Origin: a virus | IMG/VR virus record: IMGVR_UViG_3300033141_003168 | Span: 46,332-110,331 of that record | Direction: 5' to 3' (one strand) | DNA length: 64,000 bases | Shown here: one piece after another, positions 1 to 64,000 of the stretch | Layout: each line of letters opens with the position of its first letter | Position numbering within the stretch: the first letter of the stretch is position 1 | Made by a program: the position numbers and the translations under genes | Notes under the pieces: generated by a model | What the model was told of the DNA's origin: nothing | The model's input: only the letters and a program-made list of their open reading frames with translations | The model's database searches: none

Positions 1-8
1 GTATTCCT

Positions 9-1802
9 GTGAAAGAAATAGAAGCAGTGACGGAGTTAATACAGAGTGAGAAAGAAGACGAATCATCGGAGGAAATATTTTCAGTTATCGAGGACGCGGT
101 TCAGCAGTTTGAAGTGTTCAGGAAGTTTGAAAAGAAGTATCCGTTAGTAGTTCGTGCGGCTCTGAAATTAGAAGGTCAGGTTCGACATTTGGGCGTTCAT
201 CCGGCAGGGTACTTCATTACGAACAGTAAAATTTCTGAAATCACTCCTATCATAAAAACCGGCAATCGTTTTGTTACTGGTTACGAGGCGAGCGACCTTG
301 AGAAAATCGGACTTACAAAATTTGATTTTCTTGGGCTTCGTACACTGTCGGTCATAGAGCAGGCATCGAAAACAGCGAAGGTTAATATTGACGACATACC
401 TACCGACGACGAAAAAGTTTATTATTCATTTTCGCAAGGACACACACGAGGCATATTTCAGTTTGACGGCGGTGCAACGCGACTCCTGAAACAATGGCAC
501 TCACAAAGCATCCTCGACCTAACAATGGTCAACGCGGCGAACAGGCCAGGGCCGTTGCAGTCCGGTATGACAAGACGCATTATGGATGATAGAAATGAGC
601 GTCCTGTAGATCAACAGAATTCCGCGTTGGAAGAACTGTTGAAAGAAACTCATGGTGCTTTGATTTACCAAGAACAGGCTATGAAAATTTTACGCGAAGT
701 TGGTGGCTTATCGTTGCTTGATGTAGATAAAGTCCGCAAACTAATTGCAAAGTCAAAAGGTGTTGCTGAAATTGAAAAACATAGATTAAAGTTTGTTAAG
801 GGTGCGCGGAAGAATGGATTTACAAAAACTGACGCGAACGATATTTTTAGTTTTTTATCGGAATTTGGTGGGTATGGGTTCAATCGCAGTCACGCGGCTG
901 TTTACGCCTATCTCGCTTATCAGACAATGTGGTTAAAAGTTCATTACCCTGCGGCTTTTATTGCGGCTTATCTTTCAGTCCACACGGGTACGCAAGACAT
1001 TACGTTGTTGGTTTCGGAGGCGTTGCGATTAGGAGTTAAAATATTGCCGCCGTCGATTGAAAAGTCTGACGTAGGATTCAAGTCAGGTAAACGTGCGGTG
1101 CGCATTGGTTTGGGATCAGTACCATATATTGGCGTGGGTGCGGCGAAGGAGATTTTAAACAATCGGCCTTTTACTTCATACGGTGATTTTCTCAATCGTG
1201 TGAACTTGGGGAAACTTAATGCAAGGGCCGTTAAAATTTTAGCAGAGGTGGGAGCGTTTTCTTTTCCCGGTATTTCAAATCGTACCATTGCCGAAAAGCA
1301 CCAAGATATTATTGAAGTAAAGAAAGGGTTAGAACCTGACGCGAAAATTAAGATAAAGAATTTATCGGAGTATACGGAAGATGAATTTTTGCAACAACGC
1401 GGTGGTCGATTAGGATTGCCACTTGGTCTTTTGAAACTTTCAGAATTCAGAATGAAAATTCAGGCCGAAGGAGACAGGGCAGGGAAGTCGTCAAAGAAGT
1501 TTCGGCTTGTAACTGGTCTTGATGTTGACTTGCGCTCAGACGATCTTATCGTCGTTGCGATTAACTCGGTTCGAGAACACAAAACAAAGAATCGGGATTT
1601 AATGGCGTTCCTGTCAATCGCAGATGAGACAGGAGAGCGCGGTGTCATAGCGTGGCCCAGTACTTATGAAATGTGGAAACAAGATTTAAAGGTAGGGAAT
1701 ATAATTGCATTTCGCCCGAAAGTAAAAGACGGTGAATTATTTATGGAGGCGAATCGGAAGTTCAGATGTTTGCTCAGATCAAATACAGAAAAGGAGGATT
1801 AG
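9..1802 (+). CDS. dnaE: DNA polymerase III alpha subunit (family C), C-terminal part; the gene probably begins upstream of the window
   Basis: DnaE motifs GVHPAG, KFDFLGLRTL, GIFQF, RPGP, IYQEQ, YGFNRSHA, WLKVHYP, and a C-terminal OB fold (MAFLSIADETG). The frame is open to the window edge. Confidence 0.95.
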   Translation: MKEIEAVTELIQSEKEDESSEEIFSVIEDAVQQFEVFRKFEKKYPLVVRAALKLEGQVRHLGVHPAGYFITNSKISEITPIIKTGNRFVTGYEASDLEKIGLTKFDFLGLRTLSVIEQASKTAKVNIDDIPTDDEKVYYSFSQGHTRGIFQFDGGATRLLKQWHSQSILDLTMVNAANRPGPLQSGMTRRIMDDRNERPVDQQNSALEELLKETHGALIYQEQAMKILREVGGLSLLDVDKVRKLIAKSKGVAEIEKHRLKFVKGARKNGFTKTDANDIFSFLSEFGGYGFNRSHAAVYAYLAYQTMWLKVHYPAAFIAAYLSVHTGTQDITLLVSEALRLGVKILPPSIEKSDVGFKSGKRAVRIGLGSVPYIGVGAAKEILNNRPFTSYGDFLNRVNLGKLNARAVKILAEVGAFSFPGISNRTIAEKHQDIIEVKKGLEPDAKIKIKNLSEYTEDEFLQQRGGRLGLPLGLLKLSEFRMKIQAEGDRAGKSSKKFRLVTGLDVDLRSDDLIVVAINSVREHKTKNRDLMAFLSIADETGERGVIAWPSTYEMWKQDLKVGNIIAFRPKVKDGELFMEANRKFRCLLRSNTEKED

Positions 1803-1973
1803 TTATGATTTTAAAACTTTCATCGCAGTAACATTCGCGAGTATATTTTCATTGATTGCTATATATTTACCGCATCTTTATAATTTTGCCATTTTTTATC
1901 TTTTATTTATGATAATAATTTTGCAGTTAAGCCCGGACGAATAATGAAGTATTCTTAAAACAGAAAAGGAGAA

Positions 1974-2543
1974 ATGAACATGGGATTTGACTTAGGAGAT
2001 TTGAAACGACTTGGCAAGAAGGTTTTGAAGAAGGGTGGCGCACCGATATTAGGTACATTACTCGGTGGGCCTGCCGGTTCGATTGCGGGAGATATTCTTG
2101 GTAATTTGTTTGGCGGCGACAAAAGTGCAAAGGAAATTGAAAAACTAATTGACACCGATCCTGCCGCTTACGCAAAACTCAGAGAATATGAAATGAAACA
2201 CAAAGAGGCGTTACAGCAACTTGAGATTGAAGAAAAGAAAATGTATCTTGTCGATATTCAATCAGCGCGGACACGTGAAGTAGAATTTGTAAAAGTAACC
2301 GGAGGACGTGATTGGTTTCATACTATTGTCGGTTCACTTGTGGTTGCCGGATTTATGGCAACTGTGGTTATTTCTTTTAAGATTGTGCCGCCTGTGGGAT
2401 CGGAACGTCTCATTGGAATTTTAATAGGTACACTTGGGGCCGGATTCATTCAGGTGTTAAATTATCTTTATGGTTCTTCAAAAGGTAGTGCCGACAAGGC
2501 GAAAACACTTGAACGAATTGCCGCGAATGGCAGCGGAAAATAA
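1974..2543 (+). CDS. holin-like membrane protein (3TM holin type)
   Basis: APILGTLLGGPAG N-terminus, DIQSARTRE, two C-terminal hydrophobic helices ending YLYGSSKGS. Confidence 0.6.
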   Translation: MNMGFDLGDLKRLGKKVLKKGGAPILGTLLGGPAGSIAGDILGNLFGGDKSAKEIEKLIDTDPAAYAKLREYEMKHKEALQQLEIEEKKMYLVDIQSARTREVEFVKVTGGRDWFHTIVGSLVVAGFMATVVISFKIVPPVGSERLIGILIGTLGAGFIQVLNYLYGSSKGSADKAKTLERIAANGSGK

Positions 2544-2567
2544 ACTACTACGGAAACCGGATTAATT
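2543..2567. repeat. 25-bp dispersed palindrome, copy 1
   Basis: AACTACTACGG-AAA-CCGGATTAATT, directly after a stop codon. Confidence 0.95.
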
Positions 2568-2596
2568 AAATTTTGAAAAAAAGGGAAAATGTTAAA

Positions 2597-2950
2597 ATGC
2601 AAAAGGTAATAGCAATCATAGCGATCGGTGATAAAGAATACGAAGAGGAATTGACGGTTGAAAGTCTTGATTCGCCGGAAGATGCCGTTCGGAAAGTAAT
2701 AAAATTTTTTAATCAAGTCGAGAAAACAAGATATGGAAAAAAAGCACAATTGCGTCGTTTTGTCTGCATCAAAGATTTGGGCCGCGAATATGAAGATCAT
2801 GACTGGGATAAAGTTAATTTCGTTTCTCTGCCTGACGGTTCAGATAGATGGAAGTGTAAGAAATGCGGTCAGGTTATCAAACGGGTTTTAGGACAAGGAT
2901 TTGAACACGCTAAACCGTGTAAGCTAAAACAACCTGAGAAAAGAAAGTAA
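2597..2950 (+). CDS. hypothetical protein with C-terminal CxxC motif
   Basis: ORF abuts the next gene; WKCKKCG. Start set at the ATG of MQKVIA. Confidence 0.6.
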   Translation: MQKVIAIIAIGDKEYEEELTVESLDSPEDAVRKVIKFFNQVEKTRYGKKAQLRRFVCIKDLGREYEDHDWDKVNFVSLPDGSDRWKCKKCGQVIKRVLGQGFEHAKPCKLKQPEKRK

Positions 2951-3727
2951 ATGAGCGCAACAAAGAAATTGGATCAAGATGTACAAGATATTTTTTCAAA
3001 GTGTACTATTCAAGGTAACGTAGTGTTGTTGCCCGAAGGCCAACTTGAACGGGTGATATATGTGAAAGTTGATAAGGCGTTGAAAGCACTGGGTGGCAAG
3101 TGGAACCGCAAGTTAAAAGGTCATGTATTTTCACAAGGCGAAGACCTTCATGCGTTACTGGGGCAAGCAATCAAGTCGGGCGAAGTAATTGACAAAAAAC
3201 AACTGTTTCAGTTTTATGAAACGCCTCGATCACTCGCGGAACGTGTAGTCGAACTTGCAGAAATAGAGGAAGGAATGTTAGTACTCGAACCCTCTGCGGG
3301 TGGTGGTGTAATTGTCAACGCAGTATTAGCGAATACTGAGGCAAGGGATATTCTTGCGATTGAATTGAACAATTTTTGTTGTGATAACATGAGGAATTTG
3401 TTTCAATATGAAGGCTCCAGAGTGACTATCATTCAAAATGATTTTCTTGAAACTAATCCGAAGCCTATTTTCGACAGAGTTGTTATGAATCCTCCGTTTA
3501 CGAAAGGTCAGTGTGTAAAACACATCCTTCATGCACTGAAATGCTTGAAGTCCGGAGGCAGACTTGTTTCGATTGCGAGTCCGGGAATAATGTTTCGGGA
3601 ACAAAAACTGTATAAAGAAGTCAGGGCATGGATAAAGCGGGCGGGATTTTATGAAGAGAATCCCAAAAATTCATTCAAACAGTCGGGCACGGCAGTAAAC
3701 ACGATCACAATAGTAGTTGAACGATAA
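2951..3727 (+). CDS. amino (N6-adenine) DNA methyltransferase
   Basis: QFYETP, VLEPSAGGG (SAM-binding motif I), VVMNPPF (catalytic motif IV). Confidence 0.9.
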   Translation: MSATKKLDQDVQDIFSKCTIQGNVVLLPEGQLERVIYVKVDKALKALGGKWNRKLKGHVFSQGEDLHALLGQAIKSGEVIDKKQLFQFYETPRSLAERVVELAEIEEGMLVLEPSAGGGVIVNAVLANTEARDILAIELNNFCCDNMRNLFQYEGSRVTIIQNDFLETNPKPIFDRVVMNPPFTKGQCVKHILHALKCLKSGGRLVSIASPGIMFREQKLYKEVRAWIKRAGFYEENPKNSFKQSGTAVNTITIVVER

Positions 3728-3741
3728 TAATCGGAGGCAAT

Positions 3742-4863
3742 ATGGCGAAGAAAAAATCTGTCAAGAAAAAGAAGAAGGCCAAAAAAGAAGTTGTTCTTAC
3801 GGAACGAGAACAAGGCTTAGTCGAACGCGTCTTCGAACTCAACAAAACTTACGGCAAAGAAGAGGCATTTATTTTGCCGGGATCAGATGTGGTGTTCGGA
3901 AGTGTAAGGATGCAACCCACGGGCATACCGGCACTTGATAGAATGTTAGGTGGTGGATTTCCCGAAGGAAAAAACATTGAAGTATTCGGGCCAGAGGGTG
4001 GTGGGAAAACGACTCTTGTTCTAAATTATGTAGGTGAGAGGATGAAGGAAGACAAGATGTGCGTTTGGTTCGATGCGGAAGATTCCCTTGAAGTCCAGTG
4101 GGCAAAAAAGTTCGGGATTAGGGTTCAGAAACAACGCAAAGGTGAATCATTAAAAGATGCGTTAATTCGCGCAATCACTACGAGGTCATTGCTATTATGT
4201 AAACCTCAAGTTGGGGAACACGCCCTTGATGCAATGAAAGCGTTCTGCGGCTTTGTTGATGTGATGGTTGTTGATTCTGTTCCGGCATTGCAACCTATTG
4301 CAATGTTGGAAGCATCGAATCTTGACAATTTCATGGGACTAAAGGCGAGAATGATTTCACAAGGGATCGACAACATTGTTTCTGTGAATAAGAAGAAAGA
4401 CCCTTCAACGATAATTTGGATCAATCAGTTAACTACAAATATTGGTGGGTATGGTAATCCTGAAATAACGCCGGGAGGAAAACGCCTCAAGTTTTATGCG
4501 AGACTAAGACTTGGAGTGCGGCAAATTGCGTTTGAGAAACTCGACAAAAAAAATCCTCGTCCCGGTCAAAGAATTGCTTGTTATGCAAAAAAGAATTCCT
4601 ATTACCCGCCACACCGTAAGGCACAGTTCAACCTTATGTATAAGGGTCACTTTGATATTAAAGGTCAAATTATTGATCTTGCAAAGGAGTATGAGATCAT
4701 AGAACGCAAGGGATCATATCTTCACTACAGAGGAGAGAAACGGCAAGGCGATACTAATTTCAAAAAATTTCTTATCAGGAATCCCGACGTATATGCCGAA
4801 CTTTTAGAACTTGTTGTTGAAAATATTAACGAGGAGATTGCAGATACGAAGGGAATATTTTAA
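3742..4863 (+). CDS. recA: RecA/UvsX-family recombinase
   Basis: PTGIPALDRMLGGG, Walker A GPEGGGKTT, DAE, VVDSV, INQ, TPGGKRLKFYA. Confidence 0.95.
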   Translation: MAKKKSVKKKKKAKKEVVLTEREQGLVERVFELNKTYGKEEAFILPGSDVVFGSVRMQPTGIPALDRMLGGGFPEGKNIEVFGPEGGGKTTLVLNYVGERMKEDKMCVWFDAEDSLEVQWAKKFGIRVQKQRKGESLKDALIRAITTRSLLLCKPQVGEHALDAMKAFCGFVDVMVVDSVPALQPIAMLEASNLDNFMGLKARMISQGIDNIVSVNKKKDPSTIIWINQLTTNIGGYGNPEITPGGKRLKFYARLRLGVRQIAFEKLDKKNPRPGQRIACYAKKNSYYPPHRKAQFNLMYKGHFDIKGQIIDLAKEYEIIERKGSYLHYRGEKRQGDTNFKKFLIRNPDVYAELLELVVENINEEIADTKGIF

Positions 4864-4886
4864 TTACTACGGAAACCGCAGTAGTT
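4862..4886. repeat. 25-bp dispersed palindrome, copy 2
   Basis: AATTACTACGG-AAA-CCGCAGTAGTT, overlapping the recA stop codon. Confidence 0.95.
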
Positions 4887-4902
4887 TATTTGAGGAGCAG
4901 TC

Positions 4903-5283
4903 ATGGCGAAAGGTTTTGATTGGTTAAAAAATTCAAGAAAGAAAAGGTCAATGTCATACCATAAGGGCAAAGAGGATGAGAAGGAAGGCGCGAAAAAATT
5001 AGGCATGTTTAAGACGAAAGGATCAGGCAATACAGGTGTTAGAAAAAATGATCTTTACGACGCGGTGTTCTGCGGCGAGTTAAAATGTACTGACGGGAAA
5101 CAGTACACGTTACATCTTTCCGATTTGGTTAAACTTATTCAGTACGCGCATATCGCGAGTTCGATTCCTTATTTCAGGATAACATTTCGCAAGCCCAAAA
5201 AACGATCTTTTGTAATTATGAGGGAAGACGATTTTATTACACTCAAGGAGTTAGCAAATGGCAAAGAGTTCAGCAATGAGTAA
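4903..5283 (+). CDS. PD-(D/E)xK Holliday-junction-resolvase-like nuclease
   Basis: GSG..K.D..ELK pattern (KGSGNTGVRKNDL...GELKCT). Confidence 0.6.
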   Translation: MAKGFDWLKNSRKKRSMSYHKGKEDEKEGAKKLGMFKTKGSGNTGVRKNDLYDAVFCGELKCTDGKQYTLHLSDLVKLIQYAHIASSIPYFRITFRKPKKRSFVIMREDDFITLKELANGKEFSNE

Positions 5284-6166
5284 ATTGATAAGGGCGAGTG
5301 AAATCGATCCCTTATCAGCATTACAACTTGACATAGTACAGAGTAAACAAGAATCGGTTCATGGGACGGATGGTTTTTTTCATCCTTCCTCAATTTCAAA
5401 GTTCTGCAAACGATCACTTGTATTGCCATACCTGACAGACGACGACGGCAATAAGGTGGCAGAAAAAATCATCACGCCTGACGCGAGGCTCGAAGAGGTT
5501 TTTGAAGTTGGTACGTTCGGTCACATAAGAAAACAACTTCGACTTGTTCATGCAAACCTCTGTCTTCAATGGAAGCCGTTGTCAAAAAGAGAAGAGGCGT
5601 ACAAGAAAGAATTATATGATGAGTATTGGTATGAACCTGCGTCGGTAATGACAGAATTATGGAACTTCGCGAAGGAATATTATTGCATCGAAGTATCCAT
5701 GAAAGATGTTGCGGAAAACGTGAAGGGCCATTGCGATAGTATTATTTTATTCAAAGGCGGCTTTTGGTTTTGGGAATTCAAGACTTGGAATTCTTTTGCT
5801 TGGGCCAAATTGAATTGTGCGGAACTGCCGCATAGGATTCAGGCGATAACTTATATGAGGTACATAAAAAAGAAATATGGGAAGAAAACTTTTTACGGGC
5901 CTGACGGTGAAAAATACACCATGAAGGACGTGAAGGGTTGTAGATTTTGGTATGAGAACAAAGACACACAGATCACAAAGCAGTACACGATTGCGTCTGA
6001 TAAAGAATTAGAAAGGCGGGTAGTGAAAATGTTAGCGTCGGCGCATAAGTTTTTGAAGGCAAACAAATTACCGAAACGTGTGTATCATAATAAAGGATCA
6101 AAGCCTTGTCGCTGGTGTGATTGGTCACATTTTTGTTTCGGTAAAGGGGGCAAGAAATATGTCTGA
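5258..6166 (+). CDS. Cas4-like PD-(D/E)xK exonuclease
   Basis: HPSSISKFC, GTFGH, GHCD..WEFKT, QxxxY, and C-terminal CRWCDWSHFC (1+3 Cys pattern of Fe-S ligands). Confidence 0.8.
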   Translation: MAKSSAMSKLIRASEIDPLSALQLDIVQSKQESVHGTDGFFHPSSISKFCKRSLVLPYLTDDDGNKVAEKIITPDARLEEVFEVGTFGHIRKQLRLVHANLCLQWKPLSKREEAYKKELYDEYWYEPASVMTELWNFAKEYYCIEVSMKDVAENVKGHCDSIILFKGGFWFWEFKTWNSFAWAKLNCAELPHRIQAITYMRYIKKKYGKKTFYGPDGEKYTMKDVKGCRFWYENKDTQITKQYTIASDKELERRVVKMLASAHKFLKANKLPKRVYHNKGSKPCRWCDWSHFCFGKGGKKYV

Positions 6167-6659
6167 TAAATACCAACCTTACAGAGACTATGCGGTAGGC
6201 GATAAGGTAAGAATTACTTCGGGGAGAATTGTTGATACAATTTCGCGGGCTTATGTTTTTGAAGACGACAAAACCGCAACGTGGTTTGATAAAGATAAAG
6301 AATTAATTCTTAAAGGATTTAAAAAGCCACCGCGCCTAAAACGTGTTCACGTGGATGAAAATCTCAATCAGATTCCACAAAAACTTGTTGCAAGATACCG
6401 CAGACCGTTTTTTATTACTTGGCACGAATCGAATCAAGCGATATATGTGGGATACGCAGTTAGACATTTGGGTGAAGTGGTTTACTGTGAGTATAATTAC
6501 GGATATGAGTACAACAATGAAATCGAAAAAGGTGGCTATCTGAAGGAGCGACGAGTTATATTTCTTGCGAGGCTTCGGTTTTGTGAAAACGGTGAAGAAC
6601 ATCTTACATTTTTTGACGAGATACAAAAGGTCGCAGATACGGTAGAGGAGGTACAATGA
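6159..6659 (+). CDS. hypothetical protein
   Basis: ORF overlaps both neighbours; start at MSDKY. Confidence 0.6.
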   Translation: MSDKYQPYRDYAVGDKVRITSGRIVDTISRAYVFEDDKTATWFDKDKELILKGFKKPPRLKRVHVDENLNQIPQKLVARYRRPFFITWHESNQAIYVGYAVRHLGEVVYCEYNYGYEYNNEIEKGGYLKERRVIFLARLRFCENGEEHLTFFDEIQKVADTVEEVQ

Positions 6660-7258
6660 AGATTAAACGTAGTTTAGAAAAACAAAGGACGGGTCGCAAA
6701 AAGTCCACGGCAAGGAAGGCTTCAAAGATTACTCAGTTTTCGGAACTCGATTTGCAAATGCCTAAGAAAAAAGCGGAATGGAAAATACAAGACTTCGATG
6801 GACTCGCAGAAGGCATGAAGGTCGCGGAAAGAATTGGATTGCCGACGCCGAAGTCGCCAACGGTTGAGGAGATCGACTGGCCGGGAGATGCACTTCCCGA
6901 CGTATCTTATAAAGTGTTATCACAACTATTGGGGCAACTTGGTGAATTATCAGCTTATGCCTCATGGTTACTCTTTGTTTCGGAGGCCGAAAGGGAAGCG
7001 TGGGAGGCGAAATATGTATATGCGTTAGAGCAACGTGTTTTGAAACACGAAAACGCAGGCTATCAACAACGCAATCATGAACTTCGCGAAGCACTTGCAG
7101 ACGGGGAACAAGATGTGAAATACAGGTTGAAAAGATTTTTAAGAGCATCGGCACTTGTGAAAATCATAGGTGGTTTAGTAGCGACGTATGACAATTACTA
7201 CACGAAGTTGAGTCGGGAGTTAACAATGAGGGAGGCGGGGTGGCGAAAAACTCGTTAA
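6656..7258 (+). CDS. hypothetical helical protein (possible recombination mediator)
   Basis: Coiled-coil-like C-terminus ending LSRELTMR, within the recombination cluster; function inferred only. Confidence 0.45.
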   Translation: MKIKRSLEKQRTGRKKSTARKASKITQFSELDLQMPKKKAEWKIQDFDGLAEGMKVAERIGLPTPKSPTVEEIDWPGDALPDVSYKVLSQLLGQLGELSAYASWLLFVSEAEREAWEAKYVYALEQRVLKHENAGYQQRNHELREALADGEQDVKYRLKRFLRASALVKIIGGLVATYDNYYTKLSRELTMREAGWRKTR

Positions 7259-7275
7259 CGCGGAAAGGATAACAG

Positions 7276-7884
7276 ATGTCTGAGAAAAACACGCTAAAAG
7301 TTATATCGGTTGGTTTTGATCCCGGTTTTGGCAAAGGCGGGTATGCAATTACTTACGGCGAAAAAGCACCGGGTAAACCGTGGAAGGCGCGAGTAATAGA
7401 ATTTAATTATTTTAAGACCGATATTTCTAAGGCAAAGGGAAAAGGTCTTATTCGCGTTTCAAGCGACGATCAGCGCAGGCTTGATGAAATATTAAAAGTA
7501 ATCCTTTACGTTGCGGACAGGGCGACTGAGGCGCGGGAGAATGCAGGTGCGCAAGTAGTCATTGCCGGGATGGAATGGTTCACACCTTTTAAGTCAGGTG
7601 GCAGAGGGTGGACGGCTGTACTCACGGTGGGAATGGTTTATGGATTATTCAGAACCCGCGCGGATCAATTTTACGTTCATCTTAATACAGACATTAAAAA
7701 AGATTTCGCCGGAAAAGCAAAGGCTTCAAAAGAAGAAGTGATACAACTGGTTCAAGAGAAGTTCGGAATCGACGAGTTTGAAGGTGCAAAAGAACTACGG
7801 GAGCATCAGGCAGATGCAATCGCAGTAACGATTTTGAATCTGTACGAGTACGACAAAATAATGAATCCTTTAGGGAGGGTATAG
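7276..7884 (+). CDS. ruvC: RuvC-like Holliday junction resolvase
   Basis: GFDPG (catalytic Asp), GMEW, GKAKASKEEV, HQADAIA. Confidence 0.85.
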   Translation: MSEKNTLKVISVGFDPGFGKGGYAITYGEKAPGKPWKARVIEFNYFKTDISKAKGKGLIRVSSDDQRRLDEILKVILYVADRATEARENAGAQVVIAGMEWFTPFKSGGRGWTAVLTVGMVYGLFRTRADQFYVHLNTDIKKDFAGKAKASKEEVIQLVQEKFGIDEFEGAKELREHQADAIAVTILNLYEYDKIMNPLGRV

Positions 7885-7885
7885 A

Positions 7886-8497
7886 ATGGAAGAAATCAAA
7901 CGTGTAAAAGACCCGGCAAAATTATTGATTAAAACTGGTTTGTTGTTTGAAATCAACAGGCGAGTGTTACACCCGTTCGGACTTGCAATGGAAGTGATAG
8001 TGGTTGACAAGGCCGAAGAGTTCAAAGAAGAACTTGCAGACATTGAGGCGCAGATTGCGTATTGTAAAATGGTGTCCGATACCGCGATCTTAAAACAAAT
8101 GGTGGACAGGCATCGTGCTATGAATAAAATGCTTTTGGAATTTCTCGAACTCAAAAAGCAGTCGTGGTGCGGACGCATCGGTGGGATATGGGATTATCGC
8201 GACGATCCCGAAGGCATGTTGTTTCAAGAAGAGACGTTTCAAACGGGTGTCGAAAAGTTTGATAAATTCCTAAAGGGATTCGGAAACAAAAAAATCCAAC
8301 AACGAAAAAAAGTTTTAGGTTTTGTCCTGCAAGGAGAAGAAAATACTAAGTTGTACCGCTACCCATGCAAAAATCGAGAACAAGATCATTTTCGTAAGTG
8401 CGAAGGTTGTGGTGATGAAGCGACTAAAGAAGATTGCGACGGAGTATCATTATGTCAGGAATGTTATGATGAAATGAAGAATTTTTTTAATCTGTAG
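7886..8497 (+). CDS. hypothetical protein with C-terminal Zn ribbon
   Basis: CEGC...CQEC at the C-terminus. Confidence 0.65.
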   Translation: MEEIKRVKDPAKLLIKTGLLFEINRRVLHPFGLAMEVIVVDKAEEFKEELADIEAQIAYCKMVSDTAILKQMVDRHRAMNKMLLEFLELKKQSWCGRIGGIWDYRDDPEGMLFQEETFQTGVEKFDKFLKGFGNKKIQQRKKVLGFVLQGEENTKLYRYPCKNREQDHFRKCEGCGDEATKEDCDGVSLCQECYDEMKNFFNL

Positions 8498-8519
8498 CTG
8501 ATTGAAAAGAGGTTGACAA

Positions 8520-10076
8520 GTGGCAAAGAAAAAACGCAATGAACAGGGTGAGTTCAGTTTCAAAGTTTCAAAGCACGATGTACAATTGATAAAGAAGCTC
8601 TACAAGAAACCTTTGAAGGAGCAAAATGCGGGTGCGTGGATCGAGGTTAACAAAGGTCGTGTCTATTTATATCTTTGCACCTCGGCACGTCGGCGCACAC
8701 AACGGCGTATAAGGTTAACGTGTAAAGCGAAAGGTCAGGGCATGGCGCACATACCACACGATTTACCTTCCCGTTTAGAAAGTTGCAAAGTTTCATTGAG
8801 TGGTGGCAAATTAAAACTTGGTCTCGATGAATTCAAACAGGCTGCGGCAATCAAGGAAGAACTTGAGGTGGTGAACATTTCAAACGAAACATTAGTTTAC
8901 AAAGGCAAGTTAGGCGAGTTGCGCGAAGCAATTCAGTATGCGACTTCGTTTCTATACGAAGATGACGGTACGGCAAAGAGTGATTGGTACGGCAATAGCC
9001 CAAATCTTAAAGAAGCTTTACCAAGGGCGATACAGTTTTACGATGATAAATGTTATTGTTTAAATAGTTACTACATGGTCGTTTATAAAGTGTGCGGAAT
9101 AAAGAAATCGTTTACACTGAATAACGCCGCGCATAAAGATTTTCTCGCGACGACTAAATCATTGAAAGCACATTTATCCGATAATACTATAGTGAAGATA
9201 TTTCTTACAGACGACAATGGCAAAGGGCAGGGCGGTACGCCACCTTCAAACGCTTTGATTTCGCAACCATACGTTCTGCGGATCGGCAAACACTATCAAT
9301 ATTATTATGAAACATTTAAACTCAAACCGGACTGGTACAGCCGGAATTTTGAAAGGATTATGGGGACGCAAACAAGATATATATGGAGTGCGGAGTTTTC
9401 TCCGAACAAGATTCTCGAACCGATAGAAAAGTTTAAAAAGGAAATAGTGGAAGCATTAATGATTGCTGATTCGGAATTAAAAAGTGCGAGCGCAAGGAAA
9501 ATTTTTGAAAGCGAATTTCCTTTCATAAAATTTGGGATTCATTGCCACGACATTTTGGAAATAAAAGTTGAAGCACAATCAAAATTTTCAGAATTGTCGA
9601 ATTCATTTTGCGAAAAAAGATGGAGAATTAAAGGCAAAAATAGTCTTGTCGCTTCCGGACTTGAGAAATTTTTGTATCCTTTTGAATTCACTTTGAATCG
9701 AGGCTACGTTAACAAAGTGTTTTCACATCGTAAAATTCAGAACGGCAAGTTCCGTTTATATTATCTTGGCCCATTTCAACCAGTGGTTTTTAAATGTGAC
9801 GGATTAAAAGGTGGGATTATGATAGTGGGGACGGGATTAGAGAGTCGGTTTGATAAAAGGTTTATGGAACATGGATACGCGGGGCCGTTCAGATTGGGCG
9901 AAAATGTAATTGGGATGAATCTTAAAGGGGCGACAATAGAAGGTAAAGTTATTGAATTAGGACAATTACTAACGGTTCAAGATGACGATTGCGAAAGGCG
10001 TTTTGCGATGTTTGGTTCGGCAGTTTCGCAAGAACCTAAGTACCCGGCAAACTTCAGGTGGAGAAATGAAGGTTAA
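8520..10076 (+). CDS. hypothetical protein (possibly a divergent sliding-clamp-like fold)
   Basis: 518-aa ORF; LGPFQPVVF..GIMIV loosely recalls the DnaN C-terminus. Confidence 0.4.
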   Translation: MAKKKRNEQGEFSFKVSKHDVQLIKKLYKKPLKEQNAGAWIEVNKGRVYLYLCTSARRRTQRRIRLTCKAKGQGMAHIPHDLPSRLESCKVSLSGGKLKLGLDEFKQAAAIKEELEVVNISNETLVYKGKLGELREAIQYATSFLYEDDGTAKSDWYGNSPNLKEALPRAIQFYDDKCYCLNSYYMVVYKVCGIKKSFTLNNAAHKDFLATTKSLKAHLSDNTIVKIFLTDDNGKGQGGTPPSNALISQPYVLRIGKHYQYYYETFKLKPDWYSRNFERIMGTQTRYIWSAEFSPNKILEPIEKFKKEIVEALMIADSELKSASARKIFESEFPFIKFGIHCHDILEIKVEAQSKFSELSNSFCEKRWRIKGKNSLVASGLEKFLYPFEFTLNRGYVNKVFSHRKIQNGKFRLYYLGPFQPVVFKCDGLKGGIMIVGTGLESRFDKRFMEHGYAGPFRLGENVIGMNLKGATIEGKVIELGQLLTVQDDDCERRFAMFGSAVSQEPKYPANFRWRNEG

Positions 10077-10335
10077 CTTCGAGGTAATAGAGTCGGATTT
10101 ATGCGCATATAAAGTACAGGCGATCTTTTGTGGGGTCGTAGTGATCTTTAAGTTTAATCAAGCTAAACCCCAGGTGTTCGAATCTTGCGTTTGCGATACT
10201 AATGGGATTGACCTTGGACCGAAAATTCACAAGGATAATGAATTTAAAAATTTCGTAGATGCAGTAATAGATCGGTTTTTTCACGAGGTAGCCGAACCAA
10301 GACAGAAACGAATCTTCAGTTTTAAAATAAACTAA
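10066..10335 (+). CDS. hypothetical protein
   Basis: GGAG RBS before MKVNFE; overlaps the upstream stop. Confidence 0.55.
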   Translation: MKVNFEVIESDLCAYKVQAIFCGVVVIFKFNQAKPQVFESCVCDTNGIDLGPKIHKDNEFKNFVDAVIDRFFHEVAEPRQKRIFSFKIN

Positions 10336-10341
10336 AAGGGA

Positions 10342-11153
10342 ATGAACATGGAAATTAGAAACCAGTTGGGAATGTTCCCTGACATCAATCGAGTAACAAT
10401 GACGACGCAGGCGGAGGCGTTGGAAGCAGTAGAAAAATTCTTTGGAAGAGTGCAACGCGCAACAAATGAAATGTCCCGGCAGGTACTCAATAGTGTTGTA
10501 GGATCGTTGACGTTTACCAAGCGTGGGAAAAAACCCATGAACAAAGACTGCACCTTATGGCAACACGAAAAGGTTAGTAAAGAATTGCACAATGAAATAG
10601 TTGAAGTGTTGGACGTATTACACTCCGCGCCACCTTGCGATTATTTTGGGCAAATTGCAACGGAACACGGTGCACTCGACAAACATAAATCACAATTTTT
10701 ACACCCCCTCAAGTTGGCGAAATGATGGTTAAAATGATGTTCCCGGATATTCACAACGACGACAAATTTATTACTGCGGCAGACCCATGTTGCGGTACAG
10801 GTAGATTTTCTTTATACACTTTAATCCAGAGAAAAAATATTGCCTTCTATTCCAATGATGTAGACATAGACTTGATAAGGGCGGCGGCTTTAACACACTG
10901 GATTTATTTTCCAATGGATCAAGAATGGGTTAAAGAGGATAAACGGTTTTGGTTTTTTCTCAGAATGAATTCTTTAAGTCATCCAGTGGGTAGTGATTCG
11001 ACCGAATGGTTATTCTCAAATCGTTGGGATCAACCCGCCAGTCTTTTGGAGGCACCGGACTCGCGTGGTTATACCGCAGAAGAAGTGAAGATGATTTTTG
11101 AATCAGTGAAAGGAGAGCCAAGTGGCGATCTCAAAACGCCTACGCAGTTGTGA
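10342..11153 (+). pseudogene. N6-DNA-methyltransferase-like gene split by a 1-nt frameshift (ORFs 10342-10725 and 10722-11153)
   Basis: Adding one T to the T5 run at ~10696-10700 gives DYFGQ...QFFTPPQVGEMMVKMM...ADPCCGTGRF (motifs X and I). Confidence 0.7.
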
Positions 11154-11166
11154 AAGGGGATAAGTA

Positions 11167-11532
11167 ATGTGGAAAGAAAAATTTAAACTGCCAAAGTTGG
11201 ATAAAGAACAAACGTCGGACTTGCGAATCGCAGTCAGTTTGCGGATTATAAAACCGAAACCGGAAGTCAAAGGTTGTTCACTTTGCAAGAAATACAAATC
11301 TACTCAACGTCACAAGACTGTATTATGTGAGGCGAAGTGTCCGGCAAACGTAATGTTCCGAATACATCGCAGGGTACAAGAACGTTCGGCGATGAGCAAC
11401 GGATTCATGCAGTACGACTCAACTATTTGCGGACACTATGCGGCGTTGTATGCGAAGAAAAAAACGAGGCAACAAGCAATTAATTTCATTAACGAAGTCG
11501 ATATGCAACTTCGATTAAAGGAGAAGGCATGA
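11167..11532 (+). CDS. hypothetical Cys-rich protein
   Basis: CSLC...CEAKCP; RBS-like GGGG upstream. Confidence 0.55.
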   Translation: MWKEKFKLPKLDKEQTSDLRIAVSLRIIKPKPEVKGCSLCKKYKSTQRHKTVLCEAKCPANVMFRIHRRVQERSAMSNGFMQYDSTICGHYAALYAKKKTRQQAINFINEVDMQLRLKEKA

Positions 11533-11715
11533 AGACTAATTTGCGGAGAGTAATTCATAATGTTTTAGCACAGGCGTTTCTTACAGGACTTGGTTTTATC
11601 GGCGCATTTTTATTCAGGAATGTTTGGTGCATTTTTGTTGCACTCGTGTTGGTGTTTTTTACCTATGCGGTTTTTTCGGATACACCAGATAAGGAAGGGT
11701 AAGGGGGTGATAAGG

Positions 11716-12120
11716 ATGACAGATGAAAAAAAAGATCAAGAGCAAATTAACCATTATTCCCGCGAATTAACGAAGACAGAAAAGTTAGTTTCGGAAACGG
11801 TTCACAAGTTTGTGGGTATGAACGGTTCAGGTTTCGGGATTTACAACTCCGCAACAGAAAAACTGGTATTGGTTGTGGGTATGTCGATCATACGCAGTGC
11901 CTTTGCAATGTGCCTTAGAGAAGGGTTGATAAAAGGCTATGAAGTTTTGCGAGTGATTCGAGTAGACGACCCGGTAATACTTGAAGGTATGAAATCAGAA
12001 GTGGTGGTAGGAGTCAACGCGCTGATCTCGTTTGAAAAGCCAAGTTTGCTGTTGACACCAAAAGCACAGGAGGATAAGTTTGAAGTACGGTCATTTAATA
12101 CGGTTTTTGAAATCACTTAA
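11716..12120 (+). CDS. hypothetical protein
   Basis: Likely start at MTDEKK after a GGGGGTGA RBS, within track ORF 11590-12120. Confidence 0.55.
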   Translation: MTDEKKDQEQINHYSRELTKTEKLVSETVHKFVGMNGSGFGIYNSATEKLVLVVGMSIIRSAFAMCLREGLIKGYEVLRVIRVDDPVILEGMKSEVVVGVNALISFEKPSLLLTPKAQEDKFEVRSFNTVFEIT

Positions 12121-12121
12121 A

Positions 12122-12146
12122 AACTACTCCGGTTTCCGTAGTAATT
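12122..12146. repeat. 25-bp dispersed palindrome, copy 3
   Basis: AACTACTCCGG-TTT-CCGTAGTAATT, intergenic. Confidence 0.95.
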
Positions 12147-12171
12147 AAATTTTTGGAAAGGAAAAATAAAA

Positions 12172-12681
12172 ATGGAAGAACGACCAAACGTAATAGTTGG
12201 GAGAACGGTAAGAGCAAGAACCGGGTGCGGTAATTTATACATTACCCTCAACGAGAGTGATGGTAAGTTATTTGAAGTCTTTACACAAATGGGACATTCG
12301 GGAGGATGCGCGGCGGCGCAATCACAGGCCGAGTCGTTGACTTTATCAATAGCCCTACGCAGTGGAGCCGATCCTTTTGAACTAATGACACGACTTGTAG
12401 GTATACGATGTGACCACGAAGGGGAAGGCACAAACGGAATCCTCGGTTGTCCCGATGCACTGGGTAGGGCTATCGGTTATTGGATGGGTTATTACGATGA
12501 AAATTTACAGCCTATCGCGGGTAAGGAATTAAAAATGTGTAACATTTGCCAAAAACAAAGTGGGTATTTTTACGAATGTTGTGAGTGCGGAAAATTTGTG
12601 TGTCTACGATGTTCACCGCGAGGTTTTACGAATCGAGAATTGTGTCGATATTGTGTTGAAACAGAGCAGAAGAAAGGGTGA
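12172..12681 (+). CDS. TSCPD-domain protein (NrdJb / C-terminal domain of class II ribonucleotide reductase) with a Cys-rich tail
   Basis: TGCGNLYIT, EVF..MG.SGGCAAAQS, SIALRSG, GIRC, GCPDALGRAI. Confidence 0.85.
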   Translation: MEERPNVIVGRTVRARTGCGNLYITLNESDGKLFEVFTQMGHSGGCAAAQSQAESLTLSIALRSGADPFELMTRLVGIRCDHEGEGTNGILGCPDALGRAIGYWMGYYDENLQPIAGKELKMCNICQKQSGYFYECCECGKFVCLRCSPRGFTNRELCRYCVETEQKKG

Positions 12682-12890
12682 CTTAATTCTTTACCGCTGC
12701 GCCTGATGGAAGGAGGTGATTTAAATGAGCCAAAATGTAAAAGAGGAAAATGAAGTAACAAAACATTGTAGAACTTGCGGTAAATGTTGCCAAGAAGGGT
12801 GTGGACTTGGTGGTGATTGTGGAGTTGATTACATTCACTGGGAAGCCGTTGTTGGCGAAGAAACAAAGGAAGTGAAAGGAGAAGAATAAA

Positions 12891-13739
12891 TTGATTTTGA
12901 TTACAGTTATAGTTTTGTTGGCAGGTGCACTTGGTTGGGGATTGCGTGGGGTATTAGGCGGATTTCTTGGCGCACTCGCACCCGGCATGATGGTAGGTAC
13001 AGTTTTAGCGATAGGCATGAAACCCGAACACCCCGAAACTTTCGTACTTATTATTACTATCGCGTCGGGTTCGTGTGGGATTATACCTTATGCGAAGTTT
13101 CTTAATTGGATAATAACGACACCGGAGAAATTTATTAAAGGCGTTGTGGGTTATGTCGGTGTGAGTTGCCTGTGGGGTTTAATAATGGGAGCCGCGGTTA
13201 GTGTGTTATTTAAAGGGGCTTGGGATGCGGAGATTATTTTTATCCCGGCTTTCGTTTCTGGTGTGATAGGTTTTTTCGCATCATACGCACTAAAATATTT
13301 TGTGATTAAAGGACATCCGTATCCGTGGAAAATGTTGGAGTTTATTTCAGGCGTCGGAGTGTTCGCGTCCTTGCCATACATACTACAACAAACGAGCGTG
13401 AGTGCGCGTGTAACGAACGAAAACGCGGCAATGATTATATTGGTCATTGTTTTATTAACGCCTGTTATAACCACGATCAGGCGCGTCCTAAACGATTGGA
13501 CTGTTCAGGTGGATATTGTGTTTAGTTTGTTGTACGCAATCGGCATAGTCGGGAGTTGGTTTTGCAAGGTGATGCCGATGGAGTTAAATCCGATTCTCGC
13601 AATCACTTGGTACACTTATGTTGCCGATCTGAAACACGCGGCGACTGATCCAAACGCGAGGCCGATTCGCATGGCGTTTCTTGCGTTGTGGTTTGTTACG
13701 ATAATTTTCACAGTAATGTTGGTAATATTAAGGAGGTAG
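12891..13739 (+). CDS. multi-pass membrane protein
   Basis: About 8-9 hydrophobic segments. Confidence 0.75.
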   Translation: MILITVIVLLAGALGWGLRGVLGGFLGALAPGMMVGTVLAIGMKPEHPETFVLIITIASGSCGIIPYAKFLNWIITTPEKFIKGVVGYVGVSCLWGLIMGAAVSVLFKGAWDAEIIFIPAFVSGVIGFFASYALKYFVIKGHPYPWKMLEFISGVGVFASLPYILQQTSVSARVTNENAAMIILVIVLLTPVITTIRRVLNDWTVQVDIVFSLLYAIGIVGSWFCKVMPMELNPILAITWYTYVADLKHAATDPNARPIRMAFLALWFVTIIFTVMLVILRR

Positions 13740-13742
13740 AAA

Positions 13743-14021
13743 GTGAGTAATAAAGAAAAGCAAGATTGTGCGGAAGCAAGGGATTGCTTGCAAGTACCGT
13801 TTTCAGGTTACATGGTTCTTAAATATCAGAGCGGGAAACCCGTTATTGCCGTTCAATCAACAGGGATAGTTTGGAATGATATTTTCTGTAGTTTGTGTGA
13901 TAAGTCATTGATTGAACAATCAAAAGAATTTCAAACTTTAGTTGCGCGAACACTTGGAGATAGAGATATTATAGTTTCGTTAAAATTGAAGTTACATAGA
14001 TCAGAAGGTGAGGATAAGTAA
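13743..14021 (+). CDS. hypothetical protein
   Basis: AGGAGG RBS; translationally coupled to the next gene. Confidence 0.6.
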   Translation: MSNKEKQDCAEARDCLQVPFSGYMVLKYQSGKPVIAVQSTGIVWNDIFCSLCDKSLIEQSKEFQTLVARTLGDRDIIVSLKLKLHRSEGEDK

Positions 14022-16168
14022 TGAAAACAATAACTATCGAAGCAACAACCATTTCGGATGCCTGGTTTCAGTGCATCTGGAGCCTGATAGATAACGGCTT
14101 CACTTACAAGATCGAGGATGGTTCATTTGTGGGCGATAAGCGGCTTGAGTTTGATTTTATCACAGTTGTGATTACACATCCGCAAACAAGACCGCTCGAA
14201 CCGGATATACCGCCAGATTATGGAATACCTAATCCAGTTGAGCCGGGATATATCGACAAGTATGTTCCTTACCTTATGACGGCGCATAAAGAACCGGGAG
14301 AACAGTACACCTACGGTTCACGTTTGATGGAAGGTGATGCTTACGAGGACGAGACTTTTCGCGCTCCTGATTTTCCTGATACTCCGCTGTATATTTTGAA
14401 CTGGGTTAATCAGGTTCAGCATTTTATAAAGCGCATGAGAGAAAAGCCAAACGGCAATCAATACATCCTGCAAGTTGGTCAACCTTCTGATTGTCTATTA
14501 CCAGACCCGCCTTGCGTTCTACCAGATTCATTGATATTTACTGAAGATGGTTATACAAAAGCTAAAGATATAAAAGAAGGAGACAGGCTATTTACCCATA
14601 AAGGAAGAGTAAAGAAGGTAACAAAAGTATTTAACAGAAAATATGACGGTAAAATAAACAACATAAGTACAAAATTGCGTAAAACTACGTTGTCACTTAC
14701 ACCAGAGCATCTAGTGTTTGTTATAAAAGTAGATAAGTGTTACGATAAGAAAATGACATGTAAACCATTGTGCAAAAAACAATATTCGTGTTATGAAAAA
14801 CAAGGGTTAACATGTAAAAAGTCTTACAAGGATTATAAAGAGGAATGGATAGATTCAAAAAATATAACAACAAATCATTTTCTTCCTTTCCCAAGATTTG
14901 ATTATAGTTATATGCCAGCTGTGGATATAAGTATAGAAGAGTTAAGTGTCATGGGATTATTTTTAGCTGAAGGGGATTATTCTGATGGGTTAAGATTCAG
15001 TCTCGGAGAGCATGAAGAAGATTTAATAATAACAATAATTTCGTTGATGAAAAAGGTTTATGGGTTAAAGCCGCATATCGATAATCACGGGCAAGGTTCT
15101 TCAAGAATAAAATTTTATTCAAAGGAATTAGAAAATAAATATAGAGAATTATTTGGTGCAGGTGCAAGAAATAAAAAAATACCATTTAATTTTTTGTCCC
15201 TTAGTATAGAAAAATTACAAGCATTTATAGATAGTTTTATCGAAGGAGATGGATACAGAAGAATAAATAGAGAACAAACAAACATATTTACGACATCTGA
15301 GCAAATGTATAAAATGTTTGAGCTTATATTGATAAAAATAGGGTATATGCCTTCGACCAGTATTGTGAATATTAAAGATTCTAATATAAATGGAAGGGTG
15401 ATAAAAGCCAATGGCGTAGGGTATAATTTATCGTTTATAGAGAAAAGAACAAAAGATAAATACTTATGGAGTAATAATGAATATTTTTACATTCCGATCA
15501 ATAGTATATCTACTGTAGATTATAGTGGTGATGTATATAATTTTGAAGTAGAGGATGACAATTCGTATATAGCTGATAATATAGTTGTTCATAATTGTCT
15601 GCGCCACATAGACATGAGGATTAAGGACGGCGAGTTAATTTTCTACCCCTATTTTCGGAGTTGGGATTTATGGTCTGGCTTCCCGGCGAACCTTGGAGGA
15701 CTCGTACACTTACAGGAATACATGGCGGATGAGATCGGAGTCAAGCCGGGGCCGTTTGTTTGTTCCTCAAAGGGTCTGCACATCTACAAGTATGTATGGG
15801 AACTCGCGGAGATCAGGACGGGTAAGAAAGTCGGCATACCAATAGCGACACCTGACGGCGACGACCCGCCGAGTGATTCTATTCAGATGTTTGACGAAGC
15901 GCGGAAAGAATGGATTTGGGTTCCCGAAGGAACTGCATATATGCCTATAAAAGATTTTGAAAGTGTGCATAATATGTTGCTACTTGTTGATTGTGACGGG
16001 CAATTCGGGCGCACTCCGAAGATAAGCGAGATCGAGTCATGGACAAATCAGGACAGGCAAGAAGTTATATCGTGGGCGGAATCGGTTTACTTTGATGCGT
16101 CAGATAATGACGTTGACATTCCTGAAATCCCTTATGTACTAACGGTCTTGCCGAAGGCGGCGTTATAA
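14021..16168 (+). CDS. thyA: thymidylate synthase (short, archaeal-like ThyA type) containing an intein
   Basis: YTYGSR, DPP|C active site (after splicing DPPCLRHIDMR), YFRSWDLWSGFPANL, GLHIY. Confidence 0.88.
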   Translation: MKTITIEATTISDAWFQCIWSLIDNGFTYKIEDGSFVGDKRLEFDFITVVITHPQTRPLEPDIPPDYGIPNPVEPGYIDKYVPYLMTAHKEPGEQYTYGSRLMEGDAYEDETFRAPDFPDTPLYILNWVNQVQHFIKRMREKPNGNQYILQVGQPSDCLLPDPPCVLPDSLIFTEDGYTKAKDIKEGDRLFTHKGRVKKVTKVFNRKYDGKINNISTKLRKTTLSLTPEHLVFVIKVDKCYDKKMTCKPLCKKQYSCYEKQGLTCKKSYKDYKEEWIDSKNITTNHFLPFPRFDYSYMPAVDISIEELSVMGLFLAEGDYSDGLRFSLGEHEEDLIITIISLMKKVYGLKPHIDNHGQGSSRIKFYSKELENKYRELFGAGARNKKIPFNFLSLSIEKLQAFIDSFIEGDGYRRINREQTNIFTTSEQMYKMFELILIKIGYMPSTSIVNIKDSNINGRVIKANGVGYNLSFIEKRTKDKYLWSNNEYFYIPINSISTVDYSGDVYNFEVEDDNSYIADNIVVHNCLRHIDMRIKDGELIFYPYFRSWDLWSGFPANLGGLVHLQEYMADEIGVKPGPFVCSSKGLHIYKYVWELAEIRTGKKVGIPIATPDGDDPPSDSIQMFDEARKEWIWVPEGTAYMPIKDFESVHNMLLLVDCDGQFGRTPKISEIESWTNQDRQEVISWAESVYFDASDNDVDIPEIPYVLTVLPKAAL
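14513..15595 (+). mobile_element. intein (361 aa) with LAGLIDADG homing endonuclease
   Basis: N-terminal CVLPDSLIFT, block B LTPEHLV, LAGLIDADG-like GLFLAEGD and DSFIEGDG, C-terminal VYNFEVEDDNSYIADNIVVHN followed by Cys+1. The segment is visibly more AT-rich. Confidence 0.95.
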
Positions 16169-16296
16169 TGTTCAAATTTGAAACCGAATTAATAAGCTCG
16201 TTATTTAAAAAATCTAAGGAGGTAAAATGAGTAGAAAGAACAAAAGGTCGTTGCGTAAGAAACGAAAACGCAAGACTAAGAAAAAGGAGGAAGTGA

Positions 16297-16644
16297 ATGG
16301 ATATAGAAGACAGAAATGCGGAACTAAGTGAAAAAGAAATATTGGGATGCAGGCTTGTGGCGTTTGTACTGAAACAAAAAGACCAAGTAATAAACAATCG
16401 TCTGGTGTCTTTGTTCAGAACCGAGTTTGAAGTTCGCGCGGAACTGATAGTAGAAAGCAAACGGTGGATTTACAGTCCAGAACCGTTTGAGGATGCAAAA
16501 AGAAATTATATTTTTCATCGCAGAGGTTCCGGTATCGTGAAGTTTAGTTTGGCTTGCGAGGGTGAAAGTCCAGTGGAAGTTGAACTAAACCTTGAAACAA
16601 AAGAAGTCAGTACGTTTCATACACAGGGAATGATATTTCAATAG
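16297..16644 (+). CDS. hypothetical protein
   Basis: AGGAGG RBS, 115 aa. Confidence 0.6.
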   Translation: MDIEDRNAELSEKEILGCRLVAFVLKQKDQVINNRLVSLFRTEFEVRAELIVESKRWIYSPEPFEDAKRNYIFHRRGSGIVKFSLACEGESPVEVELNLETKEVSTFHTQGMIFQ

Positions 16645-16654
16645 GAGATGCATT

Positions 16655-16975
16655 ATGTTTTTTGAAGAAGGTTCACACAAGCTTACTAATGATGAAGTCG
16701 AAGTGTTTCATGTTATATCTAAGTTGTTAAAATTTGCGGAAGAAAAAATGTTTGAACCCGTAGATCAAGAATTACTATCAGATTTTAATATCGAATTTGG
16801 CGTTCAAGGTGATTTGGTATTTGATACAGGAGGTCATTTCAAACCCAAATCCAGACATTATATCCGATATTTTCCGACAAACGGGAAAACACATTTTTGC
16901 GTTCTTTCTAATAGTACATTCATCATTGTAATTGTGTCCGGAGGCAATGAACCGATTGAACTGGAAATATTATGA
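16655..16975 (+). CDS. hypothetical protein
   Basis: AGGAG RBS, 106 aa. Confidence 0.6.
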   Translation: MFFEEGSHKLTNDEVEVFHVISKLLKFAEEKMFEPVDQELLSDFNIEFGVQGDLVFDTGGHFKPKSRHYIRYFPTNGKTHFCVLSNSTFIIVIVSGGNEPIELEIL

Positions 16976-17030
16976 ACGCTAAGAAAAAATCACTTTACAA
17001 AGGATGCGGTTTCAACAGGGAGGAAGTATA

Positions 17031-17411
17031 ATGCAAAAGACACCCGGCAGACATGCAGCATGGCTATTTACAGAGCAAAGAATGAAAGCGGTTAAAAAGT
17101 ATATCGTGAACCTCATGGGGCTTGAGGATTTTCTTCGTGACTATCTTGACAAGTCACCCGACGATAGCTCGACTGACGTAATGCACTGGTCAAACATTTT
17201 CATTTATAACTACGGCGATTTTATAAAACAAATCGTGTACCGAAAAACCTACGGCGGCAAGAGGTGGGAGAAACGACTGGCGACCGAAGCATTCGGTGAG
17301 GCGATGTTTGCCTTAATGATAGTTGCAATCAAGAGCGGTATTGACATTGCAGAAGCGGCAGACATAGTTGCCGACAAGTATAACAATCAGGAATGGAAGA
17401 AGAAGAATTAG
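17031..17411 (+). CDS. MazG-like all-alpha NTP pyrophosphohydrolase (tentative)
   Basis: EAFGEAMFAL..VA...GIDI.EA....DKYNN resembles the MazG C-terminal helices. Confidence 0.45.
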   Translation: MQKTPGRHAAWLFTEQRMKAVKKYIVNLMGLEDFLRDYLDKSPDDSSTDVMHWSNIFIYNYGDFIKQIVYRKTYGGKRWEKRLATEAFGEAMFALMIVAIKSGIDIAEAADIVADKYNNQEWKKKN

Positions 17412-17597
17412 GAAAGGAGGAGTTACCAGCTATGAAATCACTAAAAGATGAAATCTCTTCTGGCGAAGATCATGCACAAAAAGCAGAAGACAAACACCTC
17501 GCATCGGTACCGGAATCATGTCGCGACTGCAAAAGTGTATTTGTATGTGGTTGGAAACATCGGCATAAAGAGTGTGACGGCAAGGAATAGATTTTAA

Positions 17598-17622
17598 AAC
17601 TAATCCGGTAACCGGGGTAATT
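17598..17622. repeat. 25-bp dispersed palindrome, copy 4
   Basis: AACTAATCCGG-TAA-CCGGGGTAATT, intergenic, just before an RBS. Confidence 0.9.
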
Positions 17623-17830
17623 TTCGAGGAGAGAAAATGAGTAAAGGCCACAAGATACACAGTTCGCTTTTTGCCGTAGTAATCAACGGCGACGAAATAC
17701 TTCTTGATCCACACGGCAGGCCATTTTTGTTTGTCGAGGAGAGCAGGGCCGAGAATGTTATTAGCGGCTTAGACTTTTACCCTTCGTCTGCGAAGGTTCA
17801 CGAAGTAGACGTTGACGACATAGGGGAGGT

Positions 17831-18211
17831 ATGAACGTGCAAGAACACACGATTTTTATTAACCATGAATTCAGGTATGACTTGGTTGAGATTATGTTGA
17901 GGCGCACTACAAGGTATCCGGCGAATCCCAACCTGACGCAAAGCGAGTTTGCGCGAGTTAAAGATGAGAATGGCAGACTGGAATATGTTAAAACGAACGA
18001 AGGAAGAAAAGTTCCGGCTCTGCTCGCACTCACACAGGAGGAACTACTTGCGTTGTATGAAGCACTCACGGAATACATGAACTGCAAGGGGATTCAAACA
18101 ACACCGGAGTCAACGATGCGAGGTCAGCTTGAAAGAACTGGTGTGCACCTTAAAGATATGCGAAGGATAGCCTTTAAGCAGTTGGGAATGGCAGAGGGTG
18201 AGGTAACGTGA
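17831..18211 (+). CDS. hypothetical protein
   Basis: GGAGG RBS; ends HLKDMRRIAFK. Confidence 0.65.
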   Translation: MNVQEHTIFINHEFRYDLVEIMLRRTTRYPANPNLTQSEFARVKDENGRLEYVKTNEGRKVPALLALTQEELLALYEALTEYMNCKGIQTTPESTMRGQLERTGVHLKDMRRIAFKQLGMAEGEVT

Positions 18212-18990
18212 AAAATACCGAAGACGAATTACGAGACAGGCTGCAAAGTTTTGTTGGTATGAAAAATACGGGAACCACTCACCACCTGATTAAAAGGACA
18301 ACGGAAGTTCTTTTGGAGGAACGCGGGGTCGTTACCGACGAAAATGTGGTTGAAAGTTCCCAAGACGAGGAGAATGAAAACGAATGAGTTACAGTAGCTT
18401 ACAACACAGCACTAAAGGTACGAGGGTGGCAATCGTACGGCGACGCGCTAAAAAACGCGCACAGCGGCAACGGAGGCTGTCTGCTCAAAGGGCAGAGGCT
18501 AATGCTATGAGTGATGGACTGACCTCTAAAGGACAACGCCTCAATTCAACATCGCATTTTAAAGCATTACGACACCTAAACGTCATAGGAAAGCCGAGGG
18601 TGAGGTCGTGAAGTTTAAATTCGACGGCAAACTTACAGACACAGAGAAGAAGTCGGTTCGCGCGCAAGTCTGACCACAGAGGGAATAGATATTCTGGATA
18701 TGAATTTTTGTTTTCGAGTTTGTGGAAAAGTTTTTTTGGCTCGAAAAATTTGTATCGAAGACAAACTTGTAAATCACATTCTTGATTTTAGTTTAACAGC
18801 CGTGATTAGAATTCCTTTGCAAAACGATGTTTATAAAAATGTAGAATCGACGAGTGAAAAATTGACATGTAAAAATTGCGATGTTCATCACACTTGTAAA
18901 TTTGTGGCTACGTATGAACCAGACATTCGCGGAGAGGAATTTTGCAATTATCAACCTGATGACTGTCCAAGATTAAAGGGGTGAAACTAA

Positions 18991-19149
18991 ATGGCAGATA
19001 AATGTCCCAAGTGCGGTAAGACTTTTAGAGTGTACGCAGAATTCAAAGACCACGTATGCGAAGTTGAGAAAACGGCAATGGTAGACAAAGCACCTGATCC
19101 TAAGACTGAAGAGGCAGATGGATCGGAAGGAAATGAAGTTGTGAAATAA
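18991..19149 (+). CDS. small zinc-finger protein (52 aa, not in the ORF track)
   Basis: MADKCPKCGKTFRVYAEFKDHVC..., read manually; GGGGTGA RBS. Confidence 0.6.
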   Translation: MADKCPKCGKTFRVYAEFKDHVCEVEKTAMVDKAPDPKTEEADGSEGNEVVK

Positions 19150-19162
19150 TTATAACTTGATT

Positions 19163-19191
19163 TTGACATACGGGTAGGGTTAAGTTATCAT
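19163..19191 (+). promoter_or_regulatory. sigma70-type promoter
   Basis: TTGACA-17 bp-TATCAT. Confidence 0.75.
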
Positions 19192-19216
19192 TTGATAGTG
19201 AAGGGGTGGTGAAGGG

Positions 19217-19471
19217 GTGGTGAATGATGAGTCAGTCCGGCGAGTATTAAACTCATTTCGATTAACAAACTCTTTTGTTCTTGTTTCAACTTCCACTTCC
19301 ATTTCTAACGGCAGGCGAAATCGCCAACTCCTTGTAGTCAAAGATTGGGAAAATAATGTACCTGTATCGAAAGAAGAACTCAGAAAAGCGTTTGCAATTT
19401 TGGAACGCTCCCTGGGAGTAACATTCAGACCGAAACGAGTACAACCGGATTACCCGAGTGAAAAGAAATAG
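19217..19471 (+). CDS. hypothetical protein in its own promoter-terminator unit
   Basis: 84-aa ORF between the promoter at 19163 and the hairpin at ~19480. Confidence 0.55.
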   Translation: MVNDESVRRVLNSFRLTNSFVLVSTSTSISNGRRNRQLLVVKDWENNVPVSKEELRKAFAILERSLGVTFRPKRVQPDYPSEKK

Positions 19472-19478
19472 TCAGAAT

Positions 19479-19511
19479 AAATCTTCCGGTCATTAGTACC
19501 GGGATTTTTTT
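19479..19511 (+). terminator. probable intrinsic terminator
   Basis: ATCTTCCGGT-cattagt-ACCGGGAT followed by a T run. Confidence 0.6.
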
Positions 19512-19540
19512 GTATAATCATGAAAGGGACAAAAATCAGA

Positions 19541-19996
19541 ATGGCAAAAAATACCGCAAAACCTAAAAAGTGGAAACCTTTTAAACTAAAAGCAGGAGAA
19601 ATTCTTTTATGCGGAGATAAAAATCGGGAAGTCGCGGTCAGGTTTACAGCACTTGGCGATATTCAAGTCAGGACGAGACGCCGTGCCTGTTGGCCCGGTA
19701 CATGGGCAAATGTGCTTAAACATTTACGTAGTGAAATTTTTATCGAAGAAGGAAAGCGAAAACGGCGTTCTACAAAAACTACTGAAGAAGCGTTGAAAAC
19801 ATTAATTGAGTTTGAGGAACTAAGCATCAGAAGGATTGATGCAGTTGCAGTTGCAATCGTTGAACAGTGTCCCTGTTGCGATAACGGGAAGCATCGAAAG
19901 GAAGCGAAAAAAATTATTAACCCGGTAGTGAAGACATCAAGATTCGGCATAAGACGCACGTTATATCAACGTACTTACAGTTTAATGGATGCATAA
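19541..19996 (+). CDS. hypothetical basic protein
   Basis: ORF with CPCC; start uncertain (19520 or 19541). Confidence 0.55.
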   Translation: MAKNTAKPKKWKPFKLKAGEILLCGDKNREVAVRFTALGDIQVRTRRRACWPGTWANVLKHLRSEIFIEEGKRKRRSTKTTEEALKTLIEFEELSIRRIDAVAVAIVEQCPCCDNGKHRKEAKKIINPVVKTSRFGIRRTLYQRTYSLMDA

Positions 19997-20035
19997 GCAG
20001 ACTGTTGTTTTTTCATGGGAAATTAAGGTATAAAA

Positions 20036-20060
20036 AACTACTACGGTTTCCGTAGTAATT
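20036..20060. repeat. 25-bp dispersed palindrome, copy 5
   Basis: AACTACTACGG-TTT-CCGTAGTAATT, intergenic. Confidence 0.95.
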
Positions 20061-20076
20061 AAATGAAAGGGTCAAC

Positions 20077-20463
20077 ATGATGGAAGAGATCACACAAGAG
20101 CAAGGGGATTTTTACGGCGAGGTAATTTTGTTGGCAAAAAGTTTGATTGCGTTGATACCGAATGAGGTTCTTGAGATTACGTTAAAGGGGTTGCGGAAAC
20201 AATATACGATAATGCCTTACCAAAACCCAACGGCGTGGAAAGAAGGAGGCCAGGAAAAACTCGAAAAAGAAATTGCAAGTTGCCTTGCACTAATCGAATA
20301 TCGCAACAGGTTAGTAAATCTCGGTATGATATTATCTTCAGACAAAGACATTATAAAATGGAAGGAGGTGAAGAAAAATATTCAACCCGGTGTTCAAAAG
20401 CTTCTGAAGGGGTTCGGCCTAAACACAAAAGAAATATTTGTACAACCGGACAAAGGAGGTTGA
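20077..20463 (+). CDS. hypothetical protein
   Basis: 128-aa ORF with RBS. Confidence 0.6.
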   Translation: MMEEITQEQGDFYGEVILLAKSLIALIPNEVLEITLKGLRKQYTIMPYQNPTAWKEGGQEKLEKEIASCLALIEYRNRLVNLGMILSSDKDIIKWKEVKKNIQPGVQKLLKGFGLNTKEIFVQPDKGG

Positions 20464-21131
20464 AGCGGTGAAGGTAGGAACTGAGTATCAGTTGTTAGAC
20501 AGGCTCGACAAAATGATTCCTTGTGGTTACTGTGACAATGAATTTTTTAATGAACCAAAATTGCAAGATAAACAATTTGCAGAATGTGCTTTAATTTAAA
20601 GAAGTCTTTTTTGATGCAAGATTGATTTGCATAAATGGAAAGGAGTCGAGGATTGGTTGCTTTATATGATAAGTGTAAAAGGTGTGACACGAAATCATAT
20701 TACACTTCACGTCCCGGCCCTTAAAAAAAGAGAAAAGAGGAATCAAGTTATGGATGACGGACGCGGAAAGTTTATTGAACACAAAGACGAGGCAGATGCC
20801 AAAAAGGAAATGGGTAAGAAGTTTCCAAACCGAACTGACAAAACAAGTGGGATATTCAAAGTTGGTGAAGTTCTGGAAATACGCGGTAGCAGATTCAAGA
20901 TAGCGTACATCAAATCAAATGGCGGTATGACTCTACGATTACAAAACCGGGAGGAATAATGACAGACTGGCGCAAAGCAATTATGGAAATTGACGAAGTA
21001 GTAGAGCAAGACATTTGTAAAGAGGAACCGAACGATTGGGAGATTGATTTCCTCGACAGCATACGCGATTTGGATTTATTATCGTCGAAACAAGAATCAA
21101 AACTTAATGATATTTATGAGAAAGTTACGAG

Positions 21132-21428
21132 GTGCTAAATATGAGTAATAACCTGACAGTGGCAGAATTGAAACGACTGCTCGTACCCGGTAAAAAATTA
21201 ATTCTGTTGTCAAATTGGGAAGGAGACGAACCACGCAAAAGGAAAGTCAAGTGGGTAACCCCGACCTTCGTTTTCTTTACAGGCGATGGGATAGAAGATA
21301 CATCAAGGCTTCGCTGGCCCAAAGCAAAGAATTTGGAAAAGACGGGCGACGGATTTAAAATATTACATCCCCTCAATAAGGTTGGTGCAGTTTACCAGTG
21401 GGTAAAGACGACCGGTGCGCATCATTAA
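21132..21428 (+). CDS. hypothetical protein
   Basis: GAGGTG RBS, ~95 aa. Confidence 0.55.
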   Translation: MLNMSNNLTVAELKRLLVPGKKLILLSNWEGDEPRKRKVKWVTPTFVFFTGDGIEDTSRLRWPKAKNLEKTGDGFKILHPLNKVGAVYQWVKTTGAHH

Positions 21429-21519
21429 ACTGATTCGTTTACTTGAAAGAAGAGGGCAAGGTCGCATTTAATAAAGTGAACGAAGACATCTGGAAAATTA
21501 TTAAGAGAGGAGCGTCAAA

Positions 21520-22035
21520 ATGTCAAAAAGGAAAATTAAATCTATTATTGTACATCATTCAGTAAGTAGGTGGGGAGATGGTGCGGTTATTAAACACTGG
21601 CACCAAGACAAAAAGCCACAAGGAAACGGGTGGAAACATCCGGGGTATCACGTTGTTATCTGCAACGGATTTCCTAATTATTATACTTTTAGGCACGGAG
21701 TGCTTAATCGTGCGGCAGATGGGCGCGTAGACCGCATCTGGACTGAATCACAAAGTACTAATGGTTGCAAATATGCAAACATGAACGCATTACACGTTTG
21801 TATGATTGGCGACTTCGATAGTTACGAGCCTACGGAGAATCAAATGAAAAAGTTAATTGACTTACTTACTTTCTGGTGCAAGAAATATAAACTCGATCCG
21901 CAGAAAGATATTTATGGACACGGTGAAATGCAAAAGAAAATTGGCAAGGAAGGATACTCAAAAACTTGTCCCGGTAAAAATGTTGATATGGATGTAATTA
22001 GAAATTTAGTTTTTGCCGAAAGACACTGGTTTTAG
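21520..22035 (+). CDS. N-acetylmuramoyl-L-alanine amidase (Amidase_2 / T7-lysozyme-like endolysin)
   Basis: IIVHHS, GW..PGYH.VI, CMIGDF, IYGHGE, KTCPG Zn-ligand pattern. Confidence 0.9.
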   Translation: MSKRKIKSIIVHHSVSRWGDGAVIKHWHQDKKPQGNGWKHPGYHVVICNGFPNYYTFRHGVLNRAADGRVDRIWTESQSTNGCKYANMNALHVCMIGDFDSYEPTENQMKKLIDLLTFWCKKYKLDPQKDIYGHGEMQKKIGKEGYSKTCPGKNVDMDVIRNLVFAERHWF

Positions 22036-22076
22036 AATTGCAAAGATTATTATAAACGAAAGGAGCAAAATGAAGC

Positions 22077-22898
22077 ATGGCACCAAATAAAAAGATCATT
22101 CCGAAAATATACATGATGATCGGCAATGTAGGATCGGGTAAAAGTGATCTCGCTCGCCACCTGTGTAAGAAATACGGCGCAGTGAGGGTTTGTATGGATG
22201 ACATCGTTATGATGGTTCACGGCGAGTACGGCAGGTATGAAAAAAAGTGTAAGAACATGTACCATGCAGTCGAGATAGAAGTGATAGAAACGGCAGTCAA
22301 AAAAGGATTCGATGTAGTGATTGATCGAACAAATCTGGACTTAGCAGGCAGGGCGCGATTCATGTTGCTTGCAAAGTCGCTTCGAGCCGAAGTGATCGGA
22401 TACCTTTTCCCCACAATGTTAGATGTAGTACCGGAAGTGCTCTTAAAACGGCGTATGAAAAATCCTCGTGGCAAAACTCGAAGTCAATGGATTTCTATAA
22501 TCAATAAGCAGGCAATGGCTTATGAAGTCCCGACGATAGATGAGGGCTTCAAAGAGATCGTTGATGTTGCCGACGACTGCCAGTTTTTTGCAGTTGACTT
22601 TGACGGCACGATTGCAAAGGACAGCAACGGTTACCCGGCACCCGGCACCACTAATGATGATGTAATTGCGGCAATGCGAAAATTTTGGTACGAGTCGATT
22701 CAACACCGAATCATATTATGGACTTGCAGACATGATGATGCACTTTCGATTGCACTACAATTTATGCGAGAAAATAAGATTCCTTATGACTATGTCAACG
22801 AAAATCCACACTGGGAAGGCGGGAGCAGAAAAGTGTTTGCACACGCCTATCTCGATGATAGGAACATGGCCTTCGCATTAAACGAAGGCGAGGAGTAA
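22077..22898 (+). CDS. polynucleotide kinase-like P-loop domain fused to a HAD phosphatase
   Basis: MIGNVGSGKS, VVIDRTN; then AVDFDGT, LWTCR, YLDDRN. Confidence 0.85.
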   Translation: MAPNKKIIPKIYMMIGNVGSGKSDLARHLCKKYGAVRVCMDDIVMMVHGEYGRYEKKCKNMYHAVEIEVIETAVKKGFDVVIDRTNLDLAGRARFMLLAKSLRAEVIGYLFPTMLDVVPEVLLKRRMKNPRGKTRSQWISIINKQAMAYEVPTIDEGFKEIVDVADDCQFFAVDFDGTIAKDSNGYPAPGTTNDDVIAAMRKFWYESIQHRIILWTCRHDDALSIALQFMRENKIPYDYVNENPHWEGGSRKVFAHAYLDDRNMAFALNEGEE

Positions 22899-22902
22899 AG
22901 CT

Positions 22903-23151
22903 ATGGGCTGTGTGATTAAGTGTAAGTGTGGTTACGCCGTAAACGCCCGCGAAGGTATGTGTCCTTTCTGTAAAAGGCAATTTGCGGTGCGACAGGAGTT
23001 GCCTTTTGAGTTCGAGCCCGTTGTGTTTTTCAATAAGTGCGAAACTTGTAATTTCGGCAACGGCAAAGGTGAGAAGCGTAGATGTTCAGTGTTCAGGGAA
23101 ATGTGTTTTAAAATAACTAAAAATTGCACAGTCCACAACAAAATAAAATAA
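22903..23151 (+). CDS. small Cys-rich protein
   Basis: CKCG, CPFC, CETC; GAGGAG RBS. Confidence 0.55.
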   Translation: MGCVIKCKCGYAVNAREGMCPFCKRQFAVRQELPFEFEPVVFFNKCETCNFGNGKGEKRRCSVFREMCFKITKNCTVHNKIK

Positions 23152-23174
23152 TTACAACGGTTTCCGTAGTAATT
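23150..23174. repeat. 25-bp dispersed palindrome, copy 6
   Basis: AATTACAACGG-TTT-CCGTAGTAATT, between a stop and the RBS of the M16 peptidase. Confidence 0.95.
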
Positions 23175-23197
23175 AAAAAATAAGGAGGACTTAAAAA

Positions 23198-24475
23198 ATG
23201 ATCGACACCAAAATTTGTAATGGAGGAATTAAACTTGTCAGTCAGCAAATTAAGTGGGCTGATTCGGTCACGGTTGGTTTGTGGATTCCGCGAGGTAGTT
23301 TTCACGAAAAGTCATTTGAGGAATATGGGGCGCACCATTTTATAGAACACATGTTATTCAAAGGCACGACGACTAAATCTGCCGAAGATATTACTCGCAC
23401 TATTGAATCCAGCGGCGGTACTGTGAACGCATTTACTGGGAACGAATATACATGTTACCACATTACGATCTTGAAGCAGTATTGCTCGCTTGCACTCGAC
23501 ATACTGCTTGATATGTATTTCAACTCGACGTTTCCCGAAGATGAGTTTGAGAAAGAAAAGAACGTTGTACTTGAAGAAATCAAACGTCGAAAAGATGACC
23601 CCGGTATTTTTGTTCAGGATTCGGCAATAATGTCTAACTACGATGGAGTGTGTGGGCACCGTGTGGTCGGAACGAATGAGAGCATAAGGATAATGTCTCG
23701 AAAGTTTTTGCTTGAGTTTTACAAACATTCCTACAAGTCTGAAGAGATGATAGTTAGTTTTGTCGGCAATCTACCTGCTGACGAAGTACAAGACATCATC
23801 GAAACCTCTTGCAATAAACTTACTTTTAAGGATCACCGGTCTTCAATTTCATCTGCTGAAGGTGCCTTCATTCCGCAGGTAAAAGTTTTAACGCGGGACG
23901 TAGAGCAGACATACTTGGTTATGCTATCTCAAGGGGTCTCATTTATAAATGAGGATCGACCGACGCTCTGGTTGATCGACGCCATCTTGGGTACCGGGAT
24001 GAGTAGTAAACTGTTTCTCGAAATTCGTGAATGCCTTGGCCTTGTTTACACCATCTACAGTTTTGCGTGGGAATTCAAGAGCTTTGGGATGTTTGGGATT
24101 CAGGCGCAAACGGGGAAGGACAGATTTGAGCAAACGATCTCAAAGACAGTAAACGTCTTAAATAAACTCGCTATCGAAGGAGTCAGCGACATAGATATTG
24201 ACAGAGCAAAAACGATGATGGTGTCTCAGATTTTAATGGGCGATGAAAAGCTTTACAGTCTGTTTTACCAGTTGGGCGAAGGAGCCGTACTTGGTAAGAA
24301 TTTTGAAAGCGGCGAACTTGTTGATTTAGTTGAACGAGTAACGCCGAAGATGATTTCGGAAATGTTAAAACAAATCGCACGGCCTAAAAAATTCGGAGTG
24401 ACAGTGATGGGTAGCTACGATGATAAAGAGGCAGAGAAACTTGCAGGAGTGGTTGAAAACATTATTGGCGGCTGA
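23198..24475 (+). CDS. M16-family (pitrilysin/insulinase-like, M16B) zinc peptidase
   Basis: GAHHFIEHMLFKGT (HxxEH), NAFT..E.T.Y, EKNVVLEEI, LGTGMSSKLF.EIRE.LGLVY. Confidence 0.93.
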   Translation: MIDTKICNGGIKLVSQQIKWADSVTVGLWIPRGSFHEKSFEEYGAHHFIEHMLFKGTTTKSAEDITRTIESSGGTVNAFTGNEYTCYHITILKQYCSLALDILLDMYFNSTFPEDEFEKEKNVVLEEIKRRKDDPGIFVQDSAIMSNYDGVCGHRVVGTNESIRIMSRKFLLEFYKHSYKSEEMIVSFVGNLPADEVQDIIETSCNKLTFKDHRSSISSAEGAFIPQVKVLTRDVEQTYLVMLSQGVSFINEDRPTLWLIDAILGTGMSSKLFLEIRECLGLVYTIYSFAWEFKSFGMFGIQAQTGKDRFEQTISKTVNVLNKLAIEGVSDIDIDRAKTMMVSQILMGDEKLYSLFYQLGEGAVLGKNFESGELVDLVERVTPKMISEMLKQIARPKKFGVTVMGSYDDKEAEKLAGVVENIIGG

Positions 24476-24505
24476 TATATCGCCTGAATAAAAAGGAGAA
24501 TAACG

Positions 24506-25465
24506 ATGAAAGATACTAACGGAAACGAACATCCCGAAGTGGATGAAAAGGTCAGGGAGGGTTTAGATAAGATCGAGGAGAGCATTGCGGAGTCAGTTTC
24601 TTATTATGTCTTTGCTCAGAAATCGTGGTTCAAAATCAGGCGGTGGTTCTATGTCAGGAAGTGTTGGTTGAAATTGATATGGGCTTTGTTTTTGAAAAAG
24701 CGCAAAGGTTATATCAAAACCTTCACGATTCCGAAAATCAGCAGTGGTAATCACCTTGAGTATAAAGTCGTACCAGTTCTCGCCACCGCTGCTGAGTATA
24801 TTGAAATAGATTTCAAATTAACTAAGGAAAGGGATAAAAGAACTATGAATGAATCAATGTACGGAAAGTTTCCAGTGATAGAAACGATAGACGACGACTT
24901 CAAGTGTCCGAAATGTGGTTTTGTTATTACTAAAATATTGTTTGCTGATATAGATACTGGCAAACCGGTACCCGGTGAAAAATGCCCGAATTGCAAGATA
25001 CCTTGGGACTACGTTATTCAAGAAAAGGACTCCAAAATTTTCATTCGCACCTTGAAGGCGTGTATTTCAGTGATTGAACTAATAATTGTTGAAGGAAAAA
25101 GTCCATACGAAATAGTGACCGGCGAACCCTCTGACGATACTGTTGAAATTGAAGATGAACCAAAACCGTTTCCGAATTACGCTGTGAGTTTTCTAAAGAT
25201 TGAAGGATCACTTGACGGCGACATAATCAGGACGGTTGAGTTCATTCGAGATAATCAAGTTGCGATTGCAGTTCATTCGCGTCATAAAGAAAATAATCCT
25301 CGTAAGTTCAAGAGTTTTCAGATCGACTTGGATCGTGAGAACCTATTGGAATTAAAGGACTGGGTTGACCACACACTTGAGTTTGAGTGTCCTAAGTGCT
25401 ACAAACAAATTTGGCCGACATTGAAGGACAACAAATGTCCACACTGCGGTGAGATTGTGAGATAG
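24506..25465 (+). CDS. hypothetical protein with two Zn ribbons
   Basis: CPKC..CPNC and CPKC..CPHC. Confidence 0.65.
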   Translation: MKDTNGNEHPEVDEKVREGLDKIEESIAESVSYYVFAQKSWFKIRRWFYVRKCWLKLIWALFLKKRKGYIKTFTIPKISSGNHLEYKVVPVLATAAEYIEIDFKLTKERDKRTMNESMYGKFPVIETIDDDFKCPKCGFVITKILFADIDTGKPVPGEKCPNCKIPWDYVIQEKDSKIFIRTLKACISVIELIIVEGKSPYEIVTGEPSDDTVEIEDEPKPFPNYAVSFLKIEGSLDGDIIRTVEFIRDNQVAIAVHSRHKENNPRKFKSFQIDLDRENLLELKDWVDHTLEFECPKCYKQIWPTLKDNKCPHCGEIVR

Positions 25466-25474
25466 AGGAGAACC

Positions 25475-25705
25475 ATGAAAAAAATTATTTTAACGTGTGG
25501 CTGTGGTTCAACGTCGTTCGAACAAATGACAGTTGAACCTGAACCAATATTACGCAAAGAACGAATTATCTTTAAATGTCTACAGTGTGGTGAACTTGCG
25601 GAATTAAAACACGGTATGATTTATAAAGCAGGCGATGTTCATTATTATTACGAAGAAGAACTAAAAGACGAGTTTAAGTTAGAATGGGAATTTAATCCTT
25701 GGTAA
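25475..25705 (+). CDS. small Zn-ribbon protein
   Basis: CGCGS...CLQCG; GAGGAG RBS. Confidence 0.6.
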   Translation: MKKIILTCGCGSTSFEQMTVEPEPILRKERIIFKCLQCGELAELKHGMIYKAGDVHYYYEEELKDEFKLEWEFNPW

Positions 25706-26024
25706 AGTGGTGATTCGTGTACGTTAAACTTATCAATATCGGAGTCCCCAATATATACACTGACATTATGTGCAGGTCGTGCCACACCGTTCCTTGGGTT
25801 TCATGCGCCTGTGTTTCGTGTATGATGAGGTTTGGGACGTTAAAGGTTATTAGGGCCGTCCCTTTGAAACTAATTGTTTACAGGGAGCGTTTCGGCAATA
25901 ATGATTTATTTGTAACATACACACCGAACATCGTTGATCCACACGATCTTGTACCACGGTTAATGTGGGAAACGTCGGAGTACGAGTTATACAAATACAC
26001 AGGAACGAGGTTGAGGATATAATC

Positions 26025-26324
26025 ATGGCAAAAGTACCACTACCTGAAAGAGAAGGCGGCAGGCAATGGAAATTCAAACATAGTCAGTTTCAAATCGACT
26101 TACATGGTTTTCTTTGTAAGAATCCCGGCGTAACATTTGGAAAGATCGTTGACTTCTTTTTCGAGAGCGATGCACATTACAAAGGACAGTCGCGCGATAA
26201 ACTAAAATTCAGTATCAGGACGCGCATTGAAACAATGTACTGCCGCAGTATCATTGATTACGAGGCGTTCAAAGCGAAACGCCATCACTGGGCCTTAGAC
26301 GAAAAAGGAAAGAGGATATTATGA
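26025..26324 (+). CDS. hypothetical protein
   Basis: Likely start MAKVPL after GAGG. Confidence 0.5.
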   Translation: MAKVPLPEREGGRQWKFKHSQFQIDLHGFLCKNPGVTFGKIVDFFFESDAHYKGQSRDKLKFSIRTRIETMYCRSIIDYEAFKAKRHHWALDEKGKRIL

Positions 26325-26776
26325 AGGAGAGTTTAACATTTCAAGACATCGAGAATATTAAGCATTGGTACAAAGTCAAAAGCGGCGAAAGCAGTTGTGA
26401 GGTCGAGGAGATTGGTACGTTATTGAAGTTCGGTATTCGTGACCGGGTTCGTCATGGAAGAAAATTTAAGCATGATTGTAAAATGTGTATCTTCCTTGGG
26501 CCTGAAAGTAAAGATGGCGATCCAATCCTTGCCGATTATGATGTTTTCTATTGCACTGGCACTGGTAGTCTTGTAATAAGGTTCGGCAGCAACGGGCCTG
26601 ACTACTGGAGTGGCAAACCTTCTGAACTTGAATTTATTATAGAACAGATGAAAAAGAACAACGCTCTTCCACAACAAGTTAAAATTTTTGGGCGAGCACT
26701 TCTTTTATTTTCCAAGACCGGAATTGAGGAAGAGAAAGGGGGATGGATTAGCCTATTTACAAGTAAACAAAAATAG
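26321..26776 (+). CDS. hypothetical protein; last codons probably donated by the IS607 left end
   Basis: HDCKMCIFLG...DVFYC...IRFG.NGPDY; runs into the IS promoter region. Confidence 0.6.
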   Translation: MKESLTFQDIENIKHWYKVKSGESSCEVEEIGTLLKFGIRDRVRHGRKFKHDCKMCIFLGPESKDGDPILADYDVFYCTGTGSLVIRFGSNGPDYWSGKPSELEFIIEQMKKNNALPQQVKIFGRALLLFSKTGIEEEKGGWISLFTSKQK

Positions 26777-26784
26777 TCTATAAT
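26756..26784 (+). promoter_or_regulatory. sigma70-type promoter of tnpA (likely leaderless transcript)
   Basis: TTTACA-17 bp-TATAAT; the ATG at 26792 lies 8 nt downstream. Confidence 0.7.
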
Positions 26785-26791
26785 GTACAAT

Positions 26792-27394
26792 ATGAATACT
26801 TATACTGTTACGGAAGCTGCAAAAAGACTGAACAGGTCCGTGGGCACTTTGCAAAGATGGGACAGGCAGGGAGTCCTGAAGGCTAATAGGACTAAAACCA
26901 ATCGCAGGTACTACACCGAAAAGCAGCTAAGAGAGTTTCTTGGAATTGACGTTTCTGCTGAAAGCAAGCGTGTCGTCGCCTATTGCCGCGTATCTTCTCA
27001 AGCGCAAAGGCCGGATTTAAAGAACCAACGTTCTGTCATAGAAGATTTCTGTATAGCTAAAGGACTCGCCAATGTTGATTATATAACGGAGATAGGCGGG
27101 GGATTAAACCTCAAGAGAAAAAAGTTTCTAGAAATAATAGACGACATTTGTTCTGGGAAAATCTCCCACCTCGTAATTGCGCATAAAGATCGGCTATGTA
27201 GATTTGGATTTGATTTAATACTACATCTATGTAAAAAAAACGATTGCGAAATATTGATTCTTAACAGCGAGAAATTAAGTCCCGAACAGGAGATGGTTCA
27301 AGACTTAATGACGATAGTGCATACTTTTTCGAGCCGATTATACGGATTAAGGAACTATAAGAAATCTTTGAAAGAAGCATTAAGCCAAAAATGA
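26792..27394 (+). CDS. tnpA: IS607 serine transposase TnpA
   Basis: N-terminal MerR-like HTH (TLQRWD..G...RRY), VAYCRVSS (catalytic Ser), HKDRLCRFGF, SSRLYGLR. Confidence 0.95.
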   Translation: MNTYTVTEAAKRLNRSVGTLQRWDRQGVLKANRTKTNRRYYTEKQLREFLGIDVSAESKRVVAYCRVSSQAQRPDLKNQRSVIEDFCIAKGLANVDYITEIGGGLNLKRKKFLEIIDDICSGKISHLVIAHKDRLCRFGFDLILHLCKKNDCEILILNSEKLSPEQEMVQDLMTIVHTFSSRLYGLRNYKKSLKEALSQK

Positions 27395-28560
27395 TCTTAG
27401 CGCATAAAATACAACTTGACCCCACGGTGAAGCAGAAAATTTATTTTAACCAAGCCTGCGGGACGGCAAGATTTGTATGGAACTGGGCTTTAGAGGAATG
27501 GAATAAGCAATATAAATCCGGAAAAAAACCAAACGCTAATTCTTTAAAGAAAAAATTTAATGTATTGAAGTACAAGGAATACCCGTGGATAAAAGATATT
27601 CACCGAGATGCCCATTCCCAACCATTCGCAAATCTCCAAAAGGCCTTCAATGGATTTTTTAAAAAGAAATCAAAATACCCAAAATTCAAAAAGAAAGGAA
27701 AACGCGATTCATTCTATGTCGCGAACGATAAGTTTAGGATCAATGACAAGGAAATAAGACTTCCCAAAATAGGGTGGGTTAGGCTTACCGAAGCTCTTCG
27801 CTTCGAAGGCAAGGTGACATCTGCCGTCGTCTCCCGCAAAGCCGACAAGTGGTACGTATCGGTAATGGTGGACGTGGGAGATTATGTAAAACCCAGAAAT
27901 AAAAATGGAATAATAGGAATAGACTTGGGGCTTATTAACTTTGCCACATTATCTACGGGGGAAAAAATAAAAGCACCTAAACCATTAAAGCGTAATTTAA
28001 AAAGACTTCAGAAGCTATCCAAGAATCATTCGAGAAAACAAAAGGGTTCAAAAAATAGAAATAAATCCGCTATGAAATTAGCAAGACTTCATGCAAAAAT
28101 TTCAAACATAAGAATTGATTTTATTCACAAGCTAACGACGAGACTCTGTAACGAGAACCAAGTTATAGTAATAGAGGGATTAGCTGTGAGTAATATGATA
28201 AAGAACCACAGATTAAGTAGGGCGATAAATGATGTCGGATGGTATGAATTCCGTAGGCAATTGGCATATAAGAGCCTAATTTACGAAACTAATTTAATAG
28301 TAGCCAACAGGTTCATGCCCTCATCGAAGATATGTAGTAACTGCGGAATCGTAAAGAAGACTCTTTTCTTGTCAGAGAGAGTTTATAAATGTGACAAATG
28401 CGGAGTCGAGATTGATAGAGATATTAATGCCGCGAAAAATTTACATACCCTCGGCTTGAGGGAAATTCAAGCCTGTGGAGAGAATGTAAGACCTGCTATT
28501 TTAGAGGCAGTTTTTGGTGAAACAGGAACTAAATCGTGTTCACTTGTGAGCACAAATTAG
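27391..28560 (+). CDS. tnpB: TnpB RNA-guided endonuclease
   Basis: GTARFVWNWAL, RuvC-I GIDLG, RuvC-II VIEGL, Zn ribbon SSKICSNCG..CDKCG, RuvC-III DRDINAAKN. Confidence 0.95.
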   Translation: MILAHKIQLDPTVKQKIYFNQACGTARFVWNWALEEWNKQYKSGKKPNANSLKKKFNVLKYKEYPWIKDIHRDAHSQPFANLQKAFNGFFKKKSKYPKFKKKGKRDSFYVANDKFRINDKEIRLPKIGWVRLTEALRFEGKVTSAVVSRKADKWYVSVMVDVGDYVKPRNKNGIIGIDLGLINFATLSTGEKIKAPKPLKRNLKRLQKLSKNHSRKQKGSKNRNKSAMKLARLHAKISNIRIDFIHKLTTRLCNENQVIVIEGLAVSNMIKNHRLSRAINDVGWYEFRRQLAYKSLIYETNLIVANRFMPSSKICSNCGIVKKTLFLSERVYKCDKCGVEIDRDINAAKNLHTLGLREIQACGENVRPAILEAVFGETGTKSCSLVSTN

Positions 28561-28575
28561 AAAGCAGTTGATTAA

Positions 28576-29181
28576 ATGATAAATGATTTTCCCAATAAAA
28601 AATATCAAATAATCTATGCCGATCCACCGTGGAGTTATCGGGATAAAGCGTTGGCGGGAAATAGAGGCGCATGCTTTAAATATCAGACACAAGACAAAGA
28701 ATGGATTGACAATTTACCCGTTAAAGATATTGCCGCTGATGATTGTGTATTATTTCTATGGGTAACAATGCCAAAATTGAATGAGTGTTGGGAACTTATA
28801 GAGAAATGGGGTTTTGAATACAAAACAGTTGCTTTTACATGGGTTAAGAGAAATAAGAAAAAACCTACATGGTTCTGGGGTATGGGATGTTGGACAAGAG
28901 CTAATTCAGAAGTGTGTTTATTGGCAACGAGAGGAAAACCAAAAAGAATAAATGCCGGTGTTCATTCCGTGATAGACACACCAATCGAGGGACATTCTGT
29001 AAAACCGGATTTAGTCCGCGAAAGGATTGTAAAACTTATGGGTGACATGTCGCGCATAGAATTATTTGCGCGTAATAGAACAAAGGGTTGGGATGTATGG
29101 GGAGATGATGTTCTCCCCAAAATAAAAGAAACTCCCATGAAAAGAAGGTTTTCTCGCACTCTATATTGTTCAAGGAGATGA
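28576..29181 (+). CDS. MT-A70-family adenine methyltransferase
   Basis: KYQIIYADPPW, LFLWVT, WGFEYKT.AFTWVK, HS.KP, RIELFAR..GWDVWG. Confidence 0.92.
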   Translation: MINDFPNKKYQIIYADPPWSYRDKALAGNRGACFKYQTQDKEWIDNLPVKDIAADDCVLFLWVTMPKLNECWELIEKWGFEYKTVAFTWVKRNKKKPTWFWGMGCWTRANSEVCLLATRGKPKRINAGVHSVIDTPIEGHSVKPDLVRERIVKLMGDMSRIELFARNRTKGWDVWGDDVLPKIKETPMKRRFSRTLYCSRR

Positions 29182-29405
29182 GTAATTAAATGACAATAAA
29201 ACAAAAATCAAAGATACCTGATTGGACGTATTATTTTCTAAAATTGTGCACGTCTTTAGTTAAAGGAATTGAAAATTCGTTTTCTAAAAAATGTTCCGAA
29301 GAAAAAAACACGGCTAAAACCAACTGATAGCAAAAGGGTGTCGGAAGCCACCCATCGCATATCAAATTATCAATACTAATAAGTAAGAAAGGTTCATAGA
29401 GAAAA

Positions 29406-30458
29406 ATGGCGAAAAAAACTAAGAAAATTACAGGTGGCGCAAAGACACCCAAAGTCAAGAAGAAAAAGGGGCGTCCCGTCATTAAAGGTAATAATAGCCC
29501 CAATGGAAAGAAACGTCCCACCCTCGGCGATTTTCGGGATCGGAATTTGAAGGGTGGCAAAACAAAAATCAAGAAGATTAAGAAAAAAAAATCACGCTCG
29601 TCTTGTGACGCCGTTTCACAAGCGAGTGCTATAGGAGAAAAGGAATCGCGGAAAGAAATTTCTCAGTATCTATCTCCACAAGATACTACAGTAGAGATAG
29701 AGAATAATATAAGCGTAGAGGAAGCACAGGGAGAAGGAGGAAAGAAGTCACAATTAGGTACACGTAAGTCCTTAGAGGATGATACTATAAACAAGGAACG
29801 TATGAAAACAGGTACACGTGGTTCTTTAGATGATGATACCAAATTTCTCACACGTGAATCCGAAACAGTTCCACTTGACGAAGGTATGGAACGTATATCC
29901 GAAATTTCTTCTCTCCCGTCAACGTCTCCCCCAAGCCCCCCTCCTACTACCTCCTCCCTGCGCCTCCCGGTACAGACGTTTGGTAAGGGGAGATTCAAAA
30001 TAACAAATGATGAATTACGCTCCTGCCTGGATCAGGGAATGAAAATCGTAGAGATTGCTACAGCTTATAATATGAATCGCCGCTCTCTCACAAAACGTAT
30101 CAGGAAATTAGAACAGGACAGCTTAGACCAGGTTCTACAGTCTGTCACAGCCGCAGGTGCGCCGGTATTGAATGTAGCAGAACAAATTTCTTTTCTTAAC
30201 CGCGCCACGATAGATATTCTCAGGGATTCTAATACAGGAGCTAACACAAAACTTTCAGCAATAAAACGCGCAGAACAGCAGAATGAATTACAGGTCAGGA
30301 TGCAGCAGATACTTCTCAACGTACAGGAGACACAGGAATTTCAGCGTGTAATTGTAGAAACCATAAGAGAACTTGATGTGACTTATCCCGGTCTTCGGGA
30401 AGTTTTCGTGAAGAGACTCCGCGTGCTGAAAGAATTAAAGGGTGTCGTAAAAAAATAA
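29406..30458 (+). CDS. basic low-complexity protein with an HTH-like C-terminal half (terminase-small-subunit-like, tentative)
   Basis: Lys-rich N-terminus, Ser/Pro linker, GMKIVEIATAYNMNRRSLTKRIR HTH-like segment, helical C-terminus. Confidence 0.45.
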   Translation: MAKKTKKITGGAKTPKVKKKKGRPVIKGNNSPNGKKRPTLGDFRDRNLKGGKTKIKKIKKKKSRSSCDAVSQASAIGEKESRKEISQYLSPQDTTVEIENNISVEEAQGEGGKKSQLGTRKSLEDDTINKERMKTGTRGSLDDDTKFLTRESETVPLDEGMERISEISSLPSTSPPSPPPTTSSLRLPVQTFGKGRFKITNDELRSCLDQGMKIVEIATAYNMNRRSLTKRIRKLEQDSLDQVLQSVTAAGAPVLNVAEQISFLNRATIDILRDSNTGANTKLSAIKRAEQQNELQVRMQQILLNVQETQEFQRVIVETIRELDVTYPGLREVFVKRLRVLKELKGVVKK

Positions 30459-30563
30459 ATCAGCTTAATTTCTTTTTCCAAAAAACAATTTCCTCGCGTT
30501 TATTTTGTACAAATATTAGCTTATTCAAAGGGTGTCATAAGCTTTTTATAAAGGGTGTCATAA
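30437..30563 (+). repeat. three 14-bp direct repeats AAAGGGTGTCRTAA
   Basis: At 30437-30450, 30527-30540 and 30550-30563. Confidence 0.85.
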
Positions 30564-30747
30564 AGTCTTAAAAATGTTTTCTATCCGTCCACCACTCGCC
30601 ACAGCAGGAAAGTTTTTCATTTTAACTTCTTCTTCCCCAGTGACACACCGTGTTTAACTATTCGTGGTGGACGGCTTTTTTTATTTTGCATTTTCCACAC
30701 CCCCCTTTATTTCCTCGTTTTCCTCTCAGCGGATTTTACTCCGCCAT

Positions 30748-30786
30748 ACCGCTCTTTGCATAATCGCAGGGAGCGGTTTTTTCTTC
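30748..30786 (+). terminator. intrinsic terminator
   Basis: ACCGCTCTTTGC-ataatc-GCAGGGAGCGGT (12-bp stem, 2 G-U pairs) followed by TTTTTCTT. Confidence 0.7.
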
Positions 30787-30825
30787 GTTCTTATATTACA
30801 TCCCCCTATGAAAAACATCTAATTT

Positions 30826-30850
30826 AATTACCCCGGTTCCCGTAGTAATT
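30826..30850. repeat. 25-bp dispersed palindrome, copy 7
   Basis: AATTACCCCGG-TTC-CCGTAGTAATT. Confidence 0.92.
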
Positions 30851-31076
30851 AAATATTTTCCCACTACATAAACTCCGCTTGAAATTCTCCATACTGGCAA
30901 ATTCCCATTATTTTTGAAAATCGGCTTTTATTTTATACCCTTGAGCGCCTCTTCACGCGATTTTTAGACATTGCCGCTTGTCTTACTACATCCTGATAAA
31001 AGGATCGCTTAGAGCGCAACATACATATACTATAACGTATTTATGCGCAGCGGCGATGTTTATTGTTTTGTGAATA

Positions 31077-31101
31077 AATTACAACGGAAACCGTAGTAGT
31101 T
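31077..31101. repeat. 25-bp dispersed palindrome, copy 8
   Basis: AATTACAACGG-AAA-CCGTAGTAGTT. Confidence 0.95.
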
Positions 31102-31765
31102 TAATTACAGTAAATCCCTCCTGGTATCAATGAAATATTTCCCACAGTATTTGTACACAGCAGCGGGAGAGATCACGTAAGGGAAAGTCTTTTCTTCCTG
31201 CCGCACAGAAGATTTCCCGCTCCGGGGAAAACGCATAAGAAATAATTCGCGTAAGAAAAACTTTCCAGCGGAATATTCCCCACACCGGACACGTGTATAA
31301 TGTAAGAGAAAAATGCTCTTAGAGAAAAAATTGTTCAGAGAAAAAACTCTCAGGAGAAATCTTTCCACCGTGCGCGGGACACAGCAGGGAGAAAAAACTA
31401 ATCTGGTTTTTCGTTGTAATAAAAAAAGACTTTTCCTTAGCGGGATACCGGAGATAGATCGCGGAAAGAAATTCTCTCAGAGATCAACATACAAAAGATA
31501 CTACAGCGGCGGTATAGTGGTAAGATTATTTTCCGCCGCCACTGTGTGTGTGGCGCGGTGCGCAGGGGAAAATCGCGCGAAATTACTGTGAAAGTTGGTG
31601 TGAAAATGTCTGAAATAAAATGCAGTTACGGAGATAAAAAAAGAGCGTGGGGTGTGGGGGATAGCTAAATGGGCGTCCGAAATGAAGACCGTTTACAATT
31701 TGGGTAAGAAAAATATATATGTAAAAATGGAGTAAAAAATTTTTTGAAAAAATTAACCTGAAAAC

Positions 31766-32725
31766 TTATGGAGTGGGAATGACGTTAGCAAATACCCTGC
31801 CTCTTCGTATCTCGCTTACCAGCCAGTATTTCAAATTGTATTGTTCTGAGAGTTCTTTTACGATTCCTTCGTGCCAATCGTTTTTGAGTTTATATTTTAT
31901 CTTGGCGATTGTTTTTAAACTGGTATTGTGTTTTTCCGCGAGGCGTTTTAATTTTGCTACTTTCTTTTCAAAAATGCCTTTTTTAATTTTCTTTCTGCGG
32001 CGGCTGGAATTAAGTTTAGGAAAATTCAACGGCGCACCGTCTCTATCTGCACATTCGTCGCGCACCAGTGCTGCGAGTTTTGCCGTGTGATACGATCCCA
32101 AATTTTTACCCTTATAAATCGCGATCCATGATGTTCCTTCTCCTGATATACCGACATATTTGTTTTTTGCTTTTTTGCGTTTTCTTACAGTTCGTTTATC
32201 GAGAACAAGTTTTTTGCGAAATTGTTTTTTCTGTTCCGCTGTAAATTCCGGAAAATTTAAACAGGCAAACTCGCCATGAAGTTTTCGTGCGGCTTCATCG
32301 TAAGCGAAAGCGGCATAATCTGGTTTTGAATAAGAACCAAGATTTTTATTTTTCCCATCGACCGCGATGACTGTATGAAAATTTCCGCTACTCATTCTGT
32401 GTATTCCTTTGAAATGTCCTTTTCTCCTCGCGGGTTGATTCCATGCGTTTTGTTGTTTTGTGCAGAGGCGTAAATTTGATCTGCGGTTATCAAACTTATT
32501 TCTATTTTTATGATCGGGTATTAAATCGTCAGGCAGTTCGTCTATGTTATTCATTCTAAATAAAATAATCTGATGTAAGTAGGTATCTTTTCGTTTTCCG
32601 TTTTCCTTACGGTTTCCATGTCTGTAGGCGTAACCCTTGTTACCAACACGCCAGGTGTATTCGGCAAGGTCGGCGTCTATCTTACTAATAAGGATCGTTT
32701 CACCTTTTGCTGTTTTCAATTTCAT
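31766..32725 (-). CDS. HNH endonuclease with tandem AP2-like DNA-binding domains
   Basis: YLHQII, DHKNRNKFDNRRSNLR..QNAWN; AP2-like NLGSY...AAFAYDEAARKLHGEFACLNF and a second LGSY..AALVRD..LNF. Confidence 0.9.
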   Translation of the reverse strand: MKLKTAKGETILISKIDADLAEYTWRVGNKGYAYRHGNRKENGKRKDTYLHQIILFRMNNIDELPDDLIPDHKNRNKFDNRRSNLRLCTKQQNAWNQPARRKGHFKGIHRMSSGNFHTVIAVDGKNKNLGSYSKPDYAAFAYDEAARKLHGEFACLNFPEFTAEQKKQFRKKLVLDKRTVRKRKKAKNKYVGISGEGTSWIAIYKGKNLGSYHTAKLAALVRDECADRDGAPLNFPKLNSSRRRKKIKKGIFEKKVAKLKRLAEKHNTSLKTIAKIKYKLKNDWHEGIVKELSEQYNLKYWLVSEIRRGRVFANVIPTP

Positions 32726-32801
32726 TTTATTTATTCCCTTTCTGTCAACATATTATAATTTATAATATTTGAATTGTAAAATTTTTTTCTTTTGCGTTTT
32801 T

Positions 32802-32826
32802 TATTACTACGGAAACCGGAGTAATT
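32802..32826. repeat. 25-bp dispersed palindrome, copy 9
   Basis: TATTACTACGG-AAA-CCGGAGTAATT. Confidence 0.92.
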
Positions 32827-33019
32827 TCCGATCTTAAACCATCGTGTCTTGCTGAAAATCTTTGTACGGGATATGTTTAAAAAACCGTAGGCCATTCCAG
32901 TACCGGCACATTTTAAGCAGTTCTTCTTGTGTCCAATTCGGAGAAACATATTCTCTTTATTATCGTTTACTTCAATTTCTATTTCGGCCATTATTATCTG
33001 CTTCATCTAACTGCTTCTT

Positions 33020-33235
33020 TCAAATCAGATTTTTATATCGTCCTGCAACGTCTATTGCTACACGATCCGGCTTCGCAATACGCGAACATACAGCGCATGT
33101 ACTTAAATCGTCGCTGAGAAGAGTACAGAGTACGTCCAGCGGATAATGTTGCTGTAGAAAGCGTACCTTGCGAACCGGTGGCGGTAAGAGTCGAATCGTT
33201 TTCTTCTTACCGGGTTTGAATTCGAACAATTTCAC
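33020..33235 (-). CDS. small protein resembling the N-terminal part of gp32-type ssDNA-binding proteins
   Basis: FKPGKKKTIRLLPP...HY....C.......CAVC. Confidence 0.35.
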   Translation of the reverse strand: MKLFEFKPGKKKTIRLLPPPVRKVRFLQQHYPLDVLCTLLSDDLSTCAVCSRIAKPDRVAIDVAGRYKNLI

Positions 33236-33250
33236 TTTGATTTTTTCCTT

Positions 33251-33835
33251 TCAAAATAGTTTTTTAATGCTGTCAGCAACTATTACTATTGCTTCCGCAA
33301 TATGTTCGGATTTAATAATATCTGAATCGTAAGAACTAAGTGCGAGAACAGTTCTTGCAACAACTTTGATATTTTCTACGTGTTGCGGATACAGAGAATA
33401 ATGTTTTACAGCTTGTTCGAGAAGTTCAAGTGCGGCAGGATCAATCTTACGCGGAACATCGGGCAATCGTGCTTTTCCTTCTTTGATGCGTTTCTTGATA
33501 ACTGCAATTGGTTCGGCGAAATTTGTGACTATCTTACTTGCTTCGACCCGCGTCGCCTCGCAGATTATCGGGTAACGATCTAATTTCTTTTTAATCTTAC
33601 TGTGTACGTGCATTACTTGAAACGTCGTACATTTACATTCCCTTGTGTAGTCTCCATAATAACCGCAATAACAGGGTGCGGTTAAGTAGGTTTGTTTCTT
33701 CGTAAGAAATTCCTTTGTATAATTCCTGAGCGTCGGATGAAGTTCGAAAGCGGCGAAGATTAAAATGTTATGATCTCCAGTTGCTGCTATTTCAATACAC
33801 CTCTTTACACTTTCGTTTCCTGGCATTTGTGACAT
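33251..33835 (-). CDS. internally deleted ComM/YifB (Mg-chelatase-like) protein lacking Walker motifs
   Basis: GNESVKRCIEIAATGDHNIL, PCYCGYYGD..RECKCT, LDR, IKVARTVLAL..SD.I..EHIAEAI. Start at MSQMP after an AAGGAG RBS. Confidence 0.75.
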   Translation of the reverse strand: MSQMPGNESVKRCIEIAATGDHNILIFAAFELHPTLRNYTKEFLTKKQTYLTAPCYCGYYGDYTRECKCTTFQVMHVHSKIKKKLDRYPIICEATRVEASKIVTNFAEPIAVIKKRIKEGKARLPDVPRKIDPAALELLEQAVKHYSLYPQHVENIKVVARTVLALSSYDSDIIKSEHIAEAIVIVADSIKKLF

Positions 33836-33864
33836 TGCGTTTTCTCCTTTATTTATTTTCAATA

Positions 33865-33889
33865 AACTAATCCGGTTTCCGTAGTAATA
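33865..33889. repeat. 25-bp dispersed palindrome, copy 10
   Basis: AACTAATCCGG-TTT-CCGTAGTAATA, intergenic in the - strand operon. Confidence 0.92.
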
Positions 33890-33893
33890 AAAA

Positions 33894-34157
33894 TTATTTC
33901 CCGAATACTTTTTGTCTGTATTCAACGAGTTCAACCGGATCGGAAATGTGTGTTACAAATCCCGTTGGTAAATCATTCGACCTTTCACGTAAATCTCCGC
34001 GCCTGCGTAAGACCATTTCCTCACCGTTGTCAGTTATCGTCAGCGTAAACGAACCGTCTTTGTTATGTTTGACGAGTTTGCCTATGACTCGGCGTCCGGT
34101 GAAAAAATCTACCTCGACTTCGAACTTGTCTCCGATTGTGTAACTGTAATCATTCAT
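33894..34157 (-). CDS. hypothetical protein
   Basis: AAGGGAG RBS, 87 aa. Confidence 0.6.
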   Translation of the reverse strand: MNDYSYTIGDKFEVEVDFFTGRRVIGKLVKHNKDGSFTLTITDNGEEMVLRRRGDLRERSNDLPTGFVTHISDPVELVEYRQKVFGK

Positions 34158-34180
34158 GTGTGTGCTCCCTTTTTGTTTTA

Positions 34181-34408
34181 TTAAACTTCCGTTTCGATTC
34201 CCGTTGCGATGTGTACTGCGGATCGAATATAATCTGAAAGCGAATTAAATCCGAGTTCCTTTGCCTTTCTCTGCGCGAGACGCTTGTTATACTCTTCGTC
34301 CTTATAGAAGATCATAACCGGCTTTTCAAAAATAGATTTGCGACCGGCACCGGCTCGAAAACCGCCCATCGTTTTCTTCTGTTTAATCTTCGGCTGCTTT
34401 TGATTCAT
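34181..34408 (-). CDS. small DNA-binding protein (RHH-like)
   Basis: GGFRAGAGRK plus AKELGFNSLSDYIRSA. Confidence 0.6.
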   Translation of the reverse strand: MNQKQPKIKQKKTMGGFRAGAGRKSIFEKPVMIFYKDEEYNKRLAQRKAKELGFNSLSDYIRSAVHIATGIETEV

Positions 34409-35088
34409 GAATTCCTCCTTTCATCTTTATATAAATGTCTTTGAAATCTTTGTGTCTTGCTAATTGATTTTGTTCTGATCGGCCTTTCACCTGCAATGTC
34501 TCTAATGTATTGACTAACGAGCCATGCGAGCCACTCCTTACGCTCTGTACCGATACCATGTGCGGCTACATTAGAATTAAAAGGTTCTAATGCGCGTTTA
34601 ATTTGTTCGGTGTATTTGCGATTTGCGGGATCATGTTTATATTGTTTTCCTGTCATTTTATCATTATCGGAAAAGTTAATTAAACAAATGTTCGAGGGTT
34701 CATGTCTGATTGTGTCGGTTATCGTTTCATAGGTTGCGCAAGTAATATAAACATCGTTTGCAATGTACGGCCATGTTCGGAGTGAAATTTTGTCGCTGTA
34801 ACAATATGCTTCGATTTCGGGATTAAATTGACAGTTTAACTCCAAGGCTGCTATGCTGATTGCTTCTTCTACCGTTGTCGCGTTTTTTAATTCAACGTGT
34901 CGGCCTGTAGTAATTCCTTTTTTATTAGTGTGTTCGATTTCAAGAAAATAATAAGGATTATCACTTCCGTGATAAAAAGTAATTATGATATAATCACCAT
35001 TCGCCATGTGTCCGCGAAGGGTATGTGATATTCCCTGACGTTGTAACTGAACTTCTTCACGTTCTCTGTTTTGTTTTGTGCTGTTCAT
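34405..35088 (-). CDS. hypothetical early protein
   Basis: 227-aa ORF with GGAGAG RBS. Confidence 0.65.
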   Translation of the reverse strand: MNSTKQNREREEVQLQRQGISHTLRGHMANGDYIIITFYHGSDNPYYFLEIEHTNKKGITTGRHVELKNATTVEEAISIAALELNCQFNPEIEAYCYSDKISLRTWPYIANDVYITCATYETITDTIRHEPSNICLINFSDNDKMTGKQYKHDPANRKYTEQIKRALEPFNSNVAAHGIGTERKEWLAWLVSQYIRDIAGERPIRTKSISKTQRFQRHLYKDERRNS

Positions 35089-35112
35089 GTTTTTATTCTC
35101 TCCCTTTGTAGT

Positions 35113-35349
35113 TTATATTCCTGCAATAAGCTTTTCTTTCTTAGTGGTTTCGCCGGTAATAAAATCCTTTTCATATTCAATCGCTTTGTTTTCTTCAACA
35201 CTTGCGGGAGAAAATAAATAATAGTGAGAATCGGAAGGGAAAGGTTTATCAACGATAGAATAACCATAATAACCGCTTACAATGTATTTACTCTTTTTGT
35301 TTTCCTTTACGAGTTTTACTACTTTTCTGACAGCTTGATAGATATTCAT
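35113..35349 (-). CDS. hypothetical early protein
   Basis: AGGAG RBS, coupled to the upstream gene. Confidence 0.6.
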   Translation of the reverse strand: MNIYQAVRKVVKLVKENKKSKYIVSGYYGYSIVDKPFPSDSHYYLFSPASVEENKAIEYEKDFITGETTKKEKLIAGI

Positions 35350-35798
35350 TTTTTTATTCTCCTTTTTTTCTTAAACGAAAATCCATTCGTGTTGATATTT
35401 TTTCTGAATGACTTTCCGTCTGAAGTTTTGATCGTACACCAATTATCTTTCTGCATAACACAGCAATTTTCTTCTACGATTTTTGTTGCTTTCGGGCGGC
35501 GGCGTGAACCGCCCCATTCAAGATATTTCACGGTACAAATACCGTGATCTATAATTTCGGAGTCAGGAGACTTCCATGTTTTCAATTCGGATAAAATTTC
35601 CAGCGCATCTTCTATATCGTAATAGTCTGTTGTGTTATACCAACTGGAAGTGTGATGCCACTCACACGGTTTCAGTAGTTCCTTTATCGCTGCTGTTTTT
35701 ACTTTCAGTTTCCGTGCCAATGTTGATGCGGGAAAACGTCCTTCATTTTCTGCTGCTACTGCATTGTTTGATTTTGAGAAATCTACGTAACCTGCCAT
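35346..35798 (-). CDS. hypothetical early protein
   Basis: MAGY...SNNAVAAE.EGRFPAS...EWHHTS.WYN.TDYY; AAGGAG RBS. Confidence 0.7.
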   Translation of the reverse strand: MAGYVDFSKSNNAVAAENEGRFPASTLARKLKVKTAAIKELLKPCEWHHTSSWYNTTDYYDIEDALEILSELKTWKSPDSEIIDHGICTVKYLEWGGSRRRPKATKIVEENCCVMQKDNWCTIKTSDGKSFRKNINTNGFSFKKKRRIKK

Positions 35799-36024
35799 TT
35801 TTTTGTTTCTCCTTTTTTTATTTTATGCTTCTACAAAAGGCTCAGTTTGATTTTTTTCTTTGCGTGTCTGATTCAATTGTTTCTGAAGGCGTTCTATCCG
35901 GTTTCGGAGTTGCTTTTCACGATTCATCAAGTTAGTGTATTTCGGGTTTGCGTTGTAGGTTTTTCCTGTTTCCATTTTCATGTGTTCCTTTCTCCTTTTT
36001 GATTTTTTTAACCGCTGATAATTT

Positions 36025-36585
36025 TCAGGCAACTTCATTTTTAACATATTCGTCATAGGCTTTTTTCAGGCTTTTAAATCTTTTTTTCGAAACCCTGCAA
36101 GCCCTCCGGCGTTTTGTGTCAACCTTCGCCCGTTGTTTTTTCTGTGCTTTTTCCGGGTAGGGAAGCCTTTCTTCTACTAATTTTCTCACGGCATTTCTTT
36201 TGGCCCTTGCGGTTTCGAGATTGAAAAAAGATTTTGTCACAACTTCTTTTTTTGCGGCTTTCTCGGTTTCCAGTTTTTCAACTAAGCCTTCAGCCTCAGT
36301 GTACTCATAATTCTCTTTCGTTTTTTCGGCTTCGTTCGGCTCTTCTTCTTTTTCATAAACATAGTCGGGATCGTTTTTCATATCTAAAAGATCGGCTATC
36401 AGATTCGACGCTTGATTTTTCGTTAGTTTCCACACCTCACACTGGCGATTCGCGTACCAGCTATGGACATCGTGGCAGAGATTGAATAACTCTTGTTCCC
36501 AATTTTCGCCGTAAACTTCCTTCGCCAGGCTGGTTGCATATTTCACTTGTTTGTCGGTGGCCATATTTTCTGGATCGTATCTCAT
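36025..36585 (-). CDS. first gene of the early-type operon, hypothetical
   Basis: ATDKQVKYA..L and LTK.QAS.LI motifs; AAGGGAG RBS downstream of the promoter. Confidence 0.7.
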   Translation of the reverse strand: MRYDPENMATDKQVKYATSLAKEVYGENWEQELFNLCHDVHSWYANRQCEVWKLTKNQASNLIADLLDMKNDPDYVYEKEEEPNEAEKTKENYEYTEAEGLVEKLETEKAAKKEVVTKSFFNLETARAKRNAVRKLVEERLPYPEKAQKKQRAKVDTKRRRACRVSKKRFKSLKKAYDEYVKNEVA

Positions 36586-36615
36586 TTTTTTCTCCCTTTT
36601 TTATCTTACACTCAT

Positions 36616-36644
36616 ATTATAATGCCTCAACTTGAATTTGTAAA
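36616..36644 (-). promoter_or_regulatory. strong sigma70-type promoter driving the - strand operon
   Basis: On the - strand TTTACA-17 bp-TATAAT, with an A/T-rich upstream region. Confidence 0.8.
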
Positions 36645-36824
36645 GCGTTTTCAAAAGAAAGTTGGTTTCAAAAAGGCTTGGAAAACCCTACGTTTTTTAG
36701 ATTTTGAGAAAAAAATTAAAAATAATTTGTTTAATTTTGCTGTAATTTTGCAACGGAACTGTCATTTTTTGGAAAAATTCTATTCATATCGGGTGGAGGC
36801 GTGAAGCGCGGGCGAAATGGCTTC

Positions 36825-36853
36825 TTGACATAAATGCTAAAATACGCTACTCT
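36825..36853 (+). promoter_or_regulatory. sigma70-type promoter (rightward P1)
   Basis: TTGACA-17 bp-TACTCT. Confidence 0.65.
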
Positions 36854-36900
36854 GAAGGTGTGTGTGTTTGTGTTTAATTAAAAAACCGCTCCTGCCGTTT

Positions 36901-36934
36901 CCGGGCTACTAACTGGTAGCCCGGTTTTCATTTT
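36901..36934 (+). terminator. intrinsic terminator
   Basis: CCGGGCTAC-taactg-GTAGCCCGG (perfect 9-bp stem) followed by TTTTCATTTT. Confidence 0.75.
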
Positions 36935-36955
36935 AAAACAATTTTTTTCAGTCTC

Positions 36956-36984
36956 TTGACATGATGGTATCATGGTGGTATCGT
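36956..36984 (+). promoter_or_regulatory. sigma70-type promoter (rightward P2) upstream of the morphogenesis operon
   Basis: TTGACA-17 bp-TATCGT with a TG extended -10. Confidence 0.6.
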
Positions 36985-37020
36985 CAATTAAGATAAGAAT
37001 TAAACTGAAAGGTATTAAGA

Positions 37021-37335
37021 ATGGCAAATACGCAACGCAATTTGGGCGCAATAAAAATAACCGCGAAATTTTTAACGGGTATATTAAAAGCGACTGATTG
37101 TTTGCCACACGATGCGCAGGCCGTCGAACTCGTTGAACTGAGTGCTGACGAAATCGCCCTAATTGTACATCATAAAACATTACCCCATTTACCAGAAGGA
37201 GTTAACATTCCTGAAATCGAATTGCGTCCCGGCGAAGGTAAGTTAAAGATAAAAGAAAACCTTCAGGCCGACGAAAATAGTAATGTGAGGACAACTATAA
37301 CTAAAGGCAAAAAATATCCTTGGGAAGCAAATTAA
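37021..37335 (+). CDS. hypothetical protein
   Basis: 104 aa, first ORF of the + strand operon. Confidence 0.6.
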   Translation: MANTQRNLGAIKITAKFLTGILKATDCLPHDAQAVELVELSADEIALIVHHKTLPHLPEGVNIPEIELRPGEGKLKIKENLQADENSNVRTTITKGKKYPWEAN

Positions 37336-37340
37336 AATTT

Positions 37341-37365
37341 AATTACTACGGGAACCGTTGTAGTT
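37341..37365. repeat. 25-bp dispersed palindrome, copy 11
   Basis: AATTACTACGG-GAA-CCGTTGTAGTT. Confidence 0.93.
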
Positions 37366-37377
37366 TATTGAGTCAAA

Positions 37378-37590
37378 ATGAGTAAGAGTAAATATCGCAG
37401 ATTGAACATACAACTTGAACCGGAACTTATCAGTAAGCTTGATGAGGTTGCAAGTGAAATCGGACTTGAGAGGGCGGCACTGATTCGAGTCGTGTTGTGG
37501 TTATTTATAAAAGTAATAACGACGTTTCCGAATTCAAAAGTGAAAAGGGTTTTGCATGACTCTATCGAAAACACAACAAGCAAAAGATAA
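37378..37590 (+). CDS. ribbon-helix-helix (CopG-like) DNA-binding protein
   Basis: RLNIQLEPELISKLDEVASEIGLERAALIR. Confidence 0.75.
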   Translation: MSKSKYRRLNIQLEPELISKLDEVASEIGLERAALIRVVLWLFIKVITTFPNSKVKRVLHDSIENTTSKR

Positions 37591-39157
37591 GATAGTCAAA
37601 GCTGAAGATCATTTCAACGACTTAATTACTAAACTCGAAAATGATTCCTTTGAGGAAATGTCTCCAGAAGCATACGGCCTGCCGCATGATTTCAAGACTA
37701 AAAATGAACTACAGGAATGGATTGAAAATAATCTAAAAATTCTAAAAGACGGCAAAGAAATAAACATAAAACTAATTCCAAAACAAATGAAAATGATTTG
37801 GGATTATTGGACGCGCAAAACAGTTTCCGGGATTTTATGGAAGCCGCGTGGCGGGGGTGGTTCGCTTACAGTTGCTATAATAATTTTTCTTTTTATGGTG
37901 TGGAAAAAATTCTCATTTAAAGATTTAGCTGGATCGGGCGAACAGGCAAAAAATGTATATGATTATGTAAAAGGATTCTTTTCAGAACAATGCGTCGGAG
38001 TGCGTGGTGCTACTATTGTCAAGGGTGAACCGCTTAAAACAAATACAGAACTTGTAACAGGGCCATCGTTACAATGTGTTCCTACTTCTGAAAAAGCTGC
38101 ACGAGGCAAACATCCTCCAGGAATTGTAATCGACGAGGCGTGTCAATCTGATCCGTCAGTTGATTCAGTTATTGAGGCTGCATTAAATATGGTATTTTCA
38201 GAAAAAGAATATTGCATTATTGCCGATTCAACATTTCATGTTCCATTCGGATGGTTTCAGGATAATTGGGATAATGCAGAATTACGTGATTATGTCAGAT
38301 ATAAATGGAGTATTTATGATTGCATGGCCCAATGTGATGATGAAATGGATTGCCGTAACTGTTTTTTGACTCAGAGAATACCTGTATTAAACGCGAACGG
38401 CAAAATCAAAAAATACAAATATACGGGTTGTAACGGTAAGGCAAGGAAATCACAAGGGTGGTTAAGTCGAAAAAATGTAATAGACGCTAAAAAGAAAAAT
38501 ACGGCAGAAACTTATCGCGTAGAATATGAATGTCACAGGCCTTCAACTAAAGGCAGGGTTTATCCTAAAGAAGATTGCGACAGGGCATTTACTCGCGACT
38601 ATGATCTTGTGAAATTACTTAAAAATGTGAGATCGTCAGTAGGAATAGATTGGGGTTTTGATTCACAAACCGCAGTGATACTTTCGCAACGACATCTTAA
38701 TCATATTGCTGTTCCTAACGAGGCGTTTTTTACGGGAACGAGTACGAGTGATATTATCGCGTATCTCCGCAGACTTAAAAGAAAGACTGGTGAGTTTGTA
38801 GTATACGCAGATGCGTCGCATCCGTTTAATAATCTCGACGTTGCTAATGCGGGATTCAAAGTTCAGGCCGTGCCCTTTAATCTTTACAAAAAGTTAGGCA
38901 TAGATAATGTCGCAAAATATTTTGAAATGAGTCGGTTAAAAATAAGCAAGGAGTGTCGAATACTCGAAAGTCAAATAAATAAGTATCGCAAGGATGAACA
39001 AGGCCGACCGGTGAAGTCAAATGACCATGGTGCAGACGGATTAATGTGCTCATTGTTACACTTCCTATTTCTTAATGAATTCGCGATAGATGAAGATGGT
39101 GAAGTTCAAGACATAGGAACTCAAAAGGAACAACAAGGCGGGGTGATTTTAATATGA
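37556..39157 (+). CDS. terL: terminase large subunit
   Basis: LIPKQ (Q motif), KPRGGGGS (deviant Walker A), ARG, IVIDEA (Walker B), DST, VGIDWG and NDHGADG (nuclease); position before the portal. Confidence 0.88.
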   Translation: MTLSKTQQAKDKIVKAEDHFNDLITKLENDSFEEMSPEAYGLPHDFKTKNELQEWIENNLKILKDGKEINIKLIPKQMKMIWDYWTRKTVSGILWKPRGGGGSLTVAIIIFLFMVWKKFSFKDLAGSGEQAKNVYDYVKGFFSEQCVGVRGATIVKGEPLKTNTELVTGPSLQCVPTSEKAARGKHPPGIVIDEACQSDPSVDSVIEAALNMVFSEKEYCIIADSTFHVPFGWFQDNWDNAELRDYVRYKWSIYDCMAQCDDEMDCRNCFLTQRIPVLNANGKIKKYKYTGCNGKARKSQGWLSRKNVIDAKKKNTAETYRVEYECHRPSTKGRVYPKEDCDRAFTRDYDLVKLLKNVRSSVGIDWGFDSQTAVILSQRHLNHIAVPNEAFFTGTSTSDIIAYLRRLKRKTGEFVVYADASHPFNNLDVANAGFKVQAVPFNLYKKLGIDNVAKYFEMSRLKISKECRILESQINKYRKDEQGRPVKSNDHGADGLMCSLLHFLFLNEFAIDEDGEVQDIGTQKEQQGGVILI

Positions 39158-39501
39158 AAAAGTTTTTACTTATCAGTGCGTCTTCGAGGAAAAATCTTGA
39201 GAACAAAATCAATGAATACGCTGAAAAGGGTTACACGGTTATAGGAGTTGCGGAATGGCATGAGGCTATTATTCTCGAACATGAAGGGCTACCAAAAATA
39301 GAATCACAAGAACAGGAAGAACAAACGGACGGAGTTGTAGTAAGGTTGTGTAATTTCGATCAATATTGTGCGTATCAAGGTGAACAAACTTTAGATGATA
39401 AGGACGTGCTTGAATGTACCAAAACTTATGCTCCTAACGAAAGTCCTTGCTCACGATTATTACAAGAAATAACACAAAGGGGGTTTGATAATGTCGGATG
39501 A
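39154..39501 (+). CDS. hypothetical protein
   Basis: Coupled to terL. Confidence 0.55.
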   Translation: MKKFLLISASSRKNLENKINEYAEKGYTVIGVAEWHEAIILEHEGLPKIESQEQEEQTDGVVVRLCNFDQYCAYQGEQTLDDKDVLECTKTYAPNESPCSRLLQEITQRGFDNVG

Positions 39502-39706
39502 TAAAACGTATACAGAGCGCAACACAAGCTATCTTGAAGGAATAGAGCGGTGGATTAAAGAAAATTTATTGCAAAAAGGTGAGTACGGATTCGCGACCTT
39601 GACTGTACGAGTTCAGGATGGTAATATTCAAGAAGTAAGGACTGCGCGAGATCAAAAACTTATGCCTGTTGAGGTAAAAAATAATGGACAAGAAAAATCA
39701 AAATAA
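39485..39706 (+). CDS. small hypothetical protein
   Basis: YGFATLTVRVQDGNI motif; overlaps neighbours. Confidence 0.55.
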   Translation: MIMSDDKTYTERNTSYLEGIERWIKENLLQKGEYGFATLTVRVQDGNIQEVRTARDQKLMPVEVKNNGQEKSK

Positions 39707-41375
39707 CCAAAGTGAAGAAGTCGATGATGCAGTGGTGACCGCAACGATTATAGAAACAGATTTGTTAAAGCATTCAACTCAGTTACAAATTACGAAAAAA
39801 TCATGGGGCGGCACCAATGCTATATCACCTCCGCACGATCCGGTGGCGTGGGGTGCAATGCCTTCCTATTCAACGCGGCTAACCAAGTGCATTGCAACTT
39901 ATGTTCAAAACACCGTTGGGTACGGTTGGTTAATCAAACCCACAAAAGAAGTTGAAGATGCGTGGAAGGAGCTATCAGACGAATTAAAAAGGACATATAA
40001 TATTCAAAAAAATCGCCTCGAAAAACTTTTCAATCGACCCAACAAAGAAATGCCGTTTACCGAAGTTATGCGACAGGAGGGAACCGACGAGGAAGCAACG
40101 GGTAATGGATACCTTGAAATAGTCAGAAACTTGCGTGGCGAACCTGCTGAAATTTATCATGCACCGGCAAGTATAACTCGGCGTAAAGAAGGTACGGGTT
40201 TTATTCAAATGAAACAGGGCAAAACAAGATATTTCAAAGATTTTGGTGACAAACATATAATGAACAAATCGACTGGTGAATATGAAGGTGATGAATTGCC
40301 ACTTGAGGATCGTGCAACTGAGATTATTCAATTCAAAATTTATTCTCCGAATTCTCCTATTTACGGATCACCGCGATACCTACCTGCTGCGCCTGCAATT
40401 TCTGGAGGAAGAGCAGCGGCGGTTCGTAATATGATGTTCTTCAAAAACAATGCAGTGCCGCCGATTGTAGTTACTGTCACCGGAGGCGCACTATCACCGG
40501 ATTCCGTTGAGTCAATTCGTTCCTTTATGGCAACAGAACAGAAAGGTTTATCAAACCAACACAGGGCAATGGTGTTGCAATCGGAATCAAGCGGTATCGG
40601 TACTCTCGGAAATTCCGGTGCAAAAATCGACGTTAAGGAAGTCGGAGTCGGATCAAAAGACGATGCATCTTTTATGGATTATCGGGCGGCAAATGATAAT
40701 GAAATCAGAGAGGCGTTTGGTATCGGTGAAGTGTTCCTCGGAACGATGAAAGACATAACAAAAGGCAATGCGGTCGAGTCGCGGCGAATCACAAATGACC
40801 AAGAATTCAAACCTGCGAAAAAAGTTAAGGAATATAAAATTCATTATACAATTATTGAGGATATGTTTTCGCAAGAAAAATCAATGAGTATGACTGATGC
40901 ATTATCGAAGTGTTTCTCTGATGAAGATAATCTTAAAAAAGCAATGACGCTCTCACCATTAGAACGGCGGTATAAAATCGAAGACGAATTGGACAAACAG
41001 TTTATCAAGGTAATAAAGGTTGAAGGTGACGAAGTAAAATTTAAGTATCGGGCAATGGCAACACTTGAGTTTATTCAGCCTCGAATAACCGACCCGGTTG
41101 AAGACGCAAGAGTACAGAAAATCTACAGTGACCTTGCGGCACTTACTATAAACGAAATCAGACAGAACATAGGTAAACAACCTTACACTCATAAGTGGGC
41201 TGACCTTCCCATTGCAATTCTTTTACAACTCGATAAGATCGAAAAGAAAAAAGTAAAGGAAGAAAGTAATGGTGAAGTAGAAGTTCCAGAAACAAATGAA
41301 GATGACGGTGTTGAGGCGATTACGGATAAATTGTTGGCAATTCGCGATAGCATTTTAAAAGACATTCAGGACTAA
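39684..41375 (+). CDS. portal protein (PBSX/HK97-like)
   Basis: TGNGYLEIVRN, IYGSP, FFKNNAVP, DASF..YR, LTINEIRQ. Confidence 0.92.
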   Translation: MDKKNQNNQSEEVDDAVVTATIIETDLLKHSTQLQITKKSWGGTNAISPPHDPVAWGAMPSYSTRLTKCIATYVQNTVGYGWLIKPTKEVEDAWKELSDELKRTYNIQKNRLEKLFNRPNKEMPFTEVMRQEGTDEEATGNGYLEIVRNLRGEPAEIYHAPASITRRKEGTGFIQMKQGKTRYFKDFGDKHIMNKSTGEYEGDELPLEDRATEIIQFKIYSPNSPIYGSPRYLPAAPAISGGRAAAVRNMMFFKNNAVPPIVVTVTGGALSPDSVESIRSFMATEQKGLSNQHRAMVLQSESSGIGTLGNSGAKIDVKEVGVGSKDDASFMDYRAANDNEIREAFGIGEVFLGTMKDITKGNAVESRRITNDQEFKPAKKVKEYKIHYTIIEDMFSQEKSMSMTDALSKCFSDEDNLKKAMTLSPLERRYKIEDELDKQFIKVIKVEGDEVKFKYRAMATLEFIQPRITDPVEDARVQKIYSDLAALTINEIRQNIGKQPYTHKWADLPIAILLQLDKIEKKKVKEESNGEVEVPETNEDDGVEAITDKLLAIRDSILKDIQD

Positions 41376-41379
41376 ATAA

Positions 41380-43449
41380 ATGTTGAAAGAAAAACAGAGG
41401 GTTGCGTTATCGTTACTTGACGATATAGTGCGTCTTACGTTAGGCGAATCCATCGGATTTATGAAGCAGGCGGGCGCGAAGCAAATGCAAGATTTTATTC
41501 TCAATCAGGAAAAAGAAGTATTCGATAGCATCCTCGCAGGTTTTGCCGATTCGATTAAGACAACCGATAAGCAACTTGCGGCAAGGGTCGCGAAGCTAAC
41601 CGTTCCTGGCAATTTCACGGTGGCGAAAACCGGTAAGAGAATTTTGAAATCTTCTGCACAGAAGGATTTTCTGAAATGGTCTGAAAAAATTTGGGGCAAA
41701 GATATTTCAAGGAAGATAAATCAGAAGATAAACCGTACTATTGAGAAAGCGTACAGGGCCAGTAAACAGTTTGCAGCCTCATCCGGCAACCTTCCGAATA
41801 TCTGGACTGCGAAGGACACGCGGGCATTAAACTTACTGGATAAGGGGTTTACTGGTTGGCTGAGTTCCGATTATATCCGCGTTTCTGATCCGAGGATCAA
41901 AAATATTCTGAAAACCCAATTTGGGAAGGCGGTTGATACAGAAACGATTGCACGAAAACTCGAAGAAAAACTTGGTAATACCTATAAAGATTATAAATCG
42001 TGGAATCAATTAGCAAGTTATCAAGTAAACCTTGCACGAAACGCCGGTCAGATTTATACTTATCAACAAAGCGGTATCACCGAAATTCAATACACCGCAA
42101 TTATCGACAAGCGTACGACTCCGTTCTGTCAGGACATGGACGGCAGGGTGGTGTTTGTTGAAGACGTTACAACACACACAGATAAATTGTTGTCGTTTGA
42201 TAATCCCGACGCTATAAGAGAATTTAAACCGTTTGCATTTTCTGAACAAATAGGTAATACCAAAAAATACAGGCACTTTGCAGGCGGTCATCAAATTAAG
42301 TTTCCAAAAACAAACGACCCAAAGTTAAACAGTAAAACTTTTGACAAGGCTGGCGTAATATTGCCACCGTTTCATAACCTGTGCAGAACAACTACCATAA
42401 TATCTTCAAGAATTGTTTCTGACTTTGTTTCTCCGGTTGCTGCGGTTCCTGTTGGTGTTAAAACACCGGCGATGGCTCCAAGACCACCATTACTTGCTGT
42501 ACCAAAGGGTAAACCACCATCAGTAGCCAGAGCGGTAGAAATGAAACCCGAAAAATTATTTTTTGAACAAATTCAAACGGCTGGTGAAATGGAATTGCCG
42601 GTTGTAAAAGGTGTTATGGAATTATTAAAGAAGAAAGCACCAGATAAATTTTTTCATAATCTTAATTCTCTTAACTTTTTTAATGAAAAGAATGCGGGGC
42701 TTTTATTTAAAAAATGGACGGGCGATAAAATGTCAAAATCAACTGGAGGGTTTTATTCAAAATTAAAAAGAGGCATGGTAGTACGAAATGATATGATACC
42801 TGGACTCGTGATGGACACACCCCTTACGCGCTTACGTCTTGCCGAAGAAGTAGCGTTTCACGAATTAGGTCATCATGTTGAATATAATCTTCTTCTGCAT
42901 CCCAGTTATGTGAAAAAAGGTGCTCCTATATTGTCACGATGGCTGGATTACTCAAGAGCTATAAAACCCATTGATCGAATTACGAGTTATGCAGGAATAA
43001 ATGAAAAAGAACATTTTGCCGAAGCTTTTACTCACTATTTTCGAGGGGGTTCATCTAAGGCAATTTTAAAAGAACGTGAACCAGGAGCGTTTAAGATTAT
43101 GAATGAACTTTCTGAAGCTTTCTCAAAGAGTTTGGCTGTCATGCTAAATGGTTTACTTGGGGAGTTTAATTTTTTGAAGCGGGTAAAGTTATCAAAAGAA
43201 GAAAAGGAGTTAGAAAGAATATCAATTGAAGGCGTTGAATTTCTTTGGGGTGAAATAATACAAGAGAAAAAGGATAAGATTGCTTTTGAAATAGTTACAT
43301 TTCTTTATCCAGGAAATAAATATTTTTCTGAAGCTGTTTTTTGGCATTTTTTACGTAAAGGTTATGATAAAAATGTGGCTGCCAAAATGGAAAAGAAAGC
43401 TAAGAAAATATTAAGTAACGTAACAATCCGCATGTTATCTATTATATAA
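41380..43449 (+). CDS. MuF/SPP1 gp7 head morphogenesis protein fused to a zincin-like metallopeptidase
   Basis: AIIDKRTTPFCQDMDG and PPFHNLCRTT (MuF); FHELGHHV...ITSYA...EHFAEAF (HExxH+E zincin). Confidence 0.88.
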   Translation: MLKEKQRVALSLLDDIVRLTLGESIGFMKQAGAKQMQDFILNQEKEVFDSILAGFADSIKTTDKQLAARVAKLTVPGNFTVAKTGKRILKSSAQKDFLKWSEKIWGKDISRKINQKINRTIEKAYRASKQFAASSGNLPNIWTAKDTRALNLLDKGFTGWLSSDYIRVSDPRIKNILKTQFGKAVDTETIARKLEEKLGNTYKDYKSWNQLASYQVNLARNAGQIYTYQQSGITEIQYTAIIDKRTTPFCQDMDGRVVFVEDVTTHTDKLLSFDNPDAIREFKPFAFSEQIGNTKKYRHFAGGHQIKFPKTNDPKLNSKTFDKAGVILPPFHNLCRTTTIISSRIVSDFVSPVAAVPVGVKTPAMAPRPPLLAVPKGKPPSVARAVEMKPEKLFFEQIQTAGEMELPVVKGVMELLKKKAPDKFFHNLNSLNFFNEKNAGLLFKKWTGDKMSKSTGGFYSKLKRGMVVRNDMIPGLVMDTPLTRLRLAEEVAFHELGHHVEYNLLLHPSYVKKGAPILSRWLDYSRAIKPIDRITSYAGINEKEHFAEAFTHYFRGGSSKAILKEREPGAFKIMNELSEAFSKSLAVMLNGLLGEFNFLKRVKLSKEEKELERISIEGVEFLWGEIIQEKKDKIAFEIVTFLYPGNKYFSEAVFWHFLRKGYDKNVAAKMEKKAKKILSNVTIRMLSII

Positions 43450-43490
43450 GAAAACATTAATTTTTAATTTAGAAATTACGGGAGGACAAA

Positions 43491-46400
43491 ATGGATTTAG
43501 AAAAAATTTCAGTACCTTATGAAAACCTCAATCAAATAAAAGAACTCGACGACGACGTACTCCTTGACGATCACCGCTGGATGCATGTTTATTGGGCTAA
43601 CTTAAAACGCGGAAATAAAATGGAGAATTGGGATAAAGAAATCGTAAAGAAAACCCATGCCGCAATAGTACAGGAAATGTTACTTAGATTTTTCTTTCCC
43701 GCGATGGCACTTGAACTCGACCAGACAGAAGAAACTATTAAAGTTGTTACTGAATGGTTAGAATTAGGTGCAATGAAAGTTATAAGTGCCGCAGAGGGAA
43801 TGGATTTAATTCGTACTGAAAGTTTTATTGAAAATGTTCATAAACACACAAAAATTCCACAAGGGATTTTAATTGCACTTTGGAATGTAGTTGAAATGGA
43901 ATTAAATAATCGCGGTATGCCGGGAGGAAATGAACCGTCCTGGAATCAGGAAAAACAACAAAGTGGTTCCGGTCGTGGTTCGGCAGGAAAGCAGAGAGGC
44001 AGTTATAATAGTCCCACGTTCGCCTACATAGCAGTTTACGGCAAAGAACCTGATATACCTTTAAGCGGCAGAATAAACAGCCCTGAGAAGGAATGGAAAG
44101 ATGGTATACTCGTAGACGAACATTTAAAACTCGAATGGCTTGATTCAATCGACGCAATCGAGGAACTTGAGTTGAGAGCTTCATGTGAAGGCCACGGTGA
44201 AAACAGGGTTACGCATGTGGTTGTTCGTTTAAAATCGCGTAACGAAACCGAAAGCAAAAAATTAGTTGAAGTGTTAAACAATAAAGACGATATTTATTCA
44301 AAATATGATGTAGGAACAGAAGGATATCCCCGAATAGTTATTGCGGGAAAAACGTGGTACGGTCAACCAGGTTGGAATGATTGGTGGGAGACTTTATCTG
44401 AAAAAATAAAAACGGCACTAAAAGCAATTAAGAAAGAGCTTGAAGAAAATTTATCAGTAGGAAAATCTTTACTCGTTTGTTCCAATTCGGAATGGTATTC
44501 AAAATATTCTTTACCGATCGCAGAATCTGACATAGAAGAAACGGATTGGATTGAATTTGAAAAAACGAAACCGCCTTTTATGTCGCCCGGTGGCAAGATG
44601 CGGCAATCAAAACAACTTGTAACTTACATACCCGAACATAAGATTTACTGTGAACCGTTTGCGGGGGCGGCAAACGTATTATTTAGGAAAGAACCTTGCG
44701 AAAATGAAATTCTTTCCGATCTTGATTCGGATTTAATTGTTACGTGGAAGTTCATCAAAAGTTGTTCTGAAATTGATTTGGGAAAATTGTCAAGATTTTA
44801 TTGGGAGCGGCCCAAAGATAAAAAACATTTTAAATCTATTTCAGATCAAGAATGCGATAGCATGCTTGATACGGTTTATAAGTTTATGTATGTTCGTTAC
44901 TGGGGTTTCCGAGGCGGTAAAACATTTAGTGAATCAATCGCACAAGATCGCACGGCACTTCAAGGATCGGCATGGGAACGAATTAAAGGGAAAATAGTAC
45001 GGGCTAAAGATCGAGTTAAGAATGTGAAGTTCGAGCGGGCGAATTACGAAGATGCCATCGCAAAACACGATTCCAAAATTACGTTTTTTTATCTTGACCC
45101 GCCTTACGGCAAGACAGGTGCACACTATTGGAAAACTTTAGATTATGAAAAACTCCTAAATGTGGTAAAAAAAATAAGAGGCAATTTTTTATTGCAACTT
45201 CACAATGATGATAAAATAAAAAATTTATTTGGAAAGCATTTTAAAATTTACACAATCACTGCTCGATATATTAGAAATCAATCGTCGCCAGACATGGGAC
45301 AATTATATAATGAGACGGAATTACTTATAAGCAACTATGAATTAAAAACAAGTGCAAGTAAGTCATTTGCAATGGACGATGATCTTGCACCCGTGGCATC
45401 TTCAGGAATAGAGTTGGGTAAAGAAATTCAGTTTGATGACATTCTTTCCGACTTCAACGACGATTATGTAATTGATCCGGCTTTCATTTCTCTTGGCGGG
45501 AACATTCTTTCGGGTGAAACAGATGAAATGGTTGATTACCACGTGAGTGGAAATTTCGGGCAAGATTTCAAAGTGCCACTTGAATTCAGACTTGGACGCG
45601 GTTCATCTTTTACCGAACGGCAGTCAATAAATTATCATGCCGAAAAAACGGATGTAGAATTAGAACCGCTATATGCACTCGTAGCGCGAAGGATAAATAA
45701 GAAAAATACTATCATACAAATGAACTTTACGGATCGCGTTTCTACTCCGCAGAATCCTCCTGATTTAATTACTCCGGAAACCGGAGTAGTTTTTGAAAAA
45801 AGTGGTGAAACAAATCTGATTTTAAAAGAAACCGTCATAAATGAGGCAAAGGCATTTATACTTGTTACGCCATTCGTTTACGTAGTAGGTGGTGTAGTTA
45901 CGCAAGGCGCAACCAAAGGCGATGTAGACATTCTTATTCGAGGACAGTTCGATGAACCGTTTCTTAGTAAAATTACACAACCGCTAATTGATAGATCGAG
46001 TACACCAAAACGACTTCACTTTCTTGACGACAAATATCACGGCCCATTTACTGCTCACGTTCCGATTTATGAATTGATGCTTGTGCCGGTAAGTTTGCTG
46101 GAAAATTCAGATACAAAAAAACAAAGAGTGGCTTCGCCAGAATTAATAAGGGAGGCGGCGCGGTCAAAATCAGAAGATCGTATAGAAATGTTTCGCTTCT
46201 TCACCGCAATGAAACCGACGAAAGGATTTTTTCCGGAACAACGACAAACAATAGATGCGTTTTTATCGCTTTTTAAGGAAGACAATTTTCCAGTAATGGC
46301 GACTAAAAAATATGATGGTATGGCTTCGCTGTGTTGGAAGTCCGGAAAGCGTGTAGAAATATGGTCTATCGAAGGAGAAAATAATACCGACCGTTTTCCG

Positions 46401-49400
46401 AATGTCGTAAAAGAAATTCAGGAACTAAATGCGGATGAACTCGCTTTGCTTATTGAAATTGAAATGTGGGACGACGGGAAACATTTACCGCGCGAAGCGA
46501 CTGTTGGTTATGTACATTCTGATAGTCCCGCTGATGATTCACAGATAACCGCAAACGTGTTTGACATAGTTTACGTTAAGGGCCTTGAGACAGACGTAAA
46601 AGACTTACCAGAGGGCGATATACACAAAGAACCCTTTTCGATACGTGACGACGTTTTGAAGGCACTTTCGTTTGAACAAGAGACCGATGGTGTACCTGAT
46701 CCTAAAATTAAATTGAATCGCACACCGTCGCATAAAGCAGAAAATGCGGAAGAACTAAAAAAACTTACGAATAAATTATCGGCTACTCCGGGATCGGAAG
46801 GGGTTGTTGCCAAACCAGCGAAAGGAACTTACGTGCTTCATGGTCGTCGCGGAGAACAAATTAAGTTTCATGTTTCCGCCGTTGCAAATGTAATCGTAAT
46901 AAAAAGAATTCCCATTTCGGGAGCAAAAAATGTTTACACTTATTTATTTGGTTTTAAAGTTCAAGGACAGGACATTTCCGATAAAAAACGGGTAAGGATG
47001 CGCGGTAAAGAATATCTTTCTTCAGGGAAAACATTTAATACTTCTCTACTCGCAAAAGTCGGTGAAGTAATAGAAATCGAATTTGAACAACTTAATTACA
47101 TTATTAATCTCGATTCCGGCGAAGAAGATGTGACTTTGTGGGCACCGCGAGTAATGAGGAAAATAAATGTCGCAGGAGATTCAATTGCTGGTGTGATTAA
47201 AAAGGCAAAAGATGAAAATATTTTAGTTACGAAGGAAATTGAAAACAAAACGATAGTTTACAAAACGTGGGATAATTATAATGAAAATTTTCTTAAATCA
47301 TTATTTAATGAGTATAATGTAGAATGGATTAAAGATGTTTCTATTAATAATGATTCCTTTAGTAAATCTGATTTTTATAATGATTTTAGTAAAAAAGCTG
47401 ATTCACTTAGCGGTCTTATTTCAATAGACTTATGTAGCGGTGCGGGTGGATTATCGCTCGGTTTAGAAAAGGCTGGATTTTCCACCGCTATTATGTCTGA
47501 CTTAGATGATGATTCAATGATTACGGCAGAAAAAAACTTTAAGAACACTGTTATTTGGAAAGCAGACCTATTTAAATTAGACTTCCAAAAACTTCATAAA
47601 TCACTTAGAGGAAAACAACTTAATCTTCTGGCAGCAGGTCTTCCGTGTCAAGGACATTCAGTCAGAGGTAAAGGTAAACATTCTGAGTCAGTAGATGAAA
47701 TAGAGAATACACACGAGTCTTTTAATAAACTTTATAAATATTTTCTTAAAGGCGTTATGATACTACAACCTGAATTTATTCTTATAGAAAATGTTCCCGG
47801 AATTTTAAGTAATGAAAACGGGAAATATGCTAATTTAATCATATATGGATTAAAAAAATTAAATTACGATGTTGAATATAAAATTTTAAAAGCTGAAGAG
47901 TATGGAGTTCCACAAATAAGAAGAAGAGTCTTTTTTATTGGAAATAGGCTTGGCCTTCCGATAATTTATCCGAGAAGCACCGAAAAAAGAATTTCAACTT
48001 GGGATGCGATTAAGGATTTAAGTAATAAATCTGAAGACGTGGATTTTGGGCACATAATTCCGAAACACTCAACAGAAACCAAAAACAGAATTAGTCAAGT
48101 GAAGCCCGGAAAAAAATATGTAACTGAAAGTGGAAAAGAGGGTTATGCTTTAAGGAGAATACCTAAAGATAAACCAGCTTATACAATACTTGCTTCAACT
48201 ACGCTTATACATCCAACTCTTGATCGTTTTTTAACGCCGCGTGAATGTGCAAGGATACAATCATTTCCTGATTCTTTTAAATTTCATGGAGGTTCTCAAA
48301 GTCAATTCCGGCAGATAGGTAATGCGGTTCCTCCTGAATTAGCAAAAGCCATAGGCTTAGTTATGAAAAAACAATTAGTAAATTACAAAAATTCAAAAGA
48401 AAAAATTTATAAAAATTTTGAAAAACAAAAAGACCCATATATGATTATTCCCGATGAAAATGAAATTTATAATTTTGTAGCACAACATCATGCCAGAGGC
48501 AAAAGTATCCACACCGATCTTCGTATGGAGTCCGAAGATAAAGATTTTCTTATTGGGTACACACTGGACGATCAAATAAAGAGTGCGATTAAAGAACCGA
48601 TTTTAACTTTAGCGCAACTAAAAAAAGTAGATGCAGACGATTCCAATTTCAAAATAAATTGGTCGGATGGAACATGGGATAAAAGAAAACGCGGTGAAGT
48701 GTTAGTAAATGTAAATATCAATACTCAGAAGAAAGCAATAGAACCAGTTGAATGGTTGGGCTATGAAGGAGTTGTTGAAAGCGGTGGCGAAGAAAAACCC
48801 GCACCCGGTGCGACACGATTTTTTCCCGGCGTGTTTCATGTAGTAGATAAAGGCACGGTAGAATATGGTTCGCAACGAAGTTATTTTCATGAGTATTTTT
48901 TAAGCGGAAAAAAATTAAATTATAGAATCATCGTCAGACTTTTAAACCTTCCCGCTGGAACAGAAGGCGATATTCCCAAATCGTGTCTGGTTGCAGATGA
49001 TTTTATTATAGGAAAAGAAGAAAATTTAATTACTACGGAAACCGGATTAGTTTATAAAGATTCGTTGAAAGCAGAGGAAATTTTACCACCTTCGGAGCCT
49101 CAAGAAGTATCAGTACCGGGGCCAATTCGGCTGACCATGAAGCCCATAGATCAAAGACCTTATGTACTTTCAAAGCGAGCAGTCGATAAAGGTTGGATGC
49201 CTCCTGATAAAAAATCGGCTTTGCCAAAACAAATCAGAAAAAAGATTCCTGATGAATTTCAATATTGGAAAGTTACTGGTACGAAGGCGCGAGACATTAG
49301 GGATTCGCTTGTCAAAGCTATTAAAGACGGCGTGGTAAAAATAGAGTTTGAGGAAATTCGTAAACAGGAAGAGGATAAAGAAATCAAGGGTGATTATACT

Positions 49401-49811
49401 TTCAGCTACCAATGGTTCAAGGGGCCGGTTGTAGTACGCGAAGGCCCGTCAAAAGAACAGTGGCATATTTTTCTTGATTTCGGAAAGAAAAAAGTCGCTC
49501 ACATATTGTTACAATCCAACCCCTTGACAGAAAAATCAGTTTCGGCTACAGTGAAACCAGACATAGATAAAGAAGTAATGTCCTTAGAAGGTTTTCAAAA
49601 ACCGGGAACGCTCCTTAACCCAACAAAAGAAACACCATCGTGGGTTAAGATTAAAGATAAGGGAAAAATAATCAAGATGGTAGATAAACCGACTTTCAAA
49701 AAATACGAATTTAAAGGAACCGGTCTGAAAGGGCTTTATACATTAACCGCAGAATCACCAGACTCTAACATTTGGATACTTGAATCATCGGAGCTACCCG
49801 AGGTCAAATAA
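43491..49811 (+). CDS. 2106-aa polyvalent protein: SCEGH domain, Dam-like MTase, 2x nucleotidyltransferase-like, ATP-dependent DNA ligase, C5 cytosine MTase, 2x LigD phosphoesterase-like
   Basis: PGGK..EPFAGAA..FYLDPPY (~44570-45340); VVGG....GDVDILI (~45860-46090); KKYDG (46305-46319), EIE, FD, EGVVAK; DLCSGAGG, LPCQG, ENVPG, QIRRR, QIGNAV (~47415-48370); FVAQHH...HTDLRME (~48470 onward). Confidence 0.88.
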   Translation: MDLEKISVPYENLNQIKELDDDVLLDDHRWMHVYWANLKRGNKMENWDKEIVKKTHAAIVQEMLLRFFFPAMALELDQTEETIKVVTEWLELGAMKVISAAEGMDLIRTESFIENVHKHTKIPQGILIALWNVVEMELNNRGMPGGNEPSWNQEKQQSGSGRGSAGKQRGSYNSPTFAYIAVYGKEPDIPLSGRINSPEKEWKDGILVDEHLKLEWLDSIDAIEELELRASCEGHGENRVTHVVVRLKSRNETESKKLVEVLNNKDDIYSKYDVGTEGYPRIVIAGKTWYGQPGWNDWWETLSEKIKTALKAIKKELEENLSVGKSLLVCSNSEWYSKYSLPIAESDIEETDWIEFEKTKPPFMSPGGKMRQSKQLVTYIPEHKIYCEPFAGAANVLFRKEPCENEILSDLDSDLIVTWKFIKSCSEIDLGKLSRFYWERPKDKKHFKSISDQECDSMLDTVYKFMYVRYWGFRGGKTFSESIAQDRTALQGSAWERIKGKIVRAKDRVKNVKFERANYEDAIAKHDSKITFFYLDPPYGKTGAHYWKTLDYEKLLNVVKKIRGNFLLQLHNDDKIKNLFGKHFKIYTITARYIRNQSSPDMGQLYNETELLISNYELKTSASKSFAMDDDLAPVASSGIELGKEIQFDDILSDFNDDYVIDPAFISLGGNILSGETDEMVDYHVSGNFGQDFKVPLEFRLGRGSSFTERQSINYHAEKTDVELEPLYALVARRINKKNTIIQMNFTDRVSTPQNPPDLITPETGVVFEKSGETNLILKETVINEAKAFILVTPFVYVVGGVVTQGATKGDVDILIRGQFDEPFLSKITQPLIDRSSTPKRLHFLDDKYHGPFTAHVPIYELMLVPVSLLENSDTKKQRVASPELIREAARSKSEDRIEMFRFFTAMKPTKGFFPEQRQTIDAFLSLFKEDNFPVMATKKYDGMASLCWKSGKRVEIWSIEGENNTDRFPNVVKEIQELNADELALLIEIEMWDDGKHLPREATVGYVHSDSPADDSQITANVFDIVYVKGLETDVKDLPEGDIHKEPFSIRDDVLKALSFEQETDGVPDPKIKLNRTPSHKAENAEELKKLTNKLSATPGSEGVVAKPAKGTYVLHGRRGEQIKFHVSAVANVIVIKRIPISGAKNVYTYLFGFKVQGQDISDKKRVRMRGKEYLSSGKTFNTSLLAKVGEVIEIEFEQLNYIINLDSGEEDVTLWAPRVMRKINVAGDSIAGVIKKAKDENILVTKEIENKTIVYKTWDNYNENFLKSLFNEYNVEWIKDVSINNDSFSKSDFYNDFSKKADSLSGLISIDLCSGAGGLSLGLEKAGFSTAIMSDLDDDSMITAEKNFKNTVIWKADLFKLDFQKLHKSLRGKQLNLLAAGLPCQGHSVRGKGKHSESVDEIENTHESFNKLYKYFLKGVMILQPEFILIENVPGILSNENGKYANLIIYGLKKLNYDVEYKILKAEEYGVPQIRRRVFFIGNRLGLPIIYPRSTEKRISTWDAIKDLSNKSEDVDFGHIIPKHSTETKNRISQVKPGKKYVTESGKEGYALRRIPKDKPAYTILASTTLIHPTLDRFLTPRECARIQSFPDSFKFHGGSQSQFRQIGNAVPPELAKAIGLVMKKQLVNYKNSKEKIYKNFEKQKDPYMIIPDENEIYNFVAQHHARGKSIHTDLRMESEDKDFLIGYTLDDQIKSAIKEPILTLAQLKKVDADDSNFKINWSDGTWDKRKRGEVLVNVNINTQKKAIEPVEWLGYEGVVESGGEEKPAPGATRFFPGVFHVVDKGTVEYGSQRSYFHEYFLSGKKLNYRIIVRLLNLPAGTEGDIPKSCLVADDFIIGKEENLITTETGLVYKDSLKAEEILPPSEPQEVSVPGPIRLTMKPIDQRPYVLSKRAVDKGWMPPDKKSALPKQIRKKIPDEFQYWKVTGTKARDIRDSLVKAIKDGVVKIEFEEIRKQEEDKEIKGDYTFSYQWFKGPVVVREGPSKEQWHIFLDFGKKKVAHILLQSNPLTEKSVSATVKPDIDKEVMSLEGFQKPGTLLNPTKETPSWVKIKDKGKIIKMVDKPTFKKYEFKGTGLKGLYTLTAESPDSNIWILESSELPEVK
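45767..45791. repeat. 25-bp dispersed palindrome, copy 12 (intragenic)
   Basis: AATTACTCCGG-AAA-CCGGAGTAGTT, encoding LITPETGVV. Confidence 0.95.
49028..49052. repeat. 25-bp dispersed palindrome, copy 13 (intragenic)
   Basis: AATTACTACGG-AAA-CCGGATTAGTT, encoding LITTETGLV. Confidence 0.95.
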
Positions 49812-49837
49812 AAGTTGATTTGGGAAGGAGGGTAGGA

Positions 49838-51259
49838 ATGAAAATCAATGTACCGTTTCGAGTTCCATTCGAGATAACCAAAACAGGAACCTCGCAAGAA
49901 GGCGACTGGGTACTCGAAGGGTTTTGTGCAACAAGTGACCTTGATCTCCAAGGCGACGTTATTACCGAGGCGGCTTTAAAAGGTTCGGCAAATGACCTGT
50001 TGGAAAATTCGACAGTGTTATTTAATCATGACCAAGATAAGCCGATTGGGAAAACCGTTGAAACCAAAGTTATGAAGATCGACGGTACGCTTGGTCTTTG
50101 GGTTAAAGTTGTGATTTCAAAAACTGACCCAAATCTGTGGACTCAAATCAAGGAAGGTGTACTTAACAAGTTTTCAATTCGCGGCAAAGTGTTAAGGGCG
50201 AAGAAGGAATTCGTCGCGGCACTGGGCCGAATGGCAAACGTCATTTATAAAATGAAGTTAATTGAAAACTCGATAGTTTCCTTACCTGCAAATCCAAAAG
50301 CCCGCGCATTGCGTTGGTATGTTAGTAAAGCACTCGCGGACTTTGAAAGTGAAGGAGGATCGTTAGAAATGAACATTTTGGAAGTATTACTGAAACTGTT
50401 GGGCGAGACAGAAGAGATTAAAGAACTCGCCGCACGTTTCGAGAAATACTGCGAGACAAACAACGTCGAGATTGAAAAATCTACCGACGAGGAATTAACC
50501 GCAGTATTCGTTGAATTTCATAAAGAGGAAATTCAGAAAGGCACTCGTGTTGAAGTTCTTGCTGCAATTGATAAAACCGCAACCGCAATGTCTACACTCG
50601 CAGAAAAACTTCCTGACGAACTGAAAGAAACAGGTCAGGCCGTCACGGATGCAATTAAGGCTGCGAAGGCAATAGCAACGTCGATGCCTGCTACTCCGTA
50701 TCCCGCACCTGCCGCGAAGGATACAGAAGAAGATGACAAAGGTGAGGATGATAAGGATAAAAATGTAGACAACAAGGATGATCCGAATGCGGATGCCGAC
50801 AAAACCTCGAAGTCAAAAGGCGTACTTGGGTTATTGCTTGAATTTATTCAGGGTAAGGCAAAAGAAGCCGAGAAAACAGACGGCGAATTTGACCTTGAGA
50901 AATTCAAAGATGAAATGGGCGCGTTTCTCGAAGAAAAAGCAAATGAGGATAACGCGGCAACACAGAAATCCATCGATGACCTGGGTGTAAACATCGTAAA
51001 GGACATGGGTAAGGCACTTGAAGGTTTAACAAAAACTTTCACTGACAAAATCGAAGACGTTTCAAAAACTCTGACCGGCGCGATTGAAAAATCCGGCGCG
51101 GACATCGTAACACTCAGTGACAAAGTTAAGTCGCTTGAGGAGAAGGTTCCCGGCGCAGGCGAAGACAACGACACACAGCTTGAAGCAGAGAAAGGCGTTT
51201 TTGGAGGCGTATTCGGCAAGGGTAACGTGAAAGGCGCGAGATCGACAGAAAAAAAGTAA
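49838..51259 (+). CDS. HK97-type prohead protease fused to an acidic scaffold region
   Basis: LEGFCAT..LDLQGDVI, LFNHD..KPIG, IKEGVLNKFSIRG, ENSIVSLPANP, then a long acidic helical tail. Confidence 0.92.
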   Translation: MKINVPFRVPFEITKTGTSQEGDWVLEGFCATSDLDLQGDVITEAALKGSANDLLENSTVLFNHDQDKPIGKTVETKVMKIDGTLGLWVKVVISKTDPNLWTQIKEGVLNKFSIRGKVLRAKKEFVAALGRMANVIYKMKLIENSIVSLPANPKARALRWYVSKALADFESEGGSLEMNILEVLLKLLGETEEIKELAARFEKYCETNNVEIEKSTDEELTAVFVEFHKEEIQKGTRVEVLAAIDKTATAMSTLAEKLPDELKETGQAVTDAIKAAKAIATSMPATPYPAPAAKDTEEDDKGEDDKDKNVDNKDDPNADADKTSKSKGVLGLLLEFIQGKAKEAEKTDGEFDLEKFKDEMGAFLEEKANEDNAATQKSIDDLGVNIVKDMGKALEGLTKTFTDKIEDVSKTLTGAIEKSGADIVTLSDKVKSLEEKVPGAGEDNDTQLEAEKGVFGGVFGKGNVKGARSTEKK

Positions 51260-51322
51260 AGCAATAACACTCTTATTGAGTGGTAATAAAAATTCATTTC
51301 AGTATTAAGGAGGATAGCCAGA

Positions 51323-52606
51323 ATGACCAATGAAGAAATTGCAAAAGCAATAGATATGAGCGACCTTGCAAACGGTGAACTAAATACGGAGCAACAGGAT
51401 AAGTTCATCGACATGGTTTATGACCATACGCGGTTACTCAAAGAAGTTAGGCACGAAGAGGTGGACAACCCGAAAGGTGAACTGGGTAAAATGTTCATAG
51501 GCGAACCGATTACCCGCGACGCCTCCGTTGACCCGACCGCAGGGGAAGCGAAACCGAAAACCACGAAGGTGACCTACGAGACTAAAAAGGTTATGTCGTG
51601 GTACGACTTACCGACCGATGTGCTTTTCCGCAACATTGCGAAGGAAGCTTTCGAGGATCAGTTCATGGCACAGGTTACAAAGAGGATCGGCAACGACCTC
51701 GAACTGTTAGCTATTCGCGGAGATCAGGCCGCGTATTCCGGCGATACCACACCAATGGGGTTTCTCCTGCGCGTTCTGAACGGATGGAAATACCAGTCTG
51801 ACTCGTCTCACATTTTCGATGCAGGTGGTGCGTCAATCCAAAAAGGCGTTTTCGCTCGAATGTCCAGGGCATTACCCGAACAGTACAAAGGTGATTCCGG
51901 CCTGCGTTGGATTGCTTCGGAGTCTATCTATCAGGACTGGATGGACACAGTTGCAGATCGTTTGACGGCGGCGGGTGACGATGCACTCGCAGGCAAGGGA
52001 CTCGCTCCTTATGGAATTCCGTTTCTTCGCGTACCGCTTATTCCGTCAAACCTCGACGTAAGTATCCTCGCCGCTTCTGCCGGTTTTGCACTCGGCACAA
52101 GACAAGGCCCGTTCACGTTTACTTCAGCAGACAATGCGATTGAACTGAACATCGATGCCGCAGGCGCAATTGCTTTCACAATGGACATAGGGACTTTTAC
52201 TACGTCCGAAGTAGCGGCTCAGATCAATGCCGCAATGGGAGCCTACGTTGCGTTCACGTCAGGATTCGGTCAGTTACTCTTACAGTCACCGACTACGGGC
52301 GGAGCTTCGACAGTCGAGATTATTGCAGAAGCAAATGATTGTTACGACGTACTGGGTATTACAGTCGGAACGTACACCGGCTCTGCTGCCGCCGCTCCCG
52401 CAAACGTACCGGAAGGCAGTTATATGTTCCTCGCCAACCCGAAGAATCTCATTCACATTATGTTGAAAAAGACTCGTCTTTTCACCGAGTTTAAACCACG
52501 CGCCGACACGCTTGAAGTTACGATCTACAACGAGGTGGATGATATAATGGAGAATAACGATGCAATAGTGAAGTGTATCAACCTTCGCCTGCGGGAACTA
52601 ATCTAA
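51323..52606 (+). CDS. major capsid protein with a ~115-aa inserted domain
   Basis: GELNTEQQDKFI, GNDLELLAIRGD, LNGW, LPEQYK, LANPKNLI; position after the protease. Confidence 0.9.
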   Translation: MTNEEIAKAIDMSDLANGELNTEQQDKFIDMVYDHTRLLKEVRHEEVDNPKGELGKMFIGEPITRDASVDPTAGEAKPKTTKVTYETKKVMSWYDLPTDVLFRNIAKEAFEDQFMAQVTKRIGNDLELLAIRGDQAAYSGDTTPMGFLLRVLNGWKYQSDSSHIFDAGGASIQKGVFARMSRALPEQYKGDSGLRWIASESIYQDWMDTVADRLTAAGDDALAGKGLAPYGIPFLRVPLIPSNLDVSILAASAGFALGTRQGPFTFTSADNAIELNIDAAGAIAFTMDIGTFTTSEVAAQINAAMGAYVAFTSGFGQLLLQSPTTGGASTVEIIAEANDCYDVLGITVGTYTGSAAAAPANVPEGSYMFLANPKNLIHIMLKKTRLFTEFKPRADTLEVTIYNEVDDIMENNDAIVKCINLRLRELI

Positions 52607-52673
52607 AGTAGAAACGGACAAGCCTGGATTTTTTTAAGGACAAGTTTGAACCCAAATTGAGAAGGAGGCAGTT

Positions 52674-53135
52674 ATGCCCTCAGCGTTCAAAATCAGACAA
52701 GGGGCGTCATGGATGGGACGCGCCCCTTCCGGTAAGTTATACCACTTTCTTACTCCCGAAACCATCGTTACTGTTGACTTGGAAAAAGACTTGATTTTTT
52801 TCAGGAAAAACGATAAGCGGTTTGAGGAGTTACGGCTTTCTTCAAACGACTCAGTACCCGACAAGACTGAGGAAGTGAAAGAGAAGGCCGCGTCGTATGC
52901 GTCAATGGCGGATGAACAGTCCGAAACACCGCCTATTCCTGACGAACCGCCACCGGAGGAAGATATGGCTTCCGCAGAAGATGAAGACGATGAAGTTGAA
53001 GCCGCAGAGGAAGATAAACAAGGTTACCGTGATGATCGTCCTGTTTGTCCCTTTTGCAACAAAGACTTCAAAAACCTTGCGGGTTTGAAAGCGCACCAAC
53101 GTGCAAAACATCCCGATGAACTAATCGAGGTTTAA
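52674..53135 (+). CDS. acidic protein with a C-terminal C2H2 zinc finger
   Basis: CPFCNKDFKNLAGLKAHQRAKH. Confidence 0.75.
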   Translation: MPSAFKIRQGASWMGRAPSGKLYHFLTPETIVTVDLEKDLIFFRKNDKRFEELRLSSNDSVPDKTEEVKEKAASYASMADEQSETPPIPDEPPPEEDMASAEDEDDEVEAAEEDKQGYRDDRPVCPFCNKDFKNLAGLKAHQRAKHPDELIEV

Positions 53136-53140
53136 AAGGA

Positions 53141-54073
53141 ATGGATTTTTACTATACTTCAATCGCAAGACTCAGGGCCGAAGGGATGGATGAAACACGC
53201 TATCCTGACGAGTCCCTTTTGCGACGCAGAATTCTGATGCTCTCTAAAATGATTAACCGAATCACAAACCAATATTTTCAGCCGGTTTATGATGCGGAAC
53301 AGAGAATGAGCGGTCGAGATTCTGCTTTGTTGTATTTGTCGAAAAAAGTTCCTATTCTACAGATCGACGAAATCAACTTTCACCCTGAAGGCTCTACAGC
53401 CGACGTAATTGATTCTGACTACTATGTTATTCACCTCGAAAGATTTTTTGCACGACAAGCAGGTTATTACTTACGTGGTGATGCGAGTTTGAGTACCGGA
53501 ACGTGGGAAGAAGGATTTGAGAATTACACATTTAAGGGTTGGTCAGGTTGGTTAGAAGATCGAAGAGAACTCACGATCTCGATTGATACCGATTTAGTTC
53601 AAGACGACGAAGAAGTTTCTGTACCTGACGCGACTGGTTTCGTTGAAGGTGATTTCATAGTCGTTATTGATTCTGTCAATAGTAACAGGTTTGGCACTTT
53701 GATTAACGCGGTTGATTATGGAACGAACAAGATCGCGATTGACAAAGCGCAAACGAGAGGAATAACCTACCCCAGTGCAACATCGAATGTTTTGACGTTC
53801 GGGAGAGTACCTGATTCTATAGTATGGGCGTGTACGAGAATGGTAGTTAATGAGGCGGCTTTACTTGTTCCTGAAAACGGTGATCCCGTTGATCCGGATT
53901 TTGAATCAAGGCTAAAATCCGAAAAGACTGACAACTATTCTTACACGATGTTTTCGCCCAAGGACATGAATGTAGATTCAGGCCAACTTCCACTTGGCAC
54001 TTTCACAGGTGACCCAAAGGTTGATATGGTACTTGCGACTTATGTTGCTCCAGTGGTAGCACTGTCAGTATAA
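53141..54073 (+). CDS. head-tail adaptor (head completion) protein
   Basis: Position; INRITNQYF, VPDSI..AC, KSEKTDNYSY, TGDPKVD. Confidence 0.7.
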   Translation: MDFYYTSIARLRAEGMDETRYPDESLLRRRILMLSKMINRITNQYFQPVYDAEQRMSGRDSALLYLSKKVPILQIDEINFHPEGSTADVIDSDYYVIHLERFFARQAGYYLRGDASLSTGTWEEGFENYTFKGWSGWLEDRRELTISIDTDLVQDDEEVSVPDATGFVEGDFIVVIDSVNSNRFGTLINAVDYGTNKIAIDKAQTRGITYPSATSNVLTFGRVPDSIVWACTRMVVNEAALLVPENGDPVDPDFESRLKSEKTDNYSYTMFSPKDMNVDSGQLPLGTFTGDPKVDMVLATYVAPVVALSV

Positions 54074-54471
54074 TGGCAACACAAATACCTTTAAGAATGA
54101 ATCCTGTAACTGTGAAGTTGCGGAAGTATGAGAAGACGGCGACCATCATGGACGACGACTTCAATGAACCGCAATCAGTTAGGAATTATTCAACGGAATA
54201 TGAGGTTCGTTGCCAAGTAGTTTACGGAATTCAAGATAAGGTGGTTTCCGAATACACTGGTGATGCGTCATTGGTGAAAGGCCATTTGACATTTCGCAAA
54301 CGCGATGTAACTACAGTGATCGAGACAGGAGATAGAATTGTTGAGATAGCAGGCGAATCTTTCGAGTATGAGATTGATGAAATAAGACGCTCGGGACATT
54401 TGAAAGGCAGAGCGAATTTGCTCATGGCTTTTTTTGTAGAACCAGTTGAAAGGAATTCGATGCGGACATGA
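54073..54471 (+). CDS. head closure protein
   Basis: DDDFNEP, TGDRIVEI; position. Confidence 0.6.
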   Translation: MATQIPLRMNPVTVKLRKYEKTATIMDDDFNEPQSVRNYSTEYEVRCQVVYGIQDKVVSEYTGDASLVKGHLTFRKRDVTTVIETGDRIVEIAGESFEYEIDEIRRSGHLKGRANLLMAFFVEPVERNSMRT

Positions 54472-55064
54472 GTATTAAGAAAGTCGGCAACTGGGCAGGC
54501 GGACGCGCTGTTACAAACAGTACGAAGTTTGCGGTTAATATTCAGAAAAAATTCAGCAAAGCACTTATCGTAAATGGAGAAATCCTTCGCGGTGCAATGG
54601 TGAATGGAATCCGAAAGAACGAATTTGGATTAACTCCGCTTTCTGAAATTACTACTACAATAAAGCGTTCCTCAGTACCGCTTGCCGATACCGGTGATCT
54701 AACGAATTCAATTAACGTCAATCTCATTGGCCCTACTGTTGTGTTTGTAGGTATTCCGCGCGGTACGCAGAAGAAAGGTAAGAGCATAGTGCGCGTTGCC
54801 GAGATTATGGAGAACGGGCATTTTACAGGCGTTGATTTAAGTACGCCGAAAGGTAGAAAGTCTTTTGCGGCAATGGCTTACAAATTGCGGAAACGAAACA
54901 AGAAATTTCCGCTCGGCAGTAAAGATGGAAAAAAGAAAGGTTTCATTTACTCACCGCCGAGACCATTTATAGAACCCGCTTGGGATAAGGCTCAACCATT
55001 TTTTTCACTAACTTATGCCGAAGCGGGGCGACAGGTTTGGAAGTCGCAACAGAAGACAGTTTAA
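54468..55064 (+). CDS. neck/tail-completion protein (HK97 gp10 / Mu gpG-like)
   Basis: PLADTGDLTNSI, MENG, PPRPFIEPA. Confidence 0.75.
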   Translation: MSIKKVGNWAGGRAVTNSTKFAVNIQKKFSKALIVNGEILRGAMVNGIRKNEFGLTPLSEITTTIKRSSVPLADTGDLTNSINVNLIGPTVVFVGIPRGTQKKGKSIVRVAEIMENGHFTGVDLSTPKGRKSFAAMAYKLRKRNKKFPLGSKDGKKKGFIYSPPRPFIEPAWDKAQPFFSLTYAEAGRQVWKSQQKTV

Positions 55065-55079
55065 GTTCAGGAGGGCTTT

Positions 55080-55421
55080 ATGCTTTCAAGAAATGTTTAC
55101 AAAACGACCGTTACCGGTGAGGACGTACTTTTTGAAGTGCATCCCGGCAAGGGTACTACTGATTGGAATTTGCTCTCAGTTTTAGTTTCCCGCGATGACG
55201 ACGAGGAAATTGAATTCGCGGTAACCCTTGTGGACATCGACGGTGGCGACGAGTTCAAGATAGGTGAATTTCTTACTTGGGATGACACCAACTTTGTTTT
55301 TTCGGAACTACTCCGGTTAGATCGGAACTTGCTAATCCGCATTACGACAGATGGTGTTACAACAGACGACGTTAGAGTGCGAGTAATCGCAATGTTAAAG
55401 ACTACGGAGTTCACTGAATAA
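55080..55421 (+). CDS. hypothetical structural protein
   Basis: AGGAGG RBS; in the neck module. Confidence 0.6.
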   Translation: MLSRNVYKTTVTGEDVLFEVHPGKGTTDWNLLSVLVSRDDDEEIEFAVTLVDIDGGDEFKIGEFLTWDDTNFVFSELLRLDRNLLIRITTDGVTTDDVRVRVIAMLKTTEFTE

Positions 55422-56651
55422 ATGGCACAAGTAATCTGGAAACCAACCGTACAAGAAACTACTACGGAAACCGGAGTAGTTTTTAATAGCGAAGGTGCGT
55501 CCCTTACTAAACTGAGGAACGGGCTCGGTTCTATTTGGGGTGAATTTCCTACTGACGGTGCTATTGTAACTTTTGCAAGTCACACCGCAAAAGGTATTAC
55601 CGAGATGTTAGGTTTCAAAGCCGACGTGCTTCCTACAGACGAAGCAACATCGGGATCAGTGAATTACCAAGTTTCTTTTGAAGGTGGAAATTGGCAGTAC
55701 TGGACTGGGGCAGTATTTCAGGACGCTGCTTCAAATGAATGGAATACGGATGTTGAATTATCAGTCGGACTTTCGGTTACTGATTCTGTGGACGAGATTC
55801 GTTTTCGCGCCCTCATTTCTCCCGGCTTAACAACGGCTCCGACGTTCCGCAACATTCAGTTCAACTGCGAGTTATCCTATGACTTCGAGGAAGATGTTTA
55901 CCGTACACTACGGCGGTGGGTACAAGACAGGATCGCCGCCCGATTGTACTACAAGGAAGTCCTTATTGGTGCGACAGATAAAGTAACGATACAAGGGCTT
56001 CTTGAAGTCAAGTCAGTCGTGAATGTTTACAATCTTACAAACGACCCAACCCAGTCGGTAAACATTTTCGACTCATTGAATGGTGACGAGGTTACTATGA
56101 CTGCGGTACAAGACGCAGGTGAAATGATTCTTGTTATTTACTTGGGAACGACAGACGTGTTTATTACTGCCGAACCTGAAAGTCATGCTGCTGAACTTCC
56201 CGTGGTAGTGGTTCAAATTTTGAACTTCACCGAGTACAAACCTGAACGTGAAGAAAAACCTTTGCGCGAATATTTGGGTGACCATGTAAAGATCGGACTT
56301 AGGACTCCACCTGCAAGGATGCGATTTGATGTTGTAGTAAATTGCCTTGCACAGAGAAATTCTGTTTCGATTGCTCTCGCAAATTCTGTTTCTAAAATGT
56401 TCAAACTTGGGTATTTGAAGGAGAACAAGCTGACCGCGATAGAAAGCGGGGAAGTAATTGACATACTTAACCTGCAACCTATCATCACCGCCGATGATGT
56501 AACCGAACGGCTTTTTAGAAAGATGGTTCGGTTTACAGGCGCGACATGGGATTGGGGTGGTACGATCCTTGAAACACTCGACACCATCGAAACCATTTAT
56601 TTTGATACAGGCACTACATTGGGTTATCTTGAGAATCTGGAGGTTCAGTAA
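55422..56651 (+). CDS. tail terminator-like protein with an N-terminal extension
   Basis: Position before the sheath; ELPVVVVQ and FDVVVNCLA beta-rich C-terminal domain. Confidence 0.55.
   Translation: MAQVIWKPTVQETTTETGVVFNSEGASLTKLRNGLGSIWGEFPTDGAIVTFASHTAKGITEMLGFKADVLPTDEATSGSVNYQVSFEGGNWQYWTGAVFQDAASNEWNTDVELSVGLSVTDSVDEIRFRALISPGLTTAPTFRNIQFNCELSYDFEEDVYRTLRRWVQDRIAARLYYKEVLIGATDKVTIQGLLEVKSVVNVYNLTNDPTQSVNIFDSLNGDEVTMTAVQDAGEMILVIYLGTTDVFITAEPESHAAELPVVVVQILNFTEYKPEREEKPLREYLGDHVKIGLRTPPARMRFDVVVNCLAQRNSVSIALANSVSKMFKLGYLKENKLTAIESGEVIDILNLQPIITADDVTERLFRKMVRFTGATWDWGGTILETLDTIETIYFDTGTTLGYLENLEVQ
55457..55481. repeat. 25-bp dispersed palindrome, copy 14 (intragenic)
   Basis: AACTACTACGG-AAA-CCGGAGTAGTT, encoding ETTTETGVV. 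Confidence 0.95.
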
Positions 56652-56893
56652 TGAAGATCAAAAATCGTGATAACATCGTTCACGGTGTCAACCTTGCGAC
56701 TTCTCCTCCGACATCTCTGCACTTGTCTCCCGGTGAAATTTCGAAGCCTCTTAAAAAAGAGGTTGTTGAAACATCAGCGGAAGTGTTGAATATGTTGAAG
56801 AAAAAGAAATTCGTGGTGGTTGAAGAAGTGAAAGATGAAACCTCCTCCAAACCTAAGATTGAATCAAAAAAAGGTAAAGGAGGAAAAGGCTAA
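56651..56893 (+). CDS. small protein preceding the sheath gene
   Basis: 80 aa, coupled on both sides. Confidence 0.65.
   Translation: MKIKNRDNIVHGVNLATSPPTSLHLSPGEISKPLKKEVVETSAEVLNMLKKKKFVVVEEVKDETSSKPKIESKKGKGGKG

Positions 56894-64000: not shown

Follow-up and report, generated by a model that had tools for sequence, protein, structure and literature searches.

Polyvalent proteins, which occur widely among phages, are thought to serve counter-defence, and a Lys code at the junctions between their domains would bear on how they are packaged and matured. The window analysed here, a 64-kb stretch of a complete 110-kb myophage genome, raises the question of whether such a code exists and which enzyme would read it. 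Its head module encodes TerL, a portal, a MuF-zincin, a 2106-aa polyvalent protein, an S78 protease-scaffold and a capsid protein, and the order portal, MuF, polyprotein, protease, capsid associates the polyvalent protein with the virion packaging genes. An earlier note on this DNA had proposed that a recurrent hydrophobic-x-K motif followed by a small residue marks the domain junctions of these proteins and is the processing code of the prohead protease. Its gene calls were borne out (a MuF protein with an ATLF-like zincin, the 2106-aa Dam/ATP-ligase/C5-MTase protein, the S78 protease-scaffold and the capsid protein), and every string it had quoted was found in place in the window proteins. 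From the comparisons below, we conclude that a Lys-centred motif at these junctions is real and conserved, and that it is probably a prohead-protease processing code.

Candidate junctions in the polyvalent protein

The polyvalent protein (43491..49811; this and all features below lie on the + strand) was laid out from Pfam, PDB sequence matches and relatives with shuffled module order, and its module borders were set from the shuffled relatives and Pfam, independently of the motif. An N-region (residues 1-355, with a module at 172-315) is followed by Dam (359-621), a segment of unknown nature (625-770), module B with the ATP ligase (771-1258), a linker, the C5 MTase (1303-1630), a PE-like module (1646-1818), module E (1860-1955) and the PE-like module F (1968-2100). 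Several unrelated enzyme domains, namely Dam, ATP ligase and C5 MTase, were found in one polypeptide by Pfam and PDB sequence search, and the profiles of modules D and F match the LigD-type 3'-phosphoesterase structures 3p4h/3p43. A Pfam search of the polyprotein segments without a domain assignment gave no matches. In an AF2 model of residues 340-1275, the ligase alone is confident, while Dam and all linkers have pLDDT <55.

The motif as originally written, [ILVMFA]-x-K-[STAGNQ], is loose: the polyprotein has 32 instances, where the earlier note had listed 12, the protease-scaffold 18, MuF 16 and the capsid protein 4. Against per-protein shuffles, it is in excess in the scaffold (18 vs 7.3, z 4.4), the polyprotein (32 vs 21.6, z 2.4) and MuF (16 vs 9.7, z 2.2), but neither in the capsid protein (4 vs 3.3) nor in the 58 other window genes (143 vs 132.8, z 1.0). 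Ten of the 32 polyprotein sites lie <=12 aa from a module border (4.6 expected, p=0.011); the other 22 are module-interior, several of them inside the C5 MTase, and therefore the loose motif alone does not mark junctions. Most loose-motif matches, the interior ones, are probably irrelevant. These counts are also what gives weight to chance, a permissive motif in Lys-rich proteins: about 22 polyprotein matches are expected, 22 of the 32 are interior, and the 12 sites first listed were a selection from the 32. Against chance, the excess over shuffles is limited to head genes, and the aligned borders and scaffolds described below leave this explanation very improbable and already disfavoured.

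Within the polyprotein, three of the five [ILVFM]EK sites (K358, K770 and K1645) fall at module N-borders; a further copy, LEK1327, is inside the C5 MTase, and the class is not over-represented in the window polyprotein (5 vs 5.0 expected). The best-supported site is FEK358↓T (44556..44564; the arrow marks the bond after the Lys), at the N-border of Dam. Lys occupies this position in all distinct sequences of three Dam subtypes (17-19 each), with E at P2 in two of the subtypes. FEK1645↓Q (48417..48425), at the N-border of a PE-like module, has a counterpart K↓Q-x-DP[YF]M in 9 of about 14 sequences and in 8/10 of a second locus set, and phi-x-K↓[Q/A], phi being a hydrophobic residue, is found in 7/7 aligned relatives that cover the site.

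Other junctions are supported by proximity or position. ASK624↓S (45354..45362), directly after Dam, lies about 4 residues or less, in a gappy alignment, from the conserved LY[IVS]EK↓ at the Dam C-end of relatives. IRK1958↓Q (49356..49364), between modules E and F, has a phi-x-K nearby in five of the relatives' loci. LEK5↓I (43497..43505) is a candidate N-terminal leader site suggested by the relatives' N-termini, which read MEIEK↓LDKDRD or ..VEK↓LDKDRD and are not strictly alignable with the MDLEK↓I of the window protein. FEK770↓S (45792..45800), at the N-border of module B + ligase, is not conserved in relatives; its K770 and the K1856 of VYK1856↓D (49050..49058), at the border before module E, are encoded in the first and second copies of a 35-nt DNA repeat. 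At the ligase C-end (VTK1248↓E and VYK1258↓T, 47226..47264), 21/22 sequences have a conserved x-E-K aligned with K1248, which sits within a beta-hairpin with pLDDT >90; K1258 is at the hairpin end, where pLDDT falls. Because of its position in a confidently modelled hairpin, the x-E-K at K1248 may be structural.

Taken over all proteins, the strings first quoted fared unequally. Relatives support FEK-T, FEK-Q, ITK-T, VSK-A, the first IEK-S, EEIAK-A and the FMK-Q of MuF, and give approximate support to ASK-S, IRK-Q, VYK-T and FEK-S. Present in the window without their support are IQK-G, IDK-T, MGK-A, LTK-T, VSK-T, the second IEK-S, FLK-S, FSK-S (both), IYK-N and IPK-S. The restriction of P1' to small residues did not hold, as R, V, I, G, E, L and K are all found at P1' in junctions.

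Conservation of Lys at module borders

More than 100 relatives of this phage formed the comparison set. A scan of viral contigs with a single protein as query yielded only 1 distant locus, and the relatives were found by alignment-based scans. In about 60 loci, homologous polyvalent proteins with shuffled module order lie directly upstream of the same S78 protease-scaffold, and in two loci the cargo is fused to the S78 protease. About 28 further loci have cargo fused to a Peptidase_S78_2 (XkdF-type) domain, and K junctions recur there. Loci fetched via cargo module F had been meant as a protease-independent control; their cargo turned out to be fused to XkdF-type proteases, so that they serve as a replication rather than a control.

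The five border types that were aligned came from three Dam subtypes, from an 'ANYVGNK' MTase module and from the scaffold 'AGRK' site. P1 is Lys, and never Arg, in 80/80 sequences that are distinct but related to one another, while overall Lys and Arg use in these proteins is about equal (K/(K+R) = 0.49-0.55). P2 is mostly Glu: two types have nothing but Glu there, and its pairwise identity is 0.72-1.00 except in DamA (0.32). A hydrophobic residue occupies P3 in 76 of the 80. The adjoining linker (P15-P5) has only 11-26% identity. All four synonymous codon pairs are used at the E-K positions; therefore, it is the protein that is under selection, not the DNA. The same variation rules out an internal translation start or a Shine-Dalgarno-like signal at these codons.

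Compared with module interiors, the border zones of 28 representative polyvalent proteins are enriched in [ILVFM]EK, by 3.3-fold at N-borders (p=2e-3) and by 6.1-fold at C-borders (p=3e-7); no such enrichment is seen for the controls phi-DK, phi-ER, phi-KE, phi-EE, phi-KK and phi-[not E]-K. These motif classes with controls replaced a naive tripeptide/dipeptide border enrichment, which was dropped since conserved module ends (SNFPLKPLHLY, for example) swamped it. On this comparative evidence, the conserved core of the junctions is phi-E-K, or more broadly [acidic]-phi-x-K. The comparison gives strong, though indirect, support to the core idea of the earlier note, a Lys-P1 code read by the HK97-type prohead protease and common to the capsid, scaffold, MuF and polyprotein junctions, with phi-E-K in place of the looser motif as what is conserved.

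Conservation alone might reflect a role other than cleavage: the motif could be a structural cap or strand, an element that docks onto the scaffold or the inside of the capsid, or a standard joint that persists since modules move along with their ends. K1248 in its confident hairpin and K170 of the protease in a helix fit such a role, as does a hairpin peptide that recurs at junctions. In addition, all but one of the five border types stand before related N6-MTase modules, and these four may share an ancestral N-terminal element and so not be fully independent. However, the motif also occurs before the unrelated PE-like module, at the scaffold AGRK site, after MuF and in N- and C-terminal tails, and FEK358↓T is outside the Pfam Dam profile, which starts at residue 366. 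A joint at the DNA level is ruled out by the synonymous codon variation. The specificity for Lys vs Arg fits a protease, as do the scaffold and T4 patterns below, and we regard a conserved motif that is not cleaved as unlikely.

The protease, its scaffold and the head-protein leaders

The gene downstream of the polyvalent protein (49820..51259, 479 aa; in the database, the gene is called from ATG 49838) encodes an S78 (HK97-type) prohead serine protease (residues ~20-175) followed by a helical scaffold, as assigned by Pfam, alignment to HK97 gp4 and AF2/Foldseek. It matches PF04586 over residues 43-163 with 36.5 bits (cut-off 21) and is 26% identical to HK97 gp4 (BLASTP E 9e-7). Its FNH and FS align with FFNH65 and MS114 of HK97 gp4, whose H65 and S114 we take to be the catalytic His and Ser, and the corresponding H64 and S113 are invariant in 20 homologues. 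The AF2 core has pLDDT 80-90, and its top Foldseek match is T4 gp21 (5jbl; prob 1.0, TM 0.56), followed by herpesvirus assemblins, all with E >1e-3. Alignment and model together point to a member of the S78 family with an assemblin-like fold that has kept the catalytic His and Ser.

Several lysines are candidate sites in this protein. In ITK21↓T (49874..49882), before the first protease strand and within the disordered N-tail of the model, K21 is conserved in at least 90% of 20 homologues. VSK170↓A (50321..50329) ends the protease domain in the context WY[VI]xK↓AL; K170 is invariant in 20/20 homologues and lies within the helix after the core (pLDDT 51-62), where it could be structural. IEK220↓S (50471..50479) belongs to a scaffold loop (208-216 of the model), and phi-E-K↓[S/A]-T is shared by the window protein and its 3 nearest relatives. 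One scaffold site absent from the earlier list, AEK352↓T (50867..50875), is the best conserved of all; its K is at least 90% conserved, at a helix end followed by a loop in the model. Furthermore, phi-[E/D]-K↓AGRK is found in 13/13 distinct scaffold sequences with an AGRK[IVL][SK] anchor.

The lysine excess extends over the whole scaffold. Across 55 non-redundant scaffold regions, 531 instances of phi-x-K were counted vs 376 expected (z 10.5), and 315 of the original loose motif vs 166 (z 13.6). Neither phi-x-R (z -0.4) nor phi-x-E (z 0.9) departs from expectation; the mean context around Lys is [D/E]-phi-x-K-[S/Q]-phi. Scaffold scores of this size, with flat Arg and Glu controls, and Lys in 80/80 sequences at aligned borders, speak against chance. 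The cleavage rule of T4 gp21 is L/I-x-E. In T4 gp22, gp67, gp68 and residues 1-65 of gp23, [LI]-x-E is in excess over shuffles (28 vs 11.9, z 5.3) and phi-x-K is not (z -0.6), which recovers the rule and serves as a positive control for the method. In the HK97 delta domain, the loose K motif occurs 6 times vs 1.9 expected (p=0.004), FNK103↓S included. The Lys-only P1, the phi-x-K excess in scaffolds and the reciprocal phi-x-E pattern in T4 are what protease specificity predicts.

Head-protein leaders carry candidate sites of the same kind. The major capsid protein (51323..52606, 427 aa; phrog_1623, E 7e-61) is 30-34% identical to annotated capsid proteins and has a candidate leader cleavage site at IAK8↓A (51338..51346), suggested by a survey of N-termini and by positional equivalence to HK97. 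The pattern phi-x-[KR]↓[AS]-[ILVM] is present in 45/63 distinct capsid N-termini, mostly at residues 8-12, and in 8.9% of 607 control ORFs. In relatives, the K↓A site precedes the start of the Pfam Phage_capsid profile by about 7-15 aa, compared with 9 aa in HK97. By these profile coordinates, from which the equivalence was taken, the relatives' leader site appears positionally equivalent to the HK97 K103↓S104 cut; the window capsid protein has no Pfam match and is tied in only via homologous capsid proteins with a common N-terminal motif, and a phmmer search of HK97 gp5 against the relatives' capsid proteins matched a single one.

The MuF gene (41380..43449) encodes 689 aa that comprise, by Pfam and PHROG, a MuF minor head protein (Phage_Mu_F, 188-339), a Pro-rich linker and an ATLF-like HExxH zincin (ATLF, 491-576). 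Its candidate site FMK29↓Q (P3-P1 codons, 41458..41466) aligns with a conserved phi-x-K↓[A/S/G] in 13/13 MuF relatives. The earlier note had placed sites on both sides of the enzymatic core; FMK-Q before the core is backed by relatives, and FSK-S after it is present without such backing.

The zincin itself might be the enzyme that cuts. The junction lysines could be true processing sites used by another protease or at another time, such as the MuF zincin, a host trypsin-like or Lon-type enzyme, or a protease acting post-injection, and autoprocessing of polyvalent proteins by zincin domains, possibly post-injection, was the route favoured by Iyer et al. 2017 (PMC5512222). Against this, each of the 48 loci with a phi-E-K MTase joint has an S78 or S78_2 protease next to the cargo or fused to it, although all loci were retrieved via the protease or via a cargo module and every one carries such a protease, whereas an HExxH ORF lies within 10 kb in only 3 of the 48 (two identical in sequence, the third a doubtful match). 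Therefore, the zincin is not the common protease. The same Lys motif is also found in the scaffold and capsid leader, the classical substrates of prohead proteases, and we consider another protease quite unlikely.

A processing model and its relation to known systems

In the model that we favour, the Lys-centred motif would be the recognition code of the phage's own HK97-type prohead protease, a Ser/His enzyme of assemblin fold, with an acidic P4, a hydrophobic P3, often Glu at P2, Lys at P1 and an unrestricted P1' that is often S/A/Q/T/G. The protease would free itself from the scaffold, cut the scaffold at many phi-x-K sites inside the prohead, and remove the 8-residue capsid leader at IAK↓A and a MuF leader of ~29 residues. 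It would also cut the polyvalent protein at its inter-module phi-E-K joints. We infer that separate Dam, ligase, C5-MTase and phosphoesterase-like enzymes, small enough to eject, would then remain in the head and pass into the host together with the DNA. A 2811-aa polyvalent protein (phi24B gp47) was detected in phage phi24B virions (bioRxiv 10.64898/2026.04.10.717836), and by likeness to it and to the cargo-protease fusions, the window protein may likewise be present in virions and delivered to the host.

More broadly, and only tentatively, with the odds slightly against us, phi-E-K could be a portable joint in S78/XkdF phages, such that any module between two joints is packaged, excised in the prohead and delivered with the DNA. 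This would explain the rapid shuffling of modules and the window-specific C5-MTase cassette, and would make virion cargo and mature boundaries predictable from sequence across thousands of uncultivated phages. If the code itself is true, the S78 family would have its first multi-site specificity profile; mature enzyme products could be predicted in metagenomic phages, and foreign proteins might be loaded into capsids, as done with T4 and P1 targeting sequences.

The closest parallel is HK97 gp4/gp5 (MEROPS S78), with the same Pfam protease family, aligned His and Ser, an equivalent capsid site, Lys at P1 with a hydrophobic P3 (TFNK↓SLG, the maturation cut at K103↓S104) and a phi-x-K enrichment shared by the HK97 delta domain and the scaffold here. 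In contrast to HK97, the scaffold is fused to the protease rather than to the capsid protein, whose leader here is ~8-12 aa, and the code also occurs in large non-structural cargo proteins, which HK97 lacks.

The window protein shares with the polyvalent proteins of Iyer, Burroughs, Anand, de Souza and Aravind 2017 (PMC5512222) its multi-enzyme content (MTases, ligase, phosphoesterase), its association with MuF/head and packaging genes and, in ~60 relatives, domain shuffling. Those authors proposed that assemblin-like peptidases at some polyvalent C-termini process them, a fusion also seen in ~28 relatives here, and described neither a motif for cleavage nor a map of sites. In the present phage, the protease has a gene of its own next to that of the cargo, and we propose a defined code at the junctions. 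Phage P1 similarly packages DarB, a 250-kDa MTase/helicase, in its head, and this large DNA-modifying anti-restriction enzyme enters the capsid via head-assembly proteins and is delivered with the DNA, whereas P1 capsid processing, at E120↓S121, is of the Glu type (PMC9024508).

In T4, as proposed here, a protease of the same fold (gp21) cuts scaffold, capsid and ejected proteins (IPI-III, Alt, gp67, gp68, with an N-terminal capsid-targeting sequence) at one short motif. P1 is Glu in T4 and Lys here, and T4 cargo consists of separate small proteins that lose leaders, in contrast to one multi-enzyme polyprotein with internal joints. In the related systems of the giant phages phiKZ/SPN3US, the sites are A/S/G-x-E. 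The sequence comparisons thus suggest that the Lys junction code is a variation on T4-type processing of internal head proteins.

Head genes of the phage

The virus record, 110,331 bp long, is complete and has direct terminal repeats; the window is its right-hand 64 kb. A myophage structural module occupies 37.5-59 kb of the window, with genes for TerL, portal, MuF, a giant ORF, protease, capsid protein, neck and sheath. MuF (41380-43449) carries a C-terminal ATLF-like HExxH zincin. The 2106-aa ORF (43491-49811), a polyvalent protein referred to here as the polyprotein, includes Pfam Dam (residues 366-593), ATP-dependent ligase (929-1121) and C5 MTase (1312-1626) domains, and profiles from relatives match two more modules (1646-1818 and 1968-2100) to the LigD-type 3'-phosphoesterase (PE) structures 3p4h/3p43 (E 2.5e-3 and 1.3e-4). 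Directly after it comes an S78 prohead protease (~175 aa) fused to a helical scaffold (49820-51259). The protease retains the His and Ser that align to HK97 gp4 H65 and S114, and its AF2 core resembles T4 gp21 and herpesvirus assemblins. The next gene (51323-52606) encodes the capsid protein.

The polyprotein stop codon (49809-49811) is followed 9 nt later, in a different frame, by the TTG-initiated protease ORF; the database gene call for the protease starts at ATG 49838 (MKINVP..). With the two genes fused in relatives, a product joining polyprotein and protease by frameshifting is conceivable. A portal-MuF fusion is suggested in one relative by a single 763-aa ORF (L008:2204-4495) that aligns with the portal protein (query 39-395) as well as with MuF (query 95-289).

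Lysine motifs in the window proteins

The earlier note had read a recurrent hydrophobic-x-Lys-small motif, [ILVMFA]-x-K-[STAGNQ], as the processing code of the prohead protease, and all the strings it quoted are found in the window proteins. The motif occurs 32 times in the polyprotein (12 of these had been listed), 18 times in the protease-scaffold, 16 times in MuF and 4 times in the capsid protein. Compared with shuffles of each protein separately, it is in excess in the scaffold (7.3 expected, z 4.4), the polyprotein (21.6, z 2.4) and MuF (9.7, z 2.2), with no excess in the capsid protein (3.3 expected) or in the 58 other window genes (143 vs 132.8, z 1.0). The excess is thus confined to head genes.

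Module borders were taken from relatives with shuffled modules, and are independent of the motif because module order differs among ~60 of them. Of the 32 sites in the polyprotein, ten are no more than 12 aa away from a border, vs 4.6 expected (p=0.011). Given this border excess and the restriction to head genes, the proposed enrichment, in linkers over chance and in head over non-head genes, was borne out, modestly. As a mark of junctions, however, the motif is permissive, with 22 of the 32 sites in module interiors. A narrower core, [ILVFM]EK, has three of its five polyprotein sites at module N-borders; across the whole polyprotein it is not over-represented (5 vs 5.0).

Some sites may be structural, and two are repeat-encoded. 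K1248 (VTK↓E; the arrow marks the presumed cut), where x-E-K is kept in 21 of 22 sequences, sits in a beta-hairpin with pLDDT above 90, and VYK1258↓T, one of the sites listed in the earlier note, ends the same hairpin, where model confidence drops. The structure model places protease K170 in a helix, K21, K220 and K352 in a disordered tail or loops, and six non-conserved scaffold sites from the earlier list inside long helices. K770 and K1856 each fall in a copy of a 35-nt repeat whose core is CCGG-AAA-CCGG.

This repeat (45763-45797, 49024-49058 and 55453-55487) has the palindromic core TACTCCGG-AAA-CCGGAGTA, also present near 2550, 12129, 17605, 32809 and 33872. With one mismatch allowed, the core CCGGAAACCGG occurs 8 times vs 0.75 expected, a number reached in 0 of 100 shuffles. 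Two copies encode the polyprotein junction peptides LITPETGVVFEK and LITTETGLVYK, and in the third copy the encoded peptide is TTETGVVFN, close to the beginning of gene 55422-56651. The repeat could serve as a signal at the DNA or RNA level, or be recognised by the CCGG-type C5 MTase.

Junctions in related loci

Searching with the protease-scaffold returned 83 homologues, and alignment-based scans brought in 106 loci, drawn from MAGs of Elusimicrobiota and Planctomycetota and from IMG/VR. In ~60 of the 106, the gene directly upstream of the protease encodes a polyvalent protein with the same modules in differing order and copy number, and a Lys-ending tripeptide stands at the module borders. 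It precedes three Dam subtypes (..ELEK↓VRAAFKSPGGK, ..EFEK↓RKLVPFNQWGG and ..xEK↓G-VRQAFGSYGGK), another MTase module (..PFEK↓ANYVGNK) and the PE-like module (..xEK↓QxDPYM; NFEK↓QKDPYM in the window). It also occurs on the C-side of Dam (LY[IV]EK↓), after MuF (GIHEK↓S), at polyvalent N-termini (MEIEK↓L; MDLEK↓I in the window) and, with phi for a hydrophobic residue, in scaffolds (phi-[E/D]-K↓AGRK; EAEK↓TDGEF in the window).

Five border types, four of which precede related N6-MTases, were anchored on their first conserved residues, yielding 80 distinct sequences. P1, the residue before the presumed cut, is Lys in 80/80, and P3 is hydrophobic in 76/80. Pairwise identity at P2 is 0.72-1.00 across border types (all Glu in two) and 0.32 in DamA, while the linker from P15 to P5 is only 11-26% identical. 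Lys and Arg are about equally common in these proteins as a whole, and the E-K positions use all four synonymous codon pairs; the junction constraint therefore acts on the protein and is Lys-specific. Relative to module interiors, [ILVFM]EK in 28 representatives is enriched 3.3-fold in the zones around N-borders and 6.1-fold in those around C-borders; the original motif is enriched 1.9-fold and 1.5-fold, and six control tripeptide classes, phi-[not E]-K among them, show no such enrichment. Because R, V, I, G, E or K often occupies P1', the "small" residue had to be dropped from the junction rule. Overall, the junction signal is genuine and conserved.

Among the polyvalent proteins of >100 related loci, the C5-MTase module (47400-48380; residues 1303-1630) is matched only once and only in part, by L134 over residues 1527-1622. 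The module resembles a lineage-specific cassette that was inserted between ligase and PE-like module. In two relatives (L113:5645-10852 and L133:1869-7133), ligase or PE modules are interrupted by ~280-350 aa insertions whose first residue, Cys, directly follows the ligase KYDG motif and whose last residues are ..HN; they look like inteins inside polyvalent proteins.

The prohead protease and known systems

Phi-x-K is in excess in a set of 55 non-redundant scaffold regions (531 occurrences vs 376 expected, z 10.5), as is the original motif (315 vs 166, z 13.6), with phi-x-R and phi-x-E at expectation. On average, Lys stands there in the context [D/E]-phi-x-K-[S/Q]-phi. Applied to T4 gp22, gp67, gp68 and the gp23 propeptide, this test gave z 5.3 for [LI]-x-E and z -0.6 for phi-x-K, recovering the established gp21 specificity. 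The HK97 delta domain holds 6 K motifs vs 1.9 expected (p=0.004), including the known cut site FNK103↓S. Capsid N-termini downstream of these proteases show phi-x-[KR]↓[AS]-[ILVM] in 45 of 63 distinct sequences, mostly at residues 8-12, vs 8.9% of control ORFs; the window candidate is IAK8↓A. Where Pfam matches, this K site lies ~7-15 aa before the Phage_capsid profile start (9 aa in HK97). FMK29↓Q of the window MuF aligns with a phi-x-K↓[A/S/G] kept in 13/13 MuF relatives.

Two loci (L061 and L046) have the cargo joined to the S78 protease in one protein. In ~28 loci of a second set, fetched via cargo module F (L109-L149), the polyvalent protein ends in Pfam Peptidase_S78_2 (XkdF; E 1e-27 to 1e-29), and K joints are found in front of the PE-like module in 8/10 cases, in front of the protease in 12/13 and behind the ligase in 6/6. 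Ligase/PE-Peptidase_S78_2 fusions from IMG/VR include L125:5480-10795, L131:6920-10825 and L147:4223-6049; in the window phage, the separate cargo and protease genes are the split counterpart of such a fusion.

Iyer et al. 2017 (PMC5512222), who defined polyvalent proteins, suggested that C-terminally fused assemblin-like peptidases process them, and favoured zincin autoprocessing; no sites were described. A zincin as the common protease was rejected: an HExxH ORF flanks only 3 of 48 loci with a phi-E-K MTase joint, one of these matches being doubtful. Among the loci fetched, none combines the same modules with a protease of different specificity. Scaffold statistics, capsid leaders, cargo-protease linkage, the rarity of HExxH ORFs and the MuF site all point to the prohead protease, and from these comparisons we consider it reasonably probable that the motif is its processing code. 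The core of the original proposal, a junction signal that is likely this code, is retained, and its details are not.

No Lys junction code for polyvalent proteins turned up in full-text literature searches. Phage P1 packages DarB, a 250-kDa MTase/helicase with an N-terminal targeting signal, and its capsid processing is of the Glu type (PMC9024508). HK97 has the same enzyme family and Lys at P1 as here. In T4, with gp21 and the internal proteins, and in phiKZ/SPN3US, one short motif is common to scaffold, capsid protein and ejected proteins, and the same logic appears to apply here.

Follow-up and report, generated by a model that had tools for sequence, protein, structure and literature searches.

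The window analysed here is a stretch of 64,000 nucleotides (positions 46,332 to 110,331) of the complete genome of an uncultured phage, 110,331 bp in length, IMG/VR record IMGVR_UViG_3300033141_003168. Two genes of its head-to-tail block carry a short palindrome within their coding sequence. The initial annotation had described three such copies, in frame and with an AAA spacer, and all three are confirmed in the 2106-aa and 409-aa proteins. Counted from the first letter of the window, the genes and copies are:

43491..49811, + strand: gene of a 2106-aa polyvalent head-module protein, host of copies 1 and 2, with a D12 methylase (366-593), a ligase domain (929-1121) and a C5 methylase (1312-1626)
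45763..45793, + strand: coding copy 1 (site 1), 17-mer at 45771-45787, codons 759-767 of the 2106-aa protein
49024..49054, + strand: coding copy 2 (site 2), 17-mer at 49032-49048, codons 1846-1854 of the 2106-aa protein
55422..56651, + strand: gene of a 409-aa neck/tail-module protein, host of copy 3, from a widespread family of ~410-430 aa without a Pfam name
55453..55483, + strand: coding copy 3 (site 3), 17-mer at 55461-55477, codons 12-20 of the 409-aa protein

In the genome as a whole this palindrome occurs 23 times, 22 of the copies being strong and one degenerate. In a position matrix scan of the genome the 22 copies score 41-50 bits, compared with at most 10 bits in shuffled sequence, and the window holds 12 motif matches against 0.07-0.34 expected by chance. 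Other copies in the window are:

2547..2563, + strand: intergenic copy whose left arm holds the upstream stop codon
4866..4882, + strand: intergenic copy with a stop codon on one side and the next ribosome-binding site on the other
12126..12142, - strand: intergenic copy, inverted
17602..17618, + strand: degenerate 23rd copy (21.8 bits, against at most 10 in shuffles)
20040..20056, - strand: intergenic copy, inverted
23154..23170, - strand: intergenic copy, inverted
30830..30846, - strand: copy at a convergent gene junction, forming an inverted pair with the copy at 31081, 251 bp apart
31081..31097, + strand: copy at the convergent gene junction
32806..32822, + strand: copy upstream of an HNH gene
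33869..33885, - strand: intergenic copy in a minus-strand block, co-directional with the genes and lying ahead of a ribosome-binding site and an ATG
37345..37361, + strand: intergenic copy ahead of the terminase gene, with an orthologous copy in a sister phage (locus L059, 3648)
59898..59914, + strand: intergenic copy past the second tube gene, with an orthologous copy in the sister phage (locus L176, 11534)

The full element reads TTAATTAC-N13-GTAATTAA and is ~30 bp long (29-31 bp). Its 17-mer core is a 7+3+7 dyad with arms ACTACGG and, in the coding copies, an AAA centre; conservation spans ~31 bp. The copies have an invariant core in common. The right arm is imperfect: the left half of the palindrome is invariant and the right half variable, with positions 13 and 3 paired in just 5 of the 22 copies. 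Three of the 22 strong copies (perhaps four) are coding, and the others fall within the 5.5% of the genome that is non-coding according to our own ORF calls, most of them in the exact interval that separates a stop codon from the following ribosome-binding site. Relative to transcription, 15 copies are oriented with it and seven against it. The possible fourth coding copy, at 32806-32822, would lie in a doubtful 91-aa minus-strand ORF and in another frame. Across 185,579 species genomes (GTDB) and IMG/VR, the 17-mer gives chance-level single matches only; an origin from host REP sequences was dropped for the same GTDB result. The generic outer-arm pattern finds 80 single sites in IMG/VR, where the only real relatives are the loci L176 and L177.

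The three coding 17-mers all begin on a codon boundary, at offsets of 2280, 5541 and 39 from their start codons, and encode the peptides LITPETGVV (site 1), LITTETGLV (site 2) and ETTTETGVV (site 3). That they always share a frame, as first reported, is true of the three copies, but it carries no signal. TAA triplets at offsets 1, 22 and 26 of the full element close two of the three frames on either strand, leaving one open frame per strand, and the shared frame of the coding copies is therefore not evidence of selection. In the AGTAGTT variant of this genome two frames are open, so three copies fall in one frame with a chance of 1/4. An origin of the coding copies by gene fusion was rejected, since neither a relic ribosome-binding site nor an in-frame start codon was found after sites 1-3.

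The surroundings of the coding copies agree only in part with the linker or N-terminal segments initially assigned to them. Site 1 lies ~10-25 residues ahead of the start of a family-conserved core, with the homology boundary at residues 768-794 (~20 distant loci), and site 2 sits in a ~35-aa lineage-specific segment that is missing from distant homologues. These two bear the assignment out, whereas site 3 is written over a segment that every member of the protein family has. A shortage of intergenic space between 37.4 and 59.9 kb, the other circumstance put forward for coding placement, is likewise only partly real: gaps of 41, 63 and 67 nt (at 43.45, 51.26 and 52.6 kb) are free of copies. 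Coding placement is thus not strictly forced, because these gaps of 41-67 nt in the packed block hold no copy.

Close relatives are absent from the INPHARED phage records by DNA and protein search, where the major capsid protein has best matches of only ~30% identity, and scans of IMG/VR and metagenomes with the window's own proteins gave no matches. A sister phage with 50-72% protein identity is represented by the loci L059, L060, L176, L177 and L223. At places matching all three coding copies it carries a palindrome in a version of its own, and four intergenic copies are matched as well (genome 8308, genome 16264, window 37345 and window 59898). At site 1 its palindrome lies in the same linker, ~11 codons off. 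At site 2, L059 has a perfect 14+1+14 palindrome at the aligned codons (15540), and L176 has a different version that is symmetric too. Site 3 aligns codon for codon with the L059 palindrome at 22031, and its third-position identity with the sister phage is 8/9 within the palindrome and 16/31 in its flanks. The peptides at the coding copies differ between the two phages, each genome keeping its own uniform palindrome version. The matching palindromes in a distantly related phage show that it is the DNA site, not the peptide, that is under selection; the copies are set by DNA, and the sister phage has retained their places. Among 62 distant loci with the polyvalent protein, no such palindrome family was found. 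The idea that the TTETG peptide is an insertion fails on alignment of the homologues, with palindrome-sized insertions at 0 of 3 sites: site 3 exists family-wide and has the same length throughout, site 1 is about as long as in the sister protein, and site 2 lies within the larger 35-aa insert.

The palindromes are spaced more evenly along the genome than expected by chance, in agreement with the suggestion of a site every few kb. Genome-wide, the coefficient of variation (CV) is 0.556 and the largest gap is 9.5 kb; in a test prompted by the data themselves, this evenness has P values of 0.0003-0.003 against uniform and intergenic-gap nulls and of 0.008 in a conditional test. The evenness depends on the three coding copies: once they are left out, the CV rises to 0.84 and the largest gap to 22.5 kb, both unremarkable values.

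Other explanations of these copies differ in what they place under selection. It is highly improbable that the peptide itself is selected, for instance for cleavage by a maturation protease or as a motif in folding. The peptide does recur three times, and site 3 fits a family pattern made up of T, one acidic and two hydrophobic residues. However, it is conserved neither in the sister phage nor in the wider family, T[TP]ETG has no further occurrence in ~31,900 proteome residues, and the three sites use identical codons, the chance of the exact DNA given the peptide being ~4e-5 per site. An RNA hairpin in polycistronic mRNA that would direct processing, stabilise the message or weakly terminate transcription, with the coding copies tolerated or causing pausing, is unlikely. 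T7 and SP82 have conserved processing hairpins between cistrons, and the position of most copies between a stop codon and a ribosome-binding site would suit such a signal. All copies can be folded, sites 1 and 3 being the two most stable (-14.5 and -13.2 kcal/mol), and T runs come after the late-region variants. Many copies nevertheless fold weakly (-1.9 to -6.5 kcal/mol), site 2 among the weak ones at only -2.8 kcal/mol. G-U mismatches (9) and A-C mismatches (8) leave no sense-strand signature, about 7 of 22 copies are inverted to transcription while keeping the same asymmetric core, and no Rfam family matches. Where an intrinsic terminator has a G+C-rich stem followed by a U tract, the stems here are AT-rich and fold weakly. 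A terminator scan detects none of the copies and has counts at chance; sigma-70 promoter-like and terminator-like sites occur at chance level, with 0 coinciding with a palindrome copy. Cleavage within the 6.3-kb ORF would, moreover, destroy its message.

Quite unlikely is a reading of the copies as breakage or recombination hot spots, or as a selfish mini-element of the REP or MITE kind, either spreading or being renewed by gene conversion, with the coding copies marking module junctions. The only patches of 75-80% identity between near-identical sister strains surround sites 1 and 2 (L059 against L060, 11341-11640, for site 1; L059 against L176, up to ~15700, for site 2), and in both patches the palindrome is replaced by another symmetric version. 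Site 1 lies just before a junction of variable N-terminal modules (~20 distant loci), and site 2 within a lineage-specific insert. A selfish element would also fit the uniform site version of each genome, and selfish DNA is abundant here (an HNH gene, inteins and an IS607-like element). Against this stand the conserved places between phages whose synonymous sites are presumably saturated, the lack of a length gain at sites 1 and 3 and of visible target duplications, and the lack of a high-copy host or foreign source in species genomes and IMG/VR. No Y1 (RAYT-type) transposase occurs in the scanned proteins, where the only transposase is the IS607 serine type. Rickettsia palindromic elements, which are selfish insertions of 100-150 bp that sit in frame in genes and add residues, also place a palindromic repeat in frame in protein-coding genes. 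In contrast to these, the present palindrome makes no insertion of its own size, and its places are conserved between diverged genomes.

The reading we favour, tentatively, is that the palindrome is a selected cis-acting site throughout the genome that probably docks a two-fold symmetric protein, for which a ParB-like protein is the best candidate. A gene for a two-domain protein of 352 aa resembling ParB, Noc and KorB lies at genome 36431-37489, 8.8 kb before the window. The protein matches PF02195 (ParB_N) with 30.7-33.1 bits (Pfam cut-off 26.3), and its PHROG annotation is ParB-like partition protein. It aligns to ParB, Spo0J and Noc, including the regions of the GxxR and [D/E]NxxR motifs, with some arginines replaced (AGKTRLK against AGERRWR and DNILRR against ENLQR in the alignment to 7bnk). 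Its fold model matches two-domain structures of ParB, Noc and KorB (8qa9), including DNA complexes, with TM-scores up to 0.65 over ~230 columns. An N-terminal CTPase fold and an HTH DNA-binding domain, as in members of the ParB family, are thus encoded on the same replicon as the palindromes. There are 0 palindrome copies in or beside this gene, the nearest being ~2 kb off on each side. The palindrome may serve this protein, encoded by the phage itself, as a docking site.

Selection would hold the palindrome in fixed positions over the full length of the phage chromosome, where it would dock a dimeric, two-fold symmetric DNA-binding protein. With its three TAA triplets, the ~30-bp element would be tolerated almost only between genes, its left arm often providing the stop codon of the upstream gene; the almost exclusively intergenic placement would follow from these triplets. 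In the tightly packed 22.5-kb head-to-tail block, the palindrome would overwrite coding sequence three times in the sole open frame, and the encoded peptides would be a by-product. Proteins of the ParB family load at short palindromes, from which they slide or spread over a few kb, and this would explain the capped distance between sites. We infer that a protein binds, that it is this one and that it needs bounded spacing. Several points speak against the docking model: at 29-31 bp the site is longer than those of ParB, KorB and Noc, which measure 13-16 bp; an invariant left half beside a variable right half is odd for a symmetric dimer; the ParB-like gene has no copy in or next to it; the gaps of 41-67 nt in the packed block are empty; and the 34 sites of the related array in phage Corndog are not evenly spaced. 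It is doubtful, if conceivable, that the palindromes form a lattice of loading sites for a partner-less ParB-type clamp in a lytic-type phage, with a selected upper limit of ~9 kb between sites, strong enough to overwrite the sequence of three virion-module proteins and to maintain those places across ~45% protein divergence. A search for a Tet/JBP dioxygenase partner of the ParB-like protein gave no match, and control genomes were likewise silent, which makes this negative result uninformative.

Among published systems, the nearest analogue is the 17-bp dyad repeat found in Cluster O mycobacteriophages such as Corndog, which has 7-bp arms and a 3-bp AAA/TTT centre (Cresawn et al., 2015; PMC4351075). 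It occurs in dozens of copies, ~11 of them within genes and many in the short gaps between genes, is absent from the host, and has most sites similarly placed in related phages (PMC4351075). The Cluster O genome encodes a ParB-like protein, and a dimeric binder of the repeat was suggested by the authors (PMC4351075). Both systems have an inner CGG-AAA-CCG, 7-bp arms with a 3-bp spacer, many dispersed copies, some of them coding, and a ParB-like gene. They differ in their arms (ACTACGG here, TGTTCGG there), in the unrelated host phylum, and in the ~30-bp length and AT-rich outer arms with TAA triplets found here. Copies here are also far more intergenic and evenly spaced, whereas those of Corndog are clustered (34 sites, CV 1.06). 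The structural role initially proposed is a conjecture, and this closest analogue has no even spacing. The ParB-like proteins of Corndog and of the present phage have the N-terminal domain alone in common (E 1e-4).

Another comparison is offered by KorB of plasmid RK2, which slides and has 12 palindromic OB operators round the replicon, some promoter-distant or in genes (PMC11790492). The likeness lies in a ParB-family fold and palindromic sites dispersed round a replicon, binding being predicted in the present case. The OB site, however, is 13 bp, and KorB has KorA/TrbA and ParA-type partners. The stoperators of L5 and Cluster A resemble the palindromes as many copies of one short site in short intergenic gaps of early and late operons. 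Stoperators, in contrast, are asymmetric 13-mers that follow the direction of transcription and serve as binding sites for a temperate phage's immunity repressor; the palindromic sites are not co-oriented (15:7), and among the proteins scanned there is no integrase or CI-type repressor.

To our knowledge, dispersed phage palindromes have been described (in Cluster O, in 2015) but never explained. The present analysis adds a sister comparison in which coding copies are held by selection on DNA while the peptide drifts, a simple cause for their shared frame, and statistical evidence for a capped distance between sites. It offers a clear case of a non-coding signal constraining protein sequence and, together with the ParB-like gene, a directly testable model for partner-less ParB proteins in lytic phages. 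A second and equally hypothetical candidate binder is a helix-turn-helix/zinc-ribbon protein encoded at genome 35675-36421.

The virus record is complete (110,331 bp, 41% GC, with a 114-bp terminal overlap), and the window is its final 64 kb. The phage is myovirus-like and encodes a terminase, portal, MuF-like protein, S78 protease, capsid protein, sheath and tube proteins. Dispersed over this genome are 22 copies of the 17-mer ACTACGGAAACCGGAGT, found in a search allowing up to three mismatches. A position matrix separates them cleanly from shuffled sequence (41-50 bits versus at most 10) and picks out a further, degenerate copy at window 17602. The conserved stretch measures about 31 bp and has an almost invariant core, TTACTACGGAAACCG, a variable right arm and AT-rich outer arms. 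Coding DNA holds only three, perhaps four, of the 22 strong copies; the others fall in the non-coding 5.5% of the genome, a fraction that rests on our own ORF calls. Copies are typically flanked upstream by a stop codon, which in many cases is a TAA of the element itself, and downstream by the next ribosome-binding site. The coding copies are:

45771, site 1, in ORF 43491-49811 (2106-aa polyvalent protein), frame 0
49032, site 2, in the same ORF, frame 0
55461, site 3, in ORF 55422-56651 (409-aa neck/tail protein), frame 0

A copy at 32806 would be the fourth if the doubtful 91-aa ORF spanning it in a different frame (32731-33006, minus strand) is real. Across the whole genome, right-arm variants sort by region; AATTAAA prevails in the first 49 kb and AGTTT, in many cases with a T run after it, in the late-gene half. 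Where plus- and minus-strand gene blocks converge (window 30830-31097), two copies stand in inverted orientation 251 bp apart, and the five copies in 6.5 kb around them form the genome's densest cluster.

The initial annotation reported palindromes written into genes in a single frame. The in-frame copies are real; their shared frame is a trivial consequence of the element. The full form, TTAATTAC-N13-GTAATTAA, carries TAA triplets starting at offsets 1, 22 and 26, so that frames 1 and 2 are closed and only L-I-T...V-I-x can be read; by symmetry, the opposite strand likewise has a single open frame. In the AGTAGTT variant of this genome, TAA/TAG closes frame 1 and leaves two frames open, so the chance of three copies sharing one is 1/4. 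The codons themselves are more informative. They are identical across the three copies (chance about 4e-5 each, given the peptide), and the rest of the phage proteome contains no T[TP]ETG, so the identity of the coding copies is set at the DNA level.

Comparison with a sister phage strengthens the case for selection on DNA. The polyvalent protein, which carries D12 methylase, ligase and C5 methylase domains, leads to a homolog of 2101 aa (P0006, 58-63% identical) and to 26.3 kb from a metagenome contig of 109.7 kb (L059). Its genes are syntenic with window 33-59 kb, with 50-72% protein identity for most of the larger products. Further pieces of this lineage are the loci L060, L176, L177 and L222-L227. 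Palindromes of this family also occur in the sister, where the centre is distinct (ACTRCGGAWTCCGYAGT). The L059 codons that align with site 2 form a perfect 14+1+14 palindrome reading LITSESDVIN. At site 3, both N-termini align codon for codon (MAQ.W.P, palindrome, SEGA.LTK), with QETTTETGVVF over the palindrome in this phage versus DLITAEPVVII in the sister; 8 of 9 third codon positions match within the palindrome, versus 16 of 31 in the flanks. For site 1, the sister's palindrome is about 11 codons away, within the same linker. Of the intergenic copies, those at genome 8308 and 16264 and at window 37345 and 59898 are matched in the sister at corresponding gene junctions, and at least two copies are found only in the sister (L059 25951, L222 6240). 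Neither a peptide kept where the palindrome is lost nor free synonymous change was found, either of which would have refuted the earlier reading.

The suggestion that the TTETG peptide is an insertion fails at site 3. A word-level search found no homolog of the 409-aa protein; a profile search gives a family of 320 members, all of which have the N-terminal segment (x-T-[YF]-D-x-x-x-[LV]-V), so the palindrome overwrites a pre-existing segment. In two closer members, P0015 and P0016, the peptides at this position are unable to encode it. Site 2 lies within a segment of about 35 aa common only to this phage and its sister. Site 1 precedes by 10-25 residues the point, at about residues 768-794 of the polyvalent protein (window 43491-49811), where homology to some 20 distant phage loci starts abruptly; they match only from there onward, and N-terminal to it they have unrelated modules of 17 to 590 codons.

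Bounded spacing, proposed earlier as a site every few kilobases, is also supported, in a test that the data themselves suggested. The distance from copy to copy never exceeds 9.5 kb, and its coefficient of variation (CV) is 0.556. Uniform placement gives values this low with P = 0.0026 (CV) and P = 0.0007 (maximum gap), and random choice among the 56 intergenic gaps of at least 25 nt gives them with P = 0.00075 and 0.0003, respectively. Removing the three coding copies gives an unremarkable CV of 0.84 and a largest gap of 22.5 kb. With the other 20 copies fixed and three placed randomly in coding DNA, a largest gap this small has P = 0.008. Intergenic gaps of 41-67 nt inside the packed block carry no copy. 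The sister's gaps are 3.4, 7.8, 4.1, 6.5 and 3.9 kb over its 26 kb.

Recognition as DNA is favored over recognition as RNA, since predicted hairpins are weak for many copies (-1.9 to -6.5 kcal/mol), mismatches are balanced (G-U 9 versus A-C 8), about 7 of the 22 copies run against transcription with the asymmetric core unchanged, no copy matches a terminator pattern and an Rfam search gave no match. Under the mechanism that we infer for the palindrome, a candidate binder is a 352-aa ParB-like phage protein. Its ParB_N domain scores above the Pfam cut-off, it aligns to ParB, Spo0J and Noc, with stretches resembling the GxxR and [D/E]NxxR motifs in which some arginines are replaced, and two-domain structures of ParB, Noc and KorB, DNA complexes among them, match its fold model (mean pLDDT 71) at TM-scores up to 0.65. 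A 47%-identical homolog is found on another contig, and a gene for an HTH/double-zinc-ribbon protein adjoins the ParB-like gene. KorB, with 12 dispersed OB palindromes on plasmid RK2 (PMC11790492), is the best-understood mechanistic model. In Cluster O mycobacteriophages, TGTTCGG-NNN-CCGAACA occurs more than 30 times, the centre mostly AAA or TTT; fourteen copies are intergenic and about 11 within genes, most at similar places across five genomes, and every genome has a ParB-like gene, the repeat being without known function (PMC4351075). These phages resemble the present one in dispersed palindromes, some within genes, in places kept among relatives and in the ParB-like gene. However, the 34 sites of Corndog, a Cluster O phage, are not evenly spaced (CV 1.06), unlike those here.

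A rival reading gives the sites a possible part in recombination or gene conversion, because between near-identical sister strains local drops to 75-80% identity occur only around coding palindromes 1 and 2 (chance of both covering a palindrome 0.014, a rough estimate). Over the shared part of the polyvalent gene, L059 and L060 are about 99-100% identical except for a 300-nt patch of about 80% round site 1 (L059:11341-11640). L059 differs from L176 only in a 650-nt patch of about 75% identity round site 2 (L059:15080-15700) and by 11 changes near 16.9 kb. These alignments suggest gene-conversion tracts centred on the two palindromes. At site 2, the inner 13 nt differ at 8 positions between L059 and L176, and both versions are symmetric. 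As a point on the other side of the DNA-or-RNA question, dyads of the sister lineage keep their symmetry through changes of inner sequence (L059 15540, L176 464, L059 25951), which fits strand pairing, or one arm templating correction of the other, better than it fits base-by-base recognition of the inner arms.

In the MuF-like head protein (window 41380-43449), the C-terminal region hits PF07737, the anthrax lethal factor N/C-terminal domain family (E 1.3e-8), and is probably a metalloprotease-like cargo domain. Intein-containing genes at window 14021-16168 and at locus L004:10450-12678 comprise a thymidylate-synthase-like protein with a Hint/intein domain and a MoxR-type AAA ATPase with Hint and a LAGLIDADG homing endonuclease. 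An IS607-like pair resides at window 26783-28560, where a serine recombinase with MerR-type HTH (203 aa) overlaps a TnpB/Cas12f-like gene (389 aa). A 1238-aa protein whose gene runs from locus L005:4417-8133 into window 1-1802 joins a uracil-DNA glycosylase domain to a PHP/DNA polymerase III alpha subunit.
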